From an uncultured Candidatus Saccharibacteria bacterium (GTDB lineage: Bacteria; Patescibacteriota; Minisyncoccia; Phycocordibacterales; UBA9973): a stretch of 64,000 nt of DNA. How positions within the stretch are numbered: position 1 is the first letter of the stretch; every line of letters starts with the position of its first letter. This document shows, piece after piece, positions 1 through 64,000 of this stretch. The notes below the pieces were generated by a model. It did no database searches. It was not told the origin of the DNA and saw only the letters and a list, made by a program, of their open reading frames with translations. Where the stretch lies: positions 211,460 to 275,459 of the forward strand of contig CAZWAV010000001.1 of assembly GCA_964631935.1 (NCBI GenBank), given 5' to 3'. The position numbers were made by a program, and so were the translations under genes.

Positions 1-8
1 TTATACAG

Positions 9-341
9 ATGAGTGTAAACCGCCAGACAAGGCGCCTACGCGAAGTGGCCCGCGATGTCGAAGAGATTCAGGAGGATGTGGAAGAAATCCAGGAAGACGT
101 CGAGGAAATTCAGGAGGATGTGGAAGGTATCGAAAAAGACGTTGAAGACATACAAGAAGACGTCGAGGGTATTGAAAAAGATGTGGAGGATATTCAAGAG
201 AATGTTGAAGAAATCACCGAGGAAGAAGACGATACTCCAAGCCATACTCACGATGACGCAATGTTAAGTAGAATCGAAAACACTCTCGGTAAACTCATAG
301 AAGAAATAGCAGAATTAAAGAAGACCAATAAAAAAGACTAG
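9..341 (+). CDS. Acidic heptad-repeat (coiled-coil-like) protein, function unknown
   Basis: 110-aa ORF at window start; central part is 8 tandem 7-aa units (DVEEIQE/DVEGIEK/DVEDIQE/NVEEITE) encoded by 21-nt repeats; very high D/E content. Confidence 0.5.
   Translation: MSVNRQTRRLREVARDVEEIQEDVEEIQEDVEEIQEDVEGIEKDVEDIQEDVEGIEKDVEDIQENVEEITEEEDDTPSHTHDDAMLSRIENTLGKLIEEIAELKKTNKKD
54..221 (+). repeat. 8 x 21-bp in-frame tandem repeat (codon-degenerate) inside the 9..341 CDS
   Basis: gatgtcgaagagattcaggag / gatgtggaagaaatccaggaa / gacgtcgaggaaattcaggag ... read directly; the units differ mainly at synonymous positions. Confidence 0.8.
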
Positions 342-344
342 GTA

Positions 345-929
345 TTAACTAGTCTTTTTTATTTTCACAGCACCTTCTCTTATTATAAACAGCTTTCCTT
401 TCTTATATTCTATTAGAGTAGAGGGCTTTGAATCTTTTGTGCCTACGCATACATAAGCATCTACTTCTTTACCGAAATACTTTCGTGCTTCACTCCTTTT
501 CTTGGCGGGTGGTAGGCCTTGAGGGTTAGCACTTGGAGCCACTAGAGGCCCGACGGATTTTAGAATTTTTAATAAATTTTTATTTCTTGGGCCAATCATT
601 CGAAACGCAATAGTCTTTGTACCTCTATGTAAATAATCGAGCTTTTTTGATGTACAAGGAAGAACCACACTTACCTTTCCAGGCCATACACTCTCTAAGA
701 ATTTTTTCTGCTCGTCATTTATGCTCACCTCAAATTTCTTCAAATCAATAAATGAAGATATGAGCACTATACATGGCTTATTCTTGTCGCGTCCGCGTAT
801 TTTGTAAACTCTCTCTACTGCCTTTTTATTAAAAGCACTTGCAACTAACCCATACAAAGTATCAGTAGGTATTACCGCTACCCCACCTTTCTTTAATGCA
901 TCTTCAGCTTTTTTCCAGTCATTATGCAT
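345..929 (-). CDS. tsaC: L-threonylcarbamoyladenylate synthase (YrdC/Sua5 family)
   Basis: VAVIPTDTLYGL...KIRGR..KP..VLISS is the characteristic YrdC-domain N-terminus; 194 aa is the single-domain TsaC size. Confidence 0.85.
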   Translation of the reverse strand: MHNDWKKAEDALKKGGVAVIPTDTLYGLVASAFNKKAVERVYKIRGRDKNKPCIVLISSFIDLKKFEVSINDEQKKFLESVWPGKVSVVLPCTSKKLDYLHRGTKTIAFRMIGPRNKNLLKILKSVGPLVAPSANPQGLPPAKKRSEARKYFGKEVDAYVCVGTKDSKPSTLIEYKKGKLFIIREGAVKIKKTS

Positions 930-1263
930 CGATCTTTGCCGCTACTATAAAATCATTCTGTGACAATCCTCCTATAGCATGGGTACTTAGAGAAATATTT
1001 ACCTTCCCCCACCCAAGTTCAATATCTGGATGATGTCCTTCTTGTTCTGCAATAGCTCCTACTTTATTTACAAAAGCAAGCGCTTCTTTGAAATCTTTAA
1101 AAGTATACTTTTTAGAAATAGTTTTCGCATCTTCTGATAGAATCCAATCTTTCAAATGAAAAGCGAGCATTGCCTCGGCATCAACTTTTGTCATTGGCTC
1201 CACCCCTCCTTCGCATGGCACACACTTTTGTTCAGTTAAATTCATGAGATCATTATACAACAA
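922..1263 (-). CDS. Pterin-4a-carbinolamine dehydratase (PCD/DCoH)
   Basis: 113 aa; EQEGHHPDIELGWGKV...H....D matches the PCD signature [E]x3-HHP-x5-W...; size typical. Confidence 0.8.
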   Translation of the reverse strand: MLYNDLMNLTEQKCVPCEGGVEPMTKVDAEAMLAFHLKDWILSEDAKTISKKYTFKDFKEALAFVNKVGAIAEQEGHHPDIELGWGKVNISLSTHAIGGLSQNDFIVAAKIDA

Positions 1264-1321
1264 AGATTTTCCTAAAGATAATGGTTTGACAGAGTAAAAT
1301 ATACATAGTAGTCTGAAGAAA

Positions 1322-2221
1322 ATGTATCTTAAATCTCTAAACTATAAAACTTATCATATGAGCATGAGAAACTTAAAAATTATCAAATCTATCACAAACC
1401 GTGAATCATTGGCTTTAGAAAAATATCTAAAAGAAATAGATAAACTAGCTATGATAACACCAGAGGAGGAAGTTATTTTAGCTCAGAAAATTAAGAAAGG
1501 AGATCAGGCTGCATTAGACAAATTAGTAAAAGCCAATCTTCGTTTTGCTGTCTCTGTTGCAAAACAGTACCAGCATCAAGGTCTATCATTAAGTGACCTA
1601 ATAAATGAAGCAAACTTAGGTTTAATTAAGGCAGGAAAACGTTTTGATGAAACAAGGGGTTTTAAATTTATTTCTTACGCTGTTGGTTGGGTAAGACAAT
1701 CTATTTTGCAGGCATTAGCTGATCAGGGAAGATTAGTGAGAATACCGAATAATAGGATAATCTCACACAACAAAGTTAATAAAATATATAACCATCTTGA
1801 GCAAAAATTGGAAAGAGAACCTTCATTAGATGAGTTAACTGAGGAATCTGGTTTAAAAACTCATGATATGGAACTTATACTTCAACTAACCAACAAACAT
1901 TCTTCCTTGGATGCTCCGATTTTTGAAGATGGCGAAACTACAGCTGGTGACCTTATGTCAGGTGTTGTTTCAAAAGTAGATGGGGTTTTAAGTAAAGAGA
2001 GCTTAGATGAAGATATAGAAAGGGCCTTAGGTACTTTATTAGCAGAACAACGAACAGTTGTTAAAATGTACTTTGGTATTGGTTGTGACCCTATGACAAT
2101 CGAAAATATAGGTGATGCAATTTCCAGAACAGGAGAAAGGGCCAGACAAATGTTGCGGTCAGGAATACACAGATTAAGGAGAACGCAAACAAAGTCTCTG
2201 TTAAAAAAGTACATGGGATAA
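1322..2221 (+). CDS. rpoD: RNA polymerase sigma-70 family factor (compact RpoD/SigA-like)
   Basis: Region 2 'DLINEANLGLIKAGKRFDETRGFKFISYAVGWVRQSILQALADQGRLVRIP' and region 4.2 'TIENIGDAISRTGERARQMLRSGIHRLRR'; true start may be the internal Met at ~1361. Confidence 0.85.
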   Translation: MYLKSLNYKTYHMSMRNLKIIKSITNRESLALEKYLKEIDKLAMITPEEEVILAQKIKKGDQAALDKLVKANLRFAVSVAKQYQHQGLSLSDLINEANLGLIKAGKRFDETRGFKFISYAVGWVRQSILQALADQGRLVRIPNNRIISHNKVNKIYNHLEQKLEREPSLDELTEESGLKTHDMELILQLTNKHSSLDAPIFEDGETTAGDLMSGVVSKVDGVLSKESLDEDIERALGTLLAEQRTVVKMYFGIGCDPMTIENIGDAISRTGERARQMLRSGIHRLRRTQTKSLLKKYMG

Positions 2222-2231
2222 AAAAATAAAT

Positions 2232-2270
2232 ATAAAAAAGACCTGGCATATAATATGTCAGGCTTTTTAT
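2232..2270. terminator. Bidirectional rho-independent terminator between convergent rpoD-like and ychF
   Basis: A-run, hairpin cctggcata-taa-tatgtcagg (one G·U), then T-run ctttttattt. Confidence 0.6.
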
Positions 2271-2274
2271 TTAT

Positions 2275-3390
2275 CTATATCTTAAACTCAATCACATCTC
2301 CATCTTTGACGATGTACTCTTTCCCTTCTGTTCTTACCTTTCCTTTTGAGCGGGCTTCACCATAACTTCCGGCTTCTAGTAAATCTTTCCAGAATACGAC
2401 TTCAGCACGAATGAATTTATCTTTGAAGTCCGTATGTATTGCCATGCCTGCTACTGGCGCAGTCGAATCATGTTTGATAGTCCATGCGCGAGTCTCATCT
2501 TCACCTGTTGTGAAGTATGTATCAAGACCAAGTAGTTTGTATCCCTCGCTTATAAGACTATTGATACCATCATCATCTCCGCCAAGCTCTTTACGGAAGA
2601 CTTCTTTTTCTTCGCCTTCGAAATCTTTCAACTCCTCTTCAATTTTTGCATCAAGCACCACGTATCGAGAGCCAGTACTCTCAATATAATTTGTAAGTTC
2701 TTTAAAGATTTCTGGATTCATCTCGTCTAGATTTTTTGCTCCGCCCCTTTTATTTAAACCGTAGAGGAATGGTTTGAGTGTAAGCAAATTTAGCATTTTT
2801 ACTTTTTCCAATTCTTTCTCATCCAAGGCCACAGTATTAGCAAGCTTCCCTTCTTCAAATGCTTGCTCGAGCTTTACGAGTGCACCATCCTCAATGATTG
2901 CTTCTTTGTCACCCTTTTTTACATCCTTATTTATATTATTTTTTCTTTTTGATACTGTTTCAAGATCAGCAAGTATAAGCTCGAGATTTATCACTTCAAT
3001 ATCTCGAAGTGGATCTATATCTCCATAGACGTGTAGTATCTCATTCCCTGTATCGCTCTTAAGTGGAAAGATTCGGACCATTTCAAATATCGCATCTACT
3101 TCACGAATATTTGCGAGGAATTTATTCCCTAGTCCTTCGCCTTTTGATGCACCCTTCACAAGACCTGCAATATCGACGAATTCAATTGCCGCTGGAATAG
3201 TCTTGGCTGATTTTGAAAAATCTGAAAGTTTCCAAAGGCGTTCATCAGGCACAGGAACAATACCGACAGATGGATCAATCGTACAGAATGGATAGTTCTC
3301 GGCTGGGACGCCCTTTTTCGTAAGCGCATTAAAAAGCGTCGATTTGCCGACGTTTGGTAGACCAACAATTCCGATACTCAGTGAAGACAT
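2275..3390 (-). CDS. ychF: Ribosome-binding ATPase YchF (Obg-like GTPase family)
   Basis: N-terminus MSSLSIGIVGLPNVGKSTLFNALT (G1 P-loop), NYPFCTIDP, C-terminal TGS-like tail; 371 aa. Confidence 0.9.
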   Translation of the reverse strand: MSSLSIGIVGLPNVGKSTLFNALTKKGVPAENYPFCTIDPSVGIVPVPDERLWKLSDFSKSAKTIPAAIEFVDIAGLVKGASKGEGLGNKFLANIREVDAIFEMVRIFPLKSDTGNEILHVYGDIDPLRDIEVINLELILADLETVSKRKNNINKDVKKGDKEAIIEDGALVKLEQAFEEGKLANTVALDEKELEKVKMLNLLTLKPFLYGLNKRGGAKNLDEMNPEIFKELTNYIESTGSRYVVLDAKIEEELKDFEGEEKEVFRKELGGDDDGINSLISEGYKLLGLDTYFTTGEDETRAWTIKHDSTAPVAGMAIHTDFKDKFIRAEVVFWKDLLEAGSYGEARSKGKVRTEGKEYIVKDGDVIEFKI

Positions 3391-4978
3391 TGATATTTGA
3401 AGTTACTGGAATACATCCATATACTTGTAAATTCTCTCTCGTTCCGACCACTTTATCTATAATATTATTGATTATGGCCTTTTTAGCACTAAAACTCAAG
3501 TCTTTTAAGGCTTGTGATGCTTTTTCAGCAAAAGCTTTTACTTCATCTAGTTTAGGTAATTCATTTTCATTTACTTCTTCATTTTCTAAGTAAGCCTTAC
3601 CTATCTGATTATTTAATAAAGCTATCTTTTCTTTTAAAGGATTGATTTGTTCTTTAAGCTGGTCAATAGTAAGGATCCCTGCCCCATATGCTTTAGTGTA
3701 ACGATTTTCTTGATCCTTTAATTTTGCTATTTCTTTTTTAGTTTCTTCAATATTTATTGTCGAAGTTTTATCACCTACTCTTTGATTATTAAGCCAACGC
3801 TCAGCTTGCTTCAATAATAGCTCTGGAGAACTCATGAGATTTGTTATACCTTCCCATACTAGCGGATCCAATATTCTAGCATTAAGTGCTTTTTCTTTAC
3901 ATTTTGGTTTTAATGGAAAACTCTTAACTCTATCTGTACATCTATAATATAAGTGTTTACCTTGTTGTGGACCTTCGCCAGCTCTTCTTTTACCGCAATC
4001 ACACCAAAGTTTTCCTGCAAGAAGATATTCATTCTTAGTATTTCTGGAAGACATCTCAAAATTTGTTCTTAGTCTCTTTTCTGCTCGAAAAAATACATCC
4101 CGGTTTATAAGTTTAAGGGTAGGTATAATAATCCATTCACTTTCAGGTCTAAATTTTCTACTAGATTTTTTATGCTTTCTATATGTGTCTTTTTTCCATG
4201 GTTTTTGTGGTACTACAGAATAGGTAGCTCCATAGTGACCCTCGCCAATATATGTTTTATTTTTAAAAAGTGAACTTAAAGTACTAGTGTTCCAAACACC
4301 TCTTTTACTTTTTCGAGGCTGTATGCCTAATTCCTGAAGTCTTCTAACAACCGCACGTAGAGTTAATCCTTCATCTGCTACCCAGGAAAAAATCTTTTTA
4401 ACAATTTGAGCTTCGTATTTATTTATTTCATAATGACCTTGCATAAAGTCAGCATCACCCCTTTTACCTTTCTTTAATATAAAAGTGTAACCATATGGTC
4501 CTTCAGTAGAAAGAATATGACCTTCATTAGCCTTACGAACTTTGCCAAGTCTAAATCTTTCCTTAATCTTCATTCTTTCATATTCAGTGAATACCCCTCT
4601 CATCTTGTACATAATAATATCCTCATCAGTTTTAGGCTGAGGGATCGTAACAAATAAAACATCAATTTCCAGCTCCTTAAGTTCTTCCATGACTACTTCT
4701 TGCCATGATCCACGTCTAGCTAATCTATCAGGATCATAAATAAGAACTGCTTCCCACTCTTTTTTCTTTGCATCAATACGAAGCTGATCAAGTCCTGGTC
4801 TTACAAGATTGTCACCGGACCATCCTTCATCTAAATATTCTTTCACTATAATGTAACCATTCTTTTTAGCGTGCTCTCTTACACTTGAAAGTTGGGTCTC
4901 AATAGTTCCTTCATTTTCTTGATTTGAAGTTGAGACTCTACCGTATACTGCTATTAATTTATTCTTTTCCATAATCAA
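3329..4978 (-). CDS. Large serine recombinase (resolvase/invertase catalytic domain + recombinase domain + zinc ribbon)
   Basis: N-terminus LIAVYGRVSTSNQENEGTIETQ (catalytic Ser motif), ...YDPDRLARR; 549 aa; Cys-rich zinc-ribbon region (LWCDCGKRR...YYRCTDR) and coiled-coil C-terminus. Last ~20 codons overlap the ychF start. Confidence 0.85.
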   Translation of the reverse strand: MIMEKNKLIAVYGRVSTSNQENEGTIETQLSSVREHAKKNGYIIVKEYLDEGWSGDNLVRPGLDQLRIDAKKKEWEAVLIYDPDRLARRGSWQEVVMEELKELEIDVLFVTIPQPKTDEDIIMYKMRGVFTEYERMKIKERFRLGKVRKANEGHILSTEGPYGYTFILKKGKRGDADFMQGHYEINKYEAQIVKKIFSWVADEGLTLRAVVRRLQELGIQPRKSKRGVWNTSTLSSLFKNKTYIGEGHYGATYSVVPQKPWKKDTYRKHKKSSRKFRPESEWIIIPTLKLINRDVFFRAEKRLRTNFEMSSRNTKNEYLLAGKLWCDCGKRRAGEGPQQGKHLYYRCTDRVKSFPLKPKCKEKALNARILDPLVWEGITNLMSSPELLLKQAERWLNNQRVGDKTSTINIEETKKEIAKLKDQENRYTKAYGAGILTIDQLKEQINPLKEKIALLNNQIGKAYLENEEVNENELPKLDEVKAFAEKASQALKDLSFSAKKAIINNIIDKVVGTRENLQVYGCIPVTSNINVFTEYRNCWSTKRRQIDAF

Positions 4979-5165
4979 TTTTTATTACTTCCTCAAATAG
5001 GATATCAAAAGCTTTATCGACATTATTTTCTAATGAAGCTACATATTTATAATCCAAAAAGGGACAACGATGCGACTCTTTGTTGCTACACATCAAGTCT
5101 CGTTGCCCCTTTTTAGGCTCAAAAAAGTTTTTGTCGCATATTGAATTGATGTGTAGCTCATCCAT
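4959..5165 (-). CDS. Hypothetical small protein (island-associated)
   Basis: 68-aa ORF overlapping the recombinase start by 20 nt; no recognisable motif. Confidence 0.3.
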   Translation of the reverse strand: MDELHINSICDKNFFEPKKGQRDLMCSNKESHRCPFLDYKYVASLENNVDKAFDILFEEVIKIDYGKE

Positions 5166-5179
5166 TATATCATTTCTAA

Positions 5180-5851
5180 TTAATTTTTAGTATTGTTATT
5201 CCCCTTAGATTTATCGTCTACTAGTTTAAAAACCCTATAATGTGACTCTTCACTTTGCTTAGATAGCTTTAAATAGCGTTGATACCTTTTAGTAGGTTTT
5301 CCCTTGTAATGCGTACGTTTTATGCTGTATCTAATAGAGGCTAGATCGTCGTCGTTGATGGGCCGTCCAAATAGCCTAAATATCCTACTAAGGTTTCTAG
5401 ACTCATAAGTGAGGTTATGGCAGTGCCTACAGCCAAAATAGTCTCCGTCTTTATACAGAACCCCGACCCTTCTTCCACAAGGAACACCGCTCTTAGAAAG
5501 AGGACATTTAAACCAATACCGAACTCCTCCGAAGTAACAATGTGTAGTTAGTAGGTTAACTTTATAATCAAAGTCCTTCTTCTCTCCTGTCCTTCGAGAT
5601 GTTTGTGTGTATTGAATACGAAGATAATCTTCATCTCCCATAGTTACAACTTCTACGCCCACCCTGCTTCTTTCACGAGACCAATTATGAGGCCAATATA
5701 TTTCTCCAGACCTTCGTCCAATAAAATACTTATACTTGTAGAGAAAGCTGGTACTAAGTGTTATTAAATTTTCTACTTCTGTTTTACTCATATAATTTGT
5801 ATGTTCACCGAAATCAATAGGGATTGATTTGAGTTTTACTATTAATTCCAC
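5180..5851 (-). CDS. Hypothetical protein with C/H cluster (possible zinc-binding), island-associated
   Basis: 223 aa; CPLSKSGVPCGRRV...GCRHCH cluster; basic C-terminus; no family recognised. Confidence 0.45.
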   Translation of the reverse strand: MELIVKLKSIPIDFGEHTNYMSKTEVENLITLSTSFLYKYKYFIGRRSGEIYWPHNWSRERSRVGVEVVTMGDEDYLRIQYTQTSRRTGEKKDFDYKVNLLTTHCYFGGVRYWFKCPLSKSGVPCGRRVGVLYKDGDYFGCRHCHNLTYESRNLSRIFRLFGRPINDDDLASIRYSIKRTHYKGKPTKRYQRYLKLSKQSEESHYRVFKLVDDKSKGNNNTKN

Positions 5852-5953
5852 AAAAAAGGAGGGTTAGGAGGGGGAAATACAACACGTGGCCACAAAGAGA
5901 AATGCAGTTTACTTTAATAGAGAATTCCTAAATTGCCCTCCTAGCCCACCTAA

Positions 5954-7576
5954 CTAACCAGGTGATAAATCAAAATTAAGAAGATTATTATCAACATCTT
6001 GCTGTATGGATGATGTATTAAGTTTCTGATCCTTGAATCTGACACCAATCCAACAATTAACCTGTTCTATCTTTCCTGTCTCAATATTTTTTATGCTTCT
6101 TTTTGCGCTACCAATTGATATAAACTTAGGTAATTGCTTTCCGATTGTTACTTTTGTCATTCCTACTGGAAGATCATTTTTTGAGGCAAAGTTTATAAAT
6201 TCATGTTCCATTTTATCTTTAGTTATATAAACAGACGTGTCTGAAATTACCTCTAACTCACTATAGGCAAATGTTGCTAAACTTGAGGCAGACATACTCA
6301 TTTCTTTCTTTATCTCATCAGCAGACTGGCTGTAACTAAAGTTTTGACTTTGTAATAGATTATGGAGTCCTTCAAGAGCAAAATTTAATATTCCTGAAAG
6401 CTCTAGGTCCGTAGTAATCTTTTCCAACAAGAACTTGTCTGGTTTATCTGTTCTTTGTTCAAATCTTATTAATATCCACCTACTAAAATACGCATCATCA
6501 TCTGTATCCTTAATCGCTGGAATCTTATTACAAGAAAATGTTATTTTTGCATGGTTTTTAAAGGTAAATAAATCACCGAACTTTTTTTCTCCAGTTACAC
6601 CACCACCCCCAGTAAGCATCTTAAATATTCCATTATCGGTAATATCTTTGAAAGAAAGATCATCATAAATATTTGCATGTTTTTGATATAAGTTAGAAAG
6701 CGCAAATTTATCAGAGCTAAGTCTTTGCAAACTTACACCAGAAATATTTTCTTCACCTAAAAACTTAATCAAAACATTAAGTAGTGTTGTTTTCCCCGTA
6801 TCTCTTTCACCCAATAGTATGATTGCTTTTTTAAATGGATAACTCCTATATAAGCAATATCCAAACCACTCCTGTATTACTTTTACAGAATCATCATCTA
6901 GTATTTGATTCAAAAACTCTTTGAATTTAGGGCAATCAATATCTTTACTAAAATCTACGGGAATCTGATAAAGAAATAGATACTTTGGGGAATGAAACAA
7001 AAATTCTTTTGTCATTAAGTTATATACCCCATTCCTAAAATTTATTAGATGTGTATCAGCATTAAAATCTTTCCTTTCCTTGTATGTCTTATCTTTTATA
7101 TTTCTAATAATTTCCTCCCTGTAATAACTTCCACTTAAATTTTCTGTTATTTCCGATATTTCTCTTTTCACTAAACCATGATCAACTACATATACACCAT
7201 TTTTATAAATGTATATCTCTTTAGTGTTATCTCGGTTCCCGATAGTTTTAATGTTATGCTTATCAATCAAATATAAAGCTATGTCCCAAGTACCTTGAGT
7301 TTTATTTGTTTTTAAACTAGTTTTCAGTTCATCTAGCTTTTTTTCTGTATTCAATTCCTCCTTAGTTATATAGTCCTTTAAGTAGTCAAATAAATGAAGA
7401 AGTTCACTAGTTCTAATTAAGTGATTTTTATCTTTATTCCATCGTAATACCTTCGGCAAGACTACCTTATCCCAATCTGTTTTGGGCGTTGATTTAAGAT
7501 TGTTTCCAATAAAGACTTTATACTCAAGTAACACCTTTTCGTCTATTGGCTTTACTGGATTATTTATTTCATTCAT
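5954..7576 (-). CDS. Phage/plasmid primase-helicase, P4/D5 family (D5_N + SF3 NTPase)
   Basis: Walker A LLGERDTGKTTLLNVL followed by hydrophobic-D/E Walker B region, 540 aa, architecture typical of P4-alpha/D5-like primase C-terminal NTPase. Confidence 0.7.
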   Translation of the reverse strand: MNEINNPVKPIDEKVLLEYKVFIGNNLKSTPKTDWDKVVLPKVLRWNKDKNHLIRTSELLHLFDYLKDYITKEELNTEKKLDELKTSLKTNKTQGTWDIALYLIDKHNIKTIGNRDNTKEIYIYKNGVYVVDHGLVKREISEITENLSGSYYREEIIRNIKDKTYKERKDFNADTHLINFRNGVYNLMTKEFLFHSPKYLFLYQIPVDFSKDIDCPKFKEFLNQILDDDSVKVIQEWFGYCLYRSYPFKKAIILLGERDTGKTTLLNVLIKFLGEENISGVSLQRLSSDKFALSNLYQKHANIYDDLSFKDITDNGIFKMLTGGGGVTGEKKFGDLFTFKNHAKITFSCNKIPAIKDTDDDAYFSRWILIRFEQRTDKPDKFLLEKITTDLELSGILNFALEGLHNLLQSQNFSYSQSADEIKKEMSMSASSLATFAYSELEVISDTSVYITKDKMEHEFINFASKNDLPVGMTKVTIGKQLPKFISIGSAKRSIKNIETGKIEQVNCWIGVRFKDQKLNTSSIQQDVDNNLLNFDLSPG

Positions 7577-8364
7577 ACCTTATTTAATCTTATAATTACT
7601 TATAAGGTCACATTAGATATTAGATTTTCTATAAAAGAAAAATCTACTCATAAATCAACAGGCGATGTCCACTCGACCTGTCGATTTATAAATAGACTTT
7701 AGGTGGACACCTCTTATTTTTTTACAACAAAAAACCAACACATTACGTGCTGGTTTCTTTGTGTTAATTAAAAACTTTACCGAAAAAAGAAACTAGTTCA
7801 CGTAAGTGAATCGTTTATTATTTCAGTGAAATCTTTAATTTTCTCTCTTTTGCCTTTTAACGTCCATTTTTTACCGAGAGACTTCTCGTGGCAGTTTAGA
7901 GAATATAAAAAAGTATCCGATCTCTTTAGAATTAAAGAGGAGCTTTCTACAATTTACGCTTTTACCCAATCTCTATGCATAGGTCAAGGCTCTGGACGCA
8001 CCCCCAGAACAAAAAGAAAAATTGTTCAAAATCTCAAATACATATTTGTTTATATAATGTACCGGCTTGCAATACTTACAAGCTATATTAATTATAACAT
8101 AGTTTTTTCATAAAAAGCAAGTTTGATATATTTTTGCCTATAAAAGTGCTAAAATTGAGTTACAAGTTAATAAGGACCTAACCCTTTAGTTTTTACAGCT
8201 AAAGGTATGGTTAAAAGCCCGATCAGAGTAAAAACCCCAACATTAAGGGATTGCTCTGATCGGCCGTACCGGGAAACTGGTATGAGTGGCGAAAGCTACT
8301 GACCCTTGTGTTGGGATTTTTGTTACCCAAACTATAAGGGCATTATTAATATTTAATAATCCTC

Positions 8365-8610
8365 ATGAAAAATAAATCAGTAAACGGGTTGGTATCTGTC
8401 CTATTAAGCCTGTTTCTTATTGAATCTATTCCATACGTAAGTATCGGCTTAACTATATACGGACTATGGTTAGCTAGTATAGTTTTAAAAAATAAAGAGA
8501 CTAAAAAAAGAGATCGCATAATTTCTATTGTTACGTCAGTAATTGGATATGTCCTTATAATTGGACTTTTTGTTATTTATTTCAAAAATATCCTGCATGG
8601 TGCTAGGTAA
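8365..8610 (+). CDS. Small membrane protein (2 predicted TM helices), hypothetical
   Basis: 81 aa, two long hydrophobic stretches; preceded by a structured leader. Confidence 0.4.
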   Translation: MKNKSVNGLVSVLLSLFLIESIPYVSIGLTIYGLWLASIVLKNKETKKRDRIISIVTSVIGYVLIIGLFVIYFKNILHGAR

Positions 8611-8621
8611 TATAAATACTC

Positions 8622-9038
8622 ATGAAAAAAATCATCATTAGAGAAAACAAAATAGTAGTGTCTATTATATTAGGGAGTATTATAATTGGATTATCTTTTT
8701 ATTTTGGCCAAATAGAGAAACATACACAGCAAGCACAAAAAATAAATCAAGAGGAAAATATAAGATGTCAAAAAATAGCTATAGACAATAAAGATACTAA
8801 GGTATCATTCTATAAATTTGAATATCACTATAACCAAAATACTGGTATGTGTATCTTGGCATATATAAAAAACGATTCCTATGGTGGTAGAAACTATCTG
8901 GTTACTGATTTATTCTCTGGTAAAGATATTTATAATAAAATTGGGATAGAACCTGGTGATGAAGCGGTTAGACTATATAACGAATGGGATCATTTATCTA
9001 ATTTATATTTTTATCAAAAAGAAGTAAGAATACCTTAA
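8622..9038 (+). CDS. Hypothetical membrane-anchored protein
   Basis: 138 aa, N-terminal TM helix (VVSIILGSIIIGLSFYF), 11 nt after previous ORF. Confidence 0.45.
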   Translation: MKKIIIRENKIVVSIILGSIIIGLSFYFGQIEKHTQQAQKINQEENIRCQKIAIDNKDTKVSFYKFEYHYNQNTGMCILAYIKNDSYGGRNYLVTDLFSGKDIYNKIGIEPGDEAVRLYNEWDHLSNLYFYQKEVRIP

Positions 9039-9196
9039 AAGGTTAATTATTAGATTTATCATTAAAAGTAGTAGAATCACGATTTACTATTTTATTGGCT
9101 TCAATTTTAACCTTTTCTATCTGTATATTTGGCGTATCACACCAACCAATCCCAGTTATTTTTATTAAGATTTTTCTAAAAAAGTTTTTCATATAA

Positions 9197-9757
9197 TTAA
9201 AGTGAATATTTTGATTCTTTTATCATGCCTTTAGTAAAATCCTTAAATCCTGGATCTTTTGTATCAATAGGAATACTACTTTCACAAAAAGCTCTTAGAT
9301 TATACTTACCATTATTTTCTGTTTTATATATCCAGGCCCAAAATATAGCATCTGGTTTATCGACAAAGAATAGATCAGCTTGCACTCCACCAGTCTCGTT
9401 ATCTTTTGCACTGAGAATAATAAATTTACTTTTATAATAAGATTTATCAAAATTATCTAATCCACACTTTTTACCGCTATCTAAATTACTCTTCTTTATT
9501 GCATATTCATCAACTCCATTATTCGTTCCATCTAGATATGCATTTAGTCCAGTACGGATATGTTTAATATATTCACTGTTATAAACTTCTTCTTCTGTCG
9601 GATTTTCACTAAATTCGGAATGTTTAGCAAGCTCTGTTTTTTGAGAATTAACCTTTGTTTCACTTGATCTGTTTTTTGACATTATAATGTAAATTGCAAT
9701 AATTACCAAAACTAATATGGCGATAACAATATAGAGTGTTTTAGTTTTTCTTTCCAT
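9197..9757 (-). CDS. Hypothetical membrane-anchored protein
   Basis: 186 aa; N-terminal TM (LYIVIAILVLVIIAIYIIM) then soluble domain. Confidence 0.5.
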   Translation of the reverse strand: MERKTKTLYIVIAILVLVIIAIYIIMSKNRSSETKVNSQKTELAKHSEFSENPTEEEVYNSEYIKHIRTGLNAYLDGTNNGVDEYAIKKSNLDSGKKCGLDNFDKSYYKSKFIILSAKDNETGGVQADLFFVDKPDAIFWAWIYKTENNGKYNLRAFCESSIPIDTKDPGFKDFTKGMIKESKYSL

Positions 9758-9807
9758 ATGTAGATTATAACAACATTAAATAAAAGCTGCTATTACAACT
9801 TTTTATA

Positions 9808-10743
9808 TTAATTCCATTCAAATCCTCTACCGAAATGACCCCAGTTTGAAGTTTCTGATAGTTTTACTTCTCCTAATTTTAGATGCTCATAAATCCCTTT
9901 TGGTGTTAGATCATATCCTTCAATTCCCATCTCTAGTCCATCTACTACAACTACTGCCATGATTGGTTCACTCCTACCTATCGCATATGCGAGCTTTGTA
10001 TATACTTCCTTGGCTTTGTACTTCTTAAGGAAATCTACGGCTATTTTACGTGCCATATAGGCCCCTGAACGGTCTACTTTTGTGTAATCCTTACCAGAGA
10101 ATGACCCTCCACCAATAGGCACTTCTGGGCCATAATTATCAATTATTAGCTTCCTACCAGAGAGACCTGTATCAGCATCAAATCCCCCTTGGCTCCACTG
10201 GCCTGCAGGATTAATTAGATACTCTTCAGACTCTATTATACTTTTCACTAAGTTTAGTAATTCATCATTCTTTGTATTCTGAAAACTAGCGACAACAGTT
10301 TTAACCTTACTATTCTCTATTGTTACTTGGGTCTTACCGTCATATGGATAAACCTTAAATATTTTCTGACACAAATCTCTAGCTAGAACATATTCAAGAG
10401 GAAGATATTCATCTGTTTCTCTTGTAGCGTAACCTTTCATTATCCCTTGATCACCAGCACCACCAGTGTCGACACCTTGAGCAATTTCTTTACTTTGTAA
10501 AACGATATTAGAAATAATTCTAAAATTATCTCCAACGATATTTTTGATGACTGTTTCAACATCTGGATTAGCTTTTGAAGTTACTTCCCCATTAATAGTA
10601 ATAAGTCCATGACCTCCCATCACTTCTATTGCACAGCGACTATTTTTATCTCCTTCTAGATATGCATCTAAAATACCATCTGCAATAAGATCACAGATCT
10701 TATCTGGATGCATTGGGCTTACAAACTCTGCTGTCTTTTTCAT
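9808..10743 (-). CDS. metK: S-adenosylmethionine synthetase (methionine adenosyltransferase), short form
   Basis: SPMHPDKICDLIAD, GGAGDQGIMKGYA, INPAG, GLSGRKLIIDNYG, GGGSFSGKDYTKVDRSGAY, YAIG, GHFGR all align to bacterial MetK motifs; only 311 aa. Confidence 0.85.
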   Translation of the reverse strand: MKKTAEFVSPMHPDKICDLIADGILDAYLEGDKNSRCAIEVMGGHGLITINGEVTSKANPDVETVIKNIVGDNFRIISNIVLQSKEIAQGVDTGGAGDQGIMKGYATRETDEYLPLEYVLARDLCQKIFKVYPYDGKTQVTIENSKVKTVVASFQNTKNDELLNLVKSIIESEEYLINPAGQWSQGGFDADTGLSGRKLIIDNYGPEVPIGGGSFSGKDYTKVDRSGAYMARKIAVDFLKKYKAKEVYTKLAYAIGRSEPIMAVVVVDGLEMGIEGYDLTPKGIYEHLKLGEVKLSETSNWGHFGRGFEWN

Positions 10744-10751
10744 ATTAAACT

Positions 10752-10905
10752 AAAAAATTCCTCATAATGAGGAAAGATAGATGACTAGTCTTATCTTTCC
10801 GAATAGTACCTTCGTACTACTTGGTTGGAATTAGCACCTTACATTTGCAGGTTGCTGAACGGATCATTGAGCCAATACTCTACTCGTTCTCTTGATACAA
10901 CTATC
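10752..10905 (-). promoter_or_regulatory. SAM-I (S-box) riboswitch with intrinsic terminator in metK leader
   Basis: Minus-strand RNA reads GUUGUAUCAAGAGA...GGCUCAAUGAUCC...CAGCAACC...GGUGCUAAUUCC...AAAGAUAAG (S-box conserved blocks), followed by UUCCUCAUUAUGAGGAAUUUUUU terminator immediately upstream of metK. Confidence 0.6.
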
Positions 10906-10930
10906 TAGTTGTAAGTATATTATAGCATTA

Positions 10931-11062
10931 TTATAAATCCTGCCAAATCTCTAATGCATCATCTGTATCCAATCCATTCTCATCAGCAAATTCCTGAAGT
11001 TCTTCTGCTTCTTCAAGACTCAAATCATTATCTTTAGCTATTTCGAATGTTTCTTCATCCAT
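10931..11062 (-). CDS. Possible 43-aa acidic peptide (MDEETFEIAKDNDLSLEEAEELQEFADENGLDTDDALEIWQDL), last gene of defence-like operon
   Basis: ORF below track cutoff; starts 2 nt after DUF2726 stop; no independent support. Confidence 0.25.
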   Translation of the reverse strand: MDEETFEIAKDNDLSLEEAEELQEFADENGLDTDDALEIWQDL

Positions 11063-11064
11063 AT

Positions 11065-11565
11065 TTACTTCAATTTTTCTAATACTAATCTCTTAATTTC
11101 TTCTTTATTAAAAGATCCATTATTCCCGAAACGTAATAATGGCATTCCTGCCTCTTGCAGCATTCTTTCCACTTCACTGTCTCGCTCTATTCTATCTGAT
11201 CTTTCGTGCGATCTATCATCGAGCTCGATTGCGAGAAGTGGTTTGATATATGCTTTATCACAGATAACAAAATCTACAGATTTTCCATTTATATGACTAA
11301 ACGCACCCTTCCAACTCTGGCCAGTTATTTTATGATCCAAGATTGTTGGTAAATGAACTTGAGTAAATACTTGATATTGTTTCCCTACTACTTCGACAAG
11401 AATATCAAAAAACTCGTGTTCTGGTCTACTTATTAAGAAATCTTTTCGCTTATACTTATATATGCTTTTTTTCTTACCTTCTTTGTATTCTGAGTCGTTA
11501 GTAAAAAGCTTTATAACTAGTCCAATAGCAATTATTATTCCTATGATTATGTAAAATTTAGTCAT
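11065..11565 (-). CDS. DUF2726-family protein (restriction-endonuclease-like fold), N-terminal membrane anchor
   Basis: 166 aa; TM helix FYIIIGIIIAIGLVI then ...DFVICDKAYIKPLLAIELDDRSHERSDRIERDSEVERMLQEAGMPLLRF typical of DUF2726/NERD-like nuclease-fold proteins. Confidence 0.6.
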   Translation of the reverse strand: MTKFYIIIGIIIAIGLVIKLFTNDSEYKEGKKKSIYKYKRKDFLISRPEHEFFDILVEVVGKQYQVFTQVHLPTILDHKITGQSWKGAFSHINGKSVDFVICDKAYIKPLLAIELDDRSHERSDRIERDSEVERMLQEAGMPLLRFGNNGSFNKEEIKRLVLEKLK

Positions 11566-11566
11566 G

Positions 11567-12316
11567 TTATTTTTCTAATTCTTTTCTTGCATTCCAATAA
11601 GCACACCAGTCACAATGCTCTCCGGATTCTGGTATGGTATCATTGTCTAAACATTTTTTTATCTCAAACAATGTTTTTTCTACCCATGAATCATTACCTT
11701 TATGTTCAATTAAGTTAACATCAAAATCAATTCGCTTATCGAAAGCCTCTCTATCCATTTTCCCAGTACAATAGACAAAATAACCAATATCAGATACCTT
11801 GAGCCCATTCTGTCTCAAAAGCCATTGATACACCTCCATTTGACGTTTATAGCCATCTTGCCACTCTTTATCCAGTGCCTTTACGGCTTCATCCTTTGCA
11901 GTAGCTTTATAATCCACAACAATATATTCATCTTTTCCATTGATCCATAAATCGTCAATTGCACCGGTTACCATGAGCCCTGTTGGTTCATGTAAATATC
12001 TAATACCTCCAAAATTCCTTCGCCACTCATCAAGCTCTTCGTGAGACATAGGTCGTGCATCTATTCCATATTCTTTTTGTAGCGGATGCTGTTCATTCTT
12101 CACGCGGTATGAATCAAACTCTTGTTTAAGAAGATGGTCCACTGCGCTGTTTATGGAAAAAGGAAATCCAGGTACTCTTTTTACACCGAGTTTGTTATCT
12201 ATATAGAAACATCGTGGACACTCTTTGAATAAATCGATTTTAGAACGAGAAAGTTTCCAGTTCTTTCCTCCGTAATTCCACGACTCCATTCTGTTTGGGT
12301 TATAATATTCCGACAT
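11567..12316 (-). CDS. Cas4/RecB-family PD-(D/E)xK nuclease with Fe-S cysteine tetrad (PDDEXK_1/DUF83-like)
   Basis: Motifs GAIDDLW (II), VVDYKATAK (III), QMEVYQW (QhxxY), Cys pairs CPRC (N-term) and CDWC (C-term); 249 aa. Confidence 0.7.
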   Translation of the reverse strand: MSEYYNPNRMESWNYGGKNWKLSRSKIDLFKECPRCFYIDNKLGVKRVPGFPFSINSAVDHLLKQEFDSYRVKNEQHPLQKEYGIDARPMSHEELDEWRRNFGGIRYLHEPTGLMVTGAIDDLWINGKDEYIVVDYKATAKDEAVKALDKEWQDGYKRQMEVYQWLLRQNGLKVSDIGYFVYCTGKMDREAFDKRIDFDVNLIEHKGNDSWVEKTLFEIKKCLDNDTIPESGEHCDWCAYWNARKELEK

Positions 12317-12318
12317 AG

Positions 12319-12978
12319 TTATTTTTTAATTATTGATTCATTCTCCTTATATGCAGAAAAAATTACCTCTAAAGTATAAAAGGAATTCTGAAGTTTAACT
12401 ATATCTAAGTATATATCAATCAAATCCCTTTTATTTATATTTTTTAATATTTCTTTATAATTTAATTTTATTTTAAGGCTATTTTGAGGATATTTAAAAC
12501 TTGTATTATCACTATCTTCAATCTCAAAATTTTTATTTATAATATTTTTAAATGTTTCAAGATTCTGATATTTATTAACAATCATCATTAAATCATATAT
12601 TTTATCTATGATATTATCATGACTTTTGTTTACAAAAACCCAATATTCATTATCCTTATTTTTTTCATAAGTTGTATTAATTACTTTTTTAATTGAACTT
12701 AAATTAGTTAAATTCATTACATCTCTTAATATTTGAAGATTATCATGAGTTTCATATTTTTTAATCAAAGCCTTTTGTTCTAATAAAACAATAAAAAATT
12801 TAAGATACAACTCAATTCCATGTTTTATATTAAAAATCATTGATATGTATAGATCCTCAATCTCAGACTCTACATTATTATATTTTTTATATTGCATCTC
12901 ACTACAAGCCAAAGAAGCTATATTTAAATAATTTCTAGCAAAAATAGACCAGTTTTCTTTTATATCATTGTGTTTCAT
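12319..12978 (-). CDS. Hypothetical protein (N/K/I-rich), operon member
   Basis: 219 aa; no recognisable motif; 4-nt overlap with MTase gene stop, 2-nt gap to nuclease gene. Confidence 0.5.
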   Translation of the reverse strand: MKHNDIKENWSIFARNYLNIASLACSEMQYKKYNNVESEIEDLYISMIFNIKHGIELYLKFFIVLLEQKALIKKYETHDNLQILRDVMNLTNLSSIKKVINTTYEKNKDNEYWVFVNKSHDNIIDKIYDLMMIVNKYQNLETFKNIINKNFEIEDSDNTSFKYPQNSLKIKLNYKEILKNINKRDLIDIYLDIVKLQNSFYTLEVIFSAYKENESIIKK

Positions 12979-15900
12979 TTTTTACTTGAATTTTCTATAA
13001 TTTCAATTTCTTCTGGAGTAAGTTTATAGAGTTTATAAACCAATTCATCTATTTGATGCTCGAGTTTTTTAGTATCATTATCCTTATTTTGTTTTTTATG
13101 ATCAATAACTTGATTAACCAAACCTTCTATTGCTTTTTTTATTTCCAAATTAGTTTCAGCTGGAATAATTGGAAGCTCGTTTACGAATATTTTTGAGATA
13201 TCATATCCTGCATTACCCAAAGATGCACCAATTAATTTGAAGTAGAAAAAATTTAACTTTGAATTTAATATGCCTAATAAGTACTTCAAGTTATTACCAA
13301 TAATAAAGAAACATTTTTGGTTTACAAGAACCCCTGAATCATCATATGCAGCGGCAAATTCTTTATTAATATTTGGATAAATAATTTTATTTTGCTCCAT
13401 TTCTTTAAGATAACGTTCGGAAGGGTTTTGATCTAATTCGATCCAGTTATGATCACCTCTTATAACTTGTGCCCGACTTTCTAAAATTTCTTTATAGTGA
13501 CTTAAATGTTTTTTTATTGCTGGGTATTTATCGATAATTTTATGTGTACCATAATATGTTGTTATTAAATATTTATGTTGCCAATCATAGCTATATTTAG
13601 CAACATCCTTTCCTCTTAAAATTGGTTTAATAAAAACTTCTGAATTTTTATCATTCTTAATTAATTCATTTCTCTTGGCTTCATCTACAATAAAAACACC
13701 TTCCTTTTCACCTGAACTATTTTTAGTATCGTTTCTGCCTGTCAAAATACCATAATTAATTTTTATTGAAGTCCAATCTTTTAATTTTAAACCCCTTGCT
13801 TCAATAGATGCTTTTAAATTAGCAACACTTTGGTCAATTAAGGCGAATGAATTTTCTCCTAAGTCAGACTGTTTCATTTTGTATAAAATATCATCAATCC
13901 GTTGTCCATATTTTAAATAATGTTCTCCGTTTTGTCCTCCTTTTCTAATAATAATTATATTTGTGTCTACAGTAGCAGTTTCAAATTGACCTCCACCCAA
14001 ATCAATTAATACTTCAATTTTAGTCTTGTTTTTTAACAATAGCCTAAGCTTATCACCATATCTTGAACGCATCCATTTGTTACTTGTTATATATGTGAGG
14101 GTTCCGTATTCAGAAAGTAAGTTATAACCTAGTTCATAAAAATAACAGTAAATATCAGCGGTAGTATTTCCAACGTCGTAATTAGAACACAATTCGTCTT
14201 TAAATTTTTTAGGTAAGTCACGGTGTCGAATATATGGCGGATTACCTATCACAATGTCAAAACCACCTTTTTGCTCAAATACATCAGCAAAATGAAGCTT
14301 CCAAAGAAAAAATGGTTTGATCTTGGATTTCTTAAATCCTTCAATTTTGCTCAATTCTGAAGTCTTACCTTGTTCTATTAATGTAGCTTCAATAAGCTCC
14401 CATTCAAGTCTCTCTATTTCTTTTTTAATACTTTCTTTTTTATCTTTCTTGTTTGTCTCAAAAAAATGCTTTTGTAATAACTTTAATTGATCTGCTTTGA
14501 ATTTAGATTCCTTGTGTTTATCAAAATCAAAAAGTCCAGAAACTTCAATATTAACTTTCTCTGTTTTCGTAAGTTTTTTCAGTTGATCATGTATACTTTT
14601 GGCCTCAGTGTCTAGTTCAACTTTCTTTATAGGTGTTAATTTATTATCTGCATTAAGTCTAAAATACTCTTTTTGCAAAACAGACTGTTTCTTTTTTAAG
14701 TCTTCAATTTGTTTTTCTTTATCTGTATCTATAGTCTTTATTATATTTTCATCAAAAAGTTTTACGCCTTCATATTCCTCAAGCAATGAATTACCTTGCA
14801 TAATCTTGTAATCCAAATTCGGAAGCACTGGCGGAGCAATCTTAGGGTCATTTGATTCAAATTCAACTATAAGAGCAAGCCAGAACCGAAGTTTAGCTAT
14901 TTCCACTGCTCCTGGCTCAAGATCAACGGCGTAAATACAATTTTCAAGAGTTTCTTTTTTGATATCATAAAGTGATAATTCTTTCCCTGTATCATTAGTC
15001 TTATGAAGGAAGTTTGTATTCAGATAATGCCTCACAGAAGATATCTCGTTTAGCATACCCATAGGAAATGCCCCAGAACCGACAGCCGGGTCAACAATTT
15101 TTACATTACGAAGTGAGACATCAACTTTTTCTGCAATATCTTTAAGTTCTTGCATCCTCTTTATGATTTCTGTTTTTTTATAATCATCAACTAGTATAGA
15201 TAGATCAGTATCTTTATTTTCAAATAGTTTCCTAATTCTATCTTCAGGAGCAGTATCTTCGGAAACTAAGTGCTGAATTAAACTTTCTCGGCACATATAG
15301 TGCACTATCTCTCTAGGAGTATAGAAAGCTCCTTTATCCTTCCTATCCTTAACCTCAAGAAGATTTTCAAAAATCTTACCGAGCATTTCTGGATCAACAG
15401 ATATTTCCTGGTCAGATGGTGTGTTTTCATCTACGGTAAAATTATATTGGTCAAAGAAATCTAGTAATTTACCCAAAACTTCATTATGAATGTTTATCTC
15501 TGTATTTTTCCAATCATACACACTTTCAAATAAACCTCCATTTAAAAATGGAATTCTACAATTTAACTGCTCAAAAAAATCATCCTCACCTCGTTTCTCA
15601 GCTAAAGCCTCGTAAAACAAAGGCTCAAGATAATCATCAAAATAATTTTGATTAGTTTTTCTACAGGTTTCAAATAAAGATCGCAAATATCCTTGATCTC
15701 CAGTACCCCAATTTTCGTTCGGTCGTACTCCGAGCCAACCTTTTTTTTGAACAAAATATAAAAAGACGATTTGTCCCATTAATTTTTTAACAAAATCAGG
15801 GGTCGTGGAAATACCTGTTTTAACGACTATATTTTGGAATTCATTATTATCTTCAAAATCTTCAAGTATTTCTATAAATAAATCACGATAATTTTTAAAG

Positions 15901-16436
15901 AACTCCTTTGTAACTTTTTCTACTGAAAATAGTTCTTTTAATTCTTTAAAATTTGTAAATTTAAGAGAAGCTACTTGTTGTAGAAAAGTAACATTTTTCT
16001 GTTGTTTAGATACAAAATAAGTGAATCTCCTGAAAGTGCTGTAATTTACTTTTGTACCAACATAATCAGCATAAATCAAACTCATACGAAACCCTCCCTT
16101 ACTATCGTAATAAACAAAAATCCCTGCTCTAGCTTTTGGGAAGTTCTTTAATATTTTTTTCCCTAAATCGTATTGAGTTTTTCTACTTGCTCGTTCATTT
16201 AATGGTGTAAGTGACCGTGAACAAATAACTATAATATTTACATTATCTTCAAGATCGAAATCCCCTAGCTGTGAAAAATCAGTAAATTGTTTGTCGTTAA
16301 ATGTTGGAAGTGGGTTTTGTTGAACTCTAAAAAAATCATGACTCTTAAGTATCTCTGCTAATGAAGCAGCAGAGAAATCATCAATTAGTTTTTGGAATTT
16401 AACCTGGCTCATAATATTACATATTTCTATTTTCAA
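12975..16436 (-). CDS. Large gamma-class N6-adenine DNA methyltransferase (Eco57I/type IIG/PglX/DrmMI-like), 1153 aa
   Basis: Motif I VDPAVGSGAFPMGML followed downstream by motif IV FDIVIGNPPYI; ~400-aa N-terminal and ~350-aa C-terminal extensions of unknown role. Confidence 0.85.
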   Translation of the reverse strand: MKIEICNIMSQVKFQKLIDDFSAASLAEILKSHDFFRVQQNPLPTFNDKQFTDFSQLGDFDLEDNVNIIVICSRSLTPLNERASRKTQYDLGKKILKNFPKARAGIFVYYDSKGGFRMSLIYADYVGTKVNYSTFRRFTYFVSKQQKNVTFLQQVASLKFTNFKELKELFSVEKVTKEFFKNYRDLFIEILEDFEDNNEFQNIVVKTGISTTPDFVKKLMGQIVFLYFVQKKGWLGVRPNENWGTGDQGYLRSLFETCRKTNQNYFDDYLEPLFYEALAEKRGEDDFFEQLNCRIPFLNGGLFESVYDWKNTEINIHNEVLGKLLDFFDQYNFTVDENTPSDQEISVDPEMLGKIFENLLEVKDRKDKGAFYTPREIVHYMCRESLIQHLVSEDTAPEDRIRKLFENKDTDLSILVDDYKKTEIIKRMQELKDIAEKVDVSLRNVKIVDPAVGSGAFPMGMLNEISSVRHYLNTNFLHKTNDTGKELSLYDIKKETLENCIYAVDLEPGAVEIAKLRFWLALIVEFESNDPKIAPPVLPNLDYKIMQGNSLLEEYEGVKLFDENIIKTIDTDKEKQIEDLKKKQSVLQKEYFRLNADNKLTPIKKVELDTEAKSIHDQLKKLTKTEKVNIEVSGLFDFDKHKESKFKADQLKLLQKHFFETNKKDKKESIKKEIERLEWELIEATLIEQGKTSELSKIEGFKKSKIKPFFLWKLHFADVFEQKGGFDIVIGNPPYIRHRDLPKKFKDELCSNYDVGNTTADIYCYFYELGYNLLSEYGTLTYITSNKWMRSRYGDKLRLLLKNKTKIEVLIDLGGGQFETATVDTNIIIIRKGGQNGEHYLKYGQRIDDILYKMKQSDLGENSFALIDQSVANLKASIEARGLKLKDWTSIKINYGILTGRNDTKNSSGEKEGVFIVDEAKRNELIKNDKNSEVFIKPILRGKDVAKYSYDWQHKYLITTYYGTHKIIDKYPAIKKHLSHYKEILESRAQVIRGDHNWIELDQNPSERYLKEMEQNKIIYPNINKEFAAAYDDSGVLVNQKCFFIIGNNLKYLLGILNSKLNFFYFKLIGASLGNAGYDISKIFVNELPIIPAETNLEIKKAIEGLVNQVIDHKKQNKDNDTKKLEHQIDELVYKLYKLTPEEIEIIENSSKK

Positions 16437-19400
16437 CAGCTATTACTACTTCTTGTGTATTTAGTTTTGTTGCTGACTTAATTTTGTCTAAATAATCAAA
16501 ACCGAGATTATTTTTAAGTTCACTTAAGGTTTCTAATATTATTTTAGAGCTGTCTTTTGAATTCTCAATTGTAGGCATATCAGCCAATCGACGAAGTGTA
16601 AAAGTGCTTAACGTCTGGTAATCAGTAAGATCGTCAAGTAAGGTTCGGACAAAAGGAGCAAAGTCTTGTACATCTTCATTAAAGCTTTCAATATTTTGTA
16701 AAAGTGAGTTCAGATTATTAAAAGATTTAGTTTCAATAGCCATTTGTGATGAGTTTTGAGTTCTCTGCTCTATGATTTTTGAAGTTTCATAATTCTCCCA
16801 AAACATAGAACTTCTTGGAATAGATTTTTCATCTGGAGTAGTCTTTATTCTTTCAATAACTTCTTCTAAATTTAAGTCACGTACTTCTTTTTCGTCATTA
16901 ATCATACCTCTGACAAAAAGGGGTCTCCCTTTACGAATAAAAACAAGTAGATCATTTTCATTAAATTTTTTAGCAACTTTAATACGAGCAGGTAATTTCT
17001 TTATTTTTTCGATAACCTCAGGGTGTTTAGTCTTTATTTCATAATATAGACGACGGATTGTGGTAATGAAACTTTCTACTTCAAGTGCTTCTGGGTTTTG
17101 TTGCAACTTCGTAAAGAGTCCAGCAGCAGATGGATTCTCGTCTGGGCTAAATATCTTAGAGTCTTCTCCAAGAGTGCTATGAATCATGAACATCTTATTT
17201 TCAGCAATCTCTCTATTCTTTACGTACTCAGAACCTTTAATTGTTGGAAAGAAATTATAAATATATAAATTTTCAAAAACTTTTTGCCCTATACGGTTTA
17301 TACGACCAACACGTTGGATAACTCTAGTAGGGTTCCATGGAATATCATAGTTTACAACAGCACCACTTTTACTTAAGTTAAAACCTTCTGAAATTTTATC
17401 TGTACCAACTAATATAGAGTAAGTTTCTTCCTGTTTCTTTTGACTAGCATCAAAGTTTTTTAATACTTCATCAATCCGACCAGTAGATGTACTTCCGTAC
17501 ACAGACAACACCTTTCCTTTAAATTTTTTATCAAGACTTTCGAAAACATGTTTTGCGGTATCAGCATATTCAGTAAAGATCACAATCTTTCTATCTGGTT
17601 CACCCTTATTTTCTTTTGTATTTAATATTTCTTCAATTCTATGTGACAAAGCTAATACTTTTGGATCATTTTCTACTAACTTTAATTCATCTAATTCCGT
17701 TTTAATTTTCTCAAATAGCTCTTTATCTTTTTGTAAATCACCTAAGAATTTATCTTTTTCTTTAAAAGAATCAATGTTGTATTTCTTAGACTTCTTATCA
17801 TTAACTAAATCCTCTATAGACTCCGACATTTTAACCATACACTCTATAACTTCATCTTCATCCCCATCTGAAATCGCTTCAATAAGCTTTCTATCTAAAG
17901 TAAACTTACCTCCTGTTTTTTCAATAAAATCTAACGATTTACATGTTATCGCATAAAAATTATTTATACTTTCTGCAAATGCATTAAATGAGCTTTCAAA
18001 ACGTTTTATTAGTAATCTTCGCATGAAGTGAAACAAGTTTGTCTGAGAAATATATTCTAAATTTTCTTCTTCTCCAATAATTCTCTCTCCCTCAGCTCGT
18101 CCTTTTTCATAAACAGATGGACGATACATTGCACCGTTAAACAAACCATCTTCGCCAAAATAATCACTTATAACTCGATCATAAAAATCAGACTGTTCTT
18201 TAGAAAGCTCATAATAAACTTCTCTGGGATCAGAAATTTTAGATAAGTCTTTAACTTCCTTTGAATACTCAGGGTCATTCTTCAAATCGATTCTATTTCG
18301 ACGAATAACCACAGGTTCAATTATTTGGCGTATCCTATTGGAAATATACTTGATACGACCATTAACTTTACCGGTTTCAACTACAGCACTTCCAAACATA
18401 GTTGCATAAGTAGAAATAGCTTTCTCTCTTTTATTTTTATCTGTTGAATTATAGTCTTTATTAATATCACTTAATTTTTTAAACATGTTTTTATAATCTC
18501 TAAATTCAATTGAAAGATTTGGCGCAATAGTGAGCTGCGATTTACCTGGGACAATAAACAACTTTAATAGAGCAAATATATCTGCTGGGGAGTTATTAAA
18601 GGGTGTAGCCGTTAATAAAATTACCTTGCGATTTTTACAAATCATACTTAGTAACTCATAGGCTTCTGTATCTTGGTTACGAAAACGATGAGCTTCATCA
18701 ACAACAATAACATCTATATCGTTTCGTTCTTGAACAAATTTCAATGTACTACGTAGCGTAGCAAGGCCACATGATCTAACTTCCCAACCATACAATTCAA
18801 AGTCTTCTAAATATTTTTTCCAACCTGAAGATTTATTATCATCACCAACCAAGCCAGGAGGACAGATAACAAGACCTCTTTTACCCAATTGCTTTGCAAC
18901 CATGCCTGTAATAACACTCTTACCAAGTCCCACAACGTCAGCTATAATTGCTCCTCCTGACTCCTCAATCATTCCTAGGGCTTGAGAAGCTGCGTCTAGT
19001 TGATATTTGTATGTTATATAGCCATTCTTTTCTAATAGCTCTTTGATGGAACTAGAAACTTCAACTTGAGACTGCGCATCAAGATAGTGTTGGAGGATAG
19101 AAGCATAAGCTTCAAAGGGAGTTGGTTCAGCAATAAGAGTCTCTTGTTTTAATAAGTTAATTAATTCTTGTTTATATTGTTCTGTTTCTGTAATCTTTAT
19201 AGAACTTTCCCAGAGCTCATCAAAATATTTATCAGCGTCTTCTGTGCCAAAATCACCTAATTCTACATTAAATTCATGCTGATTTGAAAGTCCAGAGCGA
19301 GTTAGGTTACTACTTCCTGTTATAAAAACAGATTTTCTAATAGTTGCCAGTTGGTCTTTTATTTTAAATATATAAAGCTTTGCATGATTTGGTTCTAATG

Positions 19401-19779
19401 TTTTACGAATTTGTAGCTGGCCACTATTAATCAAATCAATAAAGAATAATATTTTCTTCTCAAAATCTTCATTATCAAATTCATCACTAGCTAATGAACT
19501 TTTTACAGAACCAAAGTAATTTTTAATTTTCTCTCTATTTGTTAAGTTGTTGCTATTTTCTGAATACTCGAAAAGACCGTGAACCCCCTTGTCTGCATTA
19601 AGTCCAACTAACACATCCATTTTAATATCAGGACGATCTTTTATGCTTTCATACAATTCAGCAATTCCTGAAAAATAGAAAAAACCTACAAGAAACTTCA
19701 GTTCTTTGCTGTTTTCGATTAATTCAACAAGTCGCTTTTTTAGATCCTTCCCTGCCTCATTCGTTATAAAATTAGTCAT
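16417..19779 (-). CDS. PLD-family nuclease domain fused to SNF2-family helicase, 1120 aa
   Basis: N-terminus: NHAKLYIFKIKD...ITGSSNLT (single HxK...GSxN PLD motif). Helicase: VIVVDEAHRFRN (DEAH), ILLTATPFNN, C-terminal helicase motifs (VGTDKISEGFNL, QRVGRINRIGQ). Confidence 0.85.
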   Translation of the reverse strand: MTNFITNEAGKDLKKRLVELIENSKELKFLVGFFYFSGIAELYESIKDRPDIKMDVLVGLNADKGVHGLFEYSENSNNLTNREKIKNYFGSVKSSLASDEFDNEDFEKKILFFIDLINSGQLQIRKTLEPNHAKLYIFKIKDQLATIRKSVFITGSSNLTRSGLSNQHEFNVELGDFGTEDADKYFDELWESSIKITETEQYKQELINLLKQETLIAEPTPFEAYASILQHYLDAQSQVEVSSSIKELLEKNGYITYKYQLDAASQALGMIEESGGAIIADVVGLGKSVITGMVAKQLGKRGLVICPPGLVGDDNKSSGWKKYLEDFELYGWEVRSCGLATLRSTLKFVQERNDIDVIVVDEAHRFRNQDTEAYELLSMICKNRKVILLTATPFNNSPADIFALLKLFIVPGKSQLTIAPNLSIEFRDYKNMFKKLSDINKDYNSTDKNKREKAISTYATMFGSAVVETGKVNGRIKYISNRIRQIIEPVVIRRNRIDLKNDPEYSKEVKDLSKISDPREVYYELSKEQSDFYDRVISDYFGEDGLFNGAMYRPSVYEKGRAEGERIIGEEENLEYISQTNLFHFMRRLLIKRFESSFNAFAESINNFYAITCKSLDFIEKTGGKFTLDRKLIEAISDGDEDEVIECMVKMSESIEDLVNDKKSKKYNIDSFKEKDKFLGDLQKDKELFEKIKTELDELKLVENDPKVLALSHRIEEILNTKENKGEPDRKIVIFTEYADTAKHVFESLDKKFKGKVLSVYGSTSTGRIDEVLKNFDASQKKQEETYSILVGTDKISEGFNLSKSGAVVNYDIPWNPTRVIQRVGRINRIGQKVFENLYIYNFFPTIKGSEYVKNREIAENKMFMIHSTLGEDSKIFSPDENPSAAGLFTKLQQNPEALEVESFITTIRRLYYEIKTKHPEVIEKIKKLPARIKVAKKFNENDLLVFIRKGRPLFVRGMINDEKEVRDLNLEEVIERIKTTPDEKSIPRSSMFWENYETSKIIEQRTQNSSQMAIETKSFNNLNSLLQNIESFNEDVQDFAPFVRTLLDDLTDYQTLSTFTLRRLADMPTIENSKDSSKIILETLSELKNNLGFDYLDKIKSATKLNTQEVVIAVENRNM

Positions 19780-20053
19780 AAATCATAGGATATCAGGTAA
19801 TAAAAACTGTATCGATTATACCACTGAAAGCCTAATTTATAAAGCTGTTTTAAATATAAGAAATATAACAAATCTAGCTGTAAGGTAAATTTTTTTTAAG
19901 TGGTTTAAACCCATAATCCACCCCACTCTTAAGCGGTGGAGGGATCTTTAGAACGAGGGAGAAAGGAATAAAATGTGGGGTTGTACCCATACCATTCCTA
20001 TAGATAATGACATGGATAGAATATAGCAGAAATGGCGATACTTTCAAAGAATA

Positions 20054-20455
20054 TTATTCAGTAGTCACACCATCAAACTCTGGGCTGTCAGCTTCGGCAG
20101 ATGCACGAGTTGCCCTGACTATATTATCTTTGTGATGAGGTGGGGTATACAAAGTGTAGAGTTTTAATGATTCAGTTTGTGAAGTATTTATTATATTGTG
20201 TTTGGATCCAGCAGGGACTATTACGGCATCTCCACCAATGACATCATATTGACTATCGTTAATAATGACCTTGGCTGTACCCTTTTCAAATCGAAAAAAC
20301 TGGTCACCTTTATCGTGAACCTCCATCCCTATTTCTTCTCCGATAGCAATAGACATTAAAACAAGTTGACAATTTTGAGCTGTATAAATAACCTTGCGAA
20401 AATTTTCATTTTCAATGGCCAATTCTTCAATGTTTCCCTTGTATCCTTTCTTCAT
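20054..20455 (-). CDS. Cupin-domain protein
   Basis: 133 aa; G(x)5H(x)H-like EEIGMEVHDKGDQFFRFEKG ... VPAGSKHNIIN two-motif cupin pattern. Confidence 0.65.
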   Translation of the reverse strand: MKKGYKGNIEELAIENENFRKVIYTAQNCQLVLMSIAIGEEIGMEVHDKGDQFFRFEKGTAKVIINDSQYDVIGGDAVIVPAGSKHNIINTSQTESLKLYTLYTPPHHKDNIVRATRASAEADSPEFDGVTTE

Positions 20456-20495
20456 GATTTAATTATACAACGATATTAAACCTAATAAAAGTCTA

Positions 20496-20723
20496 CTACT
20501 GCATTGCGCGCTGGATTTCTGCTTGGTGCATGCGCATGACATGCATAGTAGCAGCCATTTCACTCATGCCACCCTTTGTCATAGCTTTGACTTCATCACC
20601 GATTTTCTTGAAAAGCTCTGGGTTTTCATTTATAAGCTTAATGAACATATCTTGCTGAGATTTCGGCAAGTCTTTCATTTTCGCACGTATTAATTTTTCA
20701 GTTATAAAACTTTTGATTGACAT
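20496..20723 (-). CDS. Hypothetical small protein
   Basis: 75 aa, helical, no motif recognised. Confidence 0.4.
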   Translation of the reverse strand: MSIKSFITEKLIRAKMKDLPKSQQDMFIKLINENPELFKKIGDEVKAMTKGGMSEMAATMHVMRMHQAEIQRAMQ

Positions 20724-20770
20724 AGAGCAAATATAGCAAAAAAATAGGTTTTGTGCGAGTATAAATTTAC

Positions 20771-21664
20771 ATGGTAAATAAGCCCAAAATTATAGTCATA
20801 CTAGGTCAGACTGCCACCGGCAAGAGCGATTTCGCAGTAGAACTTGCCAAAAAAATTGGTGGCGAGGTTATTTCGGCTGATTCTCGACAAGTTTATAAAG
20901 GCATGGATCTCGGTACTGGCAAGATTACCAAAAAAGAAATGCGAGGTATTCCCCACCATCTACTCGATATTGCAAATCCAAAGAAAGTATTCTCCGTCAG
21001 TGATTATAAAAAACTTACTGATAAAAAAATAAAGGAAATCCTCTCTCGAGGGAATGTGCCAATACTTTGCGGTGGAACGGGGTTCTATATAGATGCAGTT
21101 GTCGATGGAGTTATCCTTCCTGAGGTACCACCAAATACAAAACTTCGAGCTACGCTTGAAAAGAAATCTGTCGAAGCGCTTTTCAAAATGCTTGCGAGTC
21201 TTGACCCTATCCGTGCGAAAAATATAGATGCTAAAAATAAAGTTCGTCTTATCCGTGCGATTGAAATCGCAAAGGCACATGGTTCAGTCCCTACGGTAGT
21301 TAAACAAAATAATTATGATGTATTAAAAATCGGCCTCACTCTTCCTGATGAAGTATTGAAAGAGAAAATCTATAAACGTCTGATTACTCGCATGAAAAAA
21401 GGAATGCTCAAGGAAATAGAAAATCTACACAAGAATGGACTTTCCTGGGAGCGAATGGAATCTCTAGGTCTTGAATACCGATATGGTTCACTTTATCTGC
21501 AAGGCAAAATGACCAAGCAGGAAATGATAGAGAAATTAAATACTGAAAGCTGGCACTACGCCAAGCGCCAGAAGACGTGGTTTAAGAGAGATAAAAATAC
21601 GGTTTGGATAGATCCAAGGAAGAAATCTAGATCATTAAAAGATATAAAAAACTTTTTGAAATAA
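20771..21664 (+). CDS. miaA: tRNA dimethylallyltransferase
   Basis: IIVILGQTATGKSDFAVELAKKIGGEVISADSRQVYKGMDLGTGKIT = MiaA P-loop N-terminus; 297 aa. Confidence 0.9.
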   Translation: MVNKPKIIVILGQTATGKSDFAVELAKKIGGEVISADSRQVYKGMDLGTGKITKKEMRGIPHHLLDIANPKKVFSVSDYKKLTDKKIKEILSRGNVPILCGGTGFYIDAVVDGVILPEVPPNTKLRATLEKKSVEALFKMLASLDPIRAKNIDAKNKVRLIRAIEIAKAHGSVPTVVKQNNYDVLKIGLTLPDEVLKEKIYKRLITRMKKGMLKEIENLHKNGLSWERMESLGLEYRYGSLYLQGKMTKQEMIEKLNTESWHYAKRQKTWFKRDKNTVWIDPRKKSRSLKDIKNFLK

Positions 21665-21694
21665 ACCCCTTTTATAGTATACTAACCTTTACAA

Positions 21695-21765
21695 GGGCGA
21701 TTAGTTTAGTGGTAGAACGAAGGTCTCCAAAACCTTTGGTGGGGGTTCGATTCCTCCATCGCCCG
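21695..21765 (+). tRNA. tRNA-Trp (anticodon CCA)
   Basis: Cloverleaf read by eye: acceptor GGGCGAT/ATCGCCC, anticodon stem AAGGT/ACCTT, loop CTCCAAA, T-loop GGTTCGATTCC; CCA not encoded. Confidence 0.85.
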
Positions 21766-21770
21766 CATAT

Positions 21771-21800
21771 AAAAAATACCTCGTTTTGAGGTATTTTTTA
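21771..21800. terminator. Bidirectional rho-independent terminator (miaA/tRNA-Trp and rpmG)
   Basis: aaaaaatacctc-gtttt-gaggtattttttat. Confidence 0.7.
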
Positions 21801-21802
21801 TA

Positions 21803-21967
21803 TTATCCAGTGATTTTAGCTTCCTTGTGTTTGACATTTTTTACACAGGTTTTGCAGAACTTTTTCATCTCGAGCTTTTTAGTGACGAGTTTCTTGTTCT
21901 TGCTTGTATAGTAGTTAGCATTCTTGCAAACGCTACATTTTAGTCTTAAAAGTCTATCTTGTGACAT
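21803..21967 (-). CDS. rpmG: 50S ribosomal protein L33
   Basis: Below ORF-track size cutoff; translated by eye: MSQDRLLRLKCSVCKNANYYTSKNKKLVTKKLEMKKFCKTCVKNVKHKEAKITG with the L33 C4 zinc-ribbon pattern. Confidence 0.75.
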   Translation of the reverse strand: MSQDRLLRLKCSVCKNANYYTSKNKKLVTKKLEMKKFCKTCVKNVKHKEAKITG

Positions 21968-22005
21968 AGTGGGTATAGGATACTATAAACCCTGAAAATA
22001 TGCAA

Positions 22006-23139
22006 CTAGTTAATGATTCTAGGGGTTAAGGGGCTTAATCTGGTCGTAACTTCGTAGTTAATAGTCTGTGTATTCTTGGCTATTTCCTCAGCTGTTATAG
22101 ACTCCCCTTTTTGAGTACCCAAAATCACCACTTCATCTTCAGGTTTTACTCCTTTTATATGGCTGACATCTACGACAAACATATTCATAGCCACACGGCC
22201 TAGAATTGGAGCACGTTTACCTTTTATAAGCACCTCGCCATTATTAGATAAAAGTCTACTCACCCCATTTGAATAACCCTGAGGAATAACAGCAATAGTC
22301 ATATTCTTTCTTGTTGTAAATGAAGCTCCGTAGCCGATAGATTCGCCCACCTGAAGTTCTTTCACTTGGGCAATGTGTGTGACAAATCGCACCACAGGTT
22401 TAAGTTCAATTTTCTTTTTCCAGATCTTTTGCAACTCTTCACTTGGCCACATACCATAGATGCCTATTCCTACACGCACAATATTATGCAAACCTTTCCA
22501 CTTTTCATACGCAAGCACACCAGAAGTTGCAGATATATGAGTCTTGATATTTTTGTATCCATTTTCTCTAAATAATTTTACTGCTTCTTCGTATGCTCTT
22601 ATCTGCTTTGATGCATAAGTAAAATCAGTCGTGTCTTCAATATTGGCAAAGTGCGCATATATTCCATCTATGCTCAAATTTTTCATCTTTTTTATTTCAT
22701 TAAGGAAAGTACTCACTTGTGATGGCAGCAATCCTTCGCGCCCCAAATGCGCATCTACACTAATATGGACTTTCTGTTTCACTCCTAGTTTACGAGCAGA
22801 TTCATTTATAAGTAATGCATGGTGTAAATCAAAGCAAGTTAAAATACATCCAAGCTTTATAGTACGAGGTATATCATTCTTGCATACATATCCGAGCAAC
22901 AGTATCGGCTTCTTAGTATAAGGTTTTATTTTTTCCAATTCTTCTACACTATTTATTTGAAAATAATCTACGTAAGGGTTAAGAATTTTGACTACTTCCA
23001 CATCACCGTGGCCATAGGCATTTGCTTTCACCACCCCGGCAATCTTCGTACCCTGTTTTACAATACGGCGAAACTGCTTGATATTGTGGATCAAATTTTT
23101 CTTAGAGAGTTCTATATATGAGAGGGGTAAGTTTTTCAT
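22006..23139 (-). CDS. alr: Alanine racemase
   Basis: AGVVKANAYGHGDVEV (PLP-lysine motif), 377 aa. Confidence 0.85.
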   Translation of the reverse strand: MKNLPLSYIELSKKNLIHNIKQFRRIVKQGTKIAGVVKANAYGHGDVEVVKILNPYVDYFQINSVEELEKIKPYTKKPILLLGYVCKNDIPRTIKLGCILTCFDLHHALLINESARKLGVKQKVHISVDAHLGREGLLPSQVSTFLNEIKKMKNLSIDGIYAHFANIEDTTDFTYASKQIRAYEEAVKLFRENGYKNIKTHISATSGVLAYEKWKGLHNIVRVGIGIYGMWPSEELQKIWKKKIELKPVVRFVTHIAQVKELQVGESIGYGASFTTRKNMTIAVIPQGYSNGVSRLLSNNGEVLIKGKRAPILGRVAMNMFVVDVSHIKGVKPEDEVVILGTQKGESITAEEIAKNTQTINYEVTTRLSPLTPRIIN

Positions 23140-23302
23140 TTATACGGCTTATTCTAGCATTTTATGTATATTTTGGTATACTAGCCGAGTAAATGCCGGA
23201 GTGGGTCAAAAACAAACTGCTTTGTTTTTGACCAGAACGAAAGTTCTGTGGGCCGCCACTTTAGGCACATAAACAGAGAAATACGCAGTATATTTCTCAT
23301 AT

Positions 23303-23384
23303 GCCGGAGTGGCGGAATTGGTATACGCGCGCGACTCAAAATCGCGTCTCGCAAGGGATGGAGGTTCAAGTCCTCTCTCCGGCA
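23303..23384 (+). tRNA. tRNA-Leu (anticodon CAA), type II with long variable arm
   Basis: Acceptor GCCGGAG/CTCCGGC+A, anticodon stem CGCGA/TCGCG, loop CTCAAAA, long variable arm, T-loop GGTTCAAGTCC. Confidence 0.85.
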
Positions 23385-23397
23385 CAAATCAAATTAT

Positions 23398-24096
23398 ATG
23401 AATTCACAAAAAATCGTTTTTTCTAAGAAAATTATTGAGAAAGATTGTGAGGACATATTTTATAAAGTACTAGAAAAATTCCCGGAGTTTAATAGTGTAT
23501 GTATTTTTGTTAAAAAAATACCATTCTATGGAATACAACATACTTTGCGATCATACGCACCACTACTTTCACTCGCAAATCCAAAACGAAGAAGAGTATA
23601 CCCTATAGTGATAAATAGCAACTCATATACTCCTATATTTTTTGAAAATCTTACCGAGGAAGAAAAGACAGGGGCAATGGCGCACGAATTTGGCCATACA
23701 CTTGAATATACACGCCTCAGTTCAGTAAAGATTGTTCGAATGACTTTACTATTTTTACTATCAGAAAAATTTGTAAAGAAGTTTGAAAAACGAGCCGATA
23801 TGATTGCGATAGAACGTGGATTTGCTAAAGAGTTACTGGCATTTAAAAAAAGAATTTTTAAAGAAGAAAACATAAAACTCTCTGGGTATAGGAGCTTTAT
23901 TTATATGGGTCCAGAAGAAGTTGAAAAGATATTAAAAAACGAAACGAATTTTGATCGCAAAAATCATTCTTATAATAAAATAGTATGGTACTCCTCATTT
24001 CATAAGTTGAGAAGCTTCTACACTTTCTTTCCAAGTATTTGGCAAATGATAATACTTATCTACTTTAAGAAAGTCCACAGGACAGGCCACTTTTAA
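23398..24096 (+). CDS. HExxH-motif protein (putative zinc metallopeptidase-like), hypothetical
   Basis: MAHEFGHTLEY motif; track ORF 23248..24096 starts inside/ahead of tRNA-Leu, so I place the start at Met 23398 (MNSQKIVF...). Confidence 0.5.
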   Translation: MNSQKIVFSKKIIEKDCEDIFYKVLEKFPEFNSVCIFVKKIPFYGIQHTLRSYAPLLSLANPKRRRVYPIVINSNSYTPIFFENLTEEEKTGAMAHEFGHTLEYTRLSSVKIVRMTLLFLLSEKFVKKFEKRADMIAIERGFAKELLAFKKRIFKEENIKLSGYRSFIYMGPEEVEKILKNETNFDRKNHSYNKIVWYSSFHKLRSFYTFFPSIWQMIILIYFKKVHRTGHF

Positions 24097-25118
24097 GATA
24101 CAAACTCTGGCTCGGCTTCAAGCTTAATACCGAACTTATCAAATATAATTTGAGTTATTTCATCACGAACACGCTCTACGTCAGAGCGAGTTGCTCCGCC
24201 ATTATTCACAAGTACCATCGCATTGTGTGAATAAGAAGATATTGTTCCAAAGTTTTTGCCCTTTAGTCCTGCTTGTTCAATAAGGAATCCTGATGGAACT
24301 TTCGTTTCTTTTTCATTTACCGGGAATACTACCATAGTCGGATATTGGTATTTCAATTCATCAGCGACAGGCTTAGGTACAATAGTATTTTTAAAGAACG
24401 ATCCGACACTTGGGATAACTTTCGGATCCGGTAATTTATCGCTACGAATTTCTATAATAGCTTCACGAATCTGGGAAAGGCTTGGGTTATTTATATTGTT
24501 CTCAATAAAATACCTTTTTACTCCTGGGTAGTTCGGTATGCGAGGTGTAGATTTTGATAGACGAAGAGTGATACTGGTAATTATATACCTGCCCTTGCTT
24601 TCATTTTTGAAGACACTATCACGATAAGAAAAACCACATTCACTATTTGTAATTTGGACCATGGATTGAGTAGATGTGTCATATGCTTCCAGTTGTATTA
24701 GTGTATCTTTTATTTCTTGTCCATACGCACCGACATTCTGCACCGGAGTTGCACCTACTGTCCCTGGAATTGCGGACATAGCTTCGATGCCGGAGAGATT
24801 CATAGCGACAGTACGTTCTACAATAGAATCCCAGTTCTCCCCTGCGCCAATTTTTATATCAGTATAGTCATCTGTGTCATTCACAATCTCAAAACCTGGG
24901 AAATTTATTTTTATTACTACACGTTCTAGTACTCCATCGGGGAATACCATATTCGATCCACCACCTAGAATAAAAATGGGTAAATTTTTCTCTTTGGCAA
25001 AATCATAAATTTCCTGAAGATATTTAATCTCTGAAACTTCAATAAAGTAGCGAAACTGACCTCCGACTTTGAGAGTACAGTAGTCTTTGATATCCACATT
25101 TTCTTGAATTTCTAACAT
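24093..25118 (-). CDS. murB: UDP-N-acetylenolpyruvoylglucosamine reductase
   Basis: FAD-binding N-terminus ...NLPIFILGGGSNMVFPDG..., 341 aa, C-terminal MurB domain. Confidence 0.85.
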   Translation of the reverse strand: MLEIQENVDIKDYCTLKVGGQFRYFIEVSEIKYLQEIYDFAKEKNLPIFILGGGSNMVFPDGVLERVVIKINFPGFEIVNDTDDYTDIKIGAGENWDSIVERTVAMNLSGIEAMSAIPGTVGATPVQNVGAYGQEIKDTLIQLEAYDTSTQSMVQITNSECGFSYRDSVFKNESKGRYIITSITLRLSKSTPRIPNYPGVKRYFIENNINNPSLSQIREAIIEIRSDKLPDPKVIPSVGSFFKNTIVPKPVADELKYQYPTMVVFPVNEKETKVPSGFLIEQAGLKGKNFGTISSYSHNAMVLVNNGGATRSDVERVRDEITQIIFDKFGIKLEAEPEFVS

Positions 25119-25127
25119 ATTGCCATT

Positions 25128-25143
25128 ATATCATATATGATAT
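25128..25143. promoter_or_regulatory. Perfect 16-bp palindrome ATATCATATATGATAT in the 38-bp murB<->HTH-murA divergent intergenic region (candidate operator)
   Basis: Seen directly; sits between the two start codons. Confidence 0.4.
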
Positions 25144-25156
25144 ATAATCCCAAAAT

Positions 25157-26671
25157 ATGAAACAAAGCGACCAGGAGAAGATAGGATTCTTTATTAAGGA
25201 ATTGCGTGAGAAAAGAGGCCTTACACAAGGTGCATTTGCCAAGGAATTAGGCACTTCACAGAGCGCTATAGCGCGCATGGAGAAGGGTGAGCAGAACTTC
25301 ACTACCGAGCTATTATCCAAGATAAGTACAGTCCTAGAGCATCAAATAGTCTCTATAAATAACAACAACTCTATAGACTTCCAAATCGTGGGTGGTAAAA
25401 AGCTACACGGTAGTATTACAACAAGTTTTTCTAAAAATGGCTCTGTTGGTCTTCTTTGCGCTACCCTACTTAATAAAGGTATGACAACACTTCACGGCAT
25501 CGCCCGAATTGAAGAAGTATATAGAGTTATAGAAATACTTGAGAGTATAGGTGTGAAAATCGTTTGGACAAATCAGAACACCGTAGAAGTAACTCCACCA
25601 AAAGTTTTCAAACTTAAAAATTTAAACGTAGAATCAGCAATCAGAACAAGATCAATAATAATGCTCATAGGTCCACTTATCCATTTACTTCCTTCATTCT
25701 CAATCCCTCACGCACAAGGTTGCAACTTGGGTAAGCGTACAATCTCTGCTCACAGATATGCCCTTGATGAATTGGGTGTAAAAATTAAAACTACAAATAC
25801 AACATACGACATAACTGTAAATAATTTAAAGCCTGCCGATATCGTAATGTATGAAGCTGGAGACACAGCTTGCGAGAACATACTCATGGCAGCAGCAAAA
25901 ATTGAAGGCAAGACAGTGATTGAATGTGCCAGTGGTAACTATATGGTGCAAGAGGTTTGTTTCTTCTTGCAGAAATTGGGAGTGAAAATCGAAGGCATCG
26001 GAACAGGCACTCTTATTGTGGAAGGAGTGAAAGATATAAATATGGCCGTTGAATATCACAACAGTGAAGATCCTATCGAATCTATGATGTTCATCTCGGC
26101 AGCTATTGCTACTGATTCAACTCTTACTATAAATCGCTGTCCTATAGACTTCCTTACTCTTGAACTATACAGACTAAAAAAGATGGGATTGAAATATAAA
26201 GTTTTGAAAAAATATGTATCAAAAAATGAAAAAACAAAACTCATAGATATAGAAATACTTCCGAGTATATTTAAAGCACCTTACGACAAAATTCACGCTA
26301 ATCCTTATCCAGGAATAAATATAGACAACCTTCCCTTCTTCGTCCCTATTGCAGTCCGAGCTACTGGTACAACTCTTATACACGATTGGTTTTACGAGAA
26401 TCGTGCTATATATGCAACTGAGCTCAACCGCCTTGGAGCCAATGTCACCCTGGCAGATCCACACCGCGTCTATATTACCGGAGGTACCCCCCTTACAGCA
26501 GCTCAAATAGTATGCCCTCCAGCGCTTAGACCATCTATGGTTATACTTATATCTATGATGGCTGCAGAAGGTACTTCAATACTTCGTAACGTCTATATGA
26601 TCAACCGCGGATATGAAGATGTCGCAGCTCGCTTGAACTCCATCGGTGCAGATATTACAATACTCAAGTAA
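25157..26671 (+). CDS. murA: UDP-N-acetylglucosamine 1-carboxyvinyltransferase with N-terminal XRE-type HTH domain (fusion)
   Basis: Residues ~10-60 LRE KRGLTQGAFAKELGTSQSAIARMEKGEQNFTTELLSKISTVL (XRE HTH); remainder is an EPT-fold MurA-like enzyme (VGGKKLHGSITTSFSKNGSVGLLCATLLNKG...); 504 aa. Confidence 0.8.
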   Translation: MKQSDQEKIGFFIKELREKRGLTQGAFAKELGTSQSAIARMEKGEQNFTTELLSKISTVLEHQIVSINNNNSIDFQIVGGKKLHGSITTSFSKNGSVGLLCATLLNKGMTTLHGIARIEEVYRVIEILESIGVKIVWTNQNTVEVTPPKVFKLKNLNVESAIRTRSIIMLIGPLIHLLPSFSIPHAQGCNLGKRTISAHRYALDELGVKIKTTNTTYDITVNNLKPADIVMYEAGDTACENILMAAAKIEGKTVIECASGNYMVQEVCFFLQKLGVKIEGIGTGTLIVEGVKDINMAVEYHNSEDPIESMMFISAAIATDSTLTINRCPIDFLTLELYRLKKMGLKYKVLKKYVSKNEKTKLIDIEILPSIFKAPYDKIHANPYPGINIDNLPFFVPIAVRATGTTLIHDWFYENRAIYATELNRLGANVTLADPHRVYITGGTPLTAAQIVCPPALRPSMVILISMMAAEGTSILRNVYMINRGYEDVAARLNSIGADITILK

Positions 26672-27252
26672 TGACAAAGCGAGAGCAACTTGATGAATTA
26701 AATACCTACTGGAAAGAAAATTGTACATGCGAATTAAAAAAGACTGCTACACAAGCAGTTTTTGGTGATGGAAATGCAAATGCTGAAGTAGTATTTATAG
26801 GCGAAGCTCCAGGTAAGAATGAAGATATCGAAGGTAGACCATTTGTCGGAGCAGGGGGTAAATTCTTAGCAGAGATGCTTGAGAATATAAAAATGAAACG
26901 TGAAGATATTTATATTACAAACATTGTAAAATACCGCCCACCGAACAATCGTGACCCAGAACCCGAAGAAAAGGAAGCCTGCAATGAATGGCTTATAAAT
27001 GAACTAAAAATCATTTCGCCGAAATTAATCGTATTCCTGGGGCGCCACTCAATGGGAAGATTTTTCCCTGGTGAAAAGATATCAGATATTCATGGAAAAC
27101 TTTTAATTAAAAATGTTCCAGAGCTAGGAAAGAAACAAGCATTCCTTCCCCTTTATCACCCAGCGGCAGCACTCTATAATGGTGGCATGCGCGAAACGCT
27201 CATTAAAGATTTTAATAAGATTCCAAAAGCATTGGATAAAATAAAAGAATAG
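26671..27252 (+). CDS. Uracil-DNA glycosylase, family 4
   Basis: [27 protein letters not shown] + HP..AALY motifs of family-4 UDG. Confidence 0.85.
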
Positions 27253-27350
27253 TCTTATCAGAGGGGCTCGTGAAGCTCGACGGAGCGAACAATGAGGAAA
27301 TTTCTAGCAAGAAATTTCCGGACCCGACGAGAAGAGCTATTCTGTATTTT

Positions 27351-28139
27351 TTATATTTTCCTCACTTCCAAACACATGAAAATGGGAATTTCTTTACGAG
27401 CGGTATCTTCAGATATTTGTCTTGGACCTTTTTGACTTTTCTTATGAGATATCCATTCTTCGAGTCGAGCGACAGCAAAACCATTCTTTGATAATAACTT
27501 TACGTAGTATTGGAGTGGTCGATGGAAAGAAATAGTTTTTACTTTCTTCTTTATATCTTTCTCCCCTGGAGTCATGTCGATAGAAATCTTTGATTCAGAT
27601 AAATATTTACCAACAATGCGATACTGAACTCCATCTTTGAAATACCAATCACTTCCTTGTGGCACACGAAATGCTGGGTGATTAATCACGAGCACAATTC
27701 GCCCATTATCCTTGAGTATTCTATTACACTCAGCAAATACACCATTTACATTTTCAATATTCTGAATTGCTAATACTATGACCACTGTATCTATTGATTT
27801 ATCTTTTATGAATTGCGCTTGATCGGCTTTTGATACATAAAATTTTATATCTTTAGGTAACGTTTCAGTTGCTATACTTACTAATTTCCTTGATAAATCT
27901 GAAGCGACAACAGAGGCACCATTACGAAAAAGTAGATCTGCAAAATAACCCTGTCCACAAGCAAGATCATAGACCTGTTCCCCTTTTTTTAGATTTAGAA
28001 TACGCAATAAGTTTGGTGCTATGACTTTGGATTGATAGCTATCATTGTCTGTTGTTAGTAATTCATCATACCATCCAGCTACCTTGTTCCATGAGGTATC
28101 ATCTGGTTTTTTTGATGGAGAATTTTTCGCTTTATTCAT
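27351..28139 (-). CDS. Class I SAM-dependent methyltransferase
   Basis: VYDLACGQGYFADLL (motif I), 262 aa. Confidence 0.75.
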   Translation of the reverse strand: MNKAKNSPSKKPDDTSWNKVAGWYDELLTTDNDSYQSKVIAPNLLRILNLKKGEQVYDLACGQGYFADLLFRNGASVVASDLSRKLVSIATETLPKDIKFYVSKADQAQFIKDKSIDTVVIVLAIQNIENVNGVFAECNRILKDNGRIVLVINHPAFRVPQGSDWYFKDGVQYRIVGKYLSESKISIDMTPGEKDIKKKVKTISFHRPLQYYVKLLSKNGFAVARLEEWISHKKSQKGPRQISEDTARKEIPIFMCLEVRKI

Positions 28140-28177
28140 ATTTGCTCATTCTAGCAAAAAAAGCTTAAAAAATAAAG

Positions 28178-29590
28178 CTATTCCATGATAAGCATATCTT
28201 CAGCTGTCAGATTTTTTTCTTCCTTACTCAGACTTGGGTTTCTCCTATTTAAAATAAAGATCATGAGAGAAGCTACGAAAATAAGGCAAATAAATCCGAG
28301 CCATGCGAGAGCTGAAGTAGAAATTGAAATGGGAGATCCTTCGGCGCTTGCACCGAGGTCATCTAAATTTATAACAGAAGATTCTGGGGTTGTTGGTTTT
28401 AGATCATTTGTTGGTTCTAAAATATTATTTTCTGCTGGAGTAACATATCTTGTACTTTTCACAGATGATGGGTATATCGCTAACGTTTCTCTTTTAGAAT
28501 TAAACAATGTGACATATTTTAAATCTTCACCACTAAAAATGGTAACTCTTGGAGAAAATTTTATCTTCTTACTTGGTAGCAAAATAGTTCCATCAGGTAT
28601 AGTGAATAGATGGATACCTCCTTGTATTATCCATTTTGATAAATCAATTTCAAGCGGTGACTTATTCTCAATCTCTACAAACGGATCATTCGTATTCCCA
28701 ACAGAGCTTATCGTTACATCCCTAGGTATTACTTTTATTGTAAGGCGATCGGTGGCATCAATATCTTTATTGCCATATACGCGATAATAAGAAAGGGTCA
28801 CTACGTATTCACCTGGGTACATATAAGTATATTGGAATGGATCAGATTCTTGTTGTTCTTTTGTCATACCATCACCAAAATTCCAAACGAACTTCCCCAT
28901 ACGAAGTGGTTCTTTCCCATACCCGGCCGTCGTAGCACTGAAGTCTAAAGGAAGTCCTGCGACAGCAGTATTTTTTGCAACAATATTTGTAATTATTTTG
29001 GGAACTTCTATTTCTTTTTTCTTAACTTTAGGGGGAGCTTGTGTCGTAGTGGTAGATGTATCGTCTCCAGTATCTTCTACTCCAGAACCAGCTTTATTCT
29101 CGGCTCCTGGTGTTGGCTTCGCGCTTTGCCACGAGCTACCAATTTTCTGAAGTGAGTCACCGTTGCCTGCTCCGCCCATACTTGAAGTAAAAGATACTTC
29201 ACTTATTATATTTTGATTTGGATCTTTCAGAGCTATTGTTTCTCCGTCATTATTTAACCCAGTCCAACTACTATCAAATAGTAATCCTCCAAAATCAGGT
29301 TGGTCTGCTCTGAAATTTGTCACATTCTGAGCGATAATTGCATATCCACCGGCGGGTACCTGAGGGGCACCTTGAGGAACTAGGGCATGCTTTGTATTGT
29401 CGGTAAATAAATACCAGGTCGATAAATCTGCTGAATCAGATCCAGTATTTTGAACTTCAACCCATTCCCGATTTGTATCTGTACCATCGAGATCATACAT
29501 GATCTCTGTAATTTCAAAACCCGCTTGAGCTACATGAACCCTGGCCCAGAATATTAATAGAGGAAGAATCCAATATTTTATATTTTTCAT
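28178..29590 (-). CDS. Secreted/surface protein with lamin-tail-like and PKD-like domains, C-terminal TM anchor
   Basis: Signal peptide MKNIKYWILPLLIFWARVHVAQA; EVQNTGSDSADLSTWYL (LTD-like); FVWNFGDGM...YTYMYPGEYVVTLS (PKD-like); hydrophobic C-terminus. Confidence 0.55.
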   Translation of the reverse strand: MKNIKYWILPLLIFWARVHVAQAGFEITEIMYDLDGTDTNREWVEVQNTGSDSADLSTWYLFTDNTKHALVPQGAPQVPAGGYAIIAQNVTNFRADQPDFGGLLFDSSWTGLNNDGETIALKDPNQNIISEVSFTSSMGGAGNGDSLQKIGSSWQSAKPTPGAENKAGSGVEDTGDDTSTTTTQAPPKVKKKEIEVPKIITNIVAKNTAVAGLPLDFSATTAGYGKEPLRMGKFVWNFGDGMTKEQQESDPFQYTYMYPGEYVVTLSYYRVYGNKDIDATDRLTIKVIPRDVTISSVGNTNDPFVEIENKSPLEIDLSKWIIQGGIHLFTIPDGTILLPSKKIKFSPRVTIFSGEDLKYVTLFNSKRETLAIYPSSVKSTRYVTPAENNILEPTNDLKPTTPESSVINLDDLGASAEGSPISISTSALAWLGFICLIFVASLMIFILNRRNPSLSKEEKNLTAEDMLIME

Positions 29591-29600
29591 AGAAATATAA

Positions 29601-31880
29601 TTATTCTAATACTTTGCGGAGCACATCTTCAGGTACTTCTTTTGGTGTTTGTCTCTTTTGCCATGTGTCAGTCTTTGGTACTGATTCTTCTTTTTTTATT
29701 GGATTTGGGGTTGGAGTTGATTGTGGCTGAGCTATAGGCTGTGTATTTTGCTTTACTTCTTCTTTTGGTTTTTCTATAGGTGTAGTCGTGTTGTGTTGTT
29801 CTATGTTTGTCTGTGAAATAAAGATTGTTTGGTTGACCGGTGTAGGATTGGTGCTTTCGATTGGCTTAGCGGGAATAACTGGCACTACTTCTACCCTTGA
29901 TTCTATTTTATCTTCTGCTTTAGGTTTTGGAATTATAGGCGTAGCCGCTTGAGGTGTTGATGTAACTTTTGCTAACAAATCTTTCAAGGATGCTTTCTTT
30001 TCTTCAGAAGCTTCTTTTGTAGGTATTGGTATAGGTACTGTTGCGTTTGGACTACTTTCTGATTTCTTAAGAATTGATAGAGACACAGGAGCAGGTGTAG
30101 GTGCTTTTACTTCAGCAACTTTTATTGGTGTATTATTAGGCTTTTTATTTTCTGCATCTATTTTCTCAAGCAACCCTCGCAGGAGTGGCGAAGGGCCAGA
30201 ATGCTTTTTCTCTGGTGGTTTGTAGGGAGTCCTATTATTATTTGTATTAATATTTGGATTTTGTGGTCTTGGTATATTTGTATTATTAAAATTTCTTTGT
30301 GGAGGTCTTGTGTCTACGGGCTTTGGGCCAGATGCCTGGCTGACATATTCAATACCCAAAGCAGCGAGTGGCGCAGTAGAAACTCTTTCGTCTTGGCGAG
30401 CTGATCTTGATGCAACGAAACCACTCTGAGGTTTTAATTCCCCACTCTTTATCTTGAACATACAGTCCTTACAATAAACTGGTCTACCCTCTTTTGGCTC
30501 GAAAGGTACCATGGTAACCTTGCCACAATTTGAACATTCAGCCTTGTACTTTGCTTCACCTTCGCCAACCTGAAGCATTCCACTCCATTTTGATATTTCT
30601 GCTTCGACTTCTTCACGGGGACGAGCGTATAAACTACGAGAAAGTTCTATGATTCTCTCCTTTACGCCTGCGGTCGGATCAATCTTCATAGGCGGTAGTG
30701 TGCTTGCTGAGAATGGACGGCTTGTTACTCCATCTATCATAAGCTTGAGATATACATGATAGTTTGGTAAATTCACCAAATCTTGAGCAGTGAATTCTGG
30801 TTCAAATTCTTTCTCCATAAAATCTGCATCATCAGCTCCTACGCGGAATATTATCATCGTACCGACGTTACCGAAAACCGCATCACGTACAGCTGTACCA
30901 TTTTCATTGGAAAGCTGGGCAGTATATTGGTGGGCAATTATTAGATTGAGACGGTATTTACGCGCCTCGGAAAGAATGTTTGCAAATGAATCAGTAGCAA
31001 AGTTTTGGAATTCGTCTACGTACAGATAGAAATCTTTACGTTCATCTTCAGGTATACGCACACGCTCCATGGCCGCAAGCTGGATCTTGGTAATGATCAT
31101 ACCTCCAAGTAATGCTGAGTTATCTTCACCAACGCGACCCTTCGAAACGTTCACGAGGAAAATTTTCCCTTCGTTCATTATCTTAAATATATCGATTGTA
31201 GATTTCGATTGGCCGACGACGTTACGGATAATAGAAGTAGAGAGGAATTGACCGACTTTGTTTTGAATCGGAGCGATAGCTTCATTTCGGAATTGTTCAC
31301 GCCATTGTTCATATTCGTGGACCCAGAATGCTTTGACTACTGGATCTTTCAAATTGCTAATTATCATCTGACGATAGTCTTTATCAACAAGAAGACGAGG
31401 AATACCTAGAAGTGTGGTACCCGGAGTATCGAGTAGCGCAAGAATAGCATTATTGAGAATATATTCCATACGAGAACTCCAAGCATTTGCCCAGATCTTG
31501 GTAAATATTCCCATGAGGCCAGATGCCACCAAGTGCTTGTACTTAGGATCATCAAGAGCTATGACATTGAAGCCGACATTGAAATCAATATCAGCTGGAT
31601 TGAAGTAAATGACATCTTTAGCTCGATGGTCTGGAATGAGATGAAGGATTTCTTCGACGAGCTCGCCGTGCGGATCAACCACACAGACACCTTCGCCATT
31701 ATTTATATTTTGAACAATAAGATTAGATAGGAGGACAGATTTACCAGTACCTGATTTACCAAGCACGTACATATGCTGGCGTCTATCCTTACGCTTTATG
31801 CCGAAAATAGTATTCGTACTGCGAAAGTTAGTCCTGCCAAAGTAGGTTATATCTCGGTTGTGTGGAATTTCGTTGTCCAT
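29601..31880 (-). CDS. VirD4/TraG-like (T4SS coupling-protein-type) P-loop ATPase, soluble, with C-terminal zinc ribbon and long P/T/N-rich tail
   Basis: GKSGTGKS Walker A, VVDPHGE, DEFQNFAT, LIIAHQ; CSNCGK...CKDC zinc ribbon; ~290-aa low-complexity tail. Confidence 0.65.
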   Translation of the reverse strand: MDNEIPHNRDITYFGRTNFRSTNTIFGIKRKDRRQHMYVLGKSGTGKSVLLSNLIVQNINNGEGVCVVDPHGELVEEILHLIPDHRAKDVIYFNPADIDFNVGFNVIALDDPKYKHLVASGLMGIFTKIWANAWSSRMEYILNNAILALLDTPGTTLLGIPRLLVDKDYRQMIISNLKDPVVKAFWVHEYEQWREQFRNEAIAPIQNKVGQFLSTSIIRNVVGQSKSTIDIFKIMNEGKIFLVNVSKGRVGEDNSALLGGMIITKIQLAAMERVRIPEDERKDFYLYVDEFQNFATDSFANILSEARKYRLNLIIAHQYTAQLSNENGTAVRDAVFGNVGTMIIFRVGADDADFMEKEFEPEFTAQDLVNLPNYHVYLKLMIDGVTSRPFSASTLPPMKIDPTAGVKERIIELSRSLYARPREEVEAEISKWSGMLQVGEGEAKYKAECSNCGKVTMVPFEPKEGRPVYCKDCMFKIKSGELKPQSGFVASRSARQDERVSTAPLAALGIEYVSQASGPKPVDTRPPQRNFNNTNIPRPQNPNINTNNNRTPYKPPEKKHSGPSPLLRGLLEKIDAENKKPNNTPIKVAEVKAPTPAPVSLSILKKSESSPNATVPIPIPTKEASEEKKASLKDLLAKVTSTPQAATPIIPKPKAEDKIESRVEVVPVIPAKPIESTNPTPVNQTIFISQTNIEQHNTTTPIEKPKEEVKQNTQPIAQPQSTPTPNPIKKEESVPKTDTWQKRQTPKEVPEDVLRKVLE

Positions 31881-31930
31881 AGATTAGTTTTATTATACCC
31901 TATCTATATAAAAAAACGAGTGATTATTCC

Positions 31931-32515
31931 CTATTTTGTATGTACTCCGTGAGTCATCCGATATTCCATGATCTGACTAAAGATAACCCCGAAGAAACAG
32001 ATGGCAATATACCCAAGCATAGCTTGCTGGTAAGATATTGGAATACTTTTTAGCATGCCCAATACGAAAGATATAAGCCAGGAAATTAAAGATACAGCCC
32101 CCATCGCAAAAGATATTTTTCTAAATTTAACATACTTATGGTGAACATTATTATCTGTAAAATCTATTTTCTTTAATGCTGGATGTATAAACCGCCAAAA
32201 GGCATAGCCATTCAATATTATAATACCTACAATAGAAATCTTGACTAGAAATTTAGTTGAACTTGCATACTTTATAGGATTTGATAGAAATAATCCGAGA
32301 CCACTAAGAGATATGAATAGCAGACTTGCCCATACAATAACAGAAAGAACTTTTAGTGTTTTGCTTTCTATTGCATTGATTTTTTTATTCTTTAGATAAA
32401 CATTAAATAATATATCTGATATAAGAGCCGCACCCATACCAAATATAACAGCTAAGACATGAATAATAAGGGATATAATTTTATATTCGCCAAAAAAAGC
32501 TATTGTATCTTCCAT
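31931..32515 (-). CDS. Polytopic membrane protein, hypothetical
   Basis: 194 aa, ~5 hydrophobic helices. Confidence 0.55.
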   Translation of the reverse strand: MEDTIAFFGEYKIISLIIHVLAVIFGMGAALISDILFNVYLKNKKINAIESKTLKVLSVIVWASLLFISLSGLGLFLSNPIKYASSTKFLVKISIVGIIILNGYAFWRFIHPALKKIDFTDNNVHHKYVKFRKISFAMGAVSLISWLISFVLGMLKSIPISYQQAMLGYIAICFFGVIFSQIMEYRMTHGVHTK

Positions 32516-32550
32516 ATTTCACTATTATACACGAGTTTTAAATTAATTCA

Positions 32551-34305
32551 TTAAAATACTTCTTTTTTATAACAATCTTCGCAGTAAATATTATCTATAC
32601 CACTATCATACGCGGTTTCAAACACATTAGGGCATCTGGTATTTCCATGAGATGAATGTTCTTCAATATTCTCATATTTAGCATTAACAGAATGTGTTCC
32701 GTTGCATAAACATTGCGACTTTTGCAATCGTGGAGGAACCATGAATTTCTGACGTCTAGCAAATCTACAATCAAAGCAATGGCGTGGAAGTGGCAGATTT
32801 GAATTTTTTAAGAATTGGAATTCATCAAAAATAATACGGTATGCTTTTTTGCAATTCAAACATTCGATAAACTCTTTAGTTATATCAGAACTTGTATCAT
32901 TTATAAATTCCGGTAAATCAAGAGAAGAAATAGTAGTCTCGTATAATCGCTTATTTTGCTCTCGCCATATAAAACCTTCATTTTCTACCTCTTCTTTATT
33001 AGAAGGAAATTGATCATTAAGCAGCGTCTCATTGTATGCGAACGGAGACATCTCTACCGGGAAAAATTCTCCATATTTATATATATTACCTCTTTTGTCT
33101 ACATATGGTACATCATTCATTTGCTGTTTAATTTTAGAAACAAGATTAATATATTCTTCTTTTGAATACTGTATATTAAAAATACAATACTGCTTATCCT
33201 TCATACCAACACAACCAAAACAATTTCTTGAACGCCTCATGTTTATACAATACTCGAGATCCTGACATGCAGGCCAACACTCAAAACAAAATTTAATATT
33301 ATCTGCATACTCACCCACAATCATGCATTCATATATCTGAGAAGCACTAACTCCCCAACATGTATAATCATAAGAATTGCTCGCTCCGCCAAAAGGAAGG
33401 TCTTGGACATATTTTAGATTCTCCCCCTTTTTAACGATATAACTATATTTGACATTTTTACTATCTTTTATGTCTTCTCCTAGGACATCATAATTACGGA
33501 ATCCTAGCATATATTTAATGGGAAATTTTTTCCAAAATTCCTCTGCTTGTTTTCTTGCATTAGAAAATCCTTCCCATGTATCAAGCTTCATTGATTTTAT
33601 CTTTTCTAGGTATTCTTCTTTTGAATATTCTTCGTTAAAAATTTTGTATGTTGAATTCCTAAGATTGACGCAACCAAAGCAATTTGTACACCCCACACAA
33701 TTCTTTGAAAACCATACATCAACACAATTTTCAGACATAATAGAACCAACTGTGTGGTAGCTTTTATCCACTCTTACAGAGTCATAACAAAATTCAGAAT
33801 CATAACAACTCGTAGTATCAAAGCATGTCTTTAAATTACTTGCATTGCAACAATATGCAGAATCTTCTAGAAATGTTGCATTGAAACATAGATATGTATT
33901 TTTCATATCATCACACATGTTGGAGTAGTCAGAATTTACACAGCGTTGCATTGATTTTGCTGGATATGGTATAGAGTGAAATAGATCATTAAATTGATTA
34001 AAAAAAGGAACAGAAAAATTGTATTCTCTGCCATATAAAAGAGAATCCCAATTATCACTTTCCCAATATGAATGTTCATATAATGGAAGGTTTACTTGTG
34101 GTGGAATTCCAGTAAATATCTCTTTATTAGTTACGGCATCTACTCCTCGGAACAAGTGTCGCACATTACGCCAGATTGCTCTTCTTTTATATCTACAGTC
34201 GGGACAAAATGTCGGGGCAGGGACTTTCATTTTTTCATAGAACGAAAAATCATCTGGTTCAATATTGAAATTATTCTTACAGTTTTGGCAGGTTCGAGTT
34301 TCCAT
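32551..34305 (-). CDS. Cys-rich protein, paralog A (zinc-ribbon termini + internal CxxCxxCxxC repeats), unknown family
   Basis: 584 aa; N-terminus TCQNCKNNFNIEPDDFSFYEKMKVPAPTFCPDCR; internal CVGCTNCFGCVNL...IFNEEYSKEEY and CFGCVGMKDKQYCIFNIQYSKEEY repeats; C-terminal CLNCKK...CFDCRF, CEDCY. Confidence 0.6.
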   Translation of the reverse strand: METRTCQNCKNNFNIEPDDFSFYEKMKVPAPTFCPDCRYKRRAIWRNVRHLFRGVDAVTNKEIFTGIPPQVNLPLYEHSYWESDNWDSLLYGREYNFSVPFFNQFNDLFHSIPYPAKSMQRCVNSDYSNMCDDMKNTYLCFNATFLEDSAYCCNASNLKTCFDTTSCYDSEFCYDSVRVDKSYHTVGSIMSENCVDVWFSKNCVGCTNCFGCVNLRNSTYKIFNEEYSKEEYLEKIKSMKLDTWEGFSNARKQAEEFWKKFPIKYMLGFRNYDVLGEDIKDSKNVKYSYIVKKGENLKYVQDLPFGGASNSYDYTCWGVSASQIYECMIVGEYADNIKFCFECWPACQDLEYCINMRRSRNCFGCVGMKDKQYCIFNIQYSKEEYINLVSKIKQQMNDVPYVDKRGNIYKYGEFFPVEMSPFAYNETLLNDQFPSNKEEVENEGFIWREQNKRLYETTISSLDLPEFINDTSSDITKEFIECLNCKKAYRIIFDEFQFLKNSNLPLPRHCFDCRFARRQKFMVPPRLQKSQCLCNGTHSVNAKYENIEEHSSHGNTRCPNVFETAYDSGIDNIYCEDCYKKEVF

Positions 34306-34306
34306 A

Positions 34307-36007
34307 TTAGTTTACTTCTTGCTGATAGCAAGTCTCACAGTACACAATGTCAGGCTGGGTTGATTCATAGCTTGTCTCAAATTCATTTGTACAACCAGAA
34401 TTCATACACGAACGGTGATATAGTTTAGGTTTGTTTATAAACTGGTAGCGATCTAAAAATCTACAATTATGGCATTTGTGGGGCAAAGGTATGCCTATAC
34501 GTTTATAGAATTGTAATTCAATAGGGACTATTCTATATGCACGCTTACAACTCTCGCAAGCAATAACTTCTTTAGTAATATCGTCTGGCACATCGTTAAT
34601 TAAATCAGGTAAATCTACTCCTTTCATCGTTGTTTGAAATTCGCGTGCATTTGGTTCACACCATAGAAATCCTTTTTCTTTTGCTTGCTCAGAATTTAAT
34701 GGCACATAATCTTGGGCCAAGCTTTCGTTATACGCAAGTGGCGAAAATTCAGATGGAAAAAATTCTCCGTATTTATATTCCCTACCCAATGAATCAAAAT
34801 ATGGCATCTCATTCATATGTTCTATAATTTTATCCCGTAACTGGAAATATTCTTCTTTTGTATATTGTTTATTGAAGATACAATATTGTTTCTTTTTAAG
34901 ACTTACACAACCAAAACAATTTGATGACCCTACGCAGTAACTACAGTATTCAAGGTCACGCGATTCTGCCCAGCAATTAAAACAATATTTAAGGTTATAG
35001 GAGCCTTCACCACAAGTTACGCATTCATATGCATTTTCGACTCCCATAAAAAGCTGATTACAGTCGTATGAATTAGCTGCTTTGAGAACGCTGATCTGGC
35101 AATATCGTAAATTTTCTCCTTCTTGTATCGAAACAGAATCTAAGACATTTTTGGAATCACTTATTCGCTCTCCAGTACAGTTTAGGTTTCTTATGCCATG
35201 ATAATACTTTACTGGGAATTTTTGCCAAAATTCTAAGACTGCAGGCCATAATTCCTTAATTGATTCATATGATCCAAGATTTAATTCAGAGATTCTTTTA
35301 TCGTATTCTTCTTTTGATAATGGCTCATTAAAAAAATAATTGGACTTACCCTTTAAATTGACGCACCCGAAACAATCTGTACAACCACGAAGACCTTTTG
35401 AGAACGAGACATCTACACAACTCTCGCAGTCTAGAGAATAAAATGTTCTGTAGCTTTTATAAACCATTACATCCTCATAGCACAGCTCGTCATCTATTAC
35501 TTCATGAGAGTCAAATGAATCCTTCATATTTGTGGCTTTGACTAAATATGCAGAGTTTTCAACAAAGTCTGAATCAAAACATAAGTATGCATTACGTAGT
35601 CTTCCTGCCTCATTGCAATAATCTGAATTAATCATGAATCCTGCGGATGATTTTGCGGGTAGAGGAGTCAAAGACAACAAATCATAGAATTGTTTAAAGA
35701 ATGGTTTAGAGAAATCATACTCTACTCCGTAAGAAAGAGGATTCCATTCATCTCCATGCCAGTAACTATTTTCATAGGTATGTAAATTTGCCTCGGCAGG
35801 AAAACCCGAAAAGGAATCTTGCCCTGTATGAGCGTCTTTCCTACGAAATAGATTACGTTCATTTCTAAATGATAGGCGGCGAACCATCCTACAATCCGGG
35901 CACCATGTCGGAGGTGGTACTTTCATCTTCTCATAGAATGAAAAATCATCTGGTTCGATGGTAAAATTATTTTTGCAATTCTGGCAGGTTCTATTTTCCG
36001 GATTCAT
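34307..36007 (-). CDS. Cys-rich protein, paralog B (tandem duplicate of 32551..34305)
   Basis: 566 aa; N-terminus TCQNCKNNFTIEPDDFSFYEKMKVPPPTWCPDCR nearly identical to paralog A; same internal and C-terminal Cys patterns; 1-nt gap to paralog A. Confidence 0.6.
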   Translation of the reverse strand: MNPENRTCQNCKNNFTIEPDDFSFYEKMKVPPPTWCPDCRMVRRLSFRNERNLFRRKDAHTGQDSFSGFPAEANLHTYENSYWHGDEWNPLSYGVEYDFSKPFFKQFYDLLSLTPLPAKSSAGFMINSDYCNEAGRLRNAYLCFDSDFVENSAYLVKATNMKDSFDSHEVIDDELCYEDVMVYKSYRTFYSLDCESCVDVSFSKGLRGCTDCFGCVNLKGKSNYFFNEPLSKEEYDKRISELNLGSYESIKELWPAVLEFWQKFPVKYYHGIRNLNCTGERISDSKNVLDSVSIQEGENLRYCQISVLKAANSYDCNQLFMGVENAYECVTCGEGSYNLKYCFNCWAESRDLEYCSYCVGSSNCFGCVSLKKKQYCIFNKQYTKEEYFQLRDKIIEHMNEMPYFDSLGREYKYGEFFPSEFSPLAYNESLAQDYVPLNSEQAKEKGFLWCEPNAREFQTTMKGVDLPDLINDVPDDITKEVIACESCKRAYRIVPIELQFYKRIGIPLPHKCHNCRFLDRYQFINKPKLYHRSCMNSGCTNEFETSYESTQPDIVYCETCYQQEVN

Positions 36008-36446
36008 TTGTTTTATTTAAAATTGAAGAGTGTAAAGTATCCCCTTTGTATGGCTTACCATATACAATCTCTATTTCAGGCAAAATACCATTCTCCATAG
36101 CTTCATTTATATTATCAAAAAGTGAGTCCTGGTCATATCCAAGATAAATAATGTTTGGTTTTATTTCTTTTACTATATTATATTTCCCCTCTTCTAGGTC
36201 ACCTAAGAATACAGAATCTATCTCTGGTATTTCTAACAGTGCTTTAATGCGATCAGCTTCATTGTTAATAGGAGGTTTTCTTTTTAAGGTATTTACTACA
36301 CTGTCTCTAGCGACTACCGCCACTAGTCTTTCCCCTTTTTCTTTTGCATCATGTATAAAAGCACGGTGTCCATCATGGATACCATCAAATACTCCAAAAA
36401 TTAAAACAGTTTGAGGATTCATTAGTGTATTTCTTTCATCATCCAC
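35991..36446 (-). CDS. Cytidylyltransferase-like nucleotidyltransferase (HxGH family)
   Basis: VLIFGVFDGIHDGHRAFI (GxFDxxHxGH), 151 aa, single-domain size. Confidence 0.7.
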   Translation of the reverse strand: MDDERNTLMNPQTVLIFGVFDGIHDGHRAFIHDAKEKGERLVAVVARDSVVNTLKRKPPINNEADRIKALLEIPEIDSVFLGDLEEGKYNIVKEIKPNIIYLGYDQDSLFDNINEAMENGILPEIEIVYGKPYKGDTLHSSILNKTNESGK

Positions 36447-36727
36447 TCTTTATAGGGATGGTTAATCCGGCGAACATCTACACCAGCAATCAATGGAATA
36501 CTGTATGTATGATTCTCGTTAATAATATTCGTTACGCTATCAAGCTTGGCCTCAAATGTTGTGATCAGAAGCATTGCTTGAGACACACACTGAAGACCTC
36601 CCTCCCAATTATAGCAAGATTTAATCGGCCAGAAATCCACACAGGCACCAATCTTTTGACCTATAATTATTGAACCTAGTTTCTCTGCTTCCTCCATGCT
36701 TTCACATGTCGTATATATAAACACCAT
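36422..36727 (-). CDS. cutA: Divalent-cation tolerance protein CutA
   Basis: 101 aa; VFIYTTCESMEEAEKLGSIIIGQKIGACVDFWPIKSCYNWEGG pattern typical of CutA1. Confidence 0.7.
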   Translation of the reverse strand: MVFIYTTCESMEEAEKLGSIIIGQKIGACVDFWPIKSCYNWEGGLQCVSQAMLLITTFEAKLDSVTNIINENHTYSIPLIAGVDVRRINHPYKEWMMKEIH

Positions 36728-36793
36728 AAAATATAAAGATTATTAGGCTATACTAAGTGGACCTTTATACTTTAAGTGTAGCACCCTAGTATC

Positions 36794-38272
36794 TTATATC
36801 AAGGGCTCGCTTGCTTTCTCTTCTACTGCTGGTTTAGCACCCTGATCACCATATGCTGAGTTCTTGCCTCCTGTAATTGCGGCCTTTTCTTGGGCCGAAC
36901 GGATGATAGTAGACTCTTCTTCTGCAATTAGTCTCTGGGCATCGCCTGCAGGTATGGCATATTGCCTGCGAGAAGCCTCAATGATGCGCTCTCGGTATGA
37001 AGGATGGGTCGCAGGAAGAACACGCAGAGTCTCTGCTGAGAATGGATCATAGCTTTCTCCATCTATTGTCATCTTTATATAAAATTCTCCGACTCCTAGA
37101 TTGATCATATCTTTCACATCAAAGATTGGAGCAAATTCTGGCTTGAGCTTTGTCGCATCATCACCTCCAACACGGAATGAGATGATAGAACCGACGTTAC
37201 CAAGCACTGCCTGCTGAACCTTTGGTAGAAGCTGGCCGATATATTGGTGAGCCACAGTAAGATTGAGTCCATACTTGCGAGCTTCAGAAAGAATGTTCTC
37301 AAATGTATCTGTAACTATATTTTGGAACTCGTCTACATATAAATAAAAGTCGTGACGATCTTTGGGATCAAGCTTGGCACGAGCCATACCTGCTTGTTTA
37401 ATCTTTGTTAGGAACATCGCACCAAAGAAAGATGAATTCTCTTCCCCTATTTTTCCTTTAGAGAGATTAATGAGAAGTATCTTCTGATCGTTCATTATCT
37501 TTTCGATATCAATCTTGTTTTCTTTCTGTCCGAAAATATTACGGAGCATTGGGTCAGACAAAAATTGTCCGAGTTTATTTACGAGTGGGATGATAGCATC
37601 CGTATCGAACTTCTCAGACCAATCAGCGAATTCTATTGCCCAGAATCTTTTAACCATGTCATCTTCAATATACTCGACAACCTTCTGACGGTAATTACGA
37701 TCAGTGAGCATAGAGATCATACCGCGCATAGTTGCATGAGGATAATCAAGAAGAGCAAGTGTTGTAAAACGAAAGACGTGCTCAAGACGTGGAGTCCAGT
37801 TCGCACCGAACTGCTTACGAAGAACCTCAATGAGACCTTGAGTCAACTGGTGCTTAAAAGTTGGATCAACGTTCGCGAGAGGATTGAATGATGATGGGAA
37901 ATCTATATCCCCGGGGTCAATGACACAAACATCATTAATACGATTCTCTGGAATGAAATTTAAAATATCTTCAATAAACTCTCCGTGTGGATCGATAATA
38001 CAAACACCACAACCATAAGCTATGTCTTGGCGAACCATAAGCTCTTGGAGCTTGGATTTACCGACACCAGACTTCCCTATAATATATAAATGTCTTCGGC
38101 GATCTATACGCTTTATACCGAAAACGAACTTCTTTTCTTCAAGAGAAGCTACGTAGTTTGTCCGGCCAATAAAAGAAACCTCACTCGGATCAGCTTGACC
38201 AAGAGTCGGTAAATCAGGAGGCGGAGGAGCATATTTTATTATTTGAATCTTGTTCGGTTTATCGAGCGCCAT
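36794..38272 (-). CDS. VirD4/TraG-like P-loop ATPase, paralog of 29601..31880 (no zinc-ribbon tail)
   Basis: GKSGVGKS, IIDPHGE, DEFQNIVT, LTVAHQ; 492 aa; same architecture as the other copy through the ATPase core. Confidence 0.65.
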   Translation of the reverse strand: MALDKPNKIQIIKYAPPPPDLPTLGQADPSEVSFIGRTNYVASLEEKKFVFGIKRIDRRRHLYIIGKSGVGKSKLQELMVRQDIAYGCGVCIIDPHGEFIEDILNFIPENRINDVCVIDPGDIDFPSSFNPLANVDPTFKHQLTQGLIEVLRKQFGANWTPRLEHVFRFTTLALLDYPHATMRGMISMLTDRNYRQKVVEYIEDDMVKRFWAIEFADWSEKFDTDAIIPLVNKLGQFLSDPMLRNIFGQKENKIDIEKIMNDQKILLINLSKGKIGEENSSFFGAMFLTKIKQAGMARAKLDPKDRHDFYLYVDEFQNIVTDTFENILSEARKYGLNLTVAHQYIGQLLPKVQQAVLGNVGSIISFRVGGDDATKLKPEFAPIFDVKDMINLGVGEFYIKMTIDGESYDPFSAETLRVLPATHPSYRERIIEASRRQYAIPAGDAQRLIAEEESTIIRSAQEKAAITGGKNSAYGDQGAKPAVEEKASEPLI

Positions 38273-38301
38273 ATATAAAACTCATTGTACCAAATACATA
38301 C

Positions 38302-38333
38302 AAAAAAGACATGCTTAACGCATGTCTTTTTTT
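38302..38333. terminator. Bidirectional rho-independent terminator
   Basis: caaaaaagacatgc-ttaac-gcatgtcttttttt. Confidence 0.65.
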
Positions 38334-38349
38334 AAAATTGATGAACCAA

Positions 38350-38691
38350 TTACTTTAAAACCTCTGAGGTCTTTAGCCTCTTCCATACTCCAAACATTAT
38401 TAATTTCTTGTTTGGATCTTCGCACCTAAGCGATACGTGTGCTATGTGTGAAATAATACCTTTTTCAAGCTCTATTGAAAGAGTAGATGAATGGCTCGCC
38501 ATTCTAACCAAAAAAGTATCTTCAAATTCATCCACTGGCAATTGAATAACTTGCGTTTGTTTTGTAATTTGATTTACAACACCTTCAATACATAAGGCCA
38601 TCTTGGTTGTGATTGGAGACTTAGCATCTTCATGAATAAAGATACTGAAAGTGTGTTTTGTGGTTGTTGGAGCGTCTACAGTTGTACACAT
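38350..38691 (-). CDS. Hypothetical protein
   Basis: 113 aa; no motif. Confidence 0.4.
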   Translation of the reverse strand: MCTTVDAPTTTKHTFSIFIHEDAKSPITTKMALCIEGVVNQITKQTQVIQLPVDEFEDTFLVRMASHSSTLSIELEKGIISHIAHVSLRCEDPNKKLIMFGVWKRLKTSEVLK

Positions 38692-38754
38692 AATTTCTGG
38701 GTTTTTGATTTTAAAATTGAAATTTTCTCTAAGAGTATACTCTAAAAACCCTCA

Positions 38755-40077
38755 ATGTCAATAAAAGCAATAATATGTAGTATAATAGACCCACATATGA
38801 GCGAAGATAAAAAATCTCTACTTACTGATAGTAGTGACTATATAAAAAAACTCGGCCCCGGACTAATCACCGGTGCTGCTGATGACGATCCTTCTGGTAT
38901 CGCCACTTATTCACAGACAGGTGCCCAATACGGCACAAGCTTGCTGTGGCTTGCCGCATGGACATTCCCTCTTATGGCTATGATTCAAGAGATGTGTGCG
39001 CGTATAGCACTCGTAACTGGTCAAGGATTAGCCGCAAACATAAAGCATACTTACTCAAAAAAAGTACTTTATGTATGTACATTTTTACTCTTTATAGCTA
39101 ACACCCTAAACATAGGCGCGGATTTAGGCGCTATGGCAAAAGCCGTCCAACTCATAAGTCCTAAAATTTCATTTGTGTTCTTGGTTATATTTATCGGAAT
39201 AGTCGGACTTCTATTACAAGTATTTATCCCTTATAAAAAATATGCGAAATATTTGAAGTGGCTAGTCATAGCATTGTTCGCATATATAGCCACTGGCCTT
39301 ATTATTCATATGGATTGGTCTACTCTTCTCCGGGATGGAATAATTCCGCATATAACATTTTCTAAGACTCAAATATTGCTCATAACAGGAATACTGGGAA
39401 CTACAATATCCCCTTATCTATTCTTCTGGCAAACATCACAAGAAGTCGAAGAGCAAATAGCTGAAGGAAAAGTAACAGTGAAATCACGCCAAGGTACAAA
39501 TGATCGAGAAATAAAAAAGATGCGCATCGATGTATGGACTGGGATGTTCCTTTCAAATTTAGTCATGTTCTTTATTATCGCTGTATGCGCTAACACACTA
39601 TTTGTCCACGGAATTACAAATATAAGCACAGCTAGTGACGCGGCTATGGCCCTAAAACCTTTAGCGGGGCCTTGGGCTACTGTTCTATTTGCTATGGGCA
39701 TCCTAGGCACTGGTATGCTAGCTATACCGATACTCGCAGGATCGACTTCATATGCCATATCAGAGAGCTTTGGATGGAAGGAGGGTCTATACAGGAAGCT
39801 AAACGAGGCTCGGGCATTCTACGGAGTTATAATCGTATCTATAATAATAGGCATATTTATAAACTTTATTGGCATAGACCCAATAAAGGCACTCATCTAC
39901 TCTGCAATTGGAAATGGTATCATTGCACCTATTGTACTCGTATTCATAGTCCACATTAGTGGAAATAAACAAATCATGGGGCGATACAAGAACTCTCGTC
40001 TTGGAAATGTTGTAGGTTGGATAGTCACTATCCTTATGGGGATTACAGCTTTAGCTGCTATATATTCCTTATTATAA
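38755..40077 (+). CDS. mntH: NRAMP-family divalent metal (Mn2+/Fe2+) transporter
   Basis: GPGLITGAADDDPSGIATYSQTGAQYG...; 11-12 TM; 440 aa. Confidence 0.85.
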   Translation: MSIKAIICSIIDPHMSEDKKSLLTDSSDYIKKLGPGLITGAADDDPSGIATYSQTGAQYGTSLLWLAAWTFPLMAMIQEMCARIALVTGQGLAANIKHTYSKKVLYVCTFLLFIANTLNIGADLGAMAKAVQLISPKISFVFLVIFIGIVGLLLQVFIPYKKYAKYLKWLVIALFAYIATGLIIHMDWSTLLRDGIIPHITFSKTQILLITGILGTTISPYLFFWQTSQEVEEQIAEGKVTVKSRQGTNDREIKKMRIDVWTGMFLSNLVMFFIIAVCANTLFVHGITNISTASDAAMALKPLAGPWATVLFAMGILGTGMLAIPILAGSTSYAISESFGWKEGLYRKLNEARAFYGVIIVSIIIGIFINFIGIDPIKALIYSAIGNGIIAPIVLVFIVHISGNKQIMGRYKNSRLGNVVGWIVTILMGITALAAIYSLL

Positions 40078-40474
40078 AAAAGTGAATCTTAATTGACGTA
40101 GGTTGTTTATGCTGATATAATAAGCTTTAACCTCATTTTTAACGCTTAAATCTAAGCTTATGATCCTTCTACTTTTAATTGGATATTGCATTTTCCGTCA
40201 TATCCAATCAACCAACAAGTTTGCTGATGATGTTCGCCCCGCAAAAGGCTCCTGGAATGATGTCGTTGAAAGAAAAACATTCAAAATGAGCGAGTACCGC
40301 TCTTCTGCCGGACAAGGAGAATCACCAGTTATTAAAGTGGCATAAACCACAAAATGATTACAGCCCGGCTGCACTACTATCCTCTATGGATTCAAGTGCG
40401 AAGGGCTTTTTTTATAAATTCAATGCTCTTGCAAAAATATAAAAATACAGTAAGATAGATAGGTATTTAATTAT

Positions 40475-40547
40475 GGGCCGTTAGCTCATCTGGTAGAGCA
40501 CCTCATTTGCAATGAGGGGGTGGCAGGTTCGAGTCCTGTACGGTCCA
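40475..40547 (+). tRNA. tRNA-Ala (anticodon UGC)
   Basis: Acceptor GGGCCGT/ACGGTCC (one G·U), D-loop AGCTCATCTGGTAGAGC, anticodon stem CCTCA/TGAGG loop TTTGCAA, T-loop GGTTCGAGTCC. Confidence 0.85.
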
Positions 40548-40668
40548 CAACTTGACTTTTAACTAATTTTATGCTATTATGAGAGAGTAGTAGCTCTTTG
40601 ATATTTGTTTTGTTTATTGAGCAAAGAAGATTAGATTAGTCTTTTCTGTTCAAATAAACAAAACTAAA

Positions 40669-40896
40669 ATGAAAAAAATTAACAGAATGTTTAATTTGGC
40701 ATACGCCATACTTTTTGGATTCCCTGCATTTATGTTCCTCGGAACATTTAAATCTGAGATGGTTTATTTTCAAATTGCTATAGCAATAGCAATCCCAGGA
40801 TTTCTTCTTTTTTTTACTGCGCTCCATATGCGCAATATGCACGACAAGGAAATTGCAAGTATGGAAGTATCAATAAACCAAATTGGCAGAAATTAA
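40669..40896 (+). CDS. Small membrane protein, hypothetical
   Basis: 75 aa, two hydrophobic helices. Confidence 0.35.
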   Translation: MKKINRMFNLAYAILFGFPAFMFLGTFKSEMVYFQIAIAIAIPGFLLFFTALHMRNMHDKEIASMEVSINQIGRN

Positions 40897-41109
40897 TTAA
40901 CTAATTCTACTTTGCCATCAGAAAAGCCATCAGCGCTTCTCTGGTGGCTTTTTCTTTATATTCCATTCCCCTATTGTGATATCAATAATCATTTTTAATA
41001 AACAGAAACAAGTCTATTTTCATACACAATACTCCCTTTTATATTCTCAGACGCCTCAAATACCCAGCTTTCTATTTAGTTCCAAGATTTTAAGATATTG
41101 TCAACAATA

Positions 41110-41146
41110 AAAAGAAAACGCCTCAATGAGGCGTTTTCTTTTTATC
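41110..41146. terminator. Bidirectional rho-independent terminator
   Basis: aaaagaaaacgcctc-aat-gaggcgttttctttttat. Confidence 0.7.
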
Positions 41147-41153
41147 TTTATGT

Positions 41154-41504
41154 TTATATCGGAAAATATCTAGACAAACCTCCGACTAGAGGTAATTCCT
41201 TTTCTTTCTCTTGAGCAGCATTTATTATGCCTATAATTGAGAGGACAAATAGAGCTAAATGAACAATCCTATAGATTGGCCATAGAGTCCACATGAACAG
41301 TGATGAACTTAGGACCCATAGTATAACTTCAATACTTAGAAGGACTAGGCCCTGCTTTATGTGAAATTTTACAAAAGGATCGTCCTTCTTCATAAGATAA
41401 GAAATAATAACTAGTGGGCCCAAATAGGAAAGTATTCCCATTAGTACTCTCTCAGTCGATGCGTGCTTTATAGGAGCTTGTGGTGCGTTTTGTGGTGTAT
41501 CCAT
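41154..41504 (-). CDS. DUF4870-like small membrane protein
   Basis: 116 aa; KDDPFVKFHIKQGLVL motif and two TM helices. Confidence 0.5.
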   Translation of the reverse strand: MDTPQNAPQAPIKHASTERVLMGILSYLGPLVIISYLMKKDDPFVKFHIKQGLVLLSIEVILWVLSSSLFMWTLWPIYRIVHLALFVLSIIGIINAAQEKEKELPLVGGLSRYFPI

Positions 41505-41562
41505 ATATAATAATCTATTACCAATAATGCATTAATTATACCACTATAAACTTCGGCTGGCG

Positions 41563-41600
41563 AACAAAAATCACCTCCATTATTGAGGTGATTTTTGTTC
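41563..41600. terminator. Rho-independent terminator downstream of the 1051-aa surface-protein gene
   Basis: acaaaaatcacctc-cattatt-gaggtgatttttgt. Confidence 0.65.
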
Positions 41601-41602
41601 GA

Positions 41603-44600
41603 TTATTTCTTTTTTGGAGCTTCAGGATTAGTCTCTATAGGGACCAATTTAGGAATTGGCAACTTAAGATCTGGACACATGATATTGTTCACTTCAGTTT
41701 GAGTAGTGAGATAGAATATTCCAGTAGGCCCTTTAAATCCCCAAGGATTTAAGACATTACTTGATTGTCTTGATTGGAATTTCTTCACTGCTTTCTCTGT
41801 GCTATTGCCATAGTTTCCATCTTCTTTAAGTCCTGCTTTCATGTAGTCATTCAAGAACTTCTGAAGCTTCTTTACTGCTTCTGTGTCGTTCTTATAGCCT
41901 TTTCGTAGGAACTTATCTATGTAGATTCCGCAGGCAGTAGATGCACCGAGAACCTGACCTTGTGGAGCTATTTTACCGCCTCCTCCACCACCATTATTAT
42001 TATCTGTAATAGTTGGTCCTCCGCCACCTCCTGAATTATTTTCGTCTGTATCATTAGGATCATAAGCTCCACCAAATGTACCCCCTGCATGACAGCCTGG
42101 ATCATTTGAGTCTATAAGTTGATCTGTATCATTATCTAGCCCGTCTGAACATACAGCAGAACTATTTGACTCATCATCATCGAGAGCATTATATGATTCT
42201 GGGTTATTTACATTACCATCACTGTGACAGCCTGGGTCTGCTTGGTCAATAAGGCCATCTTCATCATTACTAATACCATCTGAACACTGAGGACTATTAT
42301 CAACTACTGGAACATATGTATTTGTAACAGTACATGTAGCTGAACCACCTGCAGGAACATTTAAGTCAGTACAAGTTGAGTATTCAGTTGTATAATTAGC
42401 GTAAGAATTTTCAACAACAGTGTGGTTGCCAGCAGTTACAGTAATATGATTCTCCCCGTCAGATTCGAAAGCAACAGCATCTGCACCGTCAACCTTGAAG
42501 CTAAATGTTGAAGGATTTACATCACTATTTAATAATACTTTCTTTACAATAAGAGTGCCTGTTGTTGGATCAACTGGGGGGCAGTCGTTGCTTGTAACAT
42601 GAAGTTTGTAGAGCAAACCAGCTGGATTACTATCAAACGTAGACTCGGCAACTGGCATGTTTGTGACACTAAATGAAAGTGAGTTTGAACCAGCATTTAG
42701 GAATGAGAGTGGATTGTAAGAATGCACAGTATTGTAATTGAACTCTGTAGGGTCTGAGAAGACACTTGAGCCTGCATTAATACTGACATCGTAGCCATTA
42801 TCTGCCGCTACATCGAGCGTCGCAGATGTAGGTGTACCTAATATGTTAAATGTTTTAGTAAATGTTTTTGTCTGTGAAGTAGTTGTATCGAATCCTTCTA
42901 TCACTGACCAGATCCAAGTAGCACCTGGAATGTTTGCAGTCCAACCTGGGTTTATAGAAGCGACAGGAGTAGCATTTACACCATCAACCATATCTTCTGC
43001 GTTACTAAATACATCTAATTCATGGTCTCCACATTGAGGGACATCATTTGGTACACATTGACCATCATTATTTAAATGCATTCCTTCTGGAACTGTAGCT
43101 TGATTCCCTTCAATATTTGGACACATATCAACTGGGGCCTGAGTCTTTAAAGCATTCCAAGCTACGCAGTAGTAATGAGCTCCTGGGACGATCTTTGCTG
43201 TATCTTCATCAGCACCTATACCTTCGTAGTTATCATAGTTATAGATATCGCTTGAACAGTATATCTCAGCAGTAACATTATTTACATTACCAGGGAAATC
43301 TTGAGCTGTGAAAGGAATGTATCCATCCTTTAGAACTTCAGCAAGATGAACTTCGGTAACTCCAGTGATTGGAATATTCATAGTTGTAGTTCCATCTTCA
43401 CCTGTTGATTGATCAAATTTTGTGTATCCAGATGCAAGACCGACAAGAGTGTCAGCTGGCGCTCCAGTGTCTTGATTTCCATATTGGAAATCCCATCCAC
43501 TTTGTAAGTGACAAGTTGGGTGCTGTGCTAGCCAATCAGTTGCAGTAGAAGAATTTATTTCAAATGGTGCACCATTCTCTCCTGTACCCCAGTTTGGAAG
43601 ACTAGTCTCACTATCACAAACTATTTTTGTAGCGGTAACAGTTATAGTAGTAGGAGTCTCTACAACAGGTACATTAAATCCTACGCAATGATAAGTGTGA
43701 TTTACTTGCACAGGATCTATCCAATCATAGTTATCATAATTTAATACATCAGTATTACAGTAAAATTCAGCAGAATTTTTTGAAGCAGTGTCATTTAGAT
43801 TTGTCGTTGCACCAGAGAATGGAACATAGCCAGGCTTCATTTGTTCACGAACCCAAATTTTGTGTCCACTAGGAACTGAAACTGTGGATGTAAATGGTGT
43901 CCATGTACCACCAGCAGCACCTAAGTTATTCCCAGGGTTTGCTGTTGCTTCTGGTGCCCATTCAAAATTCCAAGGCTCTGTGTGGCATGTTGGGTGATTT
44001 GCTATGAAAGTACTTGCTGTTGTAGAAGTTATATCTGCACCTCCTATACCCCAGTTTGGAAGTAGGTCTTCCGTTGGGCAAACTATCTTTGTAGCAGATA
44101 TTGTAGCAGTAGGAGCTGGAGCATGGTTTTCGCACCATTCACTGCCATCATTACTTGGCTTGCCATCTTGTTTAAGTGGTCCAGCGTAACTAAAATCGCC
44201 ATGACCTAGGTGTGTCTGTAGAGAGCTTGAGTCTATTTGGATTGCACTCCAAGGGTGATTTTGAGAGCCAGTTTGGTGACAAATATTCACTTTATTTTGG
44301 TTATTATCTTCATCGTCATCATCGTCGTTATGGGAATTTGTAGCAACCCAAGTAAAAGTGTCATCAGCGCTATCAAAACCAGTGCCTGAAATACTACCAT
44401 TGCCGGCCCTTGTACCAGTAAGGTCAAAAGTATACCCAGCCCCTGTGCCAGTATATAAACCATGTAGTGTTACTGTAGTACCTGAAATAGTACCTGTAAG
44501 ATTCCATGTGGCTGTAGGATCAGATACTGAGTGACCAGTGCCAGAGAGAACACCTGTGCCTAGATTCTCATTTGCAATATTCATCACATGAGGAAAGACT

Positions 44601-44758
44601 GTTCCAGCACAACCAACGAAACCTGTAACACAAGTCAGATTAAGATTGTAGTTACCACGAATATCAACTTGTGCAGCTGAAGTAACTAGTGGTACAACAT
44701 TGAAACCTAACATCATAAACATTAAAACAATCGAACTCAACTTTTTTAGATTTTTCAT
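41603..44758 (-). CDS. Large secreted surface protein with TSP3-like Ca-binding repeats and C-terminal peptidoglycan-binding domain
   Basis: Signal peptide; DQADPGCHSDGN / DSNDPGCHAGG repeats; C-terminal LRKGYKNDTEAVKKLQKFLN...GNYGNSTEKAVKKFQ (PG_binding_1-like); 1051 aa, G/T/N-rich. Confidence 0.55.
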   Translation of the reverse strand: MKNLKKLSSIVLMFMMLGFNVVPLVTSAAQVDIRGNYNLNLTCVTGFVGCAGTVFPHVMNIANENLGTGVLSGTGHSVSDPTATWNLTGTISGTTVTLHGLYTGTGAGYTFDLTGTRAGNGSISGTGFDSADDTFTWVATNSHNDDDDDEDNNQNKVNICHQTGSQNHPWSAIQIDSSSLQTHLGHGDFSYAGPLKQDGKPSNDGSEWCENHAPAPTATISATKIVCPTEDLLPNWGIGGADITSTTASTFIANHPTCHTEPWNFEWAPEATANPGNNLGAAGGTWTPFTSTVSVPSGHKIWVREQMKPGYVPFSGATTNLNDTASKNSAEFYCNTDVLNYDNYDWIDPVQVNHTYHCVGFNVPVVETPTTITVTATKIVCDSETSLPNWGTGENGAPFEINSSTATDWLAQHPTCHLQSGWDFQYGNQDTGAPADTLVGLASGYTKFDQSTGEDGTTTMNIPITGVTEVHLAEVLKDGYIPFTAQDFPGNVNNVTAEIYCSSDIYNYDNYEGIGADEDTAKIVPGAHYYCVAWNALKTQAPVDMCPNIEGNQATVPEGMHLNNDGQCVPNDVPQCGDHELDVFSNAEDMVDGVNATPVASINPGWTANIPGATWIWSVIEGFDTTTSQTKTFTKTFNILGTPTSATLDVAADNGYDVSINAGSSVFSDPTEFNYNTVHSYNPLSFLNAGSNSLSFSVTNMPVAESTFDSNPAGLLYKLHVTSNDCPPVDPTTGTLIVKKVLLNSDVNPSTFSFKVDGADAVAFESDGENHITVTAGNHTVVENSYANYTTEYSTCTDLNVPAGGSATCTVTNTYVPVVDNSPQCSDGISNDEDGLIDQADPGCHSDGNVNNPESYNALDDDESNSSAVCSDGLDNDTDQLIDSNDPGCHAGGTFGGAYDPNDTDENNSGGGGGPTITDNNNGGGGGGKIAPQGQVLGASTACGIYIDKFLRKGYKNDTEAVKKLQKFLNDYMKAGLKEDGNYGNSTEKAVKKFQSRQSSNVLNPWGFKGPTGIFYLTTQTEVNNIMCPDLKLPIPKLVPIETNPEAPKKK

Positions 44759-44974
44759 AAAGAATAATGAAATATATTAATAAATTAAACACGAGCGACT
44801 AAAATTAATAGTAAAAAATAACGAAAACACCATACTTGACAGAACCCTTATCTAAGGCCAAATTACCATAATCAATAAATTTGTCAACGTATTTTGTGGA
44901 TAATAGGTTGATAACTCAAATGCTTATGACACTCTAAAATAAGGCATTTATTAAATTTTATTCCGATAATTATA

Positions 44975-46018
44975 CTATGAGATAAAGCTAGTAACAAACA
45001 TAGCCTTATTTATATAGATAAGGCATAGCATAATTACAAGAGTAAGGACTCCATACATTATATTCTTTGGGTGTCGGCGTCGGAATTCTATTACTGTCAT
45101 AGAAAGCATGGCCACAATAACAACCCACATAATCACATGATATATACGGTCAGCATATGAAGGCAACATAAACATGAGCTTTTCGTTCCATGAGGCATAA
45201 TGAACAGGTTGATCTTTTGGTATTAGGGGTTTTTCTTCTGTGGTAGTATTCTTTACTGCAACAAATTCTTTTGTTTCAGTTATTGTCTCTAAATTTCTAC
45301 TAGGAGAAACTTCTGCACCTTTAACTGAAGGAGTTGAGGCTATCGCTATTGGATTTTCTATTTGTGGTTTTACTACTTTTATTTCTTCTGTCTTTGGTTT
45401 TATTTCAGTTACAACATTGGTCTCTACTTTTGGTTCTTCTTTTCTTGTAATTGCAGGTGAACCGAACATCTGGACTACATAAGTAGTCGGATGTCCTTGA
45501 TAACTTGCATCTACAGTAGCGATACCAATTTCAGAAAAATGACTATTCAAAATATTTGCTTTGTGGGTTGGAGAATTGAGCCATGCTTTCTCTACGTCCA
45601 CTGATTCAGTGAAATCTATGGCCAAATTCTCTCCAGCGTAAACAAAAGAATACCCAGCCTCATCAAACCAATGCCATGGGGTCAAACCAGCAGGACTTGT
45701 ATGGGCAAAATAGCCAAGGCTAGCCATATTTTCAGCTTTTAGGCGGGCTGCTGTATCAAGGACTGAGTTACGGGTTAGAGCTTTTTCGCTATTTGATGTA
45801 CGAGCATCATTTGTAAGATCAACAAGTACAGCTGGTAGCACTGTAGCTGTCATGTTTGTATTTTTTATATAAAGGCTAGTACTGGCTGAAATAGATAGTA
45901 TTACTATAGCAACTACTGTAATAGATATAATAGAAGCCTCACGAAAGAAATGTGGCTTGTAGTCATTGTGTTTATGCGGAATAAATGCGTGTTTAAAGGC
46001 TTTAAAAACTTTATTCAT
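44975..46018 (-). CDS. CAP/SCP-domain membrane protein
   Basis: N-terminal TM, CAP-like core (YFAHTSPAG...GENLA...HKANILNSHFSEIGIA), C-terminal TM segment; 347 aa. Confidence 0.55.
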   Translation of the reverse strand: MNKVFKAFKHAFIPHKHNDYKPHFFREASIISITVVAIVILSISASTSLYIKNTNMTATVLPAVLVDLTNDARTSNSEKALTRNSVLDTAARLKAENMASLGYFAHTSPAGLTPWHWFDEAGYSFVYAGENLAIDFTESVDVEKAWLNSPTHKANILNSHFSEIGIATVDASYQGHPTTYVVQMFGSPAITRKEEPKVETNVVTEIKPKTEEIKVVKPQIENPIAIASTPSVKGAEVSPSRNLETITETKEFVAVKNTTTEEKPLIPKDQPVHYASWNEKLMFMLPSYADRIYHVIMWVVIVAMLSMTVIEFRRRHPKNIMYGVLTLVIMLCLIYINKAMFVTSFIS

Positions 46019-46056
46019 GTTTGGAAATTATACCATAAAATAAATAATAAGCAAGG

Positions 46057-47061
46057 CTAAGACCTATTTAAGGCAAGCCTAATAATATGGTCGAGGAATT
46101 CAGGCATTGTCGCCCCTACTGCGTTTAAAGCTTTTGGGGTAAGAGACTCATCTGTAAGGCCAGGAAGAGTATTTACTTCAAGAGCATATATTCCCCTCCT
46201 TGGGTGGACTATAAAATCACTACGAGAATAGTGGCTAAGGTTGAGCCCAGTATGAATAAGGGAAGCAAGTCTTTCTAGTTCTTCTTTCTCTTCTCTTGTG
46301 AAATTACCAGGACAAATCTCCTCTGAGATTCCAGAATACTTTGCGTCATAATCAAAAAAAGTTTTTGTATTTGGAATTCGAATCTCAATTGGTGGTAAAG
46401 TATAAAAATCTTTTCCTCGCAAACCTTCGACGACAGCAACTGTAGCTTCCTTGCCATCTATCATCTCTTCGACAATAATATTCATATTACTTTCTATGCC
46501 AATCTTAAGAGCATCCACAAGTTCACTAAATGTCTTACATATTTTAACCCCAAAAGATGAACCGCTTGATTGAGGTTTAACCACCCAAGGTGGAGCAAAC
46601 TTCTGCCAAACAAGCTTCGCTCTTTTTTGAGCAAGTTCTTCTATTAAAGGATATGGGTTTTTTTCATCTGCTGTAAATACAACATGGTTCGCAGTTTTTA
46701 TACCTAGTCTAGAAAATTGTTCTTTAGCTAGAGCCTTATTGTAACCTAAGGCTGAAGCAAATGCTCCACTTCCGGTATATGGAATATTCCATTGATCTAG
46801 CATCTGTTGGAGTTTTCCATCTTCTCCAAAATCTCCATGGAGAGCATTAAATATAACATCGACAGACTTAGAGACTTGTTCTAAATCCGTGGGCCTACCA
46901 TTTATATGCCAAGCGCCATCTTTATCTATTAGTATATCTATGGTTTTATACTTTTCATTCATCTTATCACTTCGCAGATGAGAAAGAACATTACCACCAG
47001 TAGCAAGTGATACATCGTATTCAGAACTTATTCCTCCACGAATGACGCCAACTCTAATCAT
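46057..47061 (-). CDS. ddl: D-alanine--D-alanine ligase
   Basis: MIRVGVIRGGISSEYDVSLATG N-terminus; ATP-grasp core; 334 aa. Confidence 0.85.
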   Translation of the reverse strand: MIRVGVIRGGISSEYDVSLATGGNVLSHLRSDKMNEKYKTIDILIDKDGAWHINGRPTDLEQVSKSVDVIFNALHGDFGEDGKLQQMLDQWNIPYTGSGAFASALGYNKALAKEQFSRLGIKTANHVVFTADEKNPYPLIEELAQKRAKLVWQKFAPPWVVKPQSSGSSFGVKICKTFSELVDALKIGIESNMNIIVEEMIDGKEATVAVVEGLRGKDFYTLPPIEIRIPNTKTFFDYDAKYSGISEEICPGNFTREEKEELERLASLIHTGLNLSHYSRSDFIVHPRRGIYALEVNTLPGLTDESLTPKALNAVGATMPEFLDHIIRLALNRS

Positions 47062-47075
47062 TCTTGTATTATATA

Positions 47076-48293
47076 CTATTTCAAAAAATTTTTACCTCTT
47101 TTGTTTTTATGAAATGCAATGCCAAATCTATGAGCCTCACTATTTGAAAGTAGAATTGATTTTTTATGAATTTTAATAATAGATTCATCTCCCACTAAAG
47201 CCTTAGCTTTATGTCTGTCATCTTTGACAACAGCTACTATCGGTATAGAAAACTGGTAGCGATCAAGAACCCTTTTGGCCACATTCATCTGAGCAGTACT
47301 ACCATCAACGACAACAAGAGAAGGTATTCCCCATTCTATATGGCGAAAACGACGAGAAAGCACCTCTTCTAACGCCCCAGTATCATTTGAGCCAGTCTGG
47401 GTACGAATAATAAATTTCTTGTATTCAATCTTTGCAACTTCCCCATTTTCTATGACAGTCATAACTCCAACCATATTCTTGCCAGACATATGGGCAATAT
47501 CGTAAGCTTCTATTCTAAAAAGAGCAGAAGTAATATTTTGCGAAGTATCTTCTTTAATCAGAGCCACATCATTTATATGCTCAAGGGCAAAAATTTTCTT
47601 CTTTATTTCTCCTGCTTTTTCAAATTCTTTTTTATTGGCGAGTGCCATCATCTCTTTCTTAAAATTTAGAATGATTTTTTTCTTTTTACCTTGAAAGAAA
47701 AGTTTTAGGTTAGCGATATTTTTTTTATATGTATTTTTTACTTCTTTACTTCCAACATCTGGTGTAAGTCCGAGCTGGCGATAGAATTCAAAATTGTCAC
47801 GCTTTGCTGATTGAGCATCTATGTATGGGAATATACGGCGGACTATCTTCATAGCATCACGCAACTGAAGACCATTTGGAAATGGGCCATAAGTTGCTTG
47901 GTATTTTTTACTCTCAATTTCTTTTTTGATATTTCTTCCACGCATTATAAGGACTTTTGGTAAATCTTCACGAGTAATACATACATAATTGAAACTCTTA
48001 TTATCTTTCTCTTTTGTATTGTATTTCGGTTGATGTTTTTTTATTAGAGAAGCTTCAAGAATAAGCGCCTCGAGAACACTGTCCGTCTCTTGCCACTTTA
48101 GTTTATCCGCTTGGACAATCATATCAAGTATCAGGGGTCCGCGGGTAGCAATCAAATCTTTCGTAAAATAACTTCGCACGCGGGATTGAAGCGAAGTAGC
48201 TTTACCTATATAGAGAAGGTTTTTACCTTTGTAGAAGAAATATACTCCAGGCTTTTCTGGGATCTTAAGTTTTTTCAGAAATTGACTTTTCAT
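47076..48293 (-). CDS. uvrC: Excinuclease ABC subunit C, short form (GIY-YIG + RNase H-like endonuclease domain, no HhH tail)
   Basis: GVYFFYKGKNLLYIGKATSLQSRVRSYF (GIY-YIG); C-terminal SNSEAHRFGIAFHKNKR (UvrC EAHRFAI motif); only 405 aa. Confidence 0.7.
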   Translation of the reverse strand: MKSQFLKKLKIPEKPGVYFFYKGKNLLYIGKATSLQSRVRSYFTKDLIATRGPLILDMIVQADKLKWQETDSVLEALILEASLIKKHQPKYNTKEKDNKSFNYVCITREDLPKVLIMRGRNIKKEIESKKYQATYGPFPNGLQLRDAMKIVRRIFPYIDAQSAKRDNFEFYRQLGLTPDVGSKEVKNTYKKNIANLKLFFQGKKKKIILNFKKEMMALANKKEFEKAGEIKKKIFALEHINDVALIKEDTSQNITSALFRIEAYDIAHMSGKNMVGVMTVIENGEVAKIEYKKFIIRTQTGSNDTGALEEVLSRRFRHIEWGIPSLVVVDGSTAQMNVAKRVLDRYQFSIPIVAVVKDDRHKAKALVGDESIIKIHKKSILLSNSEAHRFGIAFHKNKRGKNFLK

Positions 48294-48341
48294 TGCCTTA
48301 CTATATGATAAATCTAAGTAAAAAACAAAAAATCAAACCAT

Positions 48342-48653
48342 ATGCCAGGAAAAAAATATGAAAAGCACCCGTTGTTTGATTCTAGTATGAACCACGAAAT
48401 AATTTTCTATTCTGGAATTATAGTCCTTGTCTTAGCTACTATATATTTACTATGGAATACACGTCGTATACCAAAAATTGTATTTATAGAAGCATTATTA
48501 CTTTTAATAGCCTCTTTAGGAGTTTTTTATCTTATATTAAAAGTAGATATGCCATGGCCACTTACAATCATGGCTGGAGCTACTGGGGTCGTAATAACCA
48601 CAATAGTATTAATATTGGTTAAACACGGGAAAAGACATAAAAGCGATAACTAA
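48342..48653 (+). CDS. Small membrane protein, hypothetical
   Basis: 103 aa, 3 hydrophobic helices. Confidence 0.4.
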   Translation: MPGKKYEKHPLFDSSMNHEIIFYSGIIVLVLATIYLLWNTRRIPKIVFIEALLLLIASLGVFYLILKVDMPWPLTIMAGATGVVITTIVLILVKHGKRHKSDN

Positions 48654-48732
48654 TTTCGCTTTTATTTTTTATCTTATTATTGACTTTTCTTAAAAAGTAT
48701 AGTATTATATGAGTGAAACAAAATAATATAGA

Positions 48733-49185
48733 ATGAAAAATATTAAAAAGTGTTTTGGTGGAAGTAGGAAACTAACCCTACCTTCTATTGTTAAAAAAGG
48801 AGAGATAGGCTGGGTATCTGATATTTCAAACACAATACCTGAAGAGATAAAAAGTATAATGAGAAAAATACTTAATGATACAGAAATAATTGATCCTAAA
48901 AGTTTTATACTCCTTATTAATTCTATTATCTTTATAACAAAAGATACTGGGCCGTTAACATTATGGTTTAAGTATACATACAACTTCTGTTATGTGATAA
49001 CTTTTTCAGATAGACAAGATATCGTCTTGAGAAGAAATTATAAAGATACAGTTCTACTTTTTCATAAGGACAATGAAAACATATTAAGCTATTCTGAGGA
49101 TCATTACACTGTCGAAGGTATTATTGTACTTGAAAATTTATTAAAAAACCTTTTGAAATCAAAAGAGCACGAACCGGCTATATAG
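48733..49185 (+). CDS. Hypothetical protein
   Basis: 150 aa, no motif. Confidence 0.4.
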   Translation: MKNIKKCFGGSRKLTLPSIVKKGEIGWVSDISNTIPEEIKSIMRKILNDTEIIDPKSFILLINSIIFITKDTGPLTLWFKYTYNFCYVITFSDRQDIVLRRNYKDTVLLFHKDNENILSYSEDHYTVEGIIVLENLLKNLLKSKEHEPAI

Positions 49186-49249
49186 GTTCTTTTTTTATTG
49201 ACTTTTAGTCAAAAAACTATATCATCAGTTTTAACTAAAATTTACAGCC

Positions 49250-49486
49250 ATGAAGGACTTATTGCATTCTTTCAGTGAACTTTCAGGTTTTAAGAAGTTT
49301 ATTGTGGTGAGTTATTTTTCATCATTCTTAGCCTTATTAATAGGTCTTATTGGGTTCTTTTTTACTGATGAAAAAAACAAGAAAAAATTTGGGTTCTTTT
49401 GTTTTTTATTATTAATTAGTTTAATACTATTTATGATTATTAGCATGATGGACAAAATTGTTTTCTGGGGAAAAATCTTTCAATAA
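49250..49486 (+). CDS. Small membrane protein, hypothetical
   Basis: 78 aa, two TM helices. Confidence 0.35.
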   Translation: MKDLLHSFSELSGFKKFIVVSYFSSFLALLIGLIGFFFTDEKNKKKFGFFCFLLLISLILFMIISMMDKIVFWGKIFQ

Positions 49487-49504
49487 AAACAACACTGAAA
49501 CAGA

Positions 49505-49534
49505 GAAAGAGCTGGATTAACAGCTCTTTTTTAT
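49505..49534. terminator. Bidirectional rho-independent terminator (convergent small ORF / uvrA)
   Basis: aaagagctg-gattaa-cagctcttttttat. Confidence 0.65.
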
Positions 49535-52128
49535 TTCCTCTTCAGAACTTTTTTCAAATACTTACCTGTGTAAGACGCAGGGGTATTGGCAACCTCTTCA
49601 GGCGTACCACGAGCGACAATCTTACCGCCACCTACTCCCCCTTCAGGGCCTATATCGATAATATAATCTGCGCATTTTATGATATCCATATTATGCTCAA
49701 TAAGAACAACCGTGTTTCCTTTATCTACGAGTTTATTTAACACTTCGAGAAGTTTCGCTACATCATCATAATGAAGTCCAACTGTCGGCTCATCCAAGAG
49801 ATATATAGTTTTTTCCAGATGAGGCCGGTAAAGCTCTGAAGAGATTTTTACGCGCTGTGCTTCCCCTCCTGAAAGAGTAGTAGCTGATTGGCCAAGCTTT
49901 ATGTACCCGAGACCTACATCCATTAAAGTTTTCAATCTATCATAAACATTTGGAATATCTTCAAAGAAAACTACCGCTTCTTCGATAGTAAGCTGGAGAA
50001 CTTCGTAAATATTTTTCTTTTTATATTTTATTATTAGTGTCTCTTTATCAAATCTCTTTCCATTACAGACATCACAAGTGACATAGACTGTTGGCAAGAA
50101 GTGCATTTCAACGGCTATCTCTCCATTACCTTCACAGGCTTCACAACGCCCACCTTTCACATTGAAAGAGAATCTGTTGGACTTCCAGCCACGAAGACGA
50201 GCGTCTTCACTGGCCGCGAATAGATCACGTATATGAGTAAATGCTCCTGTATATGTAGCTATATTTGAGCGTGGAGTACGCCCAATAGCAGATTGGTCTA
50301 TAAGAATAGCGCGAGATAAGTACTCAGTACCTGTAAAAGAGGCGCAGTTGTAGACATTGGCGCTACGAGTCTTTCTTTCGTATCTAGTCTGAAGGTTTTT
50401 ATGTAATATCTCGTACATAAATGAACTTTTACCAGATCCGGAAACTCCAGTTATAACTACCATCTTTCCAAGAGGAACTTCTGCGTTTAAATTATCTATA
50501 TTGAAAACTTTTCCACCGACAATTTTAAGAGAACCTTTATCATTTGTCCGACGCTTATCTGGTATTTCGATTCGTACCTCATTGCGAAGATAAGAAAGAG
50601 TACGGGACTTGGAAGGATTTGTCTTCGCTGTAAGCAGAGGCTCCAAATAATCTGACACAATTACTTGTCCACCATGTACTCCCGCTTTCGGACCAATATC
50701 TACGATATAGTCAGATGCATAAATAGTATCTTCATCATGTTCAACAACAATAATCGTATTGCCTAGATCACGAAGATCAAGGAGTGTCTTAATCAATCGC
50801 TCATTATCACGCTGATGTAAACCAATTGTTGGTTCATCAAGTACATACAAAGCACCGACAAGGCGTGAGCCTAGCTGAGAAGCAAGTCGGATACGTTGAG
50901 CTTCCCCACCAGAGAGAGTATTAGCTTTACGATCAAGCGATAGATATTCAAGCCCCACATTCAAAAGGAATTGAAGCCTAGCTTCAATCTCTTTGATTAC
51001 AACTTTAGAAATTTCTTTTTCTTGTTCGTTTAATTCTAATTCAATAAAATAGTCCGCAACTTGCTGTATAGATAAATGCGTAAGCTTTACTATATTTATA
51101 CCTTTTGTTTTACCTAAGAATACATGTAGTGCTTCAGTACGAAGTCTTGCCCCTCCGCAATCATCACAGGCTTCCGTACCACCGAAATATTTCGTACCGA
51201 GGCCATTACATGTAGGACATGCACCATATGGTGAGTTGAAAGAAAATAATCTTGGCTCTACTTCAGGAAATGAAAATCCATCACGAGGGCAAGCAAATTT
51301 TGAAGACATCAAAAATTCTTCATCAGCAATAGAAATAGTCACAAGCCCTTCAGATTCTACAAGAGCGCGCTCAATAGCTTCAGCAAGTCTCATGCGGGCA
51401 TCTTCTGGAGTATCACGAAATTCGTGAATCTGGAAAGAGTCTACTAATACATCAATGTCATGCTTCTTGGTCTTTGATATATCTATACGCTCACGAAGGT
51501 TACGCATTTCTCCGTCCATACGAACTTTTGTAAAACCTTTATTGAGTAAATCGTAAAGGAGCTGATAGTACTCACCCTTTCTACCGCGAATAATAGGAGA
51601 ATAAATTGCAATTGGCGTCTCGTCCCATTCAACACCCATGACCCTCTTTTTACCTGCTGGTTTTTGATGACCTTTGATCTTTTTCAAAACGAAATTCATT
51701 ATTTCTTCATTAGAAAGTTTCTTGATCTCATCTCCACATTCTGGGCAGTGTGGTCGGCCAATGCGCGCATAAAGAACACGAAGATAGTCGTATATCTCAG
51801 TAATGGTCGCTACTGTTGAACGAGGATTATTTGAGCGAGATTTCTGATCGATAGAAATAGCCGGGGAAAGACCAGTAATCTCATCAACGTCGGGCTTTGG
51901 CATTTGATTTAGAAATTGGCGAGCATAAGCAGAAAGAGATTCAACATAACGACGCTGACCTTCAGCAAAAATAGTATCGAAAGCAAGAGAAGATTTACCA
52001 GAGCCAGACATACCAGTAATAACCACCATTTTATTGCGTGGCATTTCTACGTTTATATTTTTAAGGTTATGCGTCCGTGCACCCTTAACTATAATTGAAT
52101 TGCTTATGTCTTTCTTCATAAAAGTCAT
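49531..52128 (-). CDS. uvrA: Excinuclease ABC subunit A (compact, 865 aa)
   Basis: ARTHNLKNI...[37 protein letters not shown]; second ABC module LSGGEAQR; zinc-finger Cys clusters. Confidence 0.9.
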
Positions 52129-52148
52129 TCAGTATAACACTTTTTTAA

Positions 52149-54263
52149 CTATTTTTCCATTCTCCTTTTTAATACCATTATTTCATCACGGAGAATTGCG
52201 GCAGTTTCGAAGTCGAGAGTTTTGACGGCGCTATTCATCTCTTTCTCTTTTATTTTAATTATTTTTTCGTAGACTGATTTATTGCGATCTTCGTCAGATA
52301 GAAGTGTATTTTTAATAGCTTTTGATTCTGTTTTACCTTTATTACTTTTATCTTTAATAAACGCTTTCTTAAATAGCTCTACATCTAGATCAAGCTCCGC
52401 ATTCACAGCTTTCTCATGTTTATTCTCAAGCTCTTCAGTAATATCTTTAATTCTTTTTATAATAGTTTTTGGAGTAATACCGTGCTTCTTATTGTAAGCC
52501 ACCTGTATTGCTCGGCGCCGGTTCGTCTCACCTATCGCACGCTCAAGTGAGCCTGTCATAACATCAGCGTACAGAATCACTTTCCCTTCTACGTTTCTCG
52601 CAGCACGACCTATAGTCTGAATGAGTGAAGTCTCCGAGCGAAGGAATCCTTCCTTGTCTGCATCTAGTATTCCAATGAGTGCAACTTCAGGTAGGTCCAA
52701 TCCTTCACGGAGCAAGTTTACTCCAACCAATATATCCATCTCCCCTTTTCGGAATGCAGTTAATATTTGGATACGCTCAATCGTTTTTATCTCACTATGT
52801 AAATATTCTGCTTTGATACCTTTCTCTTTTAGGTATATTGATAAGTCTTCAGCCATGCGTTTTGTTAGAGTAGTAGCTAAAACCCTAAAACCACTCTTAA
52901 TAGTTTTTTCAGCTTCGGCAATGAAATCCTGTATCTGGCCTGGATAGTTCGAAGGGTCAGCACTAACTGGCCTAACTATTACTTCGGGATCTATAAGACC
53001 AGTCGGCCGAATAATTTGCTCAACTATCTGCTCGCTCACTTCGCGTTCAAGCTTTGATGGTGTCGCAGACACGTAAACTACTTGTCCAATTCTTTCTTCA
53101 AACTCTGGATATTTAAGCGGTCGGTTATCTTTTGCACTTGGAAGGCGAAATCCGAATTCTACAAGAGTATTCTTTCTTGACGCATCGCCGGCATACATTC
53201 CATTTAGTTGCGGAAGAGTTACATGTGATTCATCGATAATAGTTAAAAAATCAAGTTCTCCATCTTTTGTCTTTGGGAAATATGAAAGCAAGGTCTCTGG
53301 TGCTTCACCTTCCTTTTTGCCAGATAGGTGGCGAGAGTAATTCTCAATACCATTACAATATCCAATCTCTTTAATCATCGCTAAATCATAAGTTGTTCGG
53401 CGTTTGATACGCTCTGCTTCTAAGAGTTTGCCTTCTTTTTCAAAATGTTTGAGCTGTAATGCAAGTTCAGCCTTTATATTTTTTACTGCTTTTTCAACTT
53501 GGCCTTTTTCAGTAATAAAGTGCTTGGTTGGGAATAAGAAAACATTCTCTTCTTCTTTTATGATATGCGAAGATACTGGATCAACTTTTGCAATACGCGA
53601 AATAACTCCACCAGCAAATTCTATTTGATACACAAACGTCTCAGACACAGGCATGACTTCTACTTTCGCACCAATGGACCGAAATTGTCCAGAATTAATA
53701 TCTGCATTGGTACGCTCAAAGTGAACTTCGATAAGCTTCTTCATGAGTGTCGTTCTGTCAATTTTCATACCCTTTGCAAGTTTTAGATTTACCTTTTCAT
53801 ATTCTTCAGGCGAACCCAAACCGTAAATACAAGATACTGATGCAACTATGATCACATCTCTACGGGTTAGAAGGGCTTGTGTAGTGGCATGACGTAATCT
53901 GTCAATTTCTTTATTAATCTGCGCGTCTTTTTCTATATACGTATCCGTCACAGGCATATAGGCTTCCGGCTGATAGTAGTCATAATATGATACGAAGTAG
54001 TGCACTGCTGCATCTGGAAAAAATTCGCGGAACTCTTGAGCGAGCTGAGCAGCAAGTGTTTTATTGTGAGCTATCACTAATGTCGGCTTGTTCCATTCTT
54101 CTATGACATTGGCCATAGTAAAAGTCTTACCTGTACCCGTAGCCCCTAGAAGCGTTTGTTTTTGCATACCTTTATCAAGACCCTTGAGCAACTCTGAAAT
54201 AGCCTTTGGTTGGTCACCATCAGGCTTATATTCACTTTTGAGTTTGAAAACTTTATTTGCCAT
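52149..54263 (-). CDS. uvrB: Excinuclease ABC subunit B
   Basis: [17 protein letters not shown]...[15 protein letters not shown]; helicase motifs; C-terminal UVR domain ([12 protein letters not shown]). Confidence 0.9.
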
Positions 54264-55455
54264 ATGTATTTAAAAATTCTTTCTTAAATTCAAAAAACTT
54301 ACCCTCCAAGATTGCTTTCCTCATACAATCAACGAGGTCAGTAATAAAGTATACATTGTGTATTGAAGAAAGTGTAGCAGCTTCCATTTCCTTTGCTCTA
54401 AAAAGATGAGAGAGATACGCACGAGTATAGTTTGTACAGGTATAACATTTACACCCTTCGTCCACGGGGGTAAAATCTTTTATAAATTGTGAATTGAAAA
54501 GATTTATTTTTCCATTCTTTGTGAAGAGTGTGCCGTTGCGAGCAATACGAGTAGGACCGACGCAATCAAAGAGATCTACTCCATTTTCTACTCCCATAAA
54601 TAAATCTTCTGGCTCTCCTATTCCAAGTAAATGCCGTGGTTTATCTTCAGGAAGAATTTCATTTACCCATTTCACCGCAGTACTCATGTCTTCTTTAGCA
54701 AATGAGCCCCCTATGCCAAATCCATCGAAATCCATTTCACCGATAATTTGTGCAGATTTTTTTCTTAGTGTTTCTGAACGTCCTCCTTGGACAATACCAA
54801 ATAGTGCCTGTCTTTCTGAATTATCTTTTGACTTATGATACTCGAGTGAACGTTTAGCCCAAGCATGGGTACGAGAAAGCGCTTCGTCTTGATATAGATC
54901 GGTTTCAGTTGGCGAAGTGCATTCATCAAAAGCAAATATAATATCAGCACCAAGATTATGCTGAATCTCTATGGATCTCTCAGGAGTAATATAATGCATC
55001 GATCCATCTAAGTGTGATTTGAAAGAGACACCATCATTACTAACTTTCGCGAGTGGAATCACACTATCAATAGAACGTTCAGGAATCAGAAAATTTGGAT
55101 CTGTTACTGTTGTGACTTTTGAAATTTCTTTGCCATAGGCAGCTCCTAGAGAAAAAACTTGGAAACCTCCAGAGTCTGTCATTGCCGGCCCATGCCAATT
55201 CATAAATTTATGGAGCCCTCCTGCATCACGCACTAATTCATCGCCGGGCTGTAGATATAAGTGATACGTATTAGCAAGGACTACTTGCGAACCAATATCT
55301 TTCAAGTGCTCTGGAGTTAGAGCTTTGACGCTTGCCTTAGTACCAACAACAACAAAAGATGGTGTCTGTATTACTCCGTGGGGTGTGGTAATGGCACCAG
55401 CTCTTCCAAGAGAGCCTTCAAGCCTCTTTTCTATTTTAAATTCTAAAGCTTTCAT
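54253..55455 (-). CDS. tgt: Queuine tRNA-ribosyltransferase
   Basis: GAITTPHGVIQTPSFVVVGT; zinc site CKCYTCTNYTRAYLSHL; 400 aa. Confidence 0.9.
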   Translation of the reverse strand: MKALEFKIEKRLEGSLGRAGAITTPHGVIQTPSFVVVGTKASVKALTPEHLKDIGSQVVLANTYHLYLQPGDELVRDAGGLHKFMNWHGPAMTDSGGFQVFSLGAAYGKEISKVTTVTDPNFLIPERSIDSVIPLAKVSNDGVSFKSHLDGSMHYITPERSIEIQHNLGADIIFAFDECTSPTETDLYQDEALSRTHAWAKRSLEYHKSKDNSERQALFGIVQGGRSETLRKKSAQIIGEMDFDGFGIGGSFAKEDMSTAVKWVNEILPEDKPRHLLGIGEPEDLFMGVENGVDLFDCVGPTRIARNGTLFTKNGKINLFNSQFIKDFTPVDEGCKCYTCTNYTRAYLSHLFRAKEMEAATLSSIHNVYFITDLVDCMRKAILEGKFFEFKKEFLNTYGK

Positions 55456-55464
55456 TAATATATT

Positions 55465-56262
55465 TTAATTAGTTTTTACTTGTACCCATTTTAGACTTTG
55501 GATATTAATCGGTGAACGAAGAAGAACCTTTTTTACTGGATCCGTAGGGCTTGAGATTAGAGAGTCTACAACAGCAAGAACTTCAGATATAGCATTTGGT
55601 AATACAATAAGCTTTCCATTTTCTGCTGGAAGGTCAATAGGTATAGTCATTTCAAAATTTCCGCCGCCGCGTCCTGTAAGTTCAACGCTTGTATTTGATC
55701 CGTCCATAACAGCTTCTGTAATTTGACCTGGGTTTGAATAGAGCATTACTAAAGAAGCTTTGTCATAGACTTTACTAATCTCACCAATAGGCATATTTCC
55801 ATTTGCAAATACTTGCATACCTTCTGTTATGCCACCGTTACTACCGATATCGATAATAATAGTATCGTACGGTGAACGATTTGGCTTAGTTAGAATAGTA
55901 GCTAAAGTAAAATTATATTTCTGTGGCGCTCTACCCAATAATTCTTTTATCTGTTCATTTTCTGATTTCAATATTTGATAGTCAATCATACTATTTTTGA
56001 GATCAGTATTCTCTTGTTTTAATTTTTCATTTTCGGCAAAAACTGACGCCTTTGTTCTAATTATATATTTTGAATTCTCTGCAGTATAAGTAATAGCATT
56101 CTCTGCTTTCCAAATAGGCCTACCGACTAAATTAAATAATTTACCAGACCAAGAAAAAAATCCCAGAATAGCTAATACTAAAAGAGTACCGATAATTAGT
56201 AGATTACGGATAATATTTTTCCTCTTTGATATTCTTTTTTTATCGCGGAGCTGATGTATCAT
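55465..56262 (-). CDS. mreC: Rod shape-determining protein MreC
   Basis: N-terminal TM, coiled coil, C-terminal beta-domain; immediately downstream of mreB with 23-nt overlap. Confidence 0.8.
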   Translation of the reverse strand: MIHQLRDKKRISKRKNIIRNLLIIGTLLVLAILGFFSWSGKLFNLVGRPIWKAENAITYTAENSKYIIRTKASVFAENEKLKQENTDLKNSMIDYQILKSENEQIKELLGRAPQKYNFTLATILTKPNRSPYDTIIIDIGSNGGITEGMQVFANGNMPIGEISKVYDKASLVMLYSNPGQITEAVMDGSNTSVELTGRGGGNFEMTIPIDLPAENGKLIVLPNAISEVLAVVDSLISSPTDPVKKVLLRSPINIQSLKWVQVKTN

Positions 56263-57286
56263 CTGTGTTTACTAAAACTTCTCTAAAAGATTCAAAATCA
56301 TCAAGTATAACTCCTGTACCTCTTGCCACAGCAGTCAAAGGATCCTCGGCTACATATATTGGTATTTTTAAACTATTACCGATCAAGACGTCAAAACCAC
56401 GCAATAATGCCCCACCACCTGAAAGAACGAGACCTCTATGCATAATATCAGAGAGAAGTTCTGGCGGAGTAGTTTCTAAGACTTCTTTTATACCATCTAC
56501 TAGAGAAAGGACTGATGGCATAATAGCTTCACGAATATCTGAATCAGTTACAATAACTTGGCGAGGCAATCCTGTAACAAGATCACGGCCACGGACTTCA
56601 GCTTCCATTGACTCACCTTCTATGACTGAACCAATAGCAATTTTTACATTTTCAGCTGTTCTCTCGCCTATCAAAAGTTTAAATTCATCCTTCATGTAGT
56701 TTACAATATTTGTGTTGAGTAAATCTCCAGCGATTTTTAAATTTTTTGATCTGACAACACCAGAGAGTGATATTACAGCAACATCGGTCGTGCCTCCACC
56801 AATATCAACAATTACAGAACCCATGGCTTCTTTTACTGGTAGACGAATACCCACAGCAGCACTCATAGGCTCTTCGATAATATGGACTTCCCGAGCACCG
56901 GCCGAACGTGCCGCGTCTTCAACAGCACGAATTTCTACGTTCGTAATACCAGTAGGCACTCCCACAAGAACACGAGGACGAATAAATTTCTTTGACATTT
57001 TTTCTGCTTTACCAATTAAGTATGAGAGCATCTCTTCTGTGACTTCGAAATCAGAAATTACTCCATCTACTATAGGCCGAACGGCACGGACGTGACCTGG
57101 AGTACGGCCAAGCATTGCTTTGGCCTCAGCACCAACAGCTACTATCTGTCCAGTCTTTTGATTTACAACAACAACAGATGGTTCATTTATAACAATACCG
57201 TGCCCTTTTAAATACACGAGCGTATTAGCAGTGCCAAGGTCTATACCGATATCGTTCGAAAACATTTTGTAAAATTTTTTAAACAT
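56240..57286 (-). CDS. mreB: Rod shape-determining actin homolog MreB
   Basis: IGIDLGTANTLVY...; DIGGGTTDVAVISL; 348 aa. Confidence 0.9.
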   Translation of the reverse strand: MFKKFYKMFSNDIGIDLGTANTLVYLKGHGIVINEPSVVVVNQKTGQIVAVGAEAKAMLGRTPGHVRAVRPIVDGVISDFEVTEEMLSYLIGKAEKMSKKFIRPRVLVGVPTGITNVEIRAVEDAARSAGAREVHIIEEPMSAAVGIRLPVKEAMGSVIVDIGGGTTDVAVISLSGVVRSKNLKIAGDLLNTNIVNYMKDEFKLLIGERTAENVKIAIGSVIEGESMEAEVRGRDLVTGLPRQVIVTDSDIREAIMPSVLSLVDGIKEVLETTPPELLSDIMHRGLVLSGGGALLRGFDVLIGNSLKIPIYVAEDPLTAVARGTGVILDDFESFREVLVNTDDTSAPR

Positions 57287-58544
57287 TTTTTAATTCACCG
57301 AGCAGTTGCTCTTTAGTCACAATTTTTCCTCCTTCTTCAGTTCGTCTTTTTATTTCATATCCCCCATCAGCAAGACTTCTCTTTGATACCACAACACGAT
57401 AAGGTATACCTATAAGATCCGCATCAGCAAATTTCTCTCCAGCATTTATTTCATGACGGTCATCAAACAATACTTCTATTCCATTCTGGGTTAGATTTTC
57501 ATAAACAGAATTTGCCTCTTTGATCACATTATCATCTTCACCAAGAACAAGAAGATGAACTTTGAATGGTGCGATTGATTCAGGCCATATAATACCTTTA
57601 CTATCAGATAGAACTTCGACAACCGTACCCATTAATCTACCTGGACCAATGCCATAGCTTCCCATAAATACAGATTTATTCTCACCTCCATCTGTCTGAT
57701 ATTTTAAATTCAGAGCATCAGAAAAACGAGTACCGAGGGTAAAAATGTTACCGACTTCAACAGCACGATTTTCTACAAGAGTTTCCTTTGATAGTCCGAG
57801 GCTTTCTATAACTTCGTCAGTATAAACTTCTTTGTTTATCGCAATACCTTTGTTCTCGTCTACATATATAGTATCTTCACCGGCCCCACTAATAGTTTGG
57901 AATTCGTGAGAGAATTTTGAGAACATACCACCTGAAGCAAAGGTCAGATATGTAAGATGCCCAATACCTACACGTTTAAAGACATTTTTATATGCCTCTT
58001 TAGATTTTTCATAGAATTCATTATGCTCAGTCTCATCTTTTGAGAATGAGTAGAGATCCTTCATTATAAACTCTCGGGTACGCATGATACCGCTTTTCGC
58101 ACGAGTCTCGTTGCGAAACTTTGTTTGAAATTGATAAACATAAAAAGGAAGGTCTCTGTATGACTGCACAAAATCTTTAAGCATTTTTGTCATCGCTGCT
58201 TCGTGGGTTACTGCAAGGCCAAGCTCAGTGTCATTTTTCAATTTAGTTTTAAACCAAACATCAACTTGATCATCACTCCACTGATTGGTCGGTTCCCACG
58301 TAGCACGCTCTTGGAGTGCAGTTAGTGTGACTTCTTGGCCACCTATTGCGTTCATCTCCTCGCGAATGATATTTATAATCTTATTTAAAACACGTAAACC
58401 AAGCGGTAAATACGAATACACCCCCGCCATTTCTTTGTTTACAAAGCCCGCTTTTATTAAAAGTTCAGCATTTAGAGAAACCTCATCTGAAGGATTTTCC
58501 TTCTTTGTTTTAGTGAATAGTTGTGATTGCTTCATATGACACAT
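57279..58544 (-). CDS. proS: Proline--tRNA ligase (short form without editing insertion)
   Basis: Class II aaRS motifs; YSYLPLGLRVLNKI; C-terminal anticodon-binding domain; 421 aa. Confidence 0.85.
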   Translation of the reverse strand: MCHMKQSQLFTKTKKENPSDEVSLNAELLIKAGFVNKEMAGVYSYLPLGLRVLNKIINIIREEMNAIGGQEVTLTALQERATWEPTNQWSDDQVDVWFKTKLKNDTELGLAVTHEAAMTKMLKDFVQSYRDLPFYVYQFQTKFRNETRAKSGIMRTREFIMKDLYSFSKDETEHNEFYEKSKEAYKNVFKRVGIGHLTYLTFASGGMFSKFSHEFQTISGAGEDTIYVDENKGIAINKEVYTDEVIESLGLSKETLVENRAVEVGNIFTLGTRFSDALNLKYQTDGGENKSVFMGSYGIGPGRLMGTVVEVLSDSKGIIWPESIAPFKVHLLVLGEDDNVIKEANSVYENLTQNGIEVLFDDRHEINAGEKFADADLIGIPYRVVVSKRSLADGGYEIKRRTEEGGKIVTKEQLLGELKNV

Positions 58545-58733
58545 ACTACCCTAAAAAACCCTCTTGGTCAAAAAAGATGACTTGCAGAATAATGGTTTTT
58601 CTGGTACTATGACCCTAGGTTCCGTGAGGGATTTTTTAATTTATCTATATTAAAATTTGACCTTGTAAACAAGCTGAAATGCTTAAAAACGGAGCTATTA
58701 TAATTAATTAACCCTTTAATTAGGGATACAAAT

Positions 58734-59432
58734 ATGAGTACACAAAACACAACCGTAGAGAAGATGTTTGAAGCAGGTGCACATTACGGCTACTCGAAGA
58801 GTCGTCGTCACCCATCAATAACACCATACATTTTTGCAACAAAAAATGGTGTTGATATTATAAATATTGAAAAGGGACACGAGCTTCTAGAAAAAGCCCT
58901 AGATACTGTAAGTAAATTTGCAGCATCTGGTAAAACTATTCTTTTCGTAGGTACAAAAGCAGAAGCGAGGCAGCAAATCATAGAAACAGCTTTATCTTTG
59001 AATATGCCTTATGTTGGGGAGCGCTGGGTGGGTGGAAGTTTGACAAATTTCCCTGAAATAAAGAAAAGGATTACAAAACTACTAGAATTCCGAGAACAGA
59101 AAGAAAAAGGTGGACTTGATAAATATACAAAGAAAGAACGCCTACTTATAGACCGAGAAATGGAGGATATGACTAAGAACTTCCAAGGATTAACTGGTAT
59201 TACAAAAACTCCAGATGCCCTATTTGTTATAGATCCTAAAAAAGAACATATAGCAGTTACAGAAGCACATAAGATGAATATTCCAGTTATTGCGGTTCTA
59301 AATACTGACTGTAATCTCAAACAAGTTGAACATCCTATCATAGCCAACGATGCGTCAGTTATGAGTATTAGCTTCTTTTTACAAGCTATTAAGGATGCCT
59401 ACTCTAAAGGATCTCTTGGAGATAAAAAATAA
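58734..59432 (+). CDS. rpsB: 30S ribosomal protein S2
   Basis: FEAGAHYGYSKSRRHPSITPYIF...NGVDIINIEKG. Confidence 0.9.
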   Translation: MSTQNTTVEKMFEAGAHYGYSKSRRHPSITPYIFATKNGVDIINIEKGHELLEKALDTVSKFAASGKTILFVGTKAEARQQIIETALSLNMPYVGERWVGGSLTNFPEIKKRITKLLEFREQKEKGGLDKYTKKERLLIDREMEDMTKNFQGLTGITKTPDALFVIDPKKEHIAVTEAHKMNIPVIAVLNTDCNLKQVEHPIIANDASVMSISFFLQAIKDAYSKGSLGDKK

Positions 59433-59450
59433 AAACTATTAAATAAAATT

Positions 59451-60233
59451 ATGCCAATAAAAATAACAACAGAACAAGTAAAAGAATTAAGAGATGCCAC
59501 TGGTGTATCTGTCATGCAGTGCCGAGGTGCTCTTGAGGAAGCCGAGGGCGACATGGAGAAAGCCCTGATCATCCTTAAAAAGAAATCAAGCTCTATTGCT
59601 ATGAAAAAAGCTGACCGTGAAGCTCACGATGGTACTGTGGTTGTAATGGAAGCTCCAGGAAAAGCTCTTCTACTTACTCTTAATTCTGAAACTGATTTCG
59701 TTGCAAAAAATAGTGATTTCACTGAATTAGCACAAAGCCTTGCTAAAATAGCATTGAATGAGGGAGTACCAACTATGCAAGAAAAAGCTCCAGATATGAT
59801 TAATCCTGTTATACAGAAAGTTGGAGAGAAGATAGAACTTGGTCATGTCGAAGAAGTTACTGGTGAGACAATAGGAAGCTATGTACACAGTGGCAAGAGT
59901 GCAGTAATCGTTTCCCTAAATAAAGGAACACCAGAACTTGCGAAAGATATTGCTATGCATATTGCTGCTATGAAACCTGCTTTTACAACAAGTGACGAAA
60001 TAACCGAGGAAGATAAAAAGAAAGTTATTGAAGTATTTGAAAAAGAAGTTGCTGAATCAGACAAGCCTGAAGATATAAAGAAGAAGATGCTCGAAGGGAA
60101 AATTGCTACATACTTTAAAGAGCAGACCCTTGTAGATCAACCATTTATAAAAAATCCTGATCTAACTGTTGGTAATTTGCTTGCAGAAAGAGGTGCAACT
60201 CTGGTACGATTTATCCGGGAGTCTATCGGATAA
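59451..60233 (+). CDS. tsf: Elongation factor Ts
   Basis: ITTEQVKELRDATGVSVMQCRGALEEAEGDMEKALIILKKK (UBA-like N-term); rpsB-tsf synteny. Confidence 0.9.
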   Translation: MPIKITTEQVKELRDATGVSVMQCRGALEEAEGDMEKALIILKKKSSSIAMKKADREAHDGTVVVMEAPGKALLLTLNSETDFVAKNSDFTELAQSLAKIALNEGVPTMQEKAPDMINPVIQKVGEKIELGHVEEVTGETIGSYVHSGKSAVIVSLNKGTPELAKDIAMHIAAMKPAFTTSDEITEEDKKKVIEVFEKEVAESDKPEDIKKKMLEGKIATYFKEQTLVDQPFIKNPDLTVGNLLAERGATLVRFIRESIG

Positions 60234-60235
60234 TT

Positions 60236-60658
60236 ATGTTATTAACTATTGTCATATTTTTTATAGCTATTTTTACAGCTTTTGGAATGCTTATATTTCG
60301 TGCATGGGAAATACGAACTATGCGTGCAAATATATCAGAAAATCATGACAACAAAATCCCAGATTTAACATTTAGACAGTTGGAAAAAAGTATGCTATAT
60401 TTGACCAAGCATATAGTACAGAGTATTGTACTTGTGGTGGTCAAATATTGGTTTATCTTAACAACTAAGACAAAGAAGAAGATTTCGGATAGTTGGCCAA
60501 AGATACATGCACTAATACAAAAGAAACCTGAATCCCCTGATGTAGTAAATAAGAAGCCTTCATTTTTCCGTAAGGCTATACTAGAATCAGAAGCTAAGAT
60601 AAAACGGATAAAGGAAAAGGTAAAAAAAGAGCATGGGGAAGACGAAGATAAAATATAG
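60236..60658 (+). CDS. Hypothetical membrane protein
   Basis: 140 aa, N-terminal TM helices, basic C-terminus. Confidence 0.45.
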   Translation: MLLTIVIFFIAIFTAFGMLIFRAWEIRTMRANISENHDNKIPDLTFRQLEKSMLYLTKHIVQSIVLVVVKYWFILTTKTKKKISDSWPKIHALIQKKPESPDVVNKKPSFFRKAILESEAKIKRIKEKVKKEHGEDEDKI

Positions 60659-60734
60659 GAATATGCCGCTTTAGTTGTTTTGTGGCAAGAAGCATTAATG
60701 ATAAACAAATAAGTTTAATGAGAAATAGACACAT

Positions 60735-60810
60735 GCCGCTTTAGCTCAGTTGGTAGAGCAACGCTTTTGTAAAGCGAAGGTCCTCAGTTCGAGTCTGAGA
60801 AGCGGCTCCA
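60735..60810 (+). tRNA. tRNA-Thr (anticodon UGU), CCA encoded
   Basis: Acceptor GCCGCTT/AAGCGGC, D-loop AGCTCAGTTGGTAGAGC, anticodon loop TTTGTAA (one A·A at 27-43), T-loop GGTTCGAGTCT, 3' TCCA. Confidence 0.8.
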
Positions 60811-60825
60811 ATAATTAAGTTAAAA

Positions 60826-60855
60826 AGAAGCCCCCTAGTGGGGGGTTTCTTTTTA
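60826..60855. terminator. Rho-independent terminator after tRNA-Thr
   Basis: agaagccccc-tagt-gggggtttctttttatt. Confidence 0.6.
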
Positions 60856-61608
60856 TTGAGTAGTAGGAACTGTTTGTTGTATTGATGTTTCAGTAGTAGG
60901 AACAATTACTGGGGGCGGTGTCGTCGTCTTCTTCTTTATAGGTACAACAGTAGGCTTTATGAGTGATTTGGCTATAGCTGGCTCTATCTTTTCTATATCT
61001 TCTATAGTCTTAAAACCTGTGACCTTATGATCATTTATGACAAGCGCAGGCAGCTTTGTGTCATCAATCTTATAAACTCTTATAAGAGCTTTGAGAGCAG
61101 ACAAGTCTAGATTGTAATCAAATGAGTATACTCTCAGGCTTGGATATTTAGAACGTAGTTCAGTAAGTACATAACCCTGTTTTATACACTCTGCGCAATT
61201 GTTTGCTGTTGTGTAGAAATATAGTATTGGAGTAAGCTTACCTCCGCATTTCTGATTTATCTTTTTAGTTAGGAGATAGTCTTTAATCTCAAGTATAGAG
61301 TAATATCTTTTAAGTTCGATTACATCTGAGTTCCCTTTTAAATTTGTCTCACTGTAGTTTATCTTTTCTGCTAAATCATTTAGCTCAGATGATAAATTTT
61401 CCTGACCATCATCTTGCTCACAAGATAAATCAGACAATAAAGAGAACTGGGTCTCAGAAGACAGGATATCAGTAGCTAGTTTATTTTGAATAGCGCGCAT
61501 ACTCTCTACCTTTTTATCTGCAAAGAAATTAGAAAGTCCTCCAGCTATAGCAAAAAGTGCTGTTGTTATAAAGAATACTATAATATATTTTTTCCAATCA
61601 TTTTTCAT
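60853..61608 (-). CDS. Membrane-anchored thioredoxin-fold-like protein with CxxC motif (putative thiol-disulfide oxidoreductase)
   Basis: N-terminal TM; ...YTTANNCAECIKQGYVL... CxxC; 251 aa; weak family call. Confidence 0.45.
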   Translation of the reverse strand: MKNDWKKYIIVFFITTALFAIAGGLSNFFADKKVESMRAIQNKLATDILSSETQFSLLSDLSCEQDDGQENLSSELNDLAEKINYSETNLKGNSDVIELKRYYSILEIKDYLLTKKINQKCGGKLTPILYFYTTANNCAECIKQGYVLTELRSKYPSLRVYSFDYNLDLSALKALIRVYKIDDTKLPALVINDHKVTGFKTIEDIEKIEPAIAKSLIKPTVVPIKKKTTTPPPVIVPTTETSIQQTVPTTQ

Positions 61609-61610
61609 AT

Positions 61611-62894
61611 TTATGAAGTTACTTTTTTAAGTGGATAATCTCGCTCTGCTGTCCAACTCACCTCACGGGAGAATACTGCATTCCAACACGCTTTAATAAG
61701 CCAAAATGGCGCTATAAAGGTATATATCACAATAAAGAGTATTATGTCTAGTGACAACATTTTCCTGCCATGTATCATTCGTCGTCCATTTAAAAGAGCA
61801 GCGATTACAAGTATGTACAACAAAACTGAAATCAACAAGAATGCTTTTGTATTTATATAAAACGGATCAAAAGAGAAATTACTTCCTCCAAAAATAGACG
61901 AAAACCCTAACGCTTGAGCTTGGACGACTTTATGAGCAATGTAATTATAGATACGAGACACCGTAAATATCATAAGGAAAATGGTACCAGAAATAGAAAT
62001 AAATCCTGATGGTAGAGTAAACATACCAATAGATCCATATGATGGCTTAAAAAATAGATCTCTATAATCAGATGCGTTTTTCAAAAAGCCATATATCCAC
62101 CTAACTCTTTGTTTATAGAGCTTAGGGATAGTATTGGGGCTATTTGTGTATACATATGCATCTGGGCAATGATCTATCCTATAACCATGTCTATGCATGC
62201 GAAGAGCTATCTCTTGATCTTCTGTATGGTGAGCCTTGCGATAATAACCTAGGTCATCGAAAACTTTCTTACGAAATATAGAAAAGGGTCCAGGGGTTAC
62301 ATGTATACCTTGCATAAAAGCTAGCATCTTTTTAGTGTAATGAGCCATGTCATACTCTGCACGTTGCGCATACTGAAGTATACTTTTGGGGTCACGGACA
62401 ACGATAGAAGGCGCAACGGCCATAGTTTCAGGGTTATCAAAAAATGTAATTATGCGTTTTAAGGCCTCAGGATGCACAGATGAATCTGCGTCTAGGCAAC
62501 CTATAAATTCGCTAGTTGTGTTCTCTATTCCGAGATTTAGAGCTGTATGTTTACCACCATTTTCTTTTTTAAATAAAGATATCTGTGGGTGTGAATTATA
62601 ATTATCTTGTAAAATACTCCAAGTCTTATCACGAGAACCATCATCAACGACTATTATACGCAGTTTGTCTTTTGGATAATCTAAAGAAAGCAGCGAATCG
62701 AGAGTTAGAGATACTGTCTTTTCTTCATTGTAACAAGGGACCACTATCGTAACAGTAGGATAGTTAGATAAAGTTATCGGACCACTTCTTATAAAGATTT
62801 TCTTCCTGTTTTCAAAAAAGGTTACAAGAAGAAAAACCTGGACATAGACTGCCAGGAATGAAATACAGTAAAATGATATCAGTAGAATTGACAT
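61611..62894 (-). CDS. Family-2 glycosyltransferase with C-terminal membrane domain (processive synthase-like)
   Basis: TIVVPCYNEEKTV...IIVVDDGSRDKT (GT2 DXD region), QRVRW-like RWIYG motif, multiple C-terminal TM helices; 427 aa. Confidence 0.8.
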   Translation of the reverse strand: MSILLISFYCISFLAVYVQVFLLVTFFENRKKIFIRSGPITLSNYPTVTIVVPCYNEEKTVSLTLDSLLSLDYPKDKLRIIVVDDGSRDKTWSILQDNYNSHPQISLFKKENGGKHTALNLGIENTTSEFIGCLDADSSVHPEALKRIITFFDNPETMAVAPSIVVRDPKSILQYAQRAEYDMAHYTKKMLAFMQGIHVTPGPFSIFRKKVFDDLGYYRKAHHTEDQEIALRMHRHGYRIDHCPDAYVYTNSPNTIPKLYKQRVRWIYGFLKNASDYRDLFFKPSYGSIGMFTLPSGFISISGTIFLMIFTVSRIYNYIAHKVVQAQALGFSSIFGGSNFSFDPFYINTKAFLLISVLLYILVIAALLNGRRMIHGRKMLSLDIILFIVIYTFIAPFWLIKACWNAVFSREVSWTAERDYPLKKVTS

Positions 62895-62983
62895 GGGGTT
62901 CGTACACTATACCACAATTACTCATATATATCAACGTAAAATACCCAAGACTTAGTCTCGGGTATTTTATCTAAAACTCGTAA

Positions 62984-63277
62984 TTACATAGGTGAACTTG
63001 AAGGGCTTCCTCCCATAGGAGCAGAACCTGTCATGCCTTTGCACTTTTTGCATGGGCAACCAAAAATCTTAACCAATGTTGCAATACCTACCAATAGGTA
63101 GACAATAGCAACCACCATAGGCCATGAACCAAGAAGCATACTCACAAGGTTCAAATCTGAACCCATAAGCATACCAAGACCTACAAGACCCCAGTTAAGA
63201 CCACCGATTATAACGAGAACCCAAGCAAACTTTGAAACACCACACTTACCTTTACAATCGCCATTGCATGTCATCAT
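62984..63277 (-). CDS. DUF378-like small membrane protein
   Basis: VLVIIGGLNWGLVGLGML motif; 97 aa; Cys-rich termini. Confidence 0.55.
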   Translation of the reverse strand: MMTCNGDCKGKCGVSKFAWVLVIIGGLNWGLVGLGMLMGSDLNLVSMLLGSWPMVVAIVYLLVGIATLVKIFGCPCKKCKGMTGSAPMGGSPSSSPM

Positions 63278-63396
63278 AATTTGTATTTTTCAACCTCACG
63301 GTTGAAGATTTATTAATAATGGACCTTTTTAACGCCTACATTATAACATATTTATAACTATGGCGCACAAGCAAAGTGGCATGCTATAATAATCCC

Positions 63397-64000
63397 ATGG
63401 AAAACGAAAATACAAACATAAAACCAGTAGAACAGCAGTCAAAAATTTCAACCCCAATGGCTATAGTATTAGCAGGCGTACTTATTATGGTAGGTATTAT
63501 TGCTAGTAAAGGAGGTTCAACTACACCAGCACCAAAAACACTCTCTGAGCAAGTTGGTGTATCTAAGGAAAACTTGCTTGCTTGTATTAAAGGCACAGAT
63601 TTAGATGCACTAAACAAAAGCATTAATGATAGTGTAGATAAAGCTATGGTTAATGTATCCCAGCGTGGTACTCCATATAGTGTAGTTATTGGTAAAGATG
63701 GCGTCAAAACAGAAATCAAAGGAGCTGATTCATATGCAAACGTAAAGCAAATGGTAAATGATGCCTTGATAGGTAAAGTTGCCACAGTATATACAGGAAA
63801 TATTCCTCCAGTGACATCAGACGAGCATATATTTGGTAACCCAGACGCTATCGTAACTATTGTTGAGTATTCGGATTTTGAGTGCCCTTACTGTAAACAA
63901 TTCCAACCGGTATTGAAACAGATAGTTCAAGAATCAGGCGGTAATGTAAGATGGGTTTATCGTGACTACCCTCTTCACCAGCATTCATTTGAAAAACTCG
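63397..64000 (+). CDS. DsbA-like thioredoxin-domain protein (CPYC), 3'-truncated by window end
   Basis: Read by eye: MENENTNIKPVEQQ...TM...IVEYSDFECPYCKQFQPVLK...; open to the window edge; absent from ORF track, probably because it has no stop in-window. Confidence 0.55.
   Translation, partial: MENENTNIKPVEQQSKISTPMAIVLAGVLIMVGIIASKGGSTTPAPKTLSEQVGVSKENLLACIKGTDLDALNKSINDSVDKAMVNVSQRGTPYSVVIGKDGVKTEIKGADSYANVKQMVNDALIGKVATVYTGNIPPVTSDEHIFGNPDAIVTIVEYSDFECPYCKQFQPVLKQIVQESGGNVRWVYRDYPLHQHSFEKL

Follow-up and report, generated by a model that had tools for sequence, protein, structure and literature searches.

Do six closely packed genes on one strand encode a single defence system, or does the locus combine a system with genes of other origin? 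We analysed a stretch of 64 kb, here called the window, in which a preliminary description had proposed one six-gene system: a restriction–modification (R-M)/DISARM-like module with two extra nuclease partners. The six minus-strand open reading frames, their tight packing and their domain calls were reproduced in place by an ORF list and HMM matches, and the view of a defence locus with a core resembling an R-M/DISARM module stood. The single-system reading is only partly supported because four of the six genes are not co-conserved. Our analysis indicates that the region is probably a composite Patescibacteria (CPR) defence locus, built of three co-transcribed layers of differing origin.

In order of transcription, the genes encode a PLD(HKD)-SNF2 fusion protein (16417-19779, 1120 aa), an N6-adenine methyltransferase (12975-16412, 1145 aa), a HEPN-fold protein (12319-12978, 219 aa), a Cas4-like PD-(D/E)XK nuclease (11567-12316, 249 aa), a DUF2726 protein with a hydrophobic N-terminal segment (11065-11565, 166 aa) and an acidic peptide (10931-11062, 43 aa, net charge -17). 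From the methyltransferase onwards, the junctions are as first described: a 4-nt overlap (12975-12978), followed by gaps of 2, 1 and 2 nt. The 20-nt overlap reported between the first two genes (16417-16436) is an artefact of choosing the longest ORF (12975-16436, 1153 aa, TTG start); methyltransferase homologues align from the ATG at 16412 (MSQVKF...) and JGI gene calls start at the same ATG, which gives a 4-nt gap (16413-16416). A promoter-like site identified by consensus scan and direct reading (19815-19843, minus strand; TTTATA, 17-nt spacer, TATAAT, TG before the -10) lies 36 nt 5′ of the PLD-SNF2 ATG, and a second candidate lies at 20020-20047. We treat the former only as a candidate operon promoter because the total of promoter-like sites in the scan was not above shuffled expectation. 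The 43-aa ORF overlaps at its 3′ end with a strong promoter-like site (10946-10919). Between 19779 and 10931, the minus strand gave a single terminator match, a weak hairpin of three GC pairs inside the PLD-SNF2 coding sequence (18137-18121). The gene run is bounded downstream by a SAM riboswitch (Rfam RF00162; 53.4 bits, gathering threshold 44.4) on the minus strand at 10788-10901 that leads metK (9808-10743), confirming the setting described earlier; neither is part of the defence function. In the window, which is 92% coding, 16 of 45 co-directional gene pairs are separated by ≤4 nt. Five such junctions in a row have a chance of ~0.002-0.006, which is still unlikely, and tight spacing alone is weak evidence that six genes work as one unit. 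Base composition breaks sharply between the 219-aa gene (19.7% GC) and the Cas4-like gene (37.1%, as is usual in the window); the methyltransferase gene has 30.2%.

We compared the locus with relatives from a one-genome-per-species collection, which holds at least 575 confirmed stretches matching PLD-SNF2. The 80 loci retrieved were the best matches to the query, metagenome-derived and biased towards relatives; their ORFs were called by a greedy ORF caller, and many neighbours were annotated at cluster level only. Among these 80 loci, the methyltransferase is the only other gene of the set that recurs with PLD-SNF2. The co-occurrence proposed earlier was borne out for this gene and failed for the rest: the 219-aa, DUF2726 (distant DUF559 matches only) and 43-aa genes were never found, and the Cas4-like gene was found once. 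When only the 58 loci flanked by 4 kb or more at each end were counted, a methyltransferase homologue, N-terminal domain included, adjoined PLD-SNF2 in 57, in either gene order and across many phyla. On this sequence evidence, the two genes are the sole co-conserved members of the set and form a widespread, unnamed two-gene pair that we describe as R-M-like.

The last three genes probably constitute a module of the resident genome. The Cas4-like protein, a Patescibacteria 'solo' PF12705 nuclease, matches Pfam PDDEXK_1 (2.4e-14) and, more weakly, Cas_Cas4 (2.5e-4). It resembles the CPR solo Cas4 proteins (PMC5704561) in its PD-(D/E)XK Cas4/RecB-like fold, its conserved cysteines, its position outside CRISPR loci in small-genome CPR, and the UvrD-like helicase and type III mod/res contexts that recur around its gene. 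Unlike the Cas4 families, it matches PF12705 and stays under the Cas4 cut-offs (TIGR00372, 27.7 against 65; PF01930, 21.6 against 22.7), and in place of the usual one N-terminal and three C-terminal cysteines it has six that are invariant or nearly so (C222 in 99%), in the pattern CxxC...C...C...CxxC (n = 72 sequences). In the same alignment, 129 of 249 positions were at least 98% identical. The search gave more than 8000 clusters of homologues, of which the best 120 were 78-93% identical; among the matches listed, those with an organism name were all Patescibacteria/CPR, except for one Deltaproteobacteria MAG. Identity between loci was 73-100%.

In 68 of 71 loci, the Cas4-like gene reads in the same direction as the gene upstream of it, and the median gap between them is ~7 nt. 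These upstream neighbours are mostly defence genes, including type I, III and IIG R-M, SIR2-HerA, retron-like reverse transcriptases, GmrSD and UvrD-like genes. Among 58 distinct upstream proteins were 10 reverse transcriptases, 6-7 HerA, 5 UvrD-like proteins and 3 type IIG methyltransferases, as well as HsdR, Fic/RhuM and SMC-like proteins; as a control, genes downstream were mostly housekeeping or unknown. DNA homology stops at the ORF plus at most ~20 nt, and traces of synteny nearby involve ychF, metK, cupin and Sua5 genes. Two smaller genes accompany it. The 166-aa protein matches Pfam DUF2726 (6.6e-29) and, more weakly, MTES_1575 and DUF559, has a PD-(D/E)XK-clan fold and gave no PADLOC match. 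DUF2726 genes lie directly 3′ of the Cas4-like gene in L130, L131, L135, L154, L169 and L170 (53-80% identity); among downstream neighbours of ≥100 aa, DUF2726 is the most frequent (6/66), consistent with an occasional companion. The 43-aa peptide, which matched no family in the HMM libraries, has homologues (43-72% identity) 3′ of the Cas4-like gene in 10 loci (L099, L100, L107, L110, L111, L112, L116, L125 and L170 by tblastn; L103 by clustering), starting 4-16 nt after it in L099 and L100; it is one of a family of small acidic proteins whose genes immediately follow that of this nuclease. These patterns argue that the Cas4-like gene, alone or together with DUF2726 and the acidic peptide, forms a distinct module of Patescibacteria, located 3′ of many defence systems that are unrelated to one another. 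The gene is very highly conserved in CPR; it probably marks where a region of defence-system exchange ends on the 3′ side and is co-transcribed with any gene upstream, and it may have either a defence role, such as DNA-end processing, or serve as a mere hotspot boundary. Earlier work has described solo Cas4-like genes of CPR, as well as UvrD-Cas4 fusions next to type III R-M genes (Hudaiberdiev et al. 2017, PMC5704561). In the literature searched, we found no description of the systematic 3′ position of this gene behind diverse defence systems, or of its conservation at 73% or above. We consider this 'defence boundary' gene to be the most interesting lead from the locus.

A stronger role for this module is possible, although we consider it rather unlikely: the Cas4-like gene, with the acidic peptide and sometimes DUF2726, may be a generic downstream component that Patescibacteria defence operons require. 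The nuclease might then process or degrade DNA ends made by the upstream system, with the acidic peptide as an inhibitor or chaperone. Its close co-directional placement, the failure to find a conserved promoter of its own and the confinement of defence genes to its upstream side fit such a role, as does its conservation, at 80-90% identity against ~52% for YchF and MetK in the same organisms. UvrD-like helicases directly upstream in five loci also mirror the UvrD-Cas4 fusions beside type III R-M (PMC5704561). However, solo Cas4 genes were found in earlier work to evolve as ordinary cellular genes do (PMC5704561), and some loci (L092, L091) have housekeeping neighbours only, with PolA, acetate kinase and GSDH genes among those upstream. 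Reverse transcriptases and partners of the abortive-infection type, moreover, should have no need of a DNA-end nuclease.

The surroundings raise the question of whether an integrative mobile element carries the whole block as its cargo, as opposed to the block being the content of a chromosomal hotspot. The locus is low in GC and lies next to variable DNA, and 3329-7576 encodes a serine recombinase and a D5 primase. L001, L002 and L004 share a block of 10,890 bp with the window (9113-20002) at 99.5% identity; in these loci unrelated DNA abuts it on both sides and the recombinase region is shared again farther along; a related recombinase region (window 3199-5824, 94.7%) also lies alongside, with differing primases (D5 against Prim-Pol). 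These features, and the low GC of the defence genes, would suit an element carrying its own recombinase and primase. We nevertheless judge this origin unlikely. The 10,890-bp block contains metK and its riboswitch, and the GC of the Cas4-like gene is host-like. The ychF gene lies just past the recombinase here and just past the Cas4-like gene in L089, suggesting that the recombinase element is a separate insertion. A search for flanking repeats found none, homologues of the recombinase and primase are missing from nearly all other Cas4-like loci, and the Cas4-like gene was not found among the viral contigs of IMG/VR.

At the 5′ end of the composite locus, the core pair is predicted to divide restriction from modification. 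PLD-SNF2 matches Pfam PLDc_2, SNF2-rel_dom and Helicase_C, and carries HxK (H132, K134), GSSN (155-158), GLGKS (K287), DEAH (361-364) and TATP (390-393) motifs, all five invariant among 17 homologues. More than 5346 homologues at E<1e-20, full length and ~50% identical, were found across phyla, and no related solved structures were found beyond generic SNF2 cores. The methyltransferase is a large gamma-class enzyme (Pfam Eco57I, 6.3e-39; TaqI_C, 3.1e-17; N6_Mtase); its target-recognition domain is TaqI_C, and its N-terminal domain of ~150 aa is conserved. From these domains, we infer a two-gene, ATP-dependent R-M-like system. The MmeI/Eco57I-type methyltransferase, as modification and specificity subunit, would read a DNA motif and methylate host sites. 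PLD-SNF2, as restriction subunit, would be an ATP-driven translocase-nuclease whose SNF2 motor moves along, and whose HKD domain cuts, DNA with unmethylated sites; it has one HKD nuclease motif, and a second copy of the protein is presumably needed to complete the active site.

Could the methyltransferase instead be a self-sufficient type IIG enzyme beside an independent defence gene? Its best PADLOC match is a full-length type IIG model (REase_MTase_IIG PDLC03596, 1e-165), and its parts follow the order seen in MmeI: N-terminal domain, helical spacer, gamma-class methyltransferase, target-recognition domain. Against this, the match of a profile of its N-terminal 440 aa to MmeI (5hr4) was confined to the helical spacer and the beginning of the methyltransferase, Pfam MmeI_N and MmeI_hel gave no match, and the invariant N-terminal residues (D111, R117, S119, R137) include no D..ExK motif. 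Together with the adjacency of the pair across many phyla and in both orders, this makes a solitary enzyme improbable and agrees with the earlier view that the locus is more than a lone canonical type IIG enzyme. Type ISP enzymes (LlaGI-like) combine a motor, nuclease, methyltransferase and recognition domain that reads one site, and by predicted function the core pair brings together the same parts. It differs from type IIG and ISP enzymes in dividing its activities over two polypeptides, in having a PLD/HKD nuclease rather than PD-(D/E)XK or Mrr, and in lacking the catalytic D..ExK in the N-terminal domain of its methyltransferase; its motor is SNF2, unlike a type I/ISP-like helicase.

HMM libraries placed the six genes in no named system; PADLOC called type IIG for the methyltransferase and a partial DrmD for the helicase (2.9e-40), which also matched a full-length 'HKD+Snf2' model (C3a139, 6.9e-36). 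Class 1 DISARM comprises a DrmD SNF2 helicase, DrmMI N6A methylase and DrmC PLD protein, plus DrmA and DrmB (bioRxiv 10.1101/2021.12.28.474362). A SNF2 helicase, a PLD nuclease domain and a large N6-adenine methyltransferase are all present here. DrmD is the best PADLOC/NCBIfam match of the helicase, although the NCBIfam DISARM_DrmD model scored 172 bits against a cut-off of 610 and over part of its length only. The methyltransferase matches DrmMI (1e-32), and methylation likely distinguishes self from non-self in both systems. Unlike in DISARM, drmA and drmB (DUF1998) are absent within ±10 kb, and PLD is fused to SNF2 rather than encoded separately as DrmC. Type-2 BREX-related (BR)/Hma systems consist of a DUF499 ATPase, an N6-MTase, an HKD-SNF2 helicase and DUF3780, and their authors predicted an R-M-like mechanism (PMC12839542). 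They share with our locus an HKD endonuclease N-terminal to a Swi2/Snf2 helicase and partnered with an N6-adenine methyltransferase. Here, in contrast, the DUF499 ATPase and DUF3780 are absent from the locus and from the 80 related loci, the HmaA model covers only the C-terminal lobe of the helicase (3e-25), and the methyltransferase belongs to the Eco57I/MmeI type and carries a TaqI_C domain. The absence of DrmA, DrmB, PglZ and BrxC claimed earlier was upheld by domain searches of the region. Lacking the genes that define DISARM, BREX and Hma/BR, the locus belongs to none of these systems.

Beside the pair lies a slot for changing cargo, occupied elsewhere, as read from cluster representatives, by AbiEi/AbiEii, DarT/DarG, DUF1016, DUF559, an AAA ATPase with DUF4143 or invertase-linked (invertible) specificity cassettes; a KilA-N protein and Shedu also occur there. 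In the closest relative (L159), whose PLD-SNF2 is 92% identical, SduA (Shedu) and a 185-aa gene stand in place of the 219-aa gene. The 219-aa protein has a HEPN fold, with H53, E56, K60, H78, D155 and N158 invariant in its family, and matched no family in the domain HMM libraries. Its relatives lie between hsdM and hsdS in type I R-M operons and also after a type IIG enzyme. The gene is thus a swappable, R-M-linked accessory outside the conserved core, which would ride in R-M operons directly behind the N6A methyltransferase gene. The prrC gene is located inside the EcoprrI locus, and the HEPN fold and the insertion of homologues between hsdM and hsdS recall this arrangement; unlike PrrC, the 219-aa protein has neither an ATPase domain nor an Rx4-6H motif, and any RNase activity or regulation by the R-M enzyme is putative. 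By analogy with PrrC in EcoprrI, we consider it most likely to be a latent second-line effector or regulator coupled to the methyltransferase.

That the R-M/DISARM-like core needs the HEPN-like, Cas4-like, DUF2726 and acidic proteins as one integrated system is highly improbable: one upstream promoter-like site, an identical six-gene block in four metagenome contigs and the recurrence of the Cas4-like gene behind PLD-SNF2/methyltransferase pairs in several CPR loci speak for it, but the four blocks are not independent because they are the same DNA (99.5-100% identical), three of the genes occur in 0/80 independent PLD-SNF2 loci and the Cas4-like gene in 1/80, the closest relative holds other slot genes, the Cas4-like gene lies equally behind other defence systems, composition breaks within the operon and tight spacing is common in this genome. 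Two observations sit less easily with the composite reading. All six genes may be coupled in function, since they appear to be transcribed as a unit: their junctions are ≤4 nt, and no terminator inside the run is convincing. The pair is also followed by the Cas4-like gene in at least seven independent CPR loci (L009, L090, L101, L117, L139/140, L159 and L167), and a recurrent partnership would look alike.

A mechanical ORF list reproduced exactly the six minus-strand genes that the preliminary description had taken for a single defence-like operon, and HMM scans bore out the domain reading of their products. The run consists of a PLD–SNF2 protein (16417–19779, 1120 aa; PLDc_2, SNF2-rel_dom and Helicase_C), a methyltransferase (12975–16436, 1153 aa from a TTG start; Eco57I, N6_Mtase and TaqI_C), a 219-aa protein without an HMM match (12319–12978), a Cas4-like protein (11567–12316, 249 aa; PDDEXK_1, below the Cas4 cut-offs), a DUF2726 protein (11065–11565, 166 aa) and a 43-aa peptide, again without an HMM match (10931–11062). 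The 20-nt overlap reported between the first two genes hinges on the TTG start and did not hold: methyltransferase homologues align from an ATG at 16412, which is also the start in the JGI gene calls and leaves a 4-nt gap to the PLD–SNF2 gene. The remaining junctions are as described, a 4-nt overlap followed by gaps of 2, 1 and 2 nt. Five consecutive tight junctions are unusual, yet tight packing is a habit of this genome, the window being 92% coding with gaps of 4 nt or less in 16 of its 45 co-directional gene pairs. In a genome so densely coding, junctions of this kind are weak evidence for a system and do not establish one. Promoter-like sites were found upstream of the PLD–SNF2 start and, separately, ahead of the SAM riboswitch (10788–10901, minus strand), which lies with metK downstream of the run as had been described. 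Inside the run, no terminator-like site was found except a weak hairpin match (18137–18121) within the PLD–SNF2 gene. The best promoter-like site of the region (10919–10946, minus strand; TTGGCA, a 16-nt spacer and TATAAT, with TG) overlaps the final codons of the 43-aa ORF and is predicted to drive the riboswitch and metK; no terminator was found between the SAM-consuming methyltransferase operon and this SAM synthetase leader.

Comparison across genomes reduced the six genes to a conserved pair. At E<1e-20, the PLD–SNF2 family numbers over 5346 clusters; its members usually match over their full length at around 50% identity and are spread over Chloroflexota, Patescibacteria, Bacteroidota and many further phyla. 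In an alignment of 17 sequences, the HxK, GSSN, Walker A, DEAH and TATP motifs do not vary. When one genome per species was scanned, at least 575 matching stretches were confirmed, and the 80 metagenome loci that best matched the query were retrieved, compared by tblastn and our own ORF clustering, and annotated with a crude ORF caller and through cluster representatives. In 57 of the 58 loci whose flanks reach 4 kb or more in both directions, the PLD–SNF2 gene adjoins a gene homologous to the large methyltransferase, with the N-terminal domain included, in either gene order. No third gene is conserved beside this core pair across the 80 loci. Relatives of the 219-aa, DUF2726 and 43-aa proteins occur in none of them and a Cas4-like gene in one (L009, Andersenbacteria), so the comparison does not support the six genes as one co-conserved system. 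Sensitive family HMMs for the Cas4-like, DUF2726 and 219-aa proteins likewise matched only L009 and distant DUF559 proteins among the 80 loci.

The slot between or after the paired genes is highly variable across these loci. Its contents, mostly read from cluster representatives and in part from a Pfam scan, include a 540-aa AlbA_2/HATPase-like protein (14 loci), an AAA ATPase with DUF4143, DUF1016, DUF559, AbiEi/AbiEii, DarT/DarG, a KilA-N protein, and serine invertases with inverted methyltransferase C-terminal cassettes. In L021 and L042 the slot contains DUF559 genes; L038 has one some 3 kb downstream of its PLD–SNF2/methyltransferase pair. In three loci (L042, L071 and L074), a serine invertase gene stands beside an inverted fragment of the methyltransferase C terminus, the target-recognition domain. 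These invertases and inverted fragments suggest phase-variable specificity in the PLD–SNF2/methyltransferase family. RefSeq plasmid records name the pair merely "helicase-related protein" or "SNF2-related protein" and "N-6 DNA methylase".

The composition of the window locus also varies along its length. GC content is 32.0% in the PLD–SNF2 gene, 30.2% in the methyltransferase gene, 19.7% in the 219-aa gene and 37.1% in the Cas4-like gene, against a mean of 36.4±3.2% for the window's genes, which places the 219-aa gene five standard deviations under them. In the closest relative of the window locus (L159), the PLD–SNF2 protein is 92% identical, the Cas4-like protein 88% and the methyltransferase 77% up to its specificity domain; in its slot, a Shedu SduA gene and one for a 185-aa protein take the place of the 219-aa gene. 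The number of small genes that separate the methyltransferase and Cas4-like genes ranges from zero to three in other CPR loci, and these genes differ. We file the six-gene arrangement as a lineage-specific mosaic, not a system. The six genes lie, together with the SAM riboswitch, metK and a 186-aa gene, in a 10,890-bp block (9113–20002) that is 99.5% identical in three other contigs (L001, L002 and L004) and is flanked directly on both sides by DNA unrelated to theirs. Upstream of the shared block, a giant fn3-repeat protein stands where the window has cupin and miaA genes. On its other side, between ychF (2275–3390) and the 186-aa gene and metK, lies a putative integrative element (3329–9113, minus strand) with a large serine recombinase (3329–4978), a D5_N/DUF5906 primase (5954–7576), a 68-aa gene, a 223-aa gene and small ORFs. 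A Prim-Pol/AAA_25 protein replaces the primase in L001, where the recombinase region is 94.7% identical. A strong match to the LOOT RNA family (RF03000; 8175–8300, plus strand; 90 bits against a gathering score of 46) falls within the element, where the primase gene lies on one side of it and two small ORFs of the plus strand on the other. A search for direct or inverted repeats and att-like DNA across 2800–21000 returned nothing meaningful.

We next consider the core pair against named defence systems. HMM libraries place the six genes in no named system: they class the methyltransferase as "type IIG", and the helicase is left an orphan DrmD-like protein. The PADLOC type IIG model matches the methyltransferase over its full length (1e-165); a type IIG enzyme combines the endonuclease with the methyltransferase and target-recognition domain in one polypeptide. 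The Hma/Type-2 BREX-related system shares an HKD–SNF2 fusion and an N6-methyltransferase with the core pair, and its hallmarks are a DUF499 AAA+ ATPase and a DUF3780 gene that stands alone (PMC12839542); it was ruled out, as neither gene was found in the operon, within ±10 kb or in the 80 loci. The SNF2, N6A methylase and PLD domains, which in DISARM class 1 belong to DrmD, DrmMI and DrmC, are all present in the window locus, but PLD is fused to SNF2 and the core genes DrmA and DrmB (DUF1998) are missing; as the preliminary description implied, DUF1998/DrmB is unmatched in the six proteins and in the Pfam lists within ±10 kb. PADLOC DrmMI matches the methyltransferase partially (1e-32), and the PLD–SNF2 protein scores 172.5 bits with NCBIfam DISARM_DrmD against a cut-off of 610, an equivalog score far under its threshold. 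The missing DrmA and DrmB rule out DISARM. BREX was ruled out by the missing PglZ and BrxC, which are unmatched in the operon and within ±10 kb, again as implied there, with PglX models at 62–81 bits against cut-offs of 400–900. Type I R-M, with its separate HsdR (an SF2 helicase with a PD-(D/E)XK nuclease), HsdM and HsdS, was rejected on the lack of HsdR_N, HsdM_N and Methylase_S domains, the nuclease here being PLD and specificity coming from a fused TaqI_C domain. Literature searches found no named system with a two-gene PLD–SNF2 and methyltransferase architecture, and no relevant joint context for DUF2726, SNF2, methyltransferase and defence. Because DISARM, BREX and Hma are excluded and the libraries leave the helicase an orphan, we file the core pair as an unnamed, uncharacterised variant of the R-M/DISARM-like kind.

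Judging from their domains, the two proteins would form a split, ATP-dependent R-M-like enzyme. The methyltransferase would recognize its sequence through the TaqI_C domain and provide self-protection by m6A, and the PLD–SNF2 protein would contribute the motor and a single HKD motif for cutting; we infer each of these steps from sequence. In known PLD nucleases, an active site arises only when the HKD motif combines with a second copy. The N-terminal domain of the methyltransferase is probably unable to cut DNA, because its conserved 150 aa contain no D..ExK catalytic motif in the homologue alignment. Pfam MmeI_N has no match in the methyltransferase, and a PDB profile search with the N-terminal region reaches only the MmeI spacer and methyltransferase start; the order of parts parallels MmeI. 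Programmed inversions have been published in Eco57I-type methylase and SNF2/PLD fusion genes (PMC9881135), and together with the invertible specificity cassettes they are consistent with an R-M-like arms race. With thousands of protein clusters and at least 575 matches in the one-genome-per-species scan, the pair is very widespread, and HMM libraries now split it into a "type IIG R-M" and the orphan helicase. Defence annotation would gain if the pair were treated as an R-M-like system of two genes in its own right, a minimal relative of DISARM class 1 and Hma/BR systems; it would also offer a compact model of how a methyltransferase licenses an SNF2 motor and HKD nuclease.

The 219-aa protein appears to belong with R-M loci more broadly. 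A word-indexed search returned eight relatives, two of which (L005 and L006) are inserted in complete type I R-M operons, with hsdM on one side and hsdS on the other, and one of which (L007) lies directly 3′ of a type IIG enzyme gene. An exhaustive profile search returned 310 clusters at 50% identity, all standalone and of 200–240 aa. Pfam HEPN (PF05168) is matched by 7 of 43 sampled family members, and the protein has the four-helix up-and-down arrangement of the HEPN fold; we assign it to the HEPN superfamily with moderate confidence. The Rx4-6H motif of HEPN RNases was not found in the family, whose invariant residues are W10, H53, E56, K60, H78, D155, N158 and P164, and a PDB sequence-profile search with the 43 members gave no match. 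By analogy, we read it as a putative R-M-embedded HEPN accessory in a position comparable to that of PrrC in EcoprrI.

The Cas4-like protein is strikingly conserved. Its homologues fall into over 8000 clusters; the best 120 are 78–93% identical, and all organism-named hits are Patescibacteria/CPR except one Deltaproteobacteria MAG. In 72 sequences, identity reaches 98% or more at 129 of 249 positions; the RecB/Cas4-like motifs that had been read in the protein (D121/D122, D135-Y-K137 and Q159..Y163) are invariant, and six putatively cluster-binding cysteines are invariant or nearly so (C222 in 99%). Its top family match is PF12705, and PDDEXK_1 matches residues 22–242 (2.4e-14). A CRISPR-associated Cas4 was rejected: the protein misses the cut-offs of TIGR00372 (27.7 against 65) and PF01930 (21.6 against 22.7), and no cas gene was found among its neighbours in 84 loci. 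Solo Cas4-like genes in CPR, and UvrD–Cas4 fusions beside type III R-M, have already been described (PMC5704561). The protein is 80–90% identical where YchF, MetK, cupin and Sua5 of the same organisms are 45–56% identical, with YchF or MetK at about 52%. Such conservation reflects either extreme purifying selection or repeated transfer with homogenization. A mobile or phage origin was rejected, as a scan of IMG/VR gave one weak partial match and the gene is essentially absent from these viral contigs.

We then surveyed the neighbourhood of the Cas4-like gene in the 84 loci (L089–L172), annotated by the same ORF caller and cluster representatives; 71 of them have an upstream gene. The two are co-directional in 68 of these 71, with a median gap of about 7 nt. 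Most of the upstream neighbours are defence genes, and their kinds are diverse: type I R-M (HsdR with a fused HsdM–S protein), type III mod/res, type IIG enzymes, PLD–SNF2/methyltransferase pairs, SIR2–HerA, a membrane HerA-like ATPase, UvrD-like helicases, retron-like and other reverse transcriptases with HTH regulators, GmrSD, RhuM/Fic and Shedu. The first downstream neighbours of appreciable size, taken as a control, are for the most part housekeeping or unknown proteins (TspO, RmuC, oxidoreductases, MgtC and peptidases). At the DNA level, the window matches each Cas4-like locus from 0–20 nt ahead of the ATG to the stop codon and no further. The 60 nt upstream of the ATG in 70 loci contain no shared motif, being AT-rich with the preceding stop codon a few bases off, and no shared promoter, repeat or recombination site was found at the gene. 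Conserved synteny amounts to traces: ychF in L089, metK in L140 (about 7 kb downstream), and cupin and Sua5 in L114. A literature search did not find this systematic defence-boundary position described. The gene may act in defence or may only delimit a hotspot.

A gene for an XRE-type HTH protein of about 68 aa heads the co-directional run ending in the Cas4-like gene in L097, L101, L145, L152 and L155, and stands before five different defence systems. We rejected it as a second anchor flank: members of its cluster (c1) are 21–100% identical, and because the median is only 36% we regard them as ordinary controller-type proteins.

Among the first sizeable genes 3′ of the Cas4-like gene, DUF2726 occurs more often than any other family (6 of 66), and the 166-aa protein of the window passes the PF10881 gathering threshold (100.7 bits against 24.7). 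The 43-aa peptide has a net charge of −17 and is one of a group of related small, highly acidic proteins encoded shortly downstream of the Cas4-like gene in 10 loci, 4–16 nt after it in L099 and L100. Acidic proteins in this position include a cluster of 58–59 aa (c16; L103, L110–L112, L116 and L125; net charge −20 to −23) and one of about 100 aa (c2; L104–L125; −7 to −16). The 58–59-aa family and the window's 43-aa peptide have the motif '...EEAEEL.E....G.D.DDA.EI' in common.

A bolder reading, which we hold to be doubtful, is that the Cas4-like nuclease and acidic peptide are a lineage-wide, very highly conserved immunity component of Patescibacteria: a common downstream module, or a recombination/selection anchor, whose operon repeatedly receives unrelated defence systems. 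The nuclease would both act in defence (for example, in DNA-end processing) and mark a universal CPR hotspot. The systems received would be R-M of types I, III and IIG, the PLD–SNF2/methyltransferase pair, SIR2–HerA, retron-like reverse transcriptases, GmrSD and Shedu. If this reading is true, the many uncharacterized genes upstream would count as candidates for new defence systems.

In Patescibacteria, where CRISPR occurs rarely and defence is poorly charted, the slot of the core pair and the run upstream of the Cas4-like gene are practical handles for discovering defence genes by association. Beside the Cas4-like gene we observed a 776-aa protein with a HerA-like ATPase and a hydrophobic, apparently multi-pass N-terminal half (cluster c18; L104, L108, L109, L111 and L143), a 999-aa protein without a Pfam match (L009, 17670–20666) and a 356-aa protein without a match (cluster c45; L102, L114 and L115). 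Given their defence-type position, these three are candidate new defence genes. In two activated-sludge loci (L139 and L140), ORFs are heavily fragmented and PLD–SNF2, methyltransferase, Cas4-like and MetK are intact by tblastn. UGA is read as sense in Gracilibacteria/Absconditabacteria, and the fragmentation is consistent with an alternative genetic code of this kind.

Follow-up and report, generated by a model that had tools for sequence, protein, structure and literature searches.

On balance, the six-gene minus-strand locus in this 64-kb window (the whole stretch of DNA that was analysed) is probably best explained as a restriction-modification (R-M) cassette, acquired horizontally, next to accessory genes that are each distributed independently, for which we infer a mechanism. 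The cassette would consist of a PLD/HKD-SNF2 helicase-nuclease, an N6-adenine methyltransferase and a stand-alone HEPN-T-like gene, and it would lie immediately upstream of the Cas4-like and DUF2726 genes and a 43-aa acidic ORF. The three small genes that follow the methyltransferase are independent accessories found beside many defence systems and not a dedicated trio, so the locus is a variation on known themes.

[quoted passage not shown] To our knowledge, the organisation of their defence islands is poorly known.

Organisation of the operon

ORFs of 219, 249 and 166 aa form a tight minus-strand run 3' of the genes for a PLD/HKD-SNF2 helicase-nuclease and an Eco57I/TaqI_C-type N6-adenine methyltransferase (Table 1). 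At the junctions, as read from the sequence, the methyltransferase stop codon and the start codon of the 219-aa gene overlap as ATGA, gaps of 2 nt and 1 nt separate the 219-aa gene from the Cas4-like gene and the latter from the DUF2726 gene, and a further 2 nt precede the 43-aa ORF. The genes from the helicase through to the 43-aa ORF are read as a single operon, and the SAM riboswitch marks its downstream limit. The flanking genes are metK downstream (Pfam) and a cupin gene upstream (Pfam Cupin_2 in locus L003, which is identical to the window). In addition to the site 5' of the helicase gene, the promoter consensus scan identified a second promoter-like site at 10946-10919, near the metK riboswitch.

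Table 1. Positions of the operon genes and adjacent features in the window
Feature	Position	Strand	Basis or remark
PLD/HKD nuclease-SNF2 helicase fusion, 1120 aa	16417..19779	-	predicted restriction (translocase-nuclease) subunit
Eco57I/TaqI_C-type N6-adenine DNA methyltransferase	12975..16436	-	Pfam, PADLOC, NPPY motif
219-aa divergent HEPN-T-like protein	12319..12978	-	predicted R-M-linked backup effector or regulator
249-aa solo Cas4-like (PF12705) RecB-family nuclease, CxxC...CxxC cluster	11567..12316	-	Pfam, motifs, AF2
166-aa membrane-tethered DUF2726 (REase/Vsr-like fold) nuclease, predicted	11065..11565	-	Pfam, N-terminal segment
Conserved acidic 43-aa ORF, final operon gene	10931..11062	-	start 2 nt past DUF2726 stop
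Promoter-like site 5' of helicase gene	19815..19843	-	TTTATA-17-TATAAT with TG, 10/12; consensus match only
SAM riboswitch leading metK; not part of the system	10788..10901	-	Rfam RF00162, 53.4 bits vs gathering score 44.4
metK, next gene downstream of the operon	9808-10743		Pfam

The initial annotation of this DNA had described three small operon partners at 11065-12978, co-transcribed with a methyltransferase/helicase pair. The ORF calls, the junctions and the homologues show the three to be real, and the junctions support translational coupling to the pair. None of the 219-aa, Cas4-like and DUF2726 genes is a chance ORF, because all three have conserved homologues. The list of operon genes was right in these three and missed the conserved acidic 43-aa ORF. 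The six-gene block is repeated unchanged in four other contigs, which are taken to be the same strain or species because their DNA is 99.6-100% identical.

The genes differ in GC content, with 19.7% in the HEPN-like gene, 30-32% in the R-M genes and 37.1% in both the Cas4-like gene and metK; the DUF2726 gene is intermediate. This suggests an imported R-M and HEPN cassette (20-32% GC) adjoining a resident Cas4-like gene (37%). Neither att-type direct repeats nor a tRNA was found at the break in synteny near 20002. The block from 3200 to 20002 was also considered as one integrative element carrying all these genes; its ends could not be defined.

The helicase-nuclease and methyltransferase pair

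Pfam domains of the 1120-aa helicase are PLDc_2 (residues 112-190), RE_NgoFVII, SNF2-rel_dom and Helicase_C, with SNF2 and Helicase_C spanning 340-831, and the motifs HAKLYIFKIKD (HxK), GLGKS and DEAH are present in its sequence. Its PADLOC matches are 'HKD+Snf2' C3a139 (6.9e-36) and DrmD (2.9e-40). The methyltransferase is 1153 aa from a TTG start or 1145 aa from the ATG at 16412; the latter start is more likely, and the JGI gene calls also give 1145 aa. It matches Eco57I (6.3e-39), TaqI_C (3.1e-17) and N6_Mtase in Pfam and REase_MTase_IIG (1e-165) in PADLOC, and its NPPY motif reads GNPPY. Scores against the NCBIfam PglX model are far under the cut-off.

An HKD/PLD domain N-terminal to a Swi2/Snf2 helicase, paired with an N6-adenine methyltransferase, is also the arrangement of Type-2 BREX-related (BR) systems (PMC12839542) and class 1 DISARM. 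The definition of the former includes a DUF499 AAA+ ATPase and DUF3780 (PMC12839542); class 1 DISARM is defined by DrmA and DrmB together with DrmD, DrmMI and DrmC. In the five operon proteins scanned (all but the 43-aa ORF) there was no match to DUF499, DUF3780 or DUF1998 (DrmA/DrmB). Both assignments were rejected because the defining genes are missing: for class 1 DISARM, DUF1998 is unmatched and the helicase scores 172.5 bits against the NCBIfam DrmD cut-off of 610; for the Type-2 BR system, DUF499 and DUF3780 are missing and the flanks are cupin and metK.

A HEPN-like protein in restriction-modification operons

The 219-aa protein is rich in asparagine and lysine, as had been noted (N+K 25.1%), and has no match in Pfam, NCBIfam, PADLOC or PHROG. 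The initial annotation saw no recognisable motif in it, a view that does not survive comparison with its relatives. The protein is a member of an uncurated family of modest size, with 8 clusters at 90% identity and 310 at 50%, whose features are HEPN-T-like, namely Ex3K, [RK]-Y-P-x-N and a displaced His. In an alignment of 34 sequences, with a mean column identity of 33%, residues W10, H53, E56, K60, H78, D155, N158 and P164 are invariant; E56-x3-K60 constitutes the Ex3[KR] motif, and the basic motif F-[RK]-Y-P-x-N has R or K at 162. The Rx4-6H motif is absent from these 34 sequences, none having a His 4-6 residues past the basic residue. Pfam HEPN is matched by 9 of the 34 members (best E 1e-5), the window's own protein being unmatched. 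The best HEPN-matching member, P0165, covers positions 3-112 of the 117-position PF05168 profile and scores 22.5 bits, just above the cut-off of 22.

AF2 yields an all-helical model (pLDDT 77.6, pTM 0.80), and neither this model nor Pfam gives any ATPase domain in what is a single-domain protein. The highest-probability Foldseek match of the model, to the HEPN domain of sacsin (probability 0.57, E about 1), does not reach significance, and nothing significant was found in the PDB or BFVD. Searches of PDB sequences gave only coiled-coil noise with the family profile and no match with P0165 in phmmer. By hhalign, the family is unrelated to the DUF4145 protein of locus L006.

In seven type I operons (L005, L006, L096, L097, L101, L127, L131) a closer homologue is placed between hsdM and hsdS, and in L007 one comes after a type IIG enzyme; at none of these eight loci is there a Cas4-like or DUF2726 gene beside them. 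More distant family members are found in mixed contexts, some of them housekeeping. The family resembles the R-M-associated HEPN proteins (PrrC/EcoprrI; HEPN-T PF05168, Anantharaman et al. 2013) in being a stand-alone helical protein of R-M operons with homologues between hsdM and hsdS, and it resembles HEPN-T (AF0298-type) and AbiV in having Ex3K, keeping the basic residue of the R motif and placing its His further towards the N-terminus. It differs in lacking Rx4-6H, in an insert of about 75 residues between the core helices, and in being without the ABC ATPase that PrrC has N-terminal to its C-terminal HEPN domain. Embedding in type I hsd operons, as for PrrC, is seen in the seven homologous loci, whereas the window gene follows a methyltransferase of another type. 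Variants of this kind have been described: HEPN-T forms retain Ex3[KR] and the basic residue with the His displaced N-terminally, HEPN-T and AbiV variants use an alternative His, and a link to R-M systems is known for 16 or more clades of HEPN proteins (PMC3710099). HEPN proteins are also common auxiliaries that act as backup effectors in BREX and BREX-related systems (PMC12839542).

It is conceivable, if rather unlikely, that the 219-aa protein is instead a helical protein without catalytic activity that serves N6-adenine methyltransferases as an adaptor or regulator, for instance by modulating methylase assembly or specificity or by sensing anti-restriction proteins. This would fit the missing Rx4-6H motif and the position of the gene, which is consistently right after or among the genes for methylase subunits, with overlapping stop and start codons. 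It fits less well with nine invariant polar or aromatic positions (H53, E56, K60, H78, D155 and N158 among them) that have the look of an active site, and with the alternative His of the HEPN-T and AbiV variants (PMC3710099). The HEPN-like family, uncurated and linked to R-M, thus offers a candidate for a backup effector whose motif is non-canonical.

A Cas4-like nuclease outside CRISPR

On profile and motif evidence, the 249-aa protein is a predicted PF12705 RecB-family nuclease and Cas4-like. PF12705 (PDDEXK_1) is matched with 54.3 bits (E 2.4e-14, gathering score 22) by residues 22-242, covering profile positions 2-244 of 247. The score for Cas_Cas4 (PF01930), 21.6 bits, falls just below the cut-off of 22.7, and that for TIGR00372, 27.7 bits, is below 65. 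The RecB-type nuclease motifs (D, D/ExK, QxxxY) are all present, and the Cas4/RecB-type motifs quoted in the initial annotation do exist: C33-x2-C36, C235-x2-C238, D121/D122, D135-Y-K137 and Q159-x-E161-x-Y163 are invariant in 83 homologues. The AF2 model (pLDDT 79.6) matches RecE, the AdnAB nuclease, Cas4, MGME1 and Exo5.

The canonical Cas4 arrangement of the four Fe-S cysteines is C...CxxC-x5-C. The window protein differs from it in having CxxC...CxxC, and in scoring below the cut-offs of the Cas4 models. Like solo Cas4 (PMC5704561), it is a four-Cys RecB-family nuclease encoded outside CRISPR-cas in a CPR genome. The gene is indeed outside any CRISPR context, as had been stated: a repeat search of the 64-kb window identified no CRISPR array, and beside the gene are R-M genes, DUF2726 and metK, with no cas1 or cas2. 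This had been called unusual, which in this lineage it is not. Solo Cas4 is reported to be over-represented in CPR and DPANN genomes (Hudaiberdiev et al. 2017, PMC5704561), and the protein has more than 8000 close homologues, with 60-96% identity across the Patescibacteria. The Cas4-like protein is unmatched in a phage collection and has a single, weak match in IMG/VR that is partial (39% identity across 60 residues), and the HEPN-like family is absent from IMG/VR; from these searches, neither looks like a typical viral gene.

The gene context was counted at 78 non-redundant Cas4-like loci. A labelled defence gene is present at position -1 in 37% of them, at -2 to -6 in 9-19% and at +1 to +6 in 0-2% per position, where the defence labels were derived from the upstream genes of the same 78 loci and the downstream positions are the sole control. 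At 69 of the 78 loci the gene just upstream has the same orientation as the Cas4-like gene, and the median spacing is 9 bp. What lies upstream varies widely and includes R-M genes (type I, type III-like, type IIG) as well as genes for reverse transcriptases, OLD, HerA and UvrD; when Pfam domains are counted over the two genes upstream, the leading entries are ResIII (10), RVT_1 (8), N6_Mtase (5), Eco57I (5), AAA_15, OLD and HerA. Downstream, UDG (6) and TspO (5) lead, and AlaRS and RpoB are also present. In the clade with at least 85% identity, all 18 loci have a defence gene within six upstream genes.

The Cas4-like protein is an independent accessory found beside many phage-defence systems. 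Solo Cas4 next to R-M genes has been noted for DPANN archaea (PMC5704561); a one-sided association with many defence types is quantified here, and no description of it was found in the literature searched. It bears on the question, raised in 2017, of the function of solo Cas4.

The DUF2726 protein

From its sequence, the 166-aa protein is a probable membrane-tethered REase-fold nuclease. The match to PF10881 (DUF2726) is strong (100.7 bits, 6.6e-29, gathering score 24.7), with weak matches to MTES_1575 and DUF559, and a hydrophobic segment at about residues 4-21 is followed by a Lys-rich stretch, in agreement with the membrane anchor initially proposed. It has 858 homologues, and E49, H71, D98, E114, D116, D117 and H120 are invariant in the family alignment. 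In the PF10881 match and these acidic and His residues it is like the DUF2726/Vsr-like REase-fold nucleases; DUF2726 has been treated as a REase-fold DNase and seen in Abi-type fusions (PMC3710099). The window form differs from these in being short, stand-alone, anchored at its N-terminus and followed by the conserved acidic 43-aa ORF, and in recurring at the ends of defence arrays in CPR genomes. In the seven contexts of DUF2726 that were covered, the gene is 3'-terminal in a defence array at all five further loci (L134-L137, L139), after arrays with Dcm, EcoRI-MTase/GmrSD, caspase/S24, SIR2-HerA/type III and MTase-ResIII, and also at L033, where it comes after the Cas4-like gene. The membrane-tethered nuclease shows the same positional pattern as the Cas4-like protein.

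Separate accessories and the proposed mechanism

Homologues of all three small genes occur mostly without the methyltransferase/helicase pair, so that the tie to this particular pair proposed at the outset falls away. The initial annotation took such an outcome to indicate an unrelated adjacent module. That is too simple, because all three genes recur specifically beside many kinds of R-M and defence genes. It is very improbable that the five (now six) genes make up a single defence system of their own, with the pair depending on the 219-aa, Cas4-like and DUF2726 proteins as obligate partners. The tight translational coupling speaks for such a system, as do the six-gene block in four other contigs, even if these are the same strain or species, the combination of PLD-SNF2, methyltransferase and Cas4-like genes in L011 and L012, and the HEPN-like gene a few genes away from a PLD-SNF2 gene in L098. 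Against this, no locus besides the near-identical contigs combines all the operon genes, and the PLD-SNF2 and methyltransferase pair is directly upstream of the Cas4-like gene in just one of the 78 non-redundant loci (L011) and in none of 80 genome-scan loci. Elsewhere DUF2726 follows the Cas4-like gene only in L033, the closer HEPN-like homologues are in type I and type IIG operons without the other two genes, and GC content differs widely between the genes. The co-occurrence data have already largely refuted a dedicated system.

The Cas4-like gene evolves like a core gene, several stand-alone loci have a -10-like box just 5' of the start codon that could be their own promoter, and there are housekeeping neighbours; the association with defence may therefore be one of position alone. 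It is possible, though on the unlikely side, that the genes for the Cas4-like protein and DUF2726 are housekeeping genes that serve DNA repair or nucleotide salvage and take no part in defence, with an upstream flank that is a permissive site for the insertion and exchange of defence cassettes, and with co-transcription being incidental. Conservation of the Cas4-like protein is very strong, with identity of 97% or more at 77 of 249 positions in the 83-sequence alignment, and so unlike that of arms-race genes, and DNA similarity among the loci is confined to the ORF. In L023, L025, L026, L029, L030 and L034 the ordinary downstream genes remain syntenic (Cas4-like 94-98% identical, TspO 66-72%) while the upstream gene alternates between reverse transcriptase, OLD, HerA and UvrD. 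Distant homologues (about 60%) adjoin FtsH, TGT and UDG, the Cas4-like gene equals metK in GC content, and solo cas4 is mainly vertically inherited (PMC5704561). On the other hand, the inserted genes are nearly always co-oriented and abut the start codon, at the strand and spacing frequencies given above, and neither an integrase nor a recombination-site motif was seen at the junction of the cassette and the Cas4-like gene, where no conserved non-coding motif was found either. Two Cas4-like copies are present in one MAG (L027, L037). PF12705-UvrD fusions in type III R-M contexts have been described elsewhere (PMC5704561), and an unfused UvrD and Cas4-like pair is found in L034.

In the explanation preferred here, an acquired cassette beside independent accessories, the methyltransferase would methylate its own recognition sites on host DNA, and unmodified sites on incoming DNA would license the PLD-SNF2 enzyme to translocate and cut. 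The HEPN-like protein would be produced in step with the methyltransferase and, by analogy with PrrC and the R-M-associated HEPN paradigm, may be a second-line effector or regulator restrained by the methylase complex, with a non-canonical site of Ex3K, R/K162 and H53 or H78 instead of Rx4-6H. The Cas4-like nuclease would be a generic DNA-end-processing exonuclease of the Patescibacteria, resecting or degrading ends from whichever restriction or defence module lies upstream, to which a repair role may be added. The DUF2726 nuclease, common to many defence arrays, would be tethered at the cytoplasmic face of the membrane, a topology predicted by the positive-inside rule. The three small genes do not, therefore, make up a single dedicated system with the methyltransferase and helicase. 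Should the association prove functional, the genes for the Cas4-like protein and DUF2726 would also serve as useful markers in the search for new CPR defence cassettes.

Patescibacteria are often without RecBCD/AddAB and CRISPR. A bolder and decidedly unlikely proposal is that in these bacteria the highly conserved solo Cas4-like nuclease, with the membrane-tethered DUF2726 nuclease as its parallel, is a fixed, shared downstream effector in front of which interchangeable, translationally coupled cassettes are plugged, among them type I, III and IIG R-M, PLD-SNF2, reverse transcriptases, OLD, HerA and UvrD. If true, immunity in these bacteria would have a modular architecture built around a common nuclease for end processing.

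The acidic 43-aa ORF

The last gene of the operon encodes a product of 42% D+E with a pI of 4.05. Homologues with 60-77% identity are found beside DUF2726 in L139, near DUF2726 in L134 and, in L064, immediately before the Cas4-like gene on its upstream side. In L022 and L027 there are weaker matches (43%) on the downstream side of that gene.

Operon structure and limits

The three small ORFs that the initial annotation placed in one operon with the methyltransferase (MTase)/helicase genes are confirmed, and they are part of a tightly packed minus-strand run in the window sequence. Six genes make up this run, from the PLD/HKD-SNF2 gene to a 43-aa acidic ORF that had been overlooked, and the operon junctions from the MTase gene onward are an ATGA overlap, then gaps of 2, 1 and 2 nt. 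A promoter-like site and a SAM riboswitch stand ahead of metK, the next gene after the operon, which places the operon end at the 43-aa ORF. The riboswitch-led S-adenosylmethionine synthetase gene sits directly downstream of an operon with a SAM-consuming methyltransferase.

Features of the window, with coordinates and strand
Feature	Coordinates	Strand	Remarks
PLD/HKD-SNF2 protein	16417-19779	minus	1120 aa
Eco57I/TaqI_C N6-adenine methyltransferase	12975-16436	minus	1145/1153 aa
HEPN-T-like ORF	12319-12978	minus	219 aa
Cas4-like ORF	11567-12316	minus	249 aa
DUF2726 ORF	11065-11565	minus	166 aa
Acidic ORF	10931-11062	minus	43 aa; 2 nt past DUF2726 stop codon
SAM riboswitch	10788-10901	minus	RF00162, 53.4 bits; leads metK
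metK	9808-10743	minus	short S-adenosylmethionine synthetase, 311 aa
Integrative-element-like segment	3199-9134
Serine recombinase	3329-4978		within this segment
D5_N primase	5954-7576		within this segment
LOOT RNA	8175-8300	plus	RF03000, 90 bits; within this segment
Tandem repeat	54-221		21 nt, about 7 copies; inside ORF 9-341

The GC content is 19.7% in the 219-aa gene, against approximately 37% for the genome, 30.2% in the MTase gene, 32.0% in the helicase gene, 32.1% in the DUF2726 gene and 37.1% in both the Cas4-like gene and metK. Such strong gene-to-gene differences inside one operon (11065-19779) suggest a mosaic origin.

A dedicated set or an assembled cassette

It had been proposed that the three ORFs are dedicated partners of the MTase/helicase pair. 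This is not supported by other loci carrying homologues (L numbers). The Cas4-like gene directly follows the PLD-SNF2 and MTase pair in 1 of 78 non-redundant loci (L011, which came from a separate protein look-up, not the genome scan) and in none of the 80 genome-scan loci. The closer homologues of the HEPN-T-like protein have no Cas4-like or DUF2726 neighbour, and the Cas4-like gene is followed by DUF2726 only at L033 among the loci examined. The better reading is that a restriction-modification (R-M) and HEPN cassette may have been imported and docked ahead of two promiscuous nuclease genes, of which the Cas4-like one appears to be resident and the DUF2726 one is intermediate in GC content. 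Every part of the operon is of a known kind, the HEPN-like family being uncurated.

The core pair resembles the HKD-helicase and N6-MTase of the Type-2 BREX-related systems and the DrmD/DrmMI of class 1 DISARM. The defining genes of these systems, DUF499/DUF3780 and DrmA/DrmB respectively, are missing at the locus and model scores are far below the cut-offs for both. The PLD-SNF2 protein and Eco57I-type MTase are treated here as a putative two-gene ATP-dependent R-M-like module.

The Cas4-like gene

The domain calls of the initial annotation were confirmed by profile search, the 249-aa protein matching PDDEXK_1 at 54.3 bits, with Cas_Cas4 slightly below cut-off, and the 166-aa protein matching DUF2726 at 100.7 bits. 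The Cas4-like motifs quoted there exist and are invariant in 83 homologues, and a CRISPR array is absent from the 64-kb window, in keeping with the description of the gene as outside CRISPR. Structure matches of the Cas4-like model include RecE, the AdnAB nuclease domain, Cas4, MGME1 and Exo5.

The immediate upstream neighbour of the Cas4-like gene shares its strand at 69 of the 78 loci, and the median distance between the two is 9 bp. This neighbour is very often a defence gene, including reverse transcriptases (RT), HsdM/R/S, type IIG, ResIII, OLD, HerA, UvrD, PIF1, Schlafen-type helicase, Fic/RhuM and Mrr. With labels taken from a local reference set, defence genes account for 37% at position -1, 9-19% at -2 to -6 and 0-2% at +1 to +6 across the 78 loci. 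In a Pfam census, R-M and defence families dominate the two genes upstream, and the downstream counterpart gave UDG, TspO, MgtC, GTPases, AlaRS and RpoB. Within the clade of at least 85% identity that includes the window, a defence gene is present among the six upstream genes at all 18 loci whose upstream sequence is long enough, and 14 of these loci have an R-M gene. The usual order is an R-M system, an optional accessory (RT, OLD, HerA or UvrD) and the Cas4-like gene; in the window the accessory is HEPN.

In the protein collection the Cas4-like protein has over 8000 homologues, at 78-93% identity, and identity is 59-96% across 80 species-representative Patescibacteria genomes. DNA similarity ends at the ORF boundaries. 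Two observations point to a resident gene. One subgroup keeps its downstream synteny, and there the upstream gene has been exchanged with the Cas4-like protein still 94-98% identical. The GC content of the Cas4-like gene equals that of metK, with the R-M genes at 30-32%. We conclude that the Cas4-like gene is resident and slowly evolving, its product probably being an end-processing nuclease, and that an exchangeable defence array has its 3' edge at this gene; the link between them may be functional or only positional. Solo Cas4 has been reported as over-represented in CPR and DPANN genomes, with R-M adjacency noted in DPANN and fusions of UvrD to Cas4-like proteins described alongside type III R-M (Hudaiberdiev et al. 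2017, PMC5704561). No description of the one-sided defence association of CPR solo Cas4-like and DUF2726 genes was found in the literature searched.

RT modules immediately ahead of the Cas4-like gene, often behind R-M, consist of a 500-aa RT, or of a trio of small genes (95-130 aa, ~120 aa) and then a 305-aa RT (L016, L019, L032, L039, L040; L023, L031, L035). A distant Cas4-like clade (L043, L066, L067, L089, L092, L093) has a uracil-DNA glycosylase-family gene within two genes downstream, and in L089, L092 and L093 the Cas4-like gene is also preceded by an Mrr_cat gene, which in L089 shows an ATP-cone match below threshold; together these genes hint at a repair context. Four loci without an abutting upstream gene (L062, L064, L065, L067) have a -10-like box ~7 nt before the Cas4-like ATG, suggesting leaderless transcription. 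One MAG (JAKQDP01; L027, L037) has two copies, 91% and 86% identical to that of the window, the L037 copy being directly behind a type IIG methyltransferase.

The 219-aa protein

The 219-aa protein was described as having no recognisable motif. This is true of database searches, with no match in Pfam, NCBIfam, PADLOC or PHROGs, but not of the family. With only 8 clusters at 90% identity in a collection of 5.8 billion proteins it is rare, and profile searching gives a family of 310 clusters at 50% identity, nearly all of them stand-alone and some 200-240 aa long. Across 34 diverse members, W10, H53, E56, K60, H78, D155, N158 and P164 are invariant and N50, K52, F161 and Y163 almost so, forming the motifs N-x-K-H-G-x-E-x3-K and D-x2-N-x2-F-[RK]-Y-P-x-N. 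Pfam HEPN (PF05168) is matched by 9 of the 34 (best E 1e-5), one attaining the gathering score across almost the full profile; other Pfam families are matched by 2 or fewer each. AlphaFold predicts an all-helical structure (pLDDT 77.6). Foldseek gave no significant structural match to this model, the highest-probability hit, not itself significant, being the sacsin HEPN domain.

The canonical Rx4-6H motif was not found in the family. Some HEPN-T/AbiV families instead have Ex3K, with a basic residue kept and the conserved His further N-terminal (Anantharaman et al., PMC3710099), and the 219-aa family resembles these in all three respects. Clustering of HEPN-T with R-M operons was noted by the same authors. 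The closer homologues are encoded inside type I systems, between hsdM and hsdS (L005, L006, L096, L097, L101, L127, L131), or directly behind a type IIG enzyme (L007), and none of these has Cas4-like or DUF2726 as a neighbour. For distant members the surroundings are mixed, including other DNA methylases, DpnI, RhuM, HTH proteins, resolvases and also housekeeping genes. There is moderate support for the HEPN assignment. We read the protein as a divergent HEPN-T-like accessory, from an uncurated family, that accompanies R-M methylases and would most likely act as a regulator or second-line effector, following the PrrC paradigm.

The DUF2726 protein and the 43-aa ORF

In CPR there are 858 homologues of the 166-aa protein, at 62-90% identity, and all share a hydrophobic stretch at the N-terminus, a linker rich in Lys and a set of invariant REase-like residues. 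Judged by the positive-inside rule, the predicted nuclease domain would lie on the cytoplasmic side of the membrane. DUF2726 closes a same-strand defence array in all five further contexts examined: Dcm-type methylase; EcoRI methylase/Fic/GmrSD-HNH; S24/caspase; methylase/SIR2/HerA/type III Res; and methylase/ResIII.

The product of the 43-aa ORF is conserved, with 42% D+E and a pI of 4.05. Homologues at 60-77% identity adjoin DUF2726 (L139), are near it (L134) or are just upstream of the Cas4-like gene (L064), and in L022 and L027 there are weaker matches (43%) on the downstream side of the Cas4-like gene. A role as inhibitor or DNA mimic is no more than a guess.

Other features of the window

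In L001, L002 and L004, which are 99.6% identical to the window, the 5824-9134 part of the integrative-element-like segment is swapped for a Prim-Pol/AAA_25 module; the recombinase region is also present in L001 and L002, at 94.7% identity. Synteny with these three loci breaks at ~20002, just upstream of the helicase promoter region, where the cupin and miaA genes give way to one for a giant fn3-rich protein. A search of this break for att-type repeats and tRNA found none. The tandem repeat near the start of the window would code for an acidic heptad-like peptide repeat.

Follow-up and report, generated by a model that had tools for sequence, protein, structure and literature searches.

Organisation of the locus

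We analysed a 64,000-nucleotide window from a contig of an uncultured Candidatus Saccharibacteria bacterium. On its minus strand, five genes run from position 19779 down to 11065, headed by a fusion of a nuclease domain and a SNF2 motor (hereafter HKD-SNF2) and an adenine DNA methyltransferase (MTase). The features of this region are as follows.

19815 to 19843, minus strand: promoter-like site, TTTATA-17-TATAAT with a TG extension, 35 nt 5' of the HKD-SNF2 start codon (consensus match only)
16417 to 19779, minus strand: HKD-SNF2 fusion gene, 1,120 aa, proposed restriction (motor and nuclease) subunit (ORF, Pfam, PADLOC, PHROG)
19189 to 19779, minus strand: single-HKD PLD nuclease domain, aa 1 to about 197, with HxK at aa 132-134, GSSN at aa 155-158 and a conserved E at aa 169 (AlphaFold2 (AF2), Foldseek, homologue alignment)
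18160 to 19014, minus strand: SNF2 ATPase lobe 1, aa about 256-540, with Walker A GLGKS, DEAH and TATPFNN (Pfam, homologues, AF2)
17605 to 18159, minus strand: helical insertion between the ATPase lobes, aa about 541-725 (secondary structure of the full-length AF2 model)
17140 to 17604, minus strand: SNF2 ATPase lobe 2 (Helicase_C), aa about 726-880, with motifs V and VI (Pfam Helicase_C)
16420 to 17139, minus strand: C-terminal alpha+beta domain, aa about 881-1120 (AF2 model)
12975 to 16412, minus strand: Eco57I/TaqI_C-type gamma-class N6-adenine DNA MTase with a fused target-recognition domain (TRD), proposed modification and specificity subunit (Pfam and PDB profile matches)
12319 to 12978, minus strand: 219-aa protein whose start overlaps the MTase stop (ATGA), a lineage-specific third gene, non-core
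11567 to 12316, minus strand: Cas4-like PD-(D/E)XK nuclease with Cys33/Cys36 and Cys235/Cys238, non-core (Pfam PDDEXK_1, 54 bits)
11065 to 11565, minus strand: DUF2726 protein, 166 aa, final gene of the tight operon, non-core (Pfam DUF2726, 100.7 bits)

The first ORF was confirmed as real, its product combining a single Nuc/BfiI-type HKD (PLD) domain with a complete RapA-like SNF2 ATPase. Sites resembling the upstream promoter-like element are not enriched (62 found versus 56.3 in shuffles). The earlier note had taken a 20-nt overlap between HKD-SNF2 and the MTase as a sign of stoichiometric co-expression, but this overlap depends on a TTG start at 16436, a mechanical longest-ORF choice that would give an MTase of 1,153 aa. 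The ATG at 16412 (1,145 aa) sits 4 nt past the helicase stop (TAA tatt ATG), was chosen by gene callers on three of the four contigs carrying the identical protein, and aligns with the N-termini of 40 homologues, in which M1 is invariant. These comparisons make the overlap improbable, even though the two genes lie very close together. The four junctions between the five genes are, in order, a 4-nt spacer, the ATGA overlap and spacers of 2 nt and 1 nt, and this tight packing makes co-transcription of HKD-SNF2 and the MTase likely.

The three remaining genes are lineage-specific additions behind the pair. The 219-aa protein matches nothing in Pfam, NCBIfam, PADLOC or PHROGs, and no homologue was found at the same position in relatives. 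The Cas4-like protein is possibly an accessory nuclease of the same operon; its gene was seen again, 5-9 kb downstream of the pair, in only three loci (L009, L030 and L043) and is absent in L091. No DUF2726 gene was found beside the pair in other loci.

A single HKD nuclease domain fused to a SNF2 motor

Sequence motifs, Pfam matches and fold searches agree with the original proposal of a single-HKD, Nuc/BfiI-like nuclease. The motifs NHAKLYIF (aa 131-138, nt 19366-19389) and GSSNLT (aa 155-160, nt 19300-19317) are accompanied by Pfam scores above the curated cut-offs for PLDc_2 (31.2 versus 27 bits) and RE_NgoFVII (26.4 versus 23.8 bits). The HxK tripeptide occurs exactly once in the whole protein, and comparison of the HKD-domain profile with the remaining 920 residues using hhalign revealed no second, degenerate PLD repeat (probability <1%). 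H132, K134, G155-S156-S157-N158 and E169 are invariant across 43 homologues, and the domain is conserved at the level of the motor (mean pairwise identity of 62% versus 64-67%). An AF2 model of aa 1-250 (mean pLDDT 79.8) adopts a PLD fold and was matched by Foldseek exclusively to PLD-fold nucleases, namely SauUSI, the NgoAVII R protein, Zucchini, NucT, BfiI and Nuc, the best match being the PLD nuclease of SauUSI (7clg, E 2.5e-7). In both this model and the full-length one, confidence is lowest in the GSSN loop (aa 156-171). Two features count against the restriction-modification reading developed below: where HxK(x)4D canonically has its D, this protein has a lysine, and its HxK and GSxN motifs lie further apart than those of Nuc. 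Given the known chemistry of the PLD family, HKD-SNF2 would need to dimerise; SauUSI, a translocating nuclease, forms a dimer held via its PLD nuclease domains (PMC7913695).

The proposed fusion to a complete SNF2 translocase was likewise borne out. All motor motifs are intact, including Walker A GLGKS (aa 284-288, nt 18916-18930), DEAH (aa 361-364, nt 18688-18699), motif III TATPFNN in lobe 1 and motif VI QRVGRINRIGQ (aa 822-832), with Pfam scores of 49 bits for SNF2-rel_dom (curated cut-off 24.9) and 68.5 bits for Helicase_C (aa 719-831, curated cut-off 23.5). The top Foldseek match of the full-length AF2 model is RapA (6bog, 1,197 aligned columns). Mean pairwise identity is 53% in the helical insertion and 47% in the C-terminal domain, the least conserved helicase region.

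Distribution of the HKD-SNF2 family

Full-length relatives at 42-56% identity are found in many bacterial phyla, and relatives at 25-39% identity on plasmids of Thermales and haloarchaea. As more than 100 full-length relatives with at least 50% identity are present among the matches listed, the ORF is not a product of chance. The fusion, initially regarded as unusual, is a large, previously catalogued family and not a rare one: the PADLOC model C3a139 "HKD+Snf2" covers aa 105-1090, nearly the full length (E 6.9e-36), and PHROG 26785 covers aa 3-894.

C3a139 is the sole full-length PADLOC match, and was defined by Shah et al. 2019 from four occurrences adjoining type III cassettes (PMC6546367). 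The family name goes back to this association. HKD-SNF2 could be a type III CRISPR-Cas accessory nuclease-helicase supplying processive DNA degradation, and RAMP genes do adjoin the pair in one locus (L040). However, this is the only locus with RAMP genes among the neighbours scanned against Pfam, RAMP/cas clusters are absent from the conserved neighbours of 82 loci, no CRISPR-associated gene occurs among the window genes examined, and the invariant partner is an MTase rather than a cas gene; we consider a CRISPR accessory role highly improbable.

The adjacent methyltransferase

The MTase matches the Pfam families Eco57I, TaqI_C and N6_Mtase, and carries an intact AdoMet-binding motif I (DPAVGSGAF, nt 15066-15092) and an intact NPPY (nt 14232-14243). 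Its PDB profile matches (CamA, BseCI, PglX/BrxX, TaqI, MmeI and BpuSI) are confined to the MTase-TRD part and include no match to an MmeI-type nuclease. In aa 1-170, which have no Pfam match, D103 is the sole invariant acidic residue and neither an ExK nor a PD-ExK motif was found. No nuclease motif could thus be recognised in the MTase sequence, though aa 1-170 might still harbour a cryptic nuclease. The TRD is hypervariable: its identity is 19-21%, against about 40% in the N-terminal region, in keeping with diversifying specificity.

Conserved pairing of the two genes

Of the related loci, 32 offer at least 4 kb of flanking sequence on both sides, and all 32 carry an Eco57I-type MTase gene next to HKD-SNF2 in the same orientation. 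MTases form the only neighbour cluster found in over 11 of the 82 loci, no other neighbour being conserved. Even where helicase identity falls to 25-39%, on replicons of Allomeiothermus, Parabacteroides and Natrinema, the two genes stay together, so that the pairing extends into archaea. In two loci (L008 and L005) unrelated genes surround the pair, which suggests that two genes are sufficient. Divergence of the helicase correlates with that of the MTase N-terminal region (Mantel r = 0.50; r = 0.25 for the TRD), a correlation which shows co-inheritance of helicase and MTase and not contact.

The two genes might nevertheless be independent neighbours. The MTase would then be either a complete Type IIG enzyme in itself or an orphan, and HKD-SNF2 a stand-alone nuclease-helicase, for instance a SauUSI-like modification-dependent (Type IV) enzyme. 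The best PADLOC model for the MTase is indeed REase_MTase_IIG (Type IIG restriction enzyme-methyltransferase, E 1e-165), which counts against a two-component system; the HKD domain is structurally closest to the Type IV enzyme SauUSI, and the modelled C-terminal domain of the helicase could read DNA. We regard independence as quite unlikely in view of the invariant pairing, the co-divergence of the two proteins and the MTase N-terminus devoid of nuclease signatures; moreover, a Type IV enzyme permanently tied to an adenine MTase could endanger its own host.

Proposed two-component restriction-modification system

We propose, with a probability of roughly 60%, that HKD-SNF2 and the adjacent Eco57I-type MTase form a two-component, ATP-dependent restriction-modification system comparable in logic to Type I, Type III and Type ISP enzymes. 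The idea that HKD-SNF2 is the effector of a methylation-linked restriction system thus gains support from the pairing, the tracking divergence and the MTase lacking a recognisable nuclease motif; computationally, three of the four interpretive claims of the earlier note are supported. The MTase would use its TRD to bind a specific DNA site, probably an asymmetric one, and would mark host DNA by methylating an adenine there. At an unmethylated site, it would recruit or activate HKD-SNF2, probably via the conserved ~430 residues at its N-terminus, a region that in MmeI-type enzymes holds the nuclease and helical spacer. The SNF2 core would then hydrolyse ATP to translocate on double-stranded DNA. 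Because one HKD represents half a PLD active site, cleavage would require two HKD domains, brought together either in a constitutive homodimer, as in SauUSI, or by two converging complexes, as in Type ISP and Type III collision. The collision route, if true, would have the further effect of sparing newly replicated, hemimethylated host DNA.

Such a system would be widespread and a plausible variant of known systems rather than a surprise. The same division of labour was proposed for helicase-flanked MmeI homologues without a nuclease motif (Morgan et al. 2009, PMC2731913), yeeAB conferred phage resistance in Vibrio (bioRxiv 10.1101/2021.05.05.442762), and an HKD-Snf2 helicase was proposed as the primary effector in Type-2 BREX-related systems (PMC12839542). 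The loci themselves also speak for such a role, their surroundings being mobile or defence-island-like, with recombinases, primases, a WYL regulator, and RAMP and McrB-like genes nearby.

The related SNF2 and PglX-like modules of BREX, DISARM and ARMADA, however, are not simple systems cutting unmethylated DNA and need extra proteins. By analogy, the pair might mark self DNA and stop unmarked DNA from replicating, for the most part without cleaving it; the HKD domain would then be only a back-up effector or act on a target other than invader dsDNA. Among named HMMs, the helicase scores best with DrmD, BrxHI/II, HmaA and DpdE, and the MTase, whose profile also matched PglX/BrxX structures, with PglX and DrmMI. 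Modules of a RapA-like SNF2 protein and a PglX/YeeA-like MTase are, moreover, a recurring element of BREX type 3, ARMADA and BREX-related systems. Yet the scores fall far under the curated cut-offs (DrmD 172.5 versus 610, PglX 81 versus 500), none of the partners DUF499 (BrxC), DUF3780, DrmA/B, PglZ and BrxL is conserved beside the pair in related loci, and the HKD domain, with its invariant catalytic residues, is conserved like the motor. Exclusion of this kind is therefore unlikely.

A further argument against restriction comes from the analogous DnmA-YeeB-YeeC cluster of Bacillus subtilis, for which no restriction or phage defence was found (PMC7261158, PMC9973331). As was proposed for that cluster, the pair could be a decayed or domesticated relic in which the MTase serves as an orphan epigenetic regulator while restriction by the helicase-nuclease has been lost. 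Since all catalytic motifs are intact in both proteins, both ORFs are full length, and strong purifying selection acts on the family as a whole, we find this very unlikely; in addition, a 10.9-kb block with the pair recurs at 99.5% identity in a second genomic context.

Results

A predicted single-HKD nuclease domain on a RapA-like motor

The two central features of the window are the following:
16417..19779 (-), HKD-SNF2, the helicase gene
12975..16412 (-), MTase, the neighbouring Eco57I-type adenine methyltransferase gene

The first of these open reading frames, 16417..19779 (-), gives a 1,120-aa protein, for which the earlier note had claimed a single-HKD PLD nuclease fused to an SNF2 helicase and in which the motifs it quoted (NHAKLYIF, GSSNLT and DEAH) are found where it had placed them. 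Pfam detects a PLD-like domain at aa 112-190, with both PLDc_2 (31.2 bits, cut-off 27) and RE_NgoFVII (26.4 bits, cut-off 23.8) scoring above their cut-offs. The sequence NHAKLYIF (aa 131-138) carries the HxK catalytic motif, H132-A-K134, and GSSNLT (aa 155-160) carries the GSxN motif, G155-S-S-N158; the spacing to GSSN is 20 residues, and a lysine takes the place of the canonical D four residues past the K. H132, K134, G155, S156, S157, N158 and E169 are invariant in an alignment of 43 full-length homologues. A single HxK tripeptide was retrieved from all 1,120 residues by a regular-expression scan, and hhalign comparisons of the HKD profile with aa 201-1120, the C-terminal domain and the inter-lobe insert revealed no second PLD repeat (probability <1%). 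These two analyses rule out a second degenerate HKD motif and bear out the single HKD of the earlier note.

An AlphaFold2 (AF2) model of aa 1-250 (mean pLDDT 79.8) was compared with solved structures using Foldseek, and all 35 PDB matches at E <= 1e-3 were PLD-fold proteins, including SauUSI, NgoAVII, Zucchini, NucT, FAM83, PSS, F13 and PPK. The top match was SauUSI (7clg, E 2.5e-7), followed by the NgoAVII R protein, Zucchini, NucT, BfiI and Nuc. Since this model matches only PLD-fold proteins, the fold proposed for the N-terminal region stands, and we assign this region as a single-HKD (Nuc/BfiI-type) PLD nuclease domain of predicted activity. Enzymes of this class cleave phosphodiesters independently of metal and by way of a phosphohistidine intermediate. 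In single-HKD PLD nucleases such as Nuc and BfiI, two subunits make one active site; by analogy, HKD-SNF2, with one HKD unit per chain, would need to dimerize to form one.

The remainder of the protein matches SNF2-rel_dom (49 bits, cut-off 24.9) and Helicase_C (68.5 bits, cut-off 23.5) in Pfam, with a marginal match to ResIII (23.4 versus 22.5). The Walker A sequence GLGKS (aa 284-288), the DEAH box (aa 361-364), TATPFNN and QRVGRINRIGQ are all present, and motor motifs I, II (DEAH), III, V and VI could be located and are likewise invariant across the 43 full-length homologues. Sequence matches to solved structures comprised SNF2/Rad54, CHD, ISWI and RapA, with no SauUSI chain among them, and the full-length AF2 model (mean pLDDT 81.1) aligned best, over its whole length, with the bacterial Swi2/Snf2 protein RapA. 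Judged by its sequence and predicted structure, the motor is a RapA-like SNF2 ATPase. SNF2 proteins are double-stranded DNA translocases. The NCBIfam model phospholipD_antiphage and the models ZorD, DpdE, BrxH and HmaA were rejected, as they cover the helicase C-lobe only, with scores well under their cut-offs. At the level of domains, the fusion of a PLD nuclease to an SNF2 motor is thus confirmed, because the motifs, the Pfam matches, the single HxK, the predicted fold and RapA as best full-length structural match all agree.

A methyltransferase without a recognisable nuclease motif

Directly downstream of HKD-SNF2 in the window and on the same strand lies the gene of the 1,145-aa MTase, which matches the Pfam families Eco57I (134 bits), N6_Mtase and TaqI_C (63 bits). 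Its motif I (DPAVGSGAF) and NPPY motif are intact, and these features identify a predicted gamma-class methyltransferase fused to a TRD. Regional conservation of the partner methyltransferase (METHYLTRANSFERASE) is uneven: mean identity is ~40% in the N-terminal ~430 residues, 32-49% in the catalytic core and 19% in the TRD, a pattern that would be expected with diversifying specificity.

The family profile of the MTase matches solved structures over the MTase-TRD part only, namely CamA, BseCI, PglX/BrxX, TaqI, MmeI and BpuSI. The first 170 residues have no Pfam match even at E <= 5 and contain no ExK, with D103 as the single invariant acidic residue, and a weak match to the MmeI helical spacer appears at ~aa 210-300 in some members. 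The PADLOC label of the protein is REase_MTase_IIG (E 1e-165). Because the N-terminus has neither a Pfam match nor an ExK, and because the structural matches are confined to the MTase-TRD part, the protein resembles, as far as its sequence goes, a Type IIG-style enzyme in which something else has taken the place of the nuclease domain. Its assignment as a bona fide Type IIG bifunctional enzyme was rejected, no N-terminal PD-ExK domain being found in its sequence.

The 20-nt overlap that the earlier note saw between the two genes is not robust. It requires a TTG start at 16436 for the MTase, and the ATG at 16412, 4 nt past the helicase stop, fits better: this ATG is taken by gene callers on three of the four contigs carrying the identical protein and agrees with the N-termini of 40 homologous methyltransferases.

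Strict pairing of the two genes across related loci

All ORFs within 10 kb of the helicase were clustered over 82 related loci. The only widespread neighbour family is the MTase (58 of 82 loci), the next largest cluster reaching 11/82. Where at least 4 kb of sequence was available on both sides, the MTase lies on the helicase strand in every locus (32/32), immediately downstream or upstream of the helicase. The genes found between the partners of separated pairs vary (DUF4062-HATPase_c_4, YhcG, DUF559, DUF4268, ORF6N + Fic), and RefSeq records from Natrinema, Allomeiothermus and Parabacteroides keep the pairing at 25-39% helicase identity. Pairwise divergences of helicase and MTase are correlated, most strongly for the N-terminal 38% of the MTase (Mantel r = 0.50) and most weakly for the TRD (0.25), which shows co-inheritance of the two proteins, not contact.

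None of DUF499, DUF3780, DrmA/B, PglZ or BrxC-like proteins is a conserved neighbour in the 82 loci, and 11 large proteins (at least 714 aa) located near the helicase in 11 different loci belong to unrelated Pfam families or to none. The contexts of the pair are mobile and defence-island-like. In Dehalococcoides mccartyi the pair resides within a mobile region, and on L008, a Dehalococcoidales contig, it is preceded by a WYL regulator and followed by unrelated iron-transport genes. This HTH_11-WYL-WCX regulator (L008 6910-7875) is directly upstream of the pair, and we take it to resemble the BrxR/CapW-type regulators of other defence systems. The second commonest neighbour is a ~540-aa DUF4062-HATPase_c_4 protein, named 'RNA-binding domain-containing protein' in RefSeq, whose gene adjoins or splits the helicase/MTase genes in 11/82 loci (L015 13305-14804 and 10 others; L095 7433-8977).

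A widespread family with catalogue entries

A word-indexed search returned 5,365 proteins at E <= 1e-10, distant SNF2 relatives among them; the matches listed include >100 full-length relatives at 50-57% identity, plus closer ones. A pattern scan of one genome per GTDB species yielded at least 571 confirmed relatives, the best 80 of which all share 42-56% identity, most with nearly full-length coverage, and cover Patescibacteria, Chloroflexota (including Dehalococcoidia), Bacteroidota, Nitrospirota, Planctomycetota, Aquificota, Cloacimonadota, Bacillota, Desulfobacterota and others. Relatives at greater distance (25-39% identity) are found on replicons of Allomeiothermus, Thermus, Parabacteroides and haloarchaea.

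Searched alone, the HKD domain (aa 1-200) retrieved 759 cluster representatives (clustering at 50% identity) at E <= 1e-3, of which 350 reach E <= 1e-10. Among the best 150 matches, 77 are 1,039-1,224 aa long and match at their extreme N-terminus; the other 73 are much shorter (<=808 aa) and are possibly fragments from short contigs. Because these 77 are both long and matched N-terminally, this HKD subtype seems to occur mostly as the N-terminal domain of an HKD-SNF2-type helicase.

The protein also matches two catalogued families, PADLOC C3a139 "HKD+Snf2" (PDLC01075; aa 105-1090, E 6.9e-36) and PHROG 26785 (aa 3-894), and on these sequence matches it is a member of the C3a139 / PHROG 26785 family. 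Neither catalogue entry has a system or function defined for it. The HKD-SNF2 fusion is neither rare nor novel as an architecture.

The C3a139 entry was defined by Shah et al. 2019 from four occurrences beside type III CRISPR cassettes (PMC6546367), and it suggests a role as type III CRISPR accessory for HKD-SNF2. In the loci studied here that link did not recur: cas and RAMP clusters are absent from the conserved neighbours of the 82 loci, and RAMP genes were seen beside the helicase of L040 only, which makes such a role scarcely credible. In this locus, from Anaerolinea thermolimosa, two RAMP-superfamily genes lie immediately downstream of the helicase (L040 13508-15389), and this adjacency is probably the source of the 'type III CRISPR accessory' label of C3a139.

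Comparison with known systems

The closest likeness of the helicase is to SauUSI (Type IV, PDB 7CLG), which likewise places a single-HKD PLD nuclease N-terminal to an SF2 ATPase, and HKD-SNF2 may work like SauUSI in this nuclease-motor design. SauUSI, however, uses a C-terminal TRD of its own to read methylated cytosine and lacks a methyltransferase partner, whereas HKD-SNF2 has a RapA-like SNF2 motor and presumably takes its specificity from the partner MTase. Membership in the SauUSI-like Type IV group was rejected in view of the MTase partner in 32/32 loci. The same linkage bears on the idea that the pair is two independent systems, a Type IIG enzyme beside a SauUSI-like enzyme: the PADLOC label and the SauUSI fold match are what one would expect from it, and with the invariable pairing and an MTase N-terminus devoid of a recognisable PD-ExK motif we consider it rather improbable.

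DISARM class 1 consists of the DrmD SNF2 helicase, the DrmMI adenine methyltransferase, DrmA, DrmB and the DrmC PLD nuclease. Among named HMMs, DrmD gives the best match to the helicase and DrmMI is one of the best matches to the MTase, and DISARM likewise includes a PLD nuclease, which is here fused to the SNF2 protein. The NCBIfam model DISARM_DrmD scores 172.5 against a cut-off of 610 and covers aa 578-899 only. DISARM membership was therefore rejected, the DrmD and DrmMI matches being partial and far under cut-off and neither DrmA nor DrmB (DUF1998) being a neighbour. A non-degradative exclusion like that of BREX or DISARM would agree with these matches and with the PglX/BrxX likeness of the MTase; given the invariant HKD residues fused to the motor, we find it unlikely.

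A Type ISP enzyme is one polypeptide that includes an Mrr-like PD-(D/E)XK nuclease, and Type III Res has a C-terminal PD-(D/E)XK nuclease and a beta-class Mod as its partner. The pair differs from both by its PLD nuclease, its SNF2 motor and its gamma-class Eco57I-type methyltransferase. Type ISP (LlaGI, LlaBIII) and Type III enzymes couple a nuclease, an SF2 ATPase, an adenine methyltransferase and a TRD, and they recognise asymmetric sites; cutting requires two of these as well as long-range ATP-dependent communication (PMC3874165).

NgoAVII/CglI and BfiI share with HKD-SNF2 an N-terminal PLD of the same restriction-enzyme subtype (RE_NgoFVII; 4rct, 2c1l). There, a B3-like DNA-binding domain is the fusion partner of the PLD and the motor forms a protein of its own; in HKD-SNF2 the PLD and the motor share one chain, with recognition presumably left to the MTase. 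According to PMC5861437, the NgoAVII/CglI class depends on a separate ATPase or helicase-like subunit.

YeeA(DnmA)-YeeB-YeeC resembles the pair in its large gamma-class MTase-TRD protein with an N-terminus without PD-ExK, invariably linked to a helicase. These MmeI homologues without nuclease motif are flanked by a helicase and a GIY-YIG/T5orf172 protein (PMC2731913), and YeeABC was proposed to be Type I-like, with the methyltransferase giving both specificity and modification (Morgan et al. 2009, PMC2731913). The nuclease of the present pair is an HKD domain carried by the helicase itself instead of a stand-alone GIY-YIG protein; the helicase is of the SNF2/RapA type, and the MTase, which is Eco57I/CamA/PglX-like, does not clearly fall into the MmeI clade. 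No GIY-YIG gene was detected in the operon with Pfam, and MmeI_Mtase scores 25 bits on the MTase, under its cut-off of 27, and YeeABC membership was rejected on both counts.

The Type-2 BREX-related (BR) systems are also similar, with an N-terminal HKD endoDNase on a RapA-like Swi2/Snf2 helicase, an N6-adenine methyltransferase and a proposed RM-like action (PMC12839542). They are composed of a DUF499 ATPase, an N6-MTase, the HKD-Swi2/Snf2 helicase and DUF3780; the DUF499 AAA+ ATPase is the defining core of all BR systems, and a stand-alone DUF3780 gene is present in 98% of Type-2 loci (PMC12839542). The system described here has two genes, with neither DUF499 ATPase nor DUF3780 in the window or the related loci examined, and because both are absent it was not assigned to Type-2 BR. 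The organisms and accessions of relatives that were tested were not found in the searched supplements of PMC12839542.

A proposed two-component restriction-modification system

The domain content and catalytic residues of both proteins are intact, the two genes are strictly linked, the TRD is hypervariable and the MTase carries no recognisable nuclease motif. We estimate at about 60% the probability that HKD-SNF2 and MTase form a two-component, ATP-dependent restriction-modification (R-M) system. Given the domains and the MTase pairing in 32/32 loci, the effector of a methylation-sensitive restriction system proposed in the earlier note appears essentially right. In such a system the MTase would recognise the site and mark self DNA, and HKD-SNF2 would translocate and cleave; two HKD domains would be required for cutting and could be supplied by a standing dimer or by complexes that converge. 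By analogy, the system may work like Type I, III and ISP enzymes and as proposed for YeeABC and Type-2 BR. SauUSI forms dimers held by its nuclease domains, and ATP hydrolysis drives its translocation (PMC7913695). The same division of labour was proposed by Morgan et al. 2009 for the MmeI homologues without PD-ExK flanked by a helicase (PMC2731913) and by Rakesh & Krishnan 2026 for the HKD-Snf2 effector of Type-2 BREX-related systems (PMC12839542).

Published tests of related genes point both ways, since yeeAB of a Vibrio strain conferred phage resistance and DnmA-YeeB-YeeC of Bacillus subtilis did not, which calls for caution with the two-component reading. The B. subtilis YeeABC cluster is inactive, and the present pair could similarly be a decayed relic; with its motor motifs and HKD residues invariant in 43 full-length homologues, we hold this to be highly improbable.

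More tentatively, the pair might represent a distinct class of ATP-dependent R-M systems so far unrecognised as a system, that is, a minimal two-gene SNF2/PglX-like module in which the half-site HKD would enforce a two-motor requirement (two-site, collision or dimer) and thereby spare hemimethylated host DNA, a possibility to which we give less than even odds. With such a requirement, an enzyme methylating a single strand could tolerate hemimethylated host DNA. SNF2/PglX-like modules are found in elaborated form in BREX type 3, DISARM class 1, ARMADA and BREX-related systems.

HKD-SNF2 and an Eco57I-type methyltransferase in a strictly two-gene arrangement are undescribed in the literature searched. 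If two genes suffice for restriction, they would make up a compact ATP-dependent R-M architecture (PLD nuclease, SNF2 motor and gamma-class MTase-TRD) spread over many bacterial phyla and archaea, including Patescibacteria, Dehalococcoides and gut Bacteroidota, which current pipelines label as a "helicase-related protein" beside a "Type IIG" or "N-6 DNA methylase" gene. Such a system would provide a simple model for the sensing of unmethylated DNA by the SNF2/PglX-like modules of BREX, DISARM and their relatives, and would be a further barrier when transforming hard-to-manipulate organisms. Nothing is overturned by this reading, as the components and the overall logic all have precedents.

Operon and mobile surroundings in the window

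The genes follow one another in the order HKD-SNF2, MTase, a 219-aa protein of unknown function, a Cas4-like PD-(D/E)XK protein and a DUF2726 protein. The first two are 4 nt apart, the second and third overlap at ATGA, and the last two junctions have spacers of 2 and 1 nt; this tight packing indicates that the five genes form one operon. A 274-nt intergenic region with an extended -10-like site, a candidate promoter, precedes them, and promoter and terminator scans gave counts not above the shuffled expectation. The 219-aa gene, the Cas4-like nuclease and DUF2726 were rejected as core parts, since a relative with 72% identity does not keep them in synteny. Pfam finds no family for the 219-aa gene, the third-gene position is not conserved, and the small third genes of Patescibacteria-type loci are not homologous to one another.

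The Cas4-like PDDEXK_1 protein (11567..12316 (-)) has four cysteines (C33, C36, C235 and C238) and is found again, 5-9 kb downstream of the pair, in three more loci of Patescibacteria type (L009 20672-21415, L030 18875-19627 and L043 13511-14203). It is 80% identical in an Andersenbacteria genome whose helicase is only 53% identical, and it may be either an accessory nuclease specific to the lineage or a neighbouring gene that is conserved. Two of these Patescibacteria-type loci also share a ~1,000-aa protein without Pfam hit (L009 17670-20669 and L043 8346-11519; phmmer E 3e-124), encoded between the MTase and the Cas4-like gene and missing from the window.

A 10.9-kb block (9113..20002) is 99.5% identical in contigs L001-L003, whose two flanks are unrelated to the window. 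It contains the genes of HKD-SNF2, MTase, the 219-aa protein, the Cas4-like protein and DUF2726, a 43-aa ORF, a 311-aa MetK and a 186-aa gene. The short MetK scores 234 against the NCBIfam metK cut-off of 309; since both lie inside the shared block, a SAM synthetase travels with the SAM-dependent methyltransferase cassette. No direct repeats were seen by eye at the borders of the block. The surrounding genes are as follows:

2275..3390, YchF, housekeeping, on one side of the recombinase-cassette region
within 3329..7576 (-), serine recombinase (Resolvase+Recombinase+Zn_ribbon_recom, 549 aa), beside the cassette
within 3329..7576 (-), 223-aa unknown protein, beside the cassette
within 3329..7576 (-), D5-type primase-helicase (D5_N/DUF5906, 540 aa), beside the cassette
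cupin, miaA and tRNA-Trp (21695..21766), on the other side of the recombinase-cassette region

The recombinase-primase region has the appearance of an integrative element that carries or adjoins the defence genes. Near the block border at 20002, between the cupin and HKD-SNF2 genes, an inverted repeat (…CCCTCCACCGCTTAAGAGTGGGGTGG…) at 19900..19990 (-) may be the terminator of the upstream gene.
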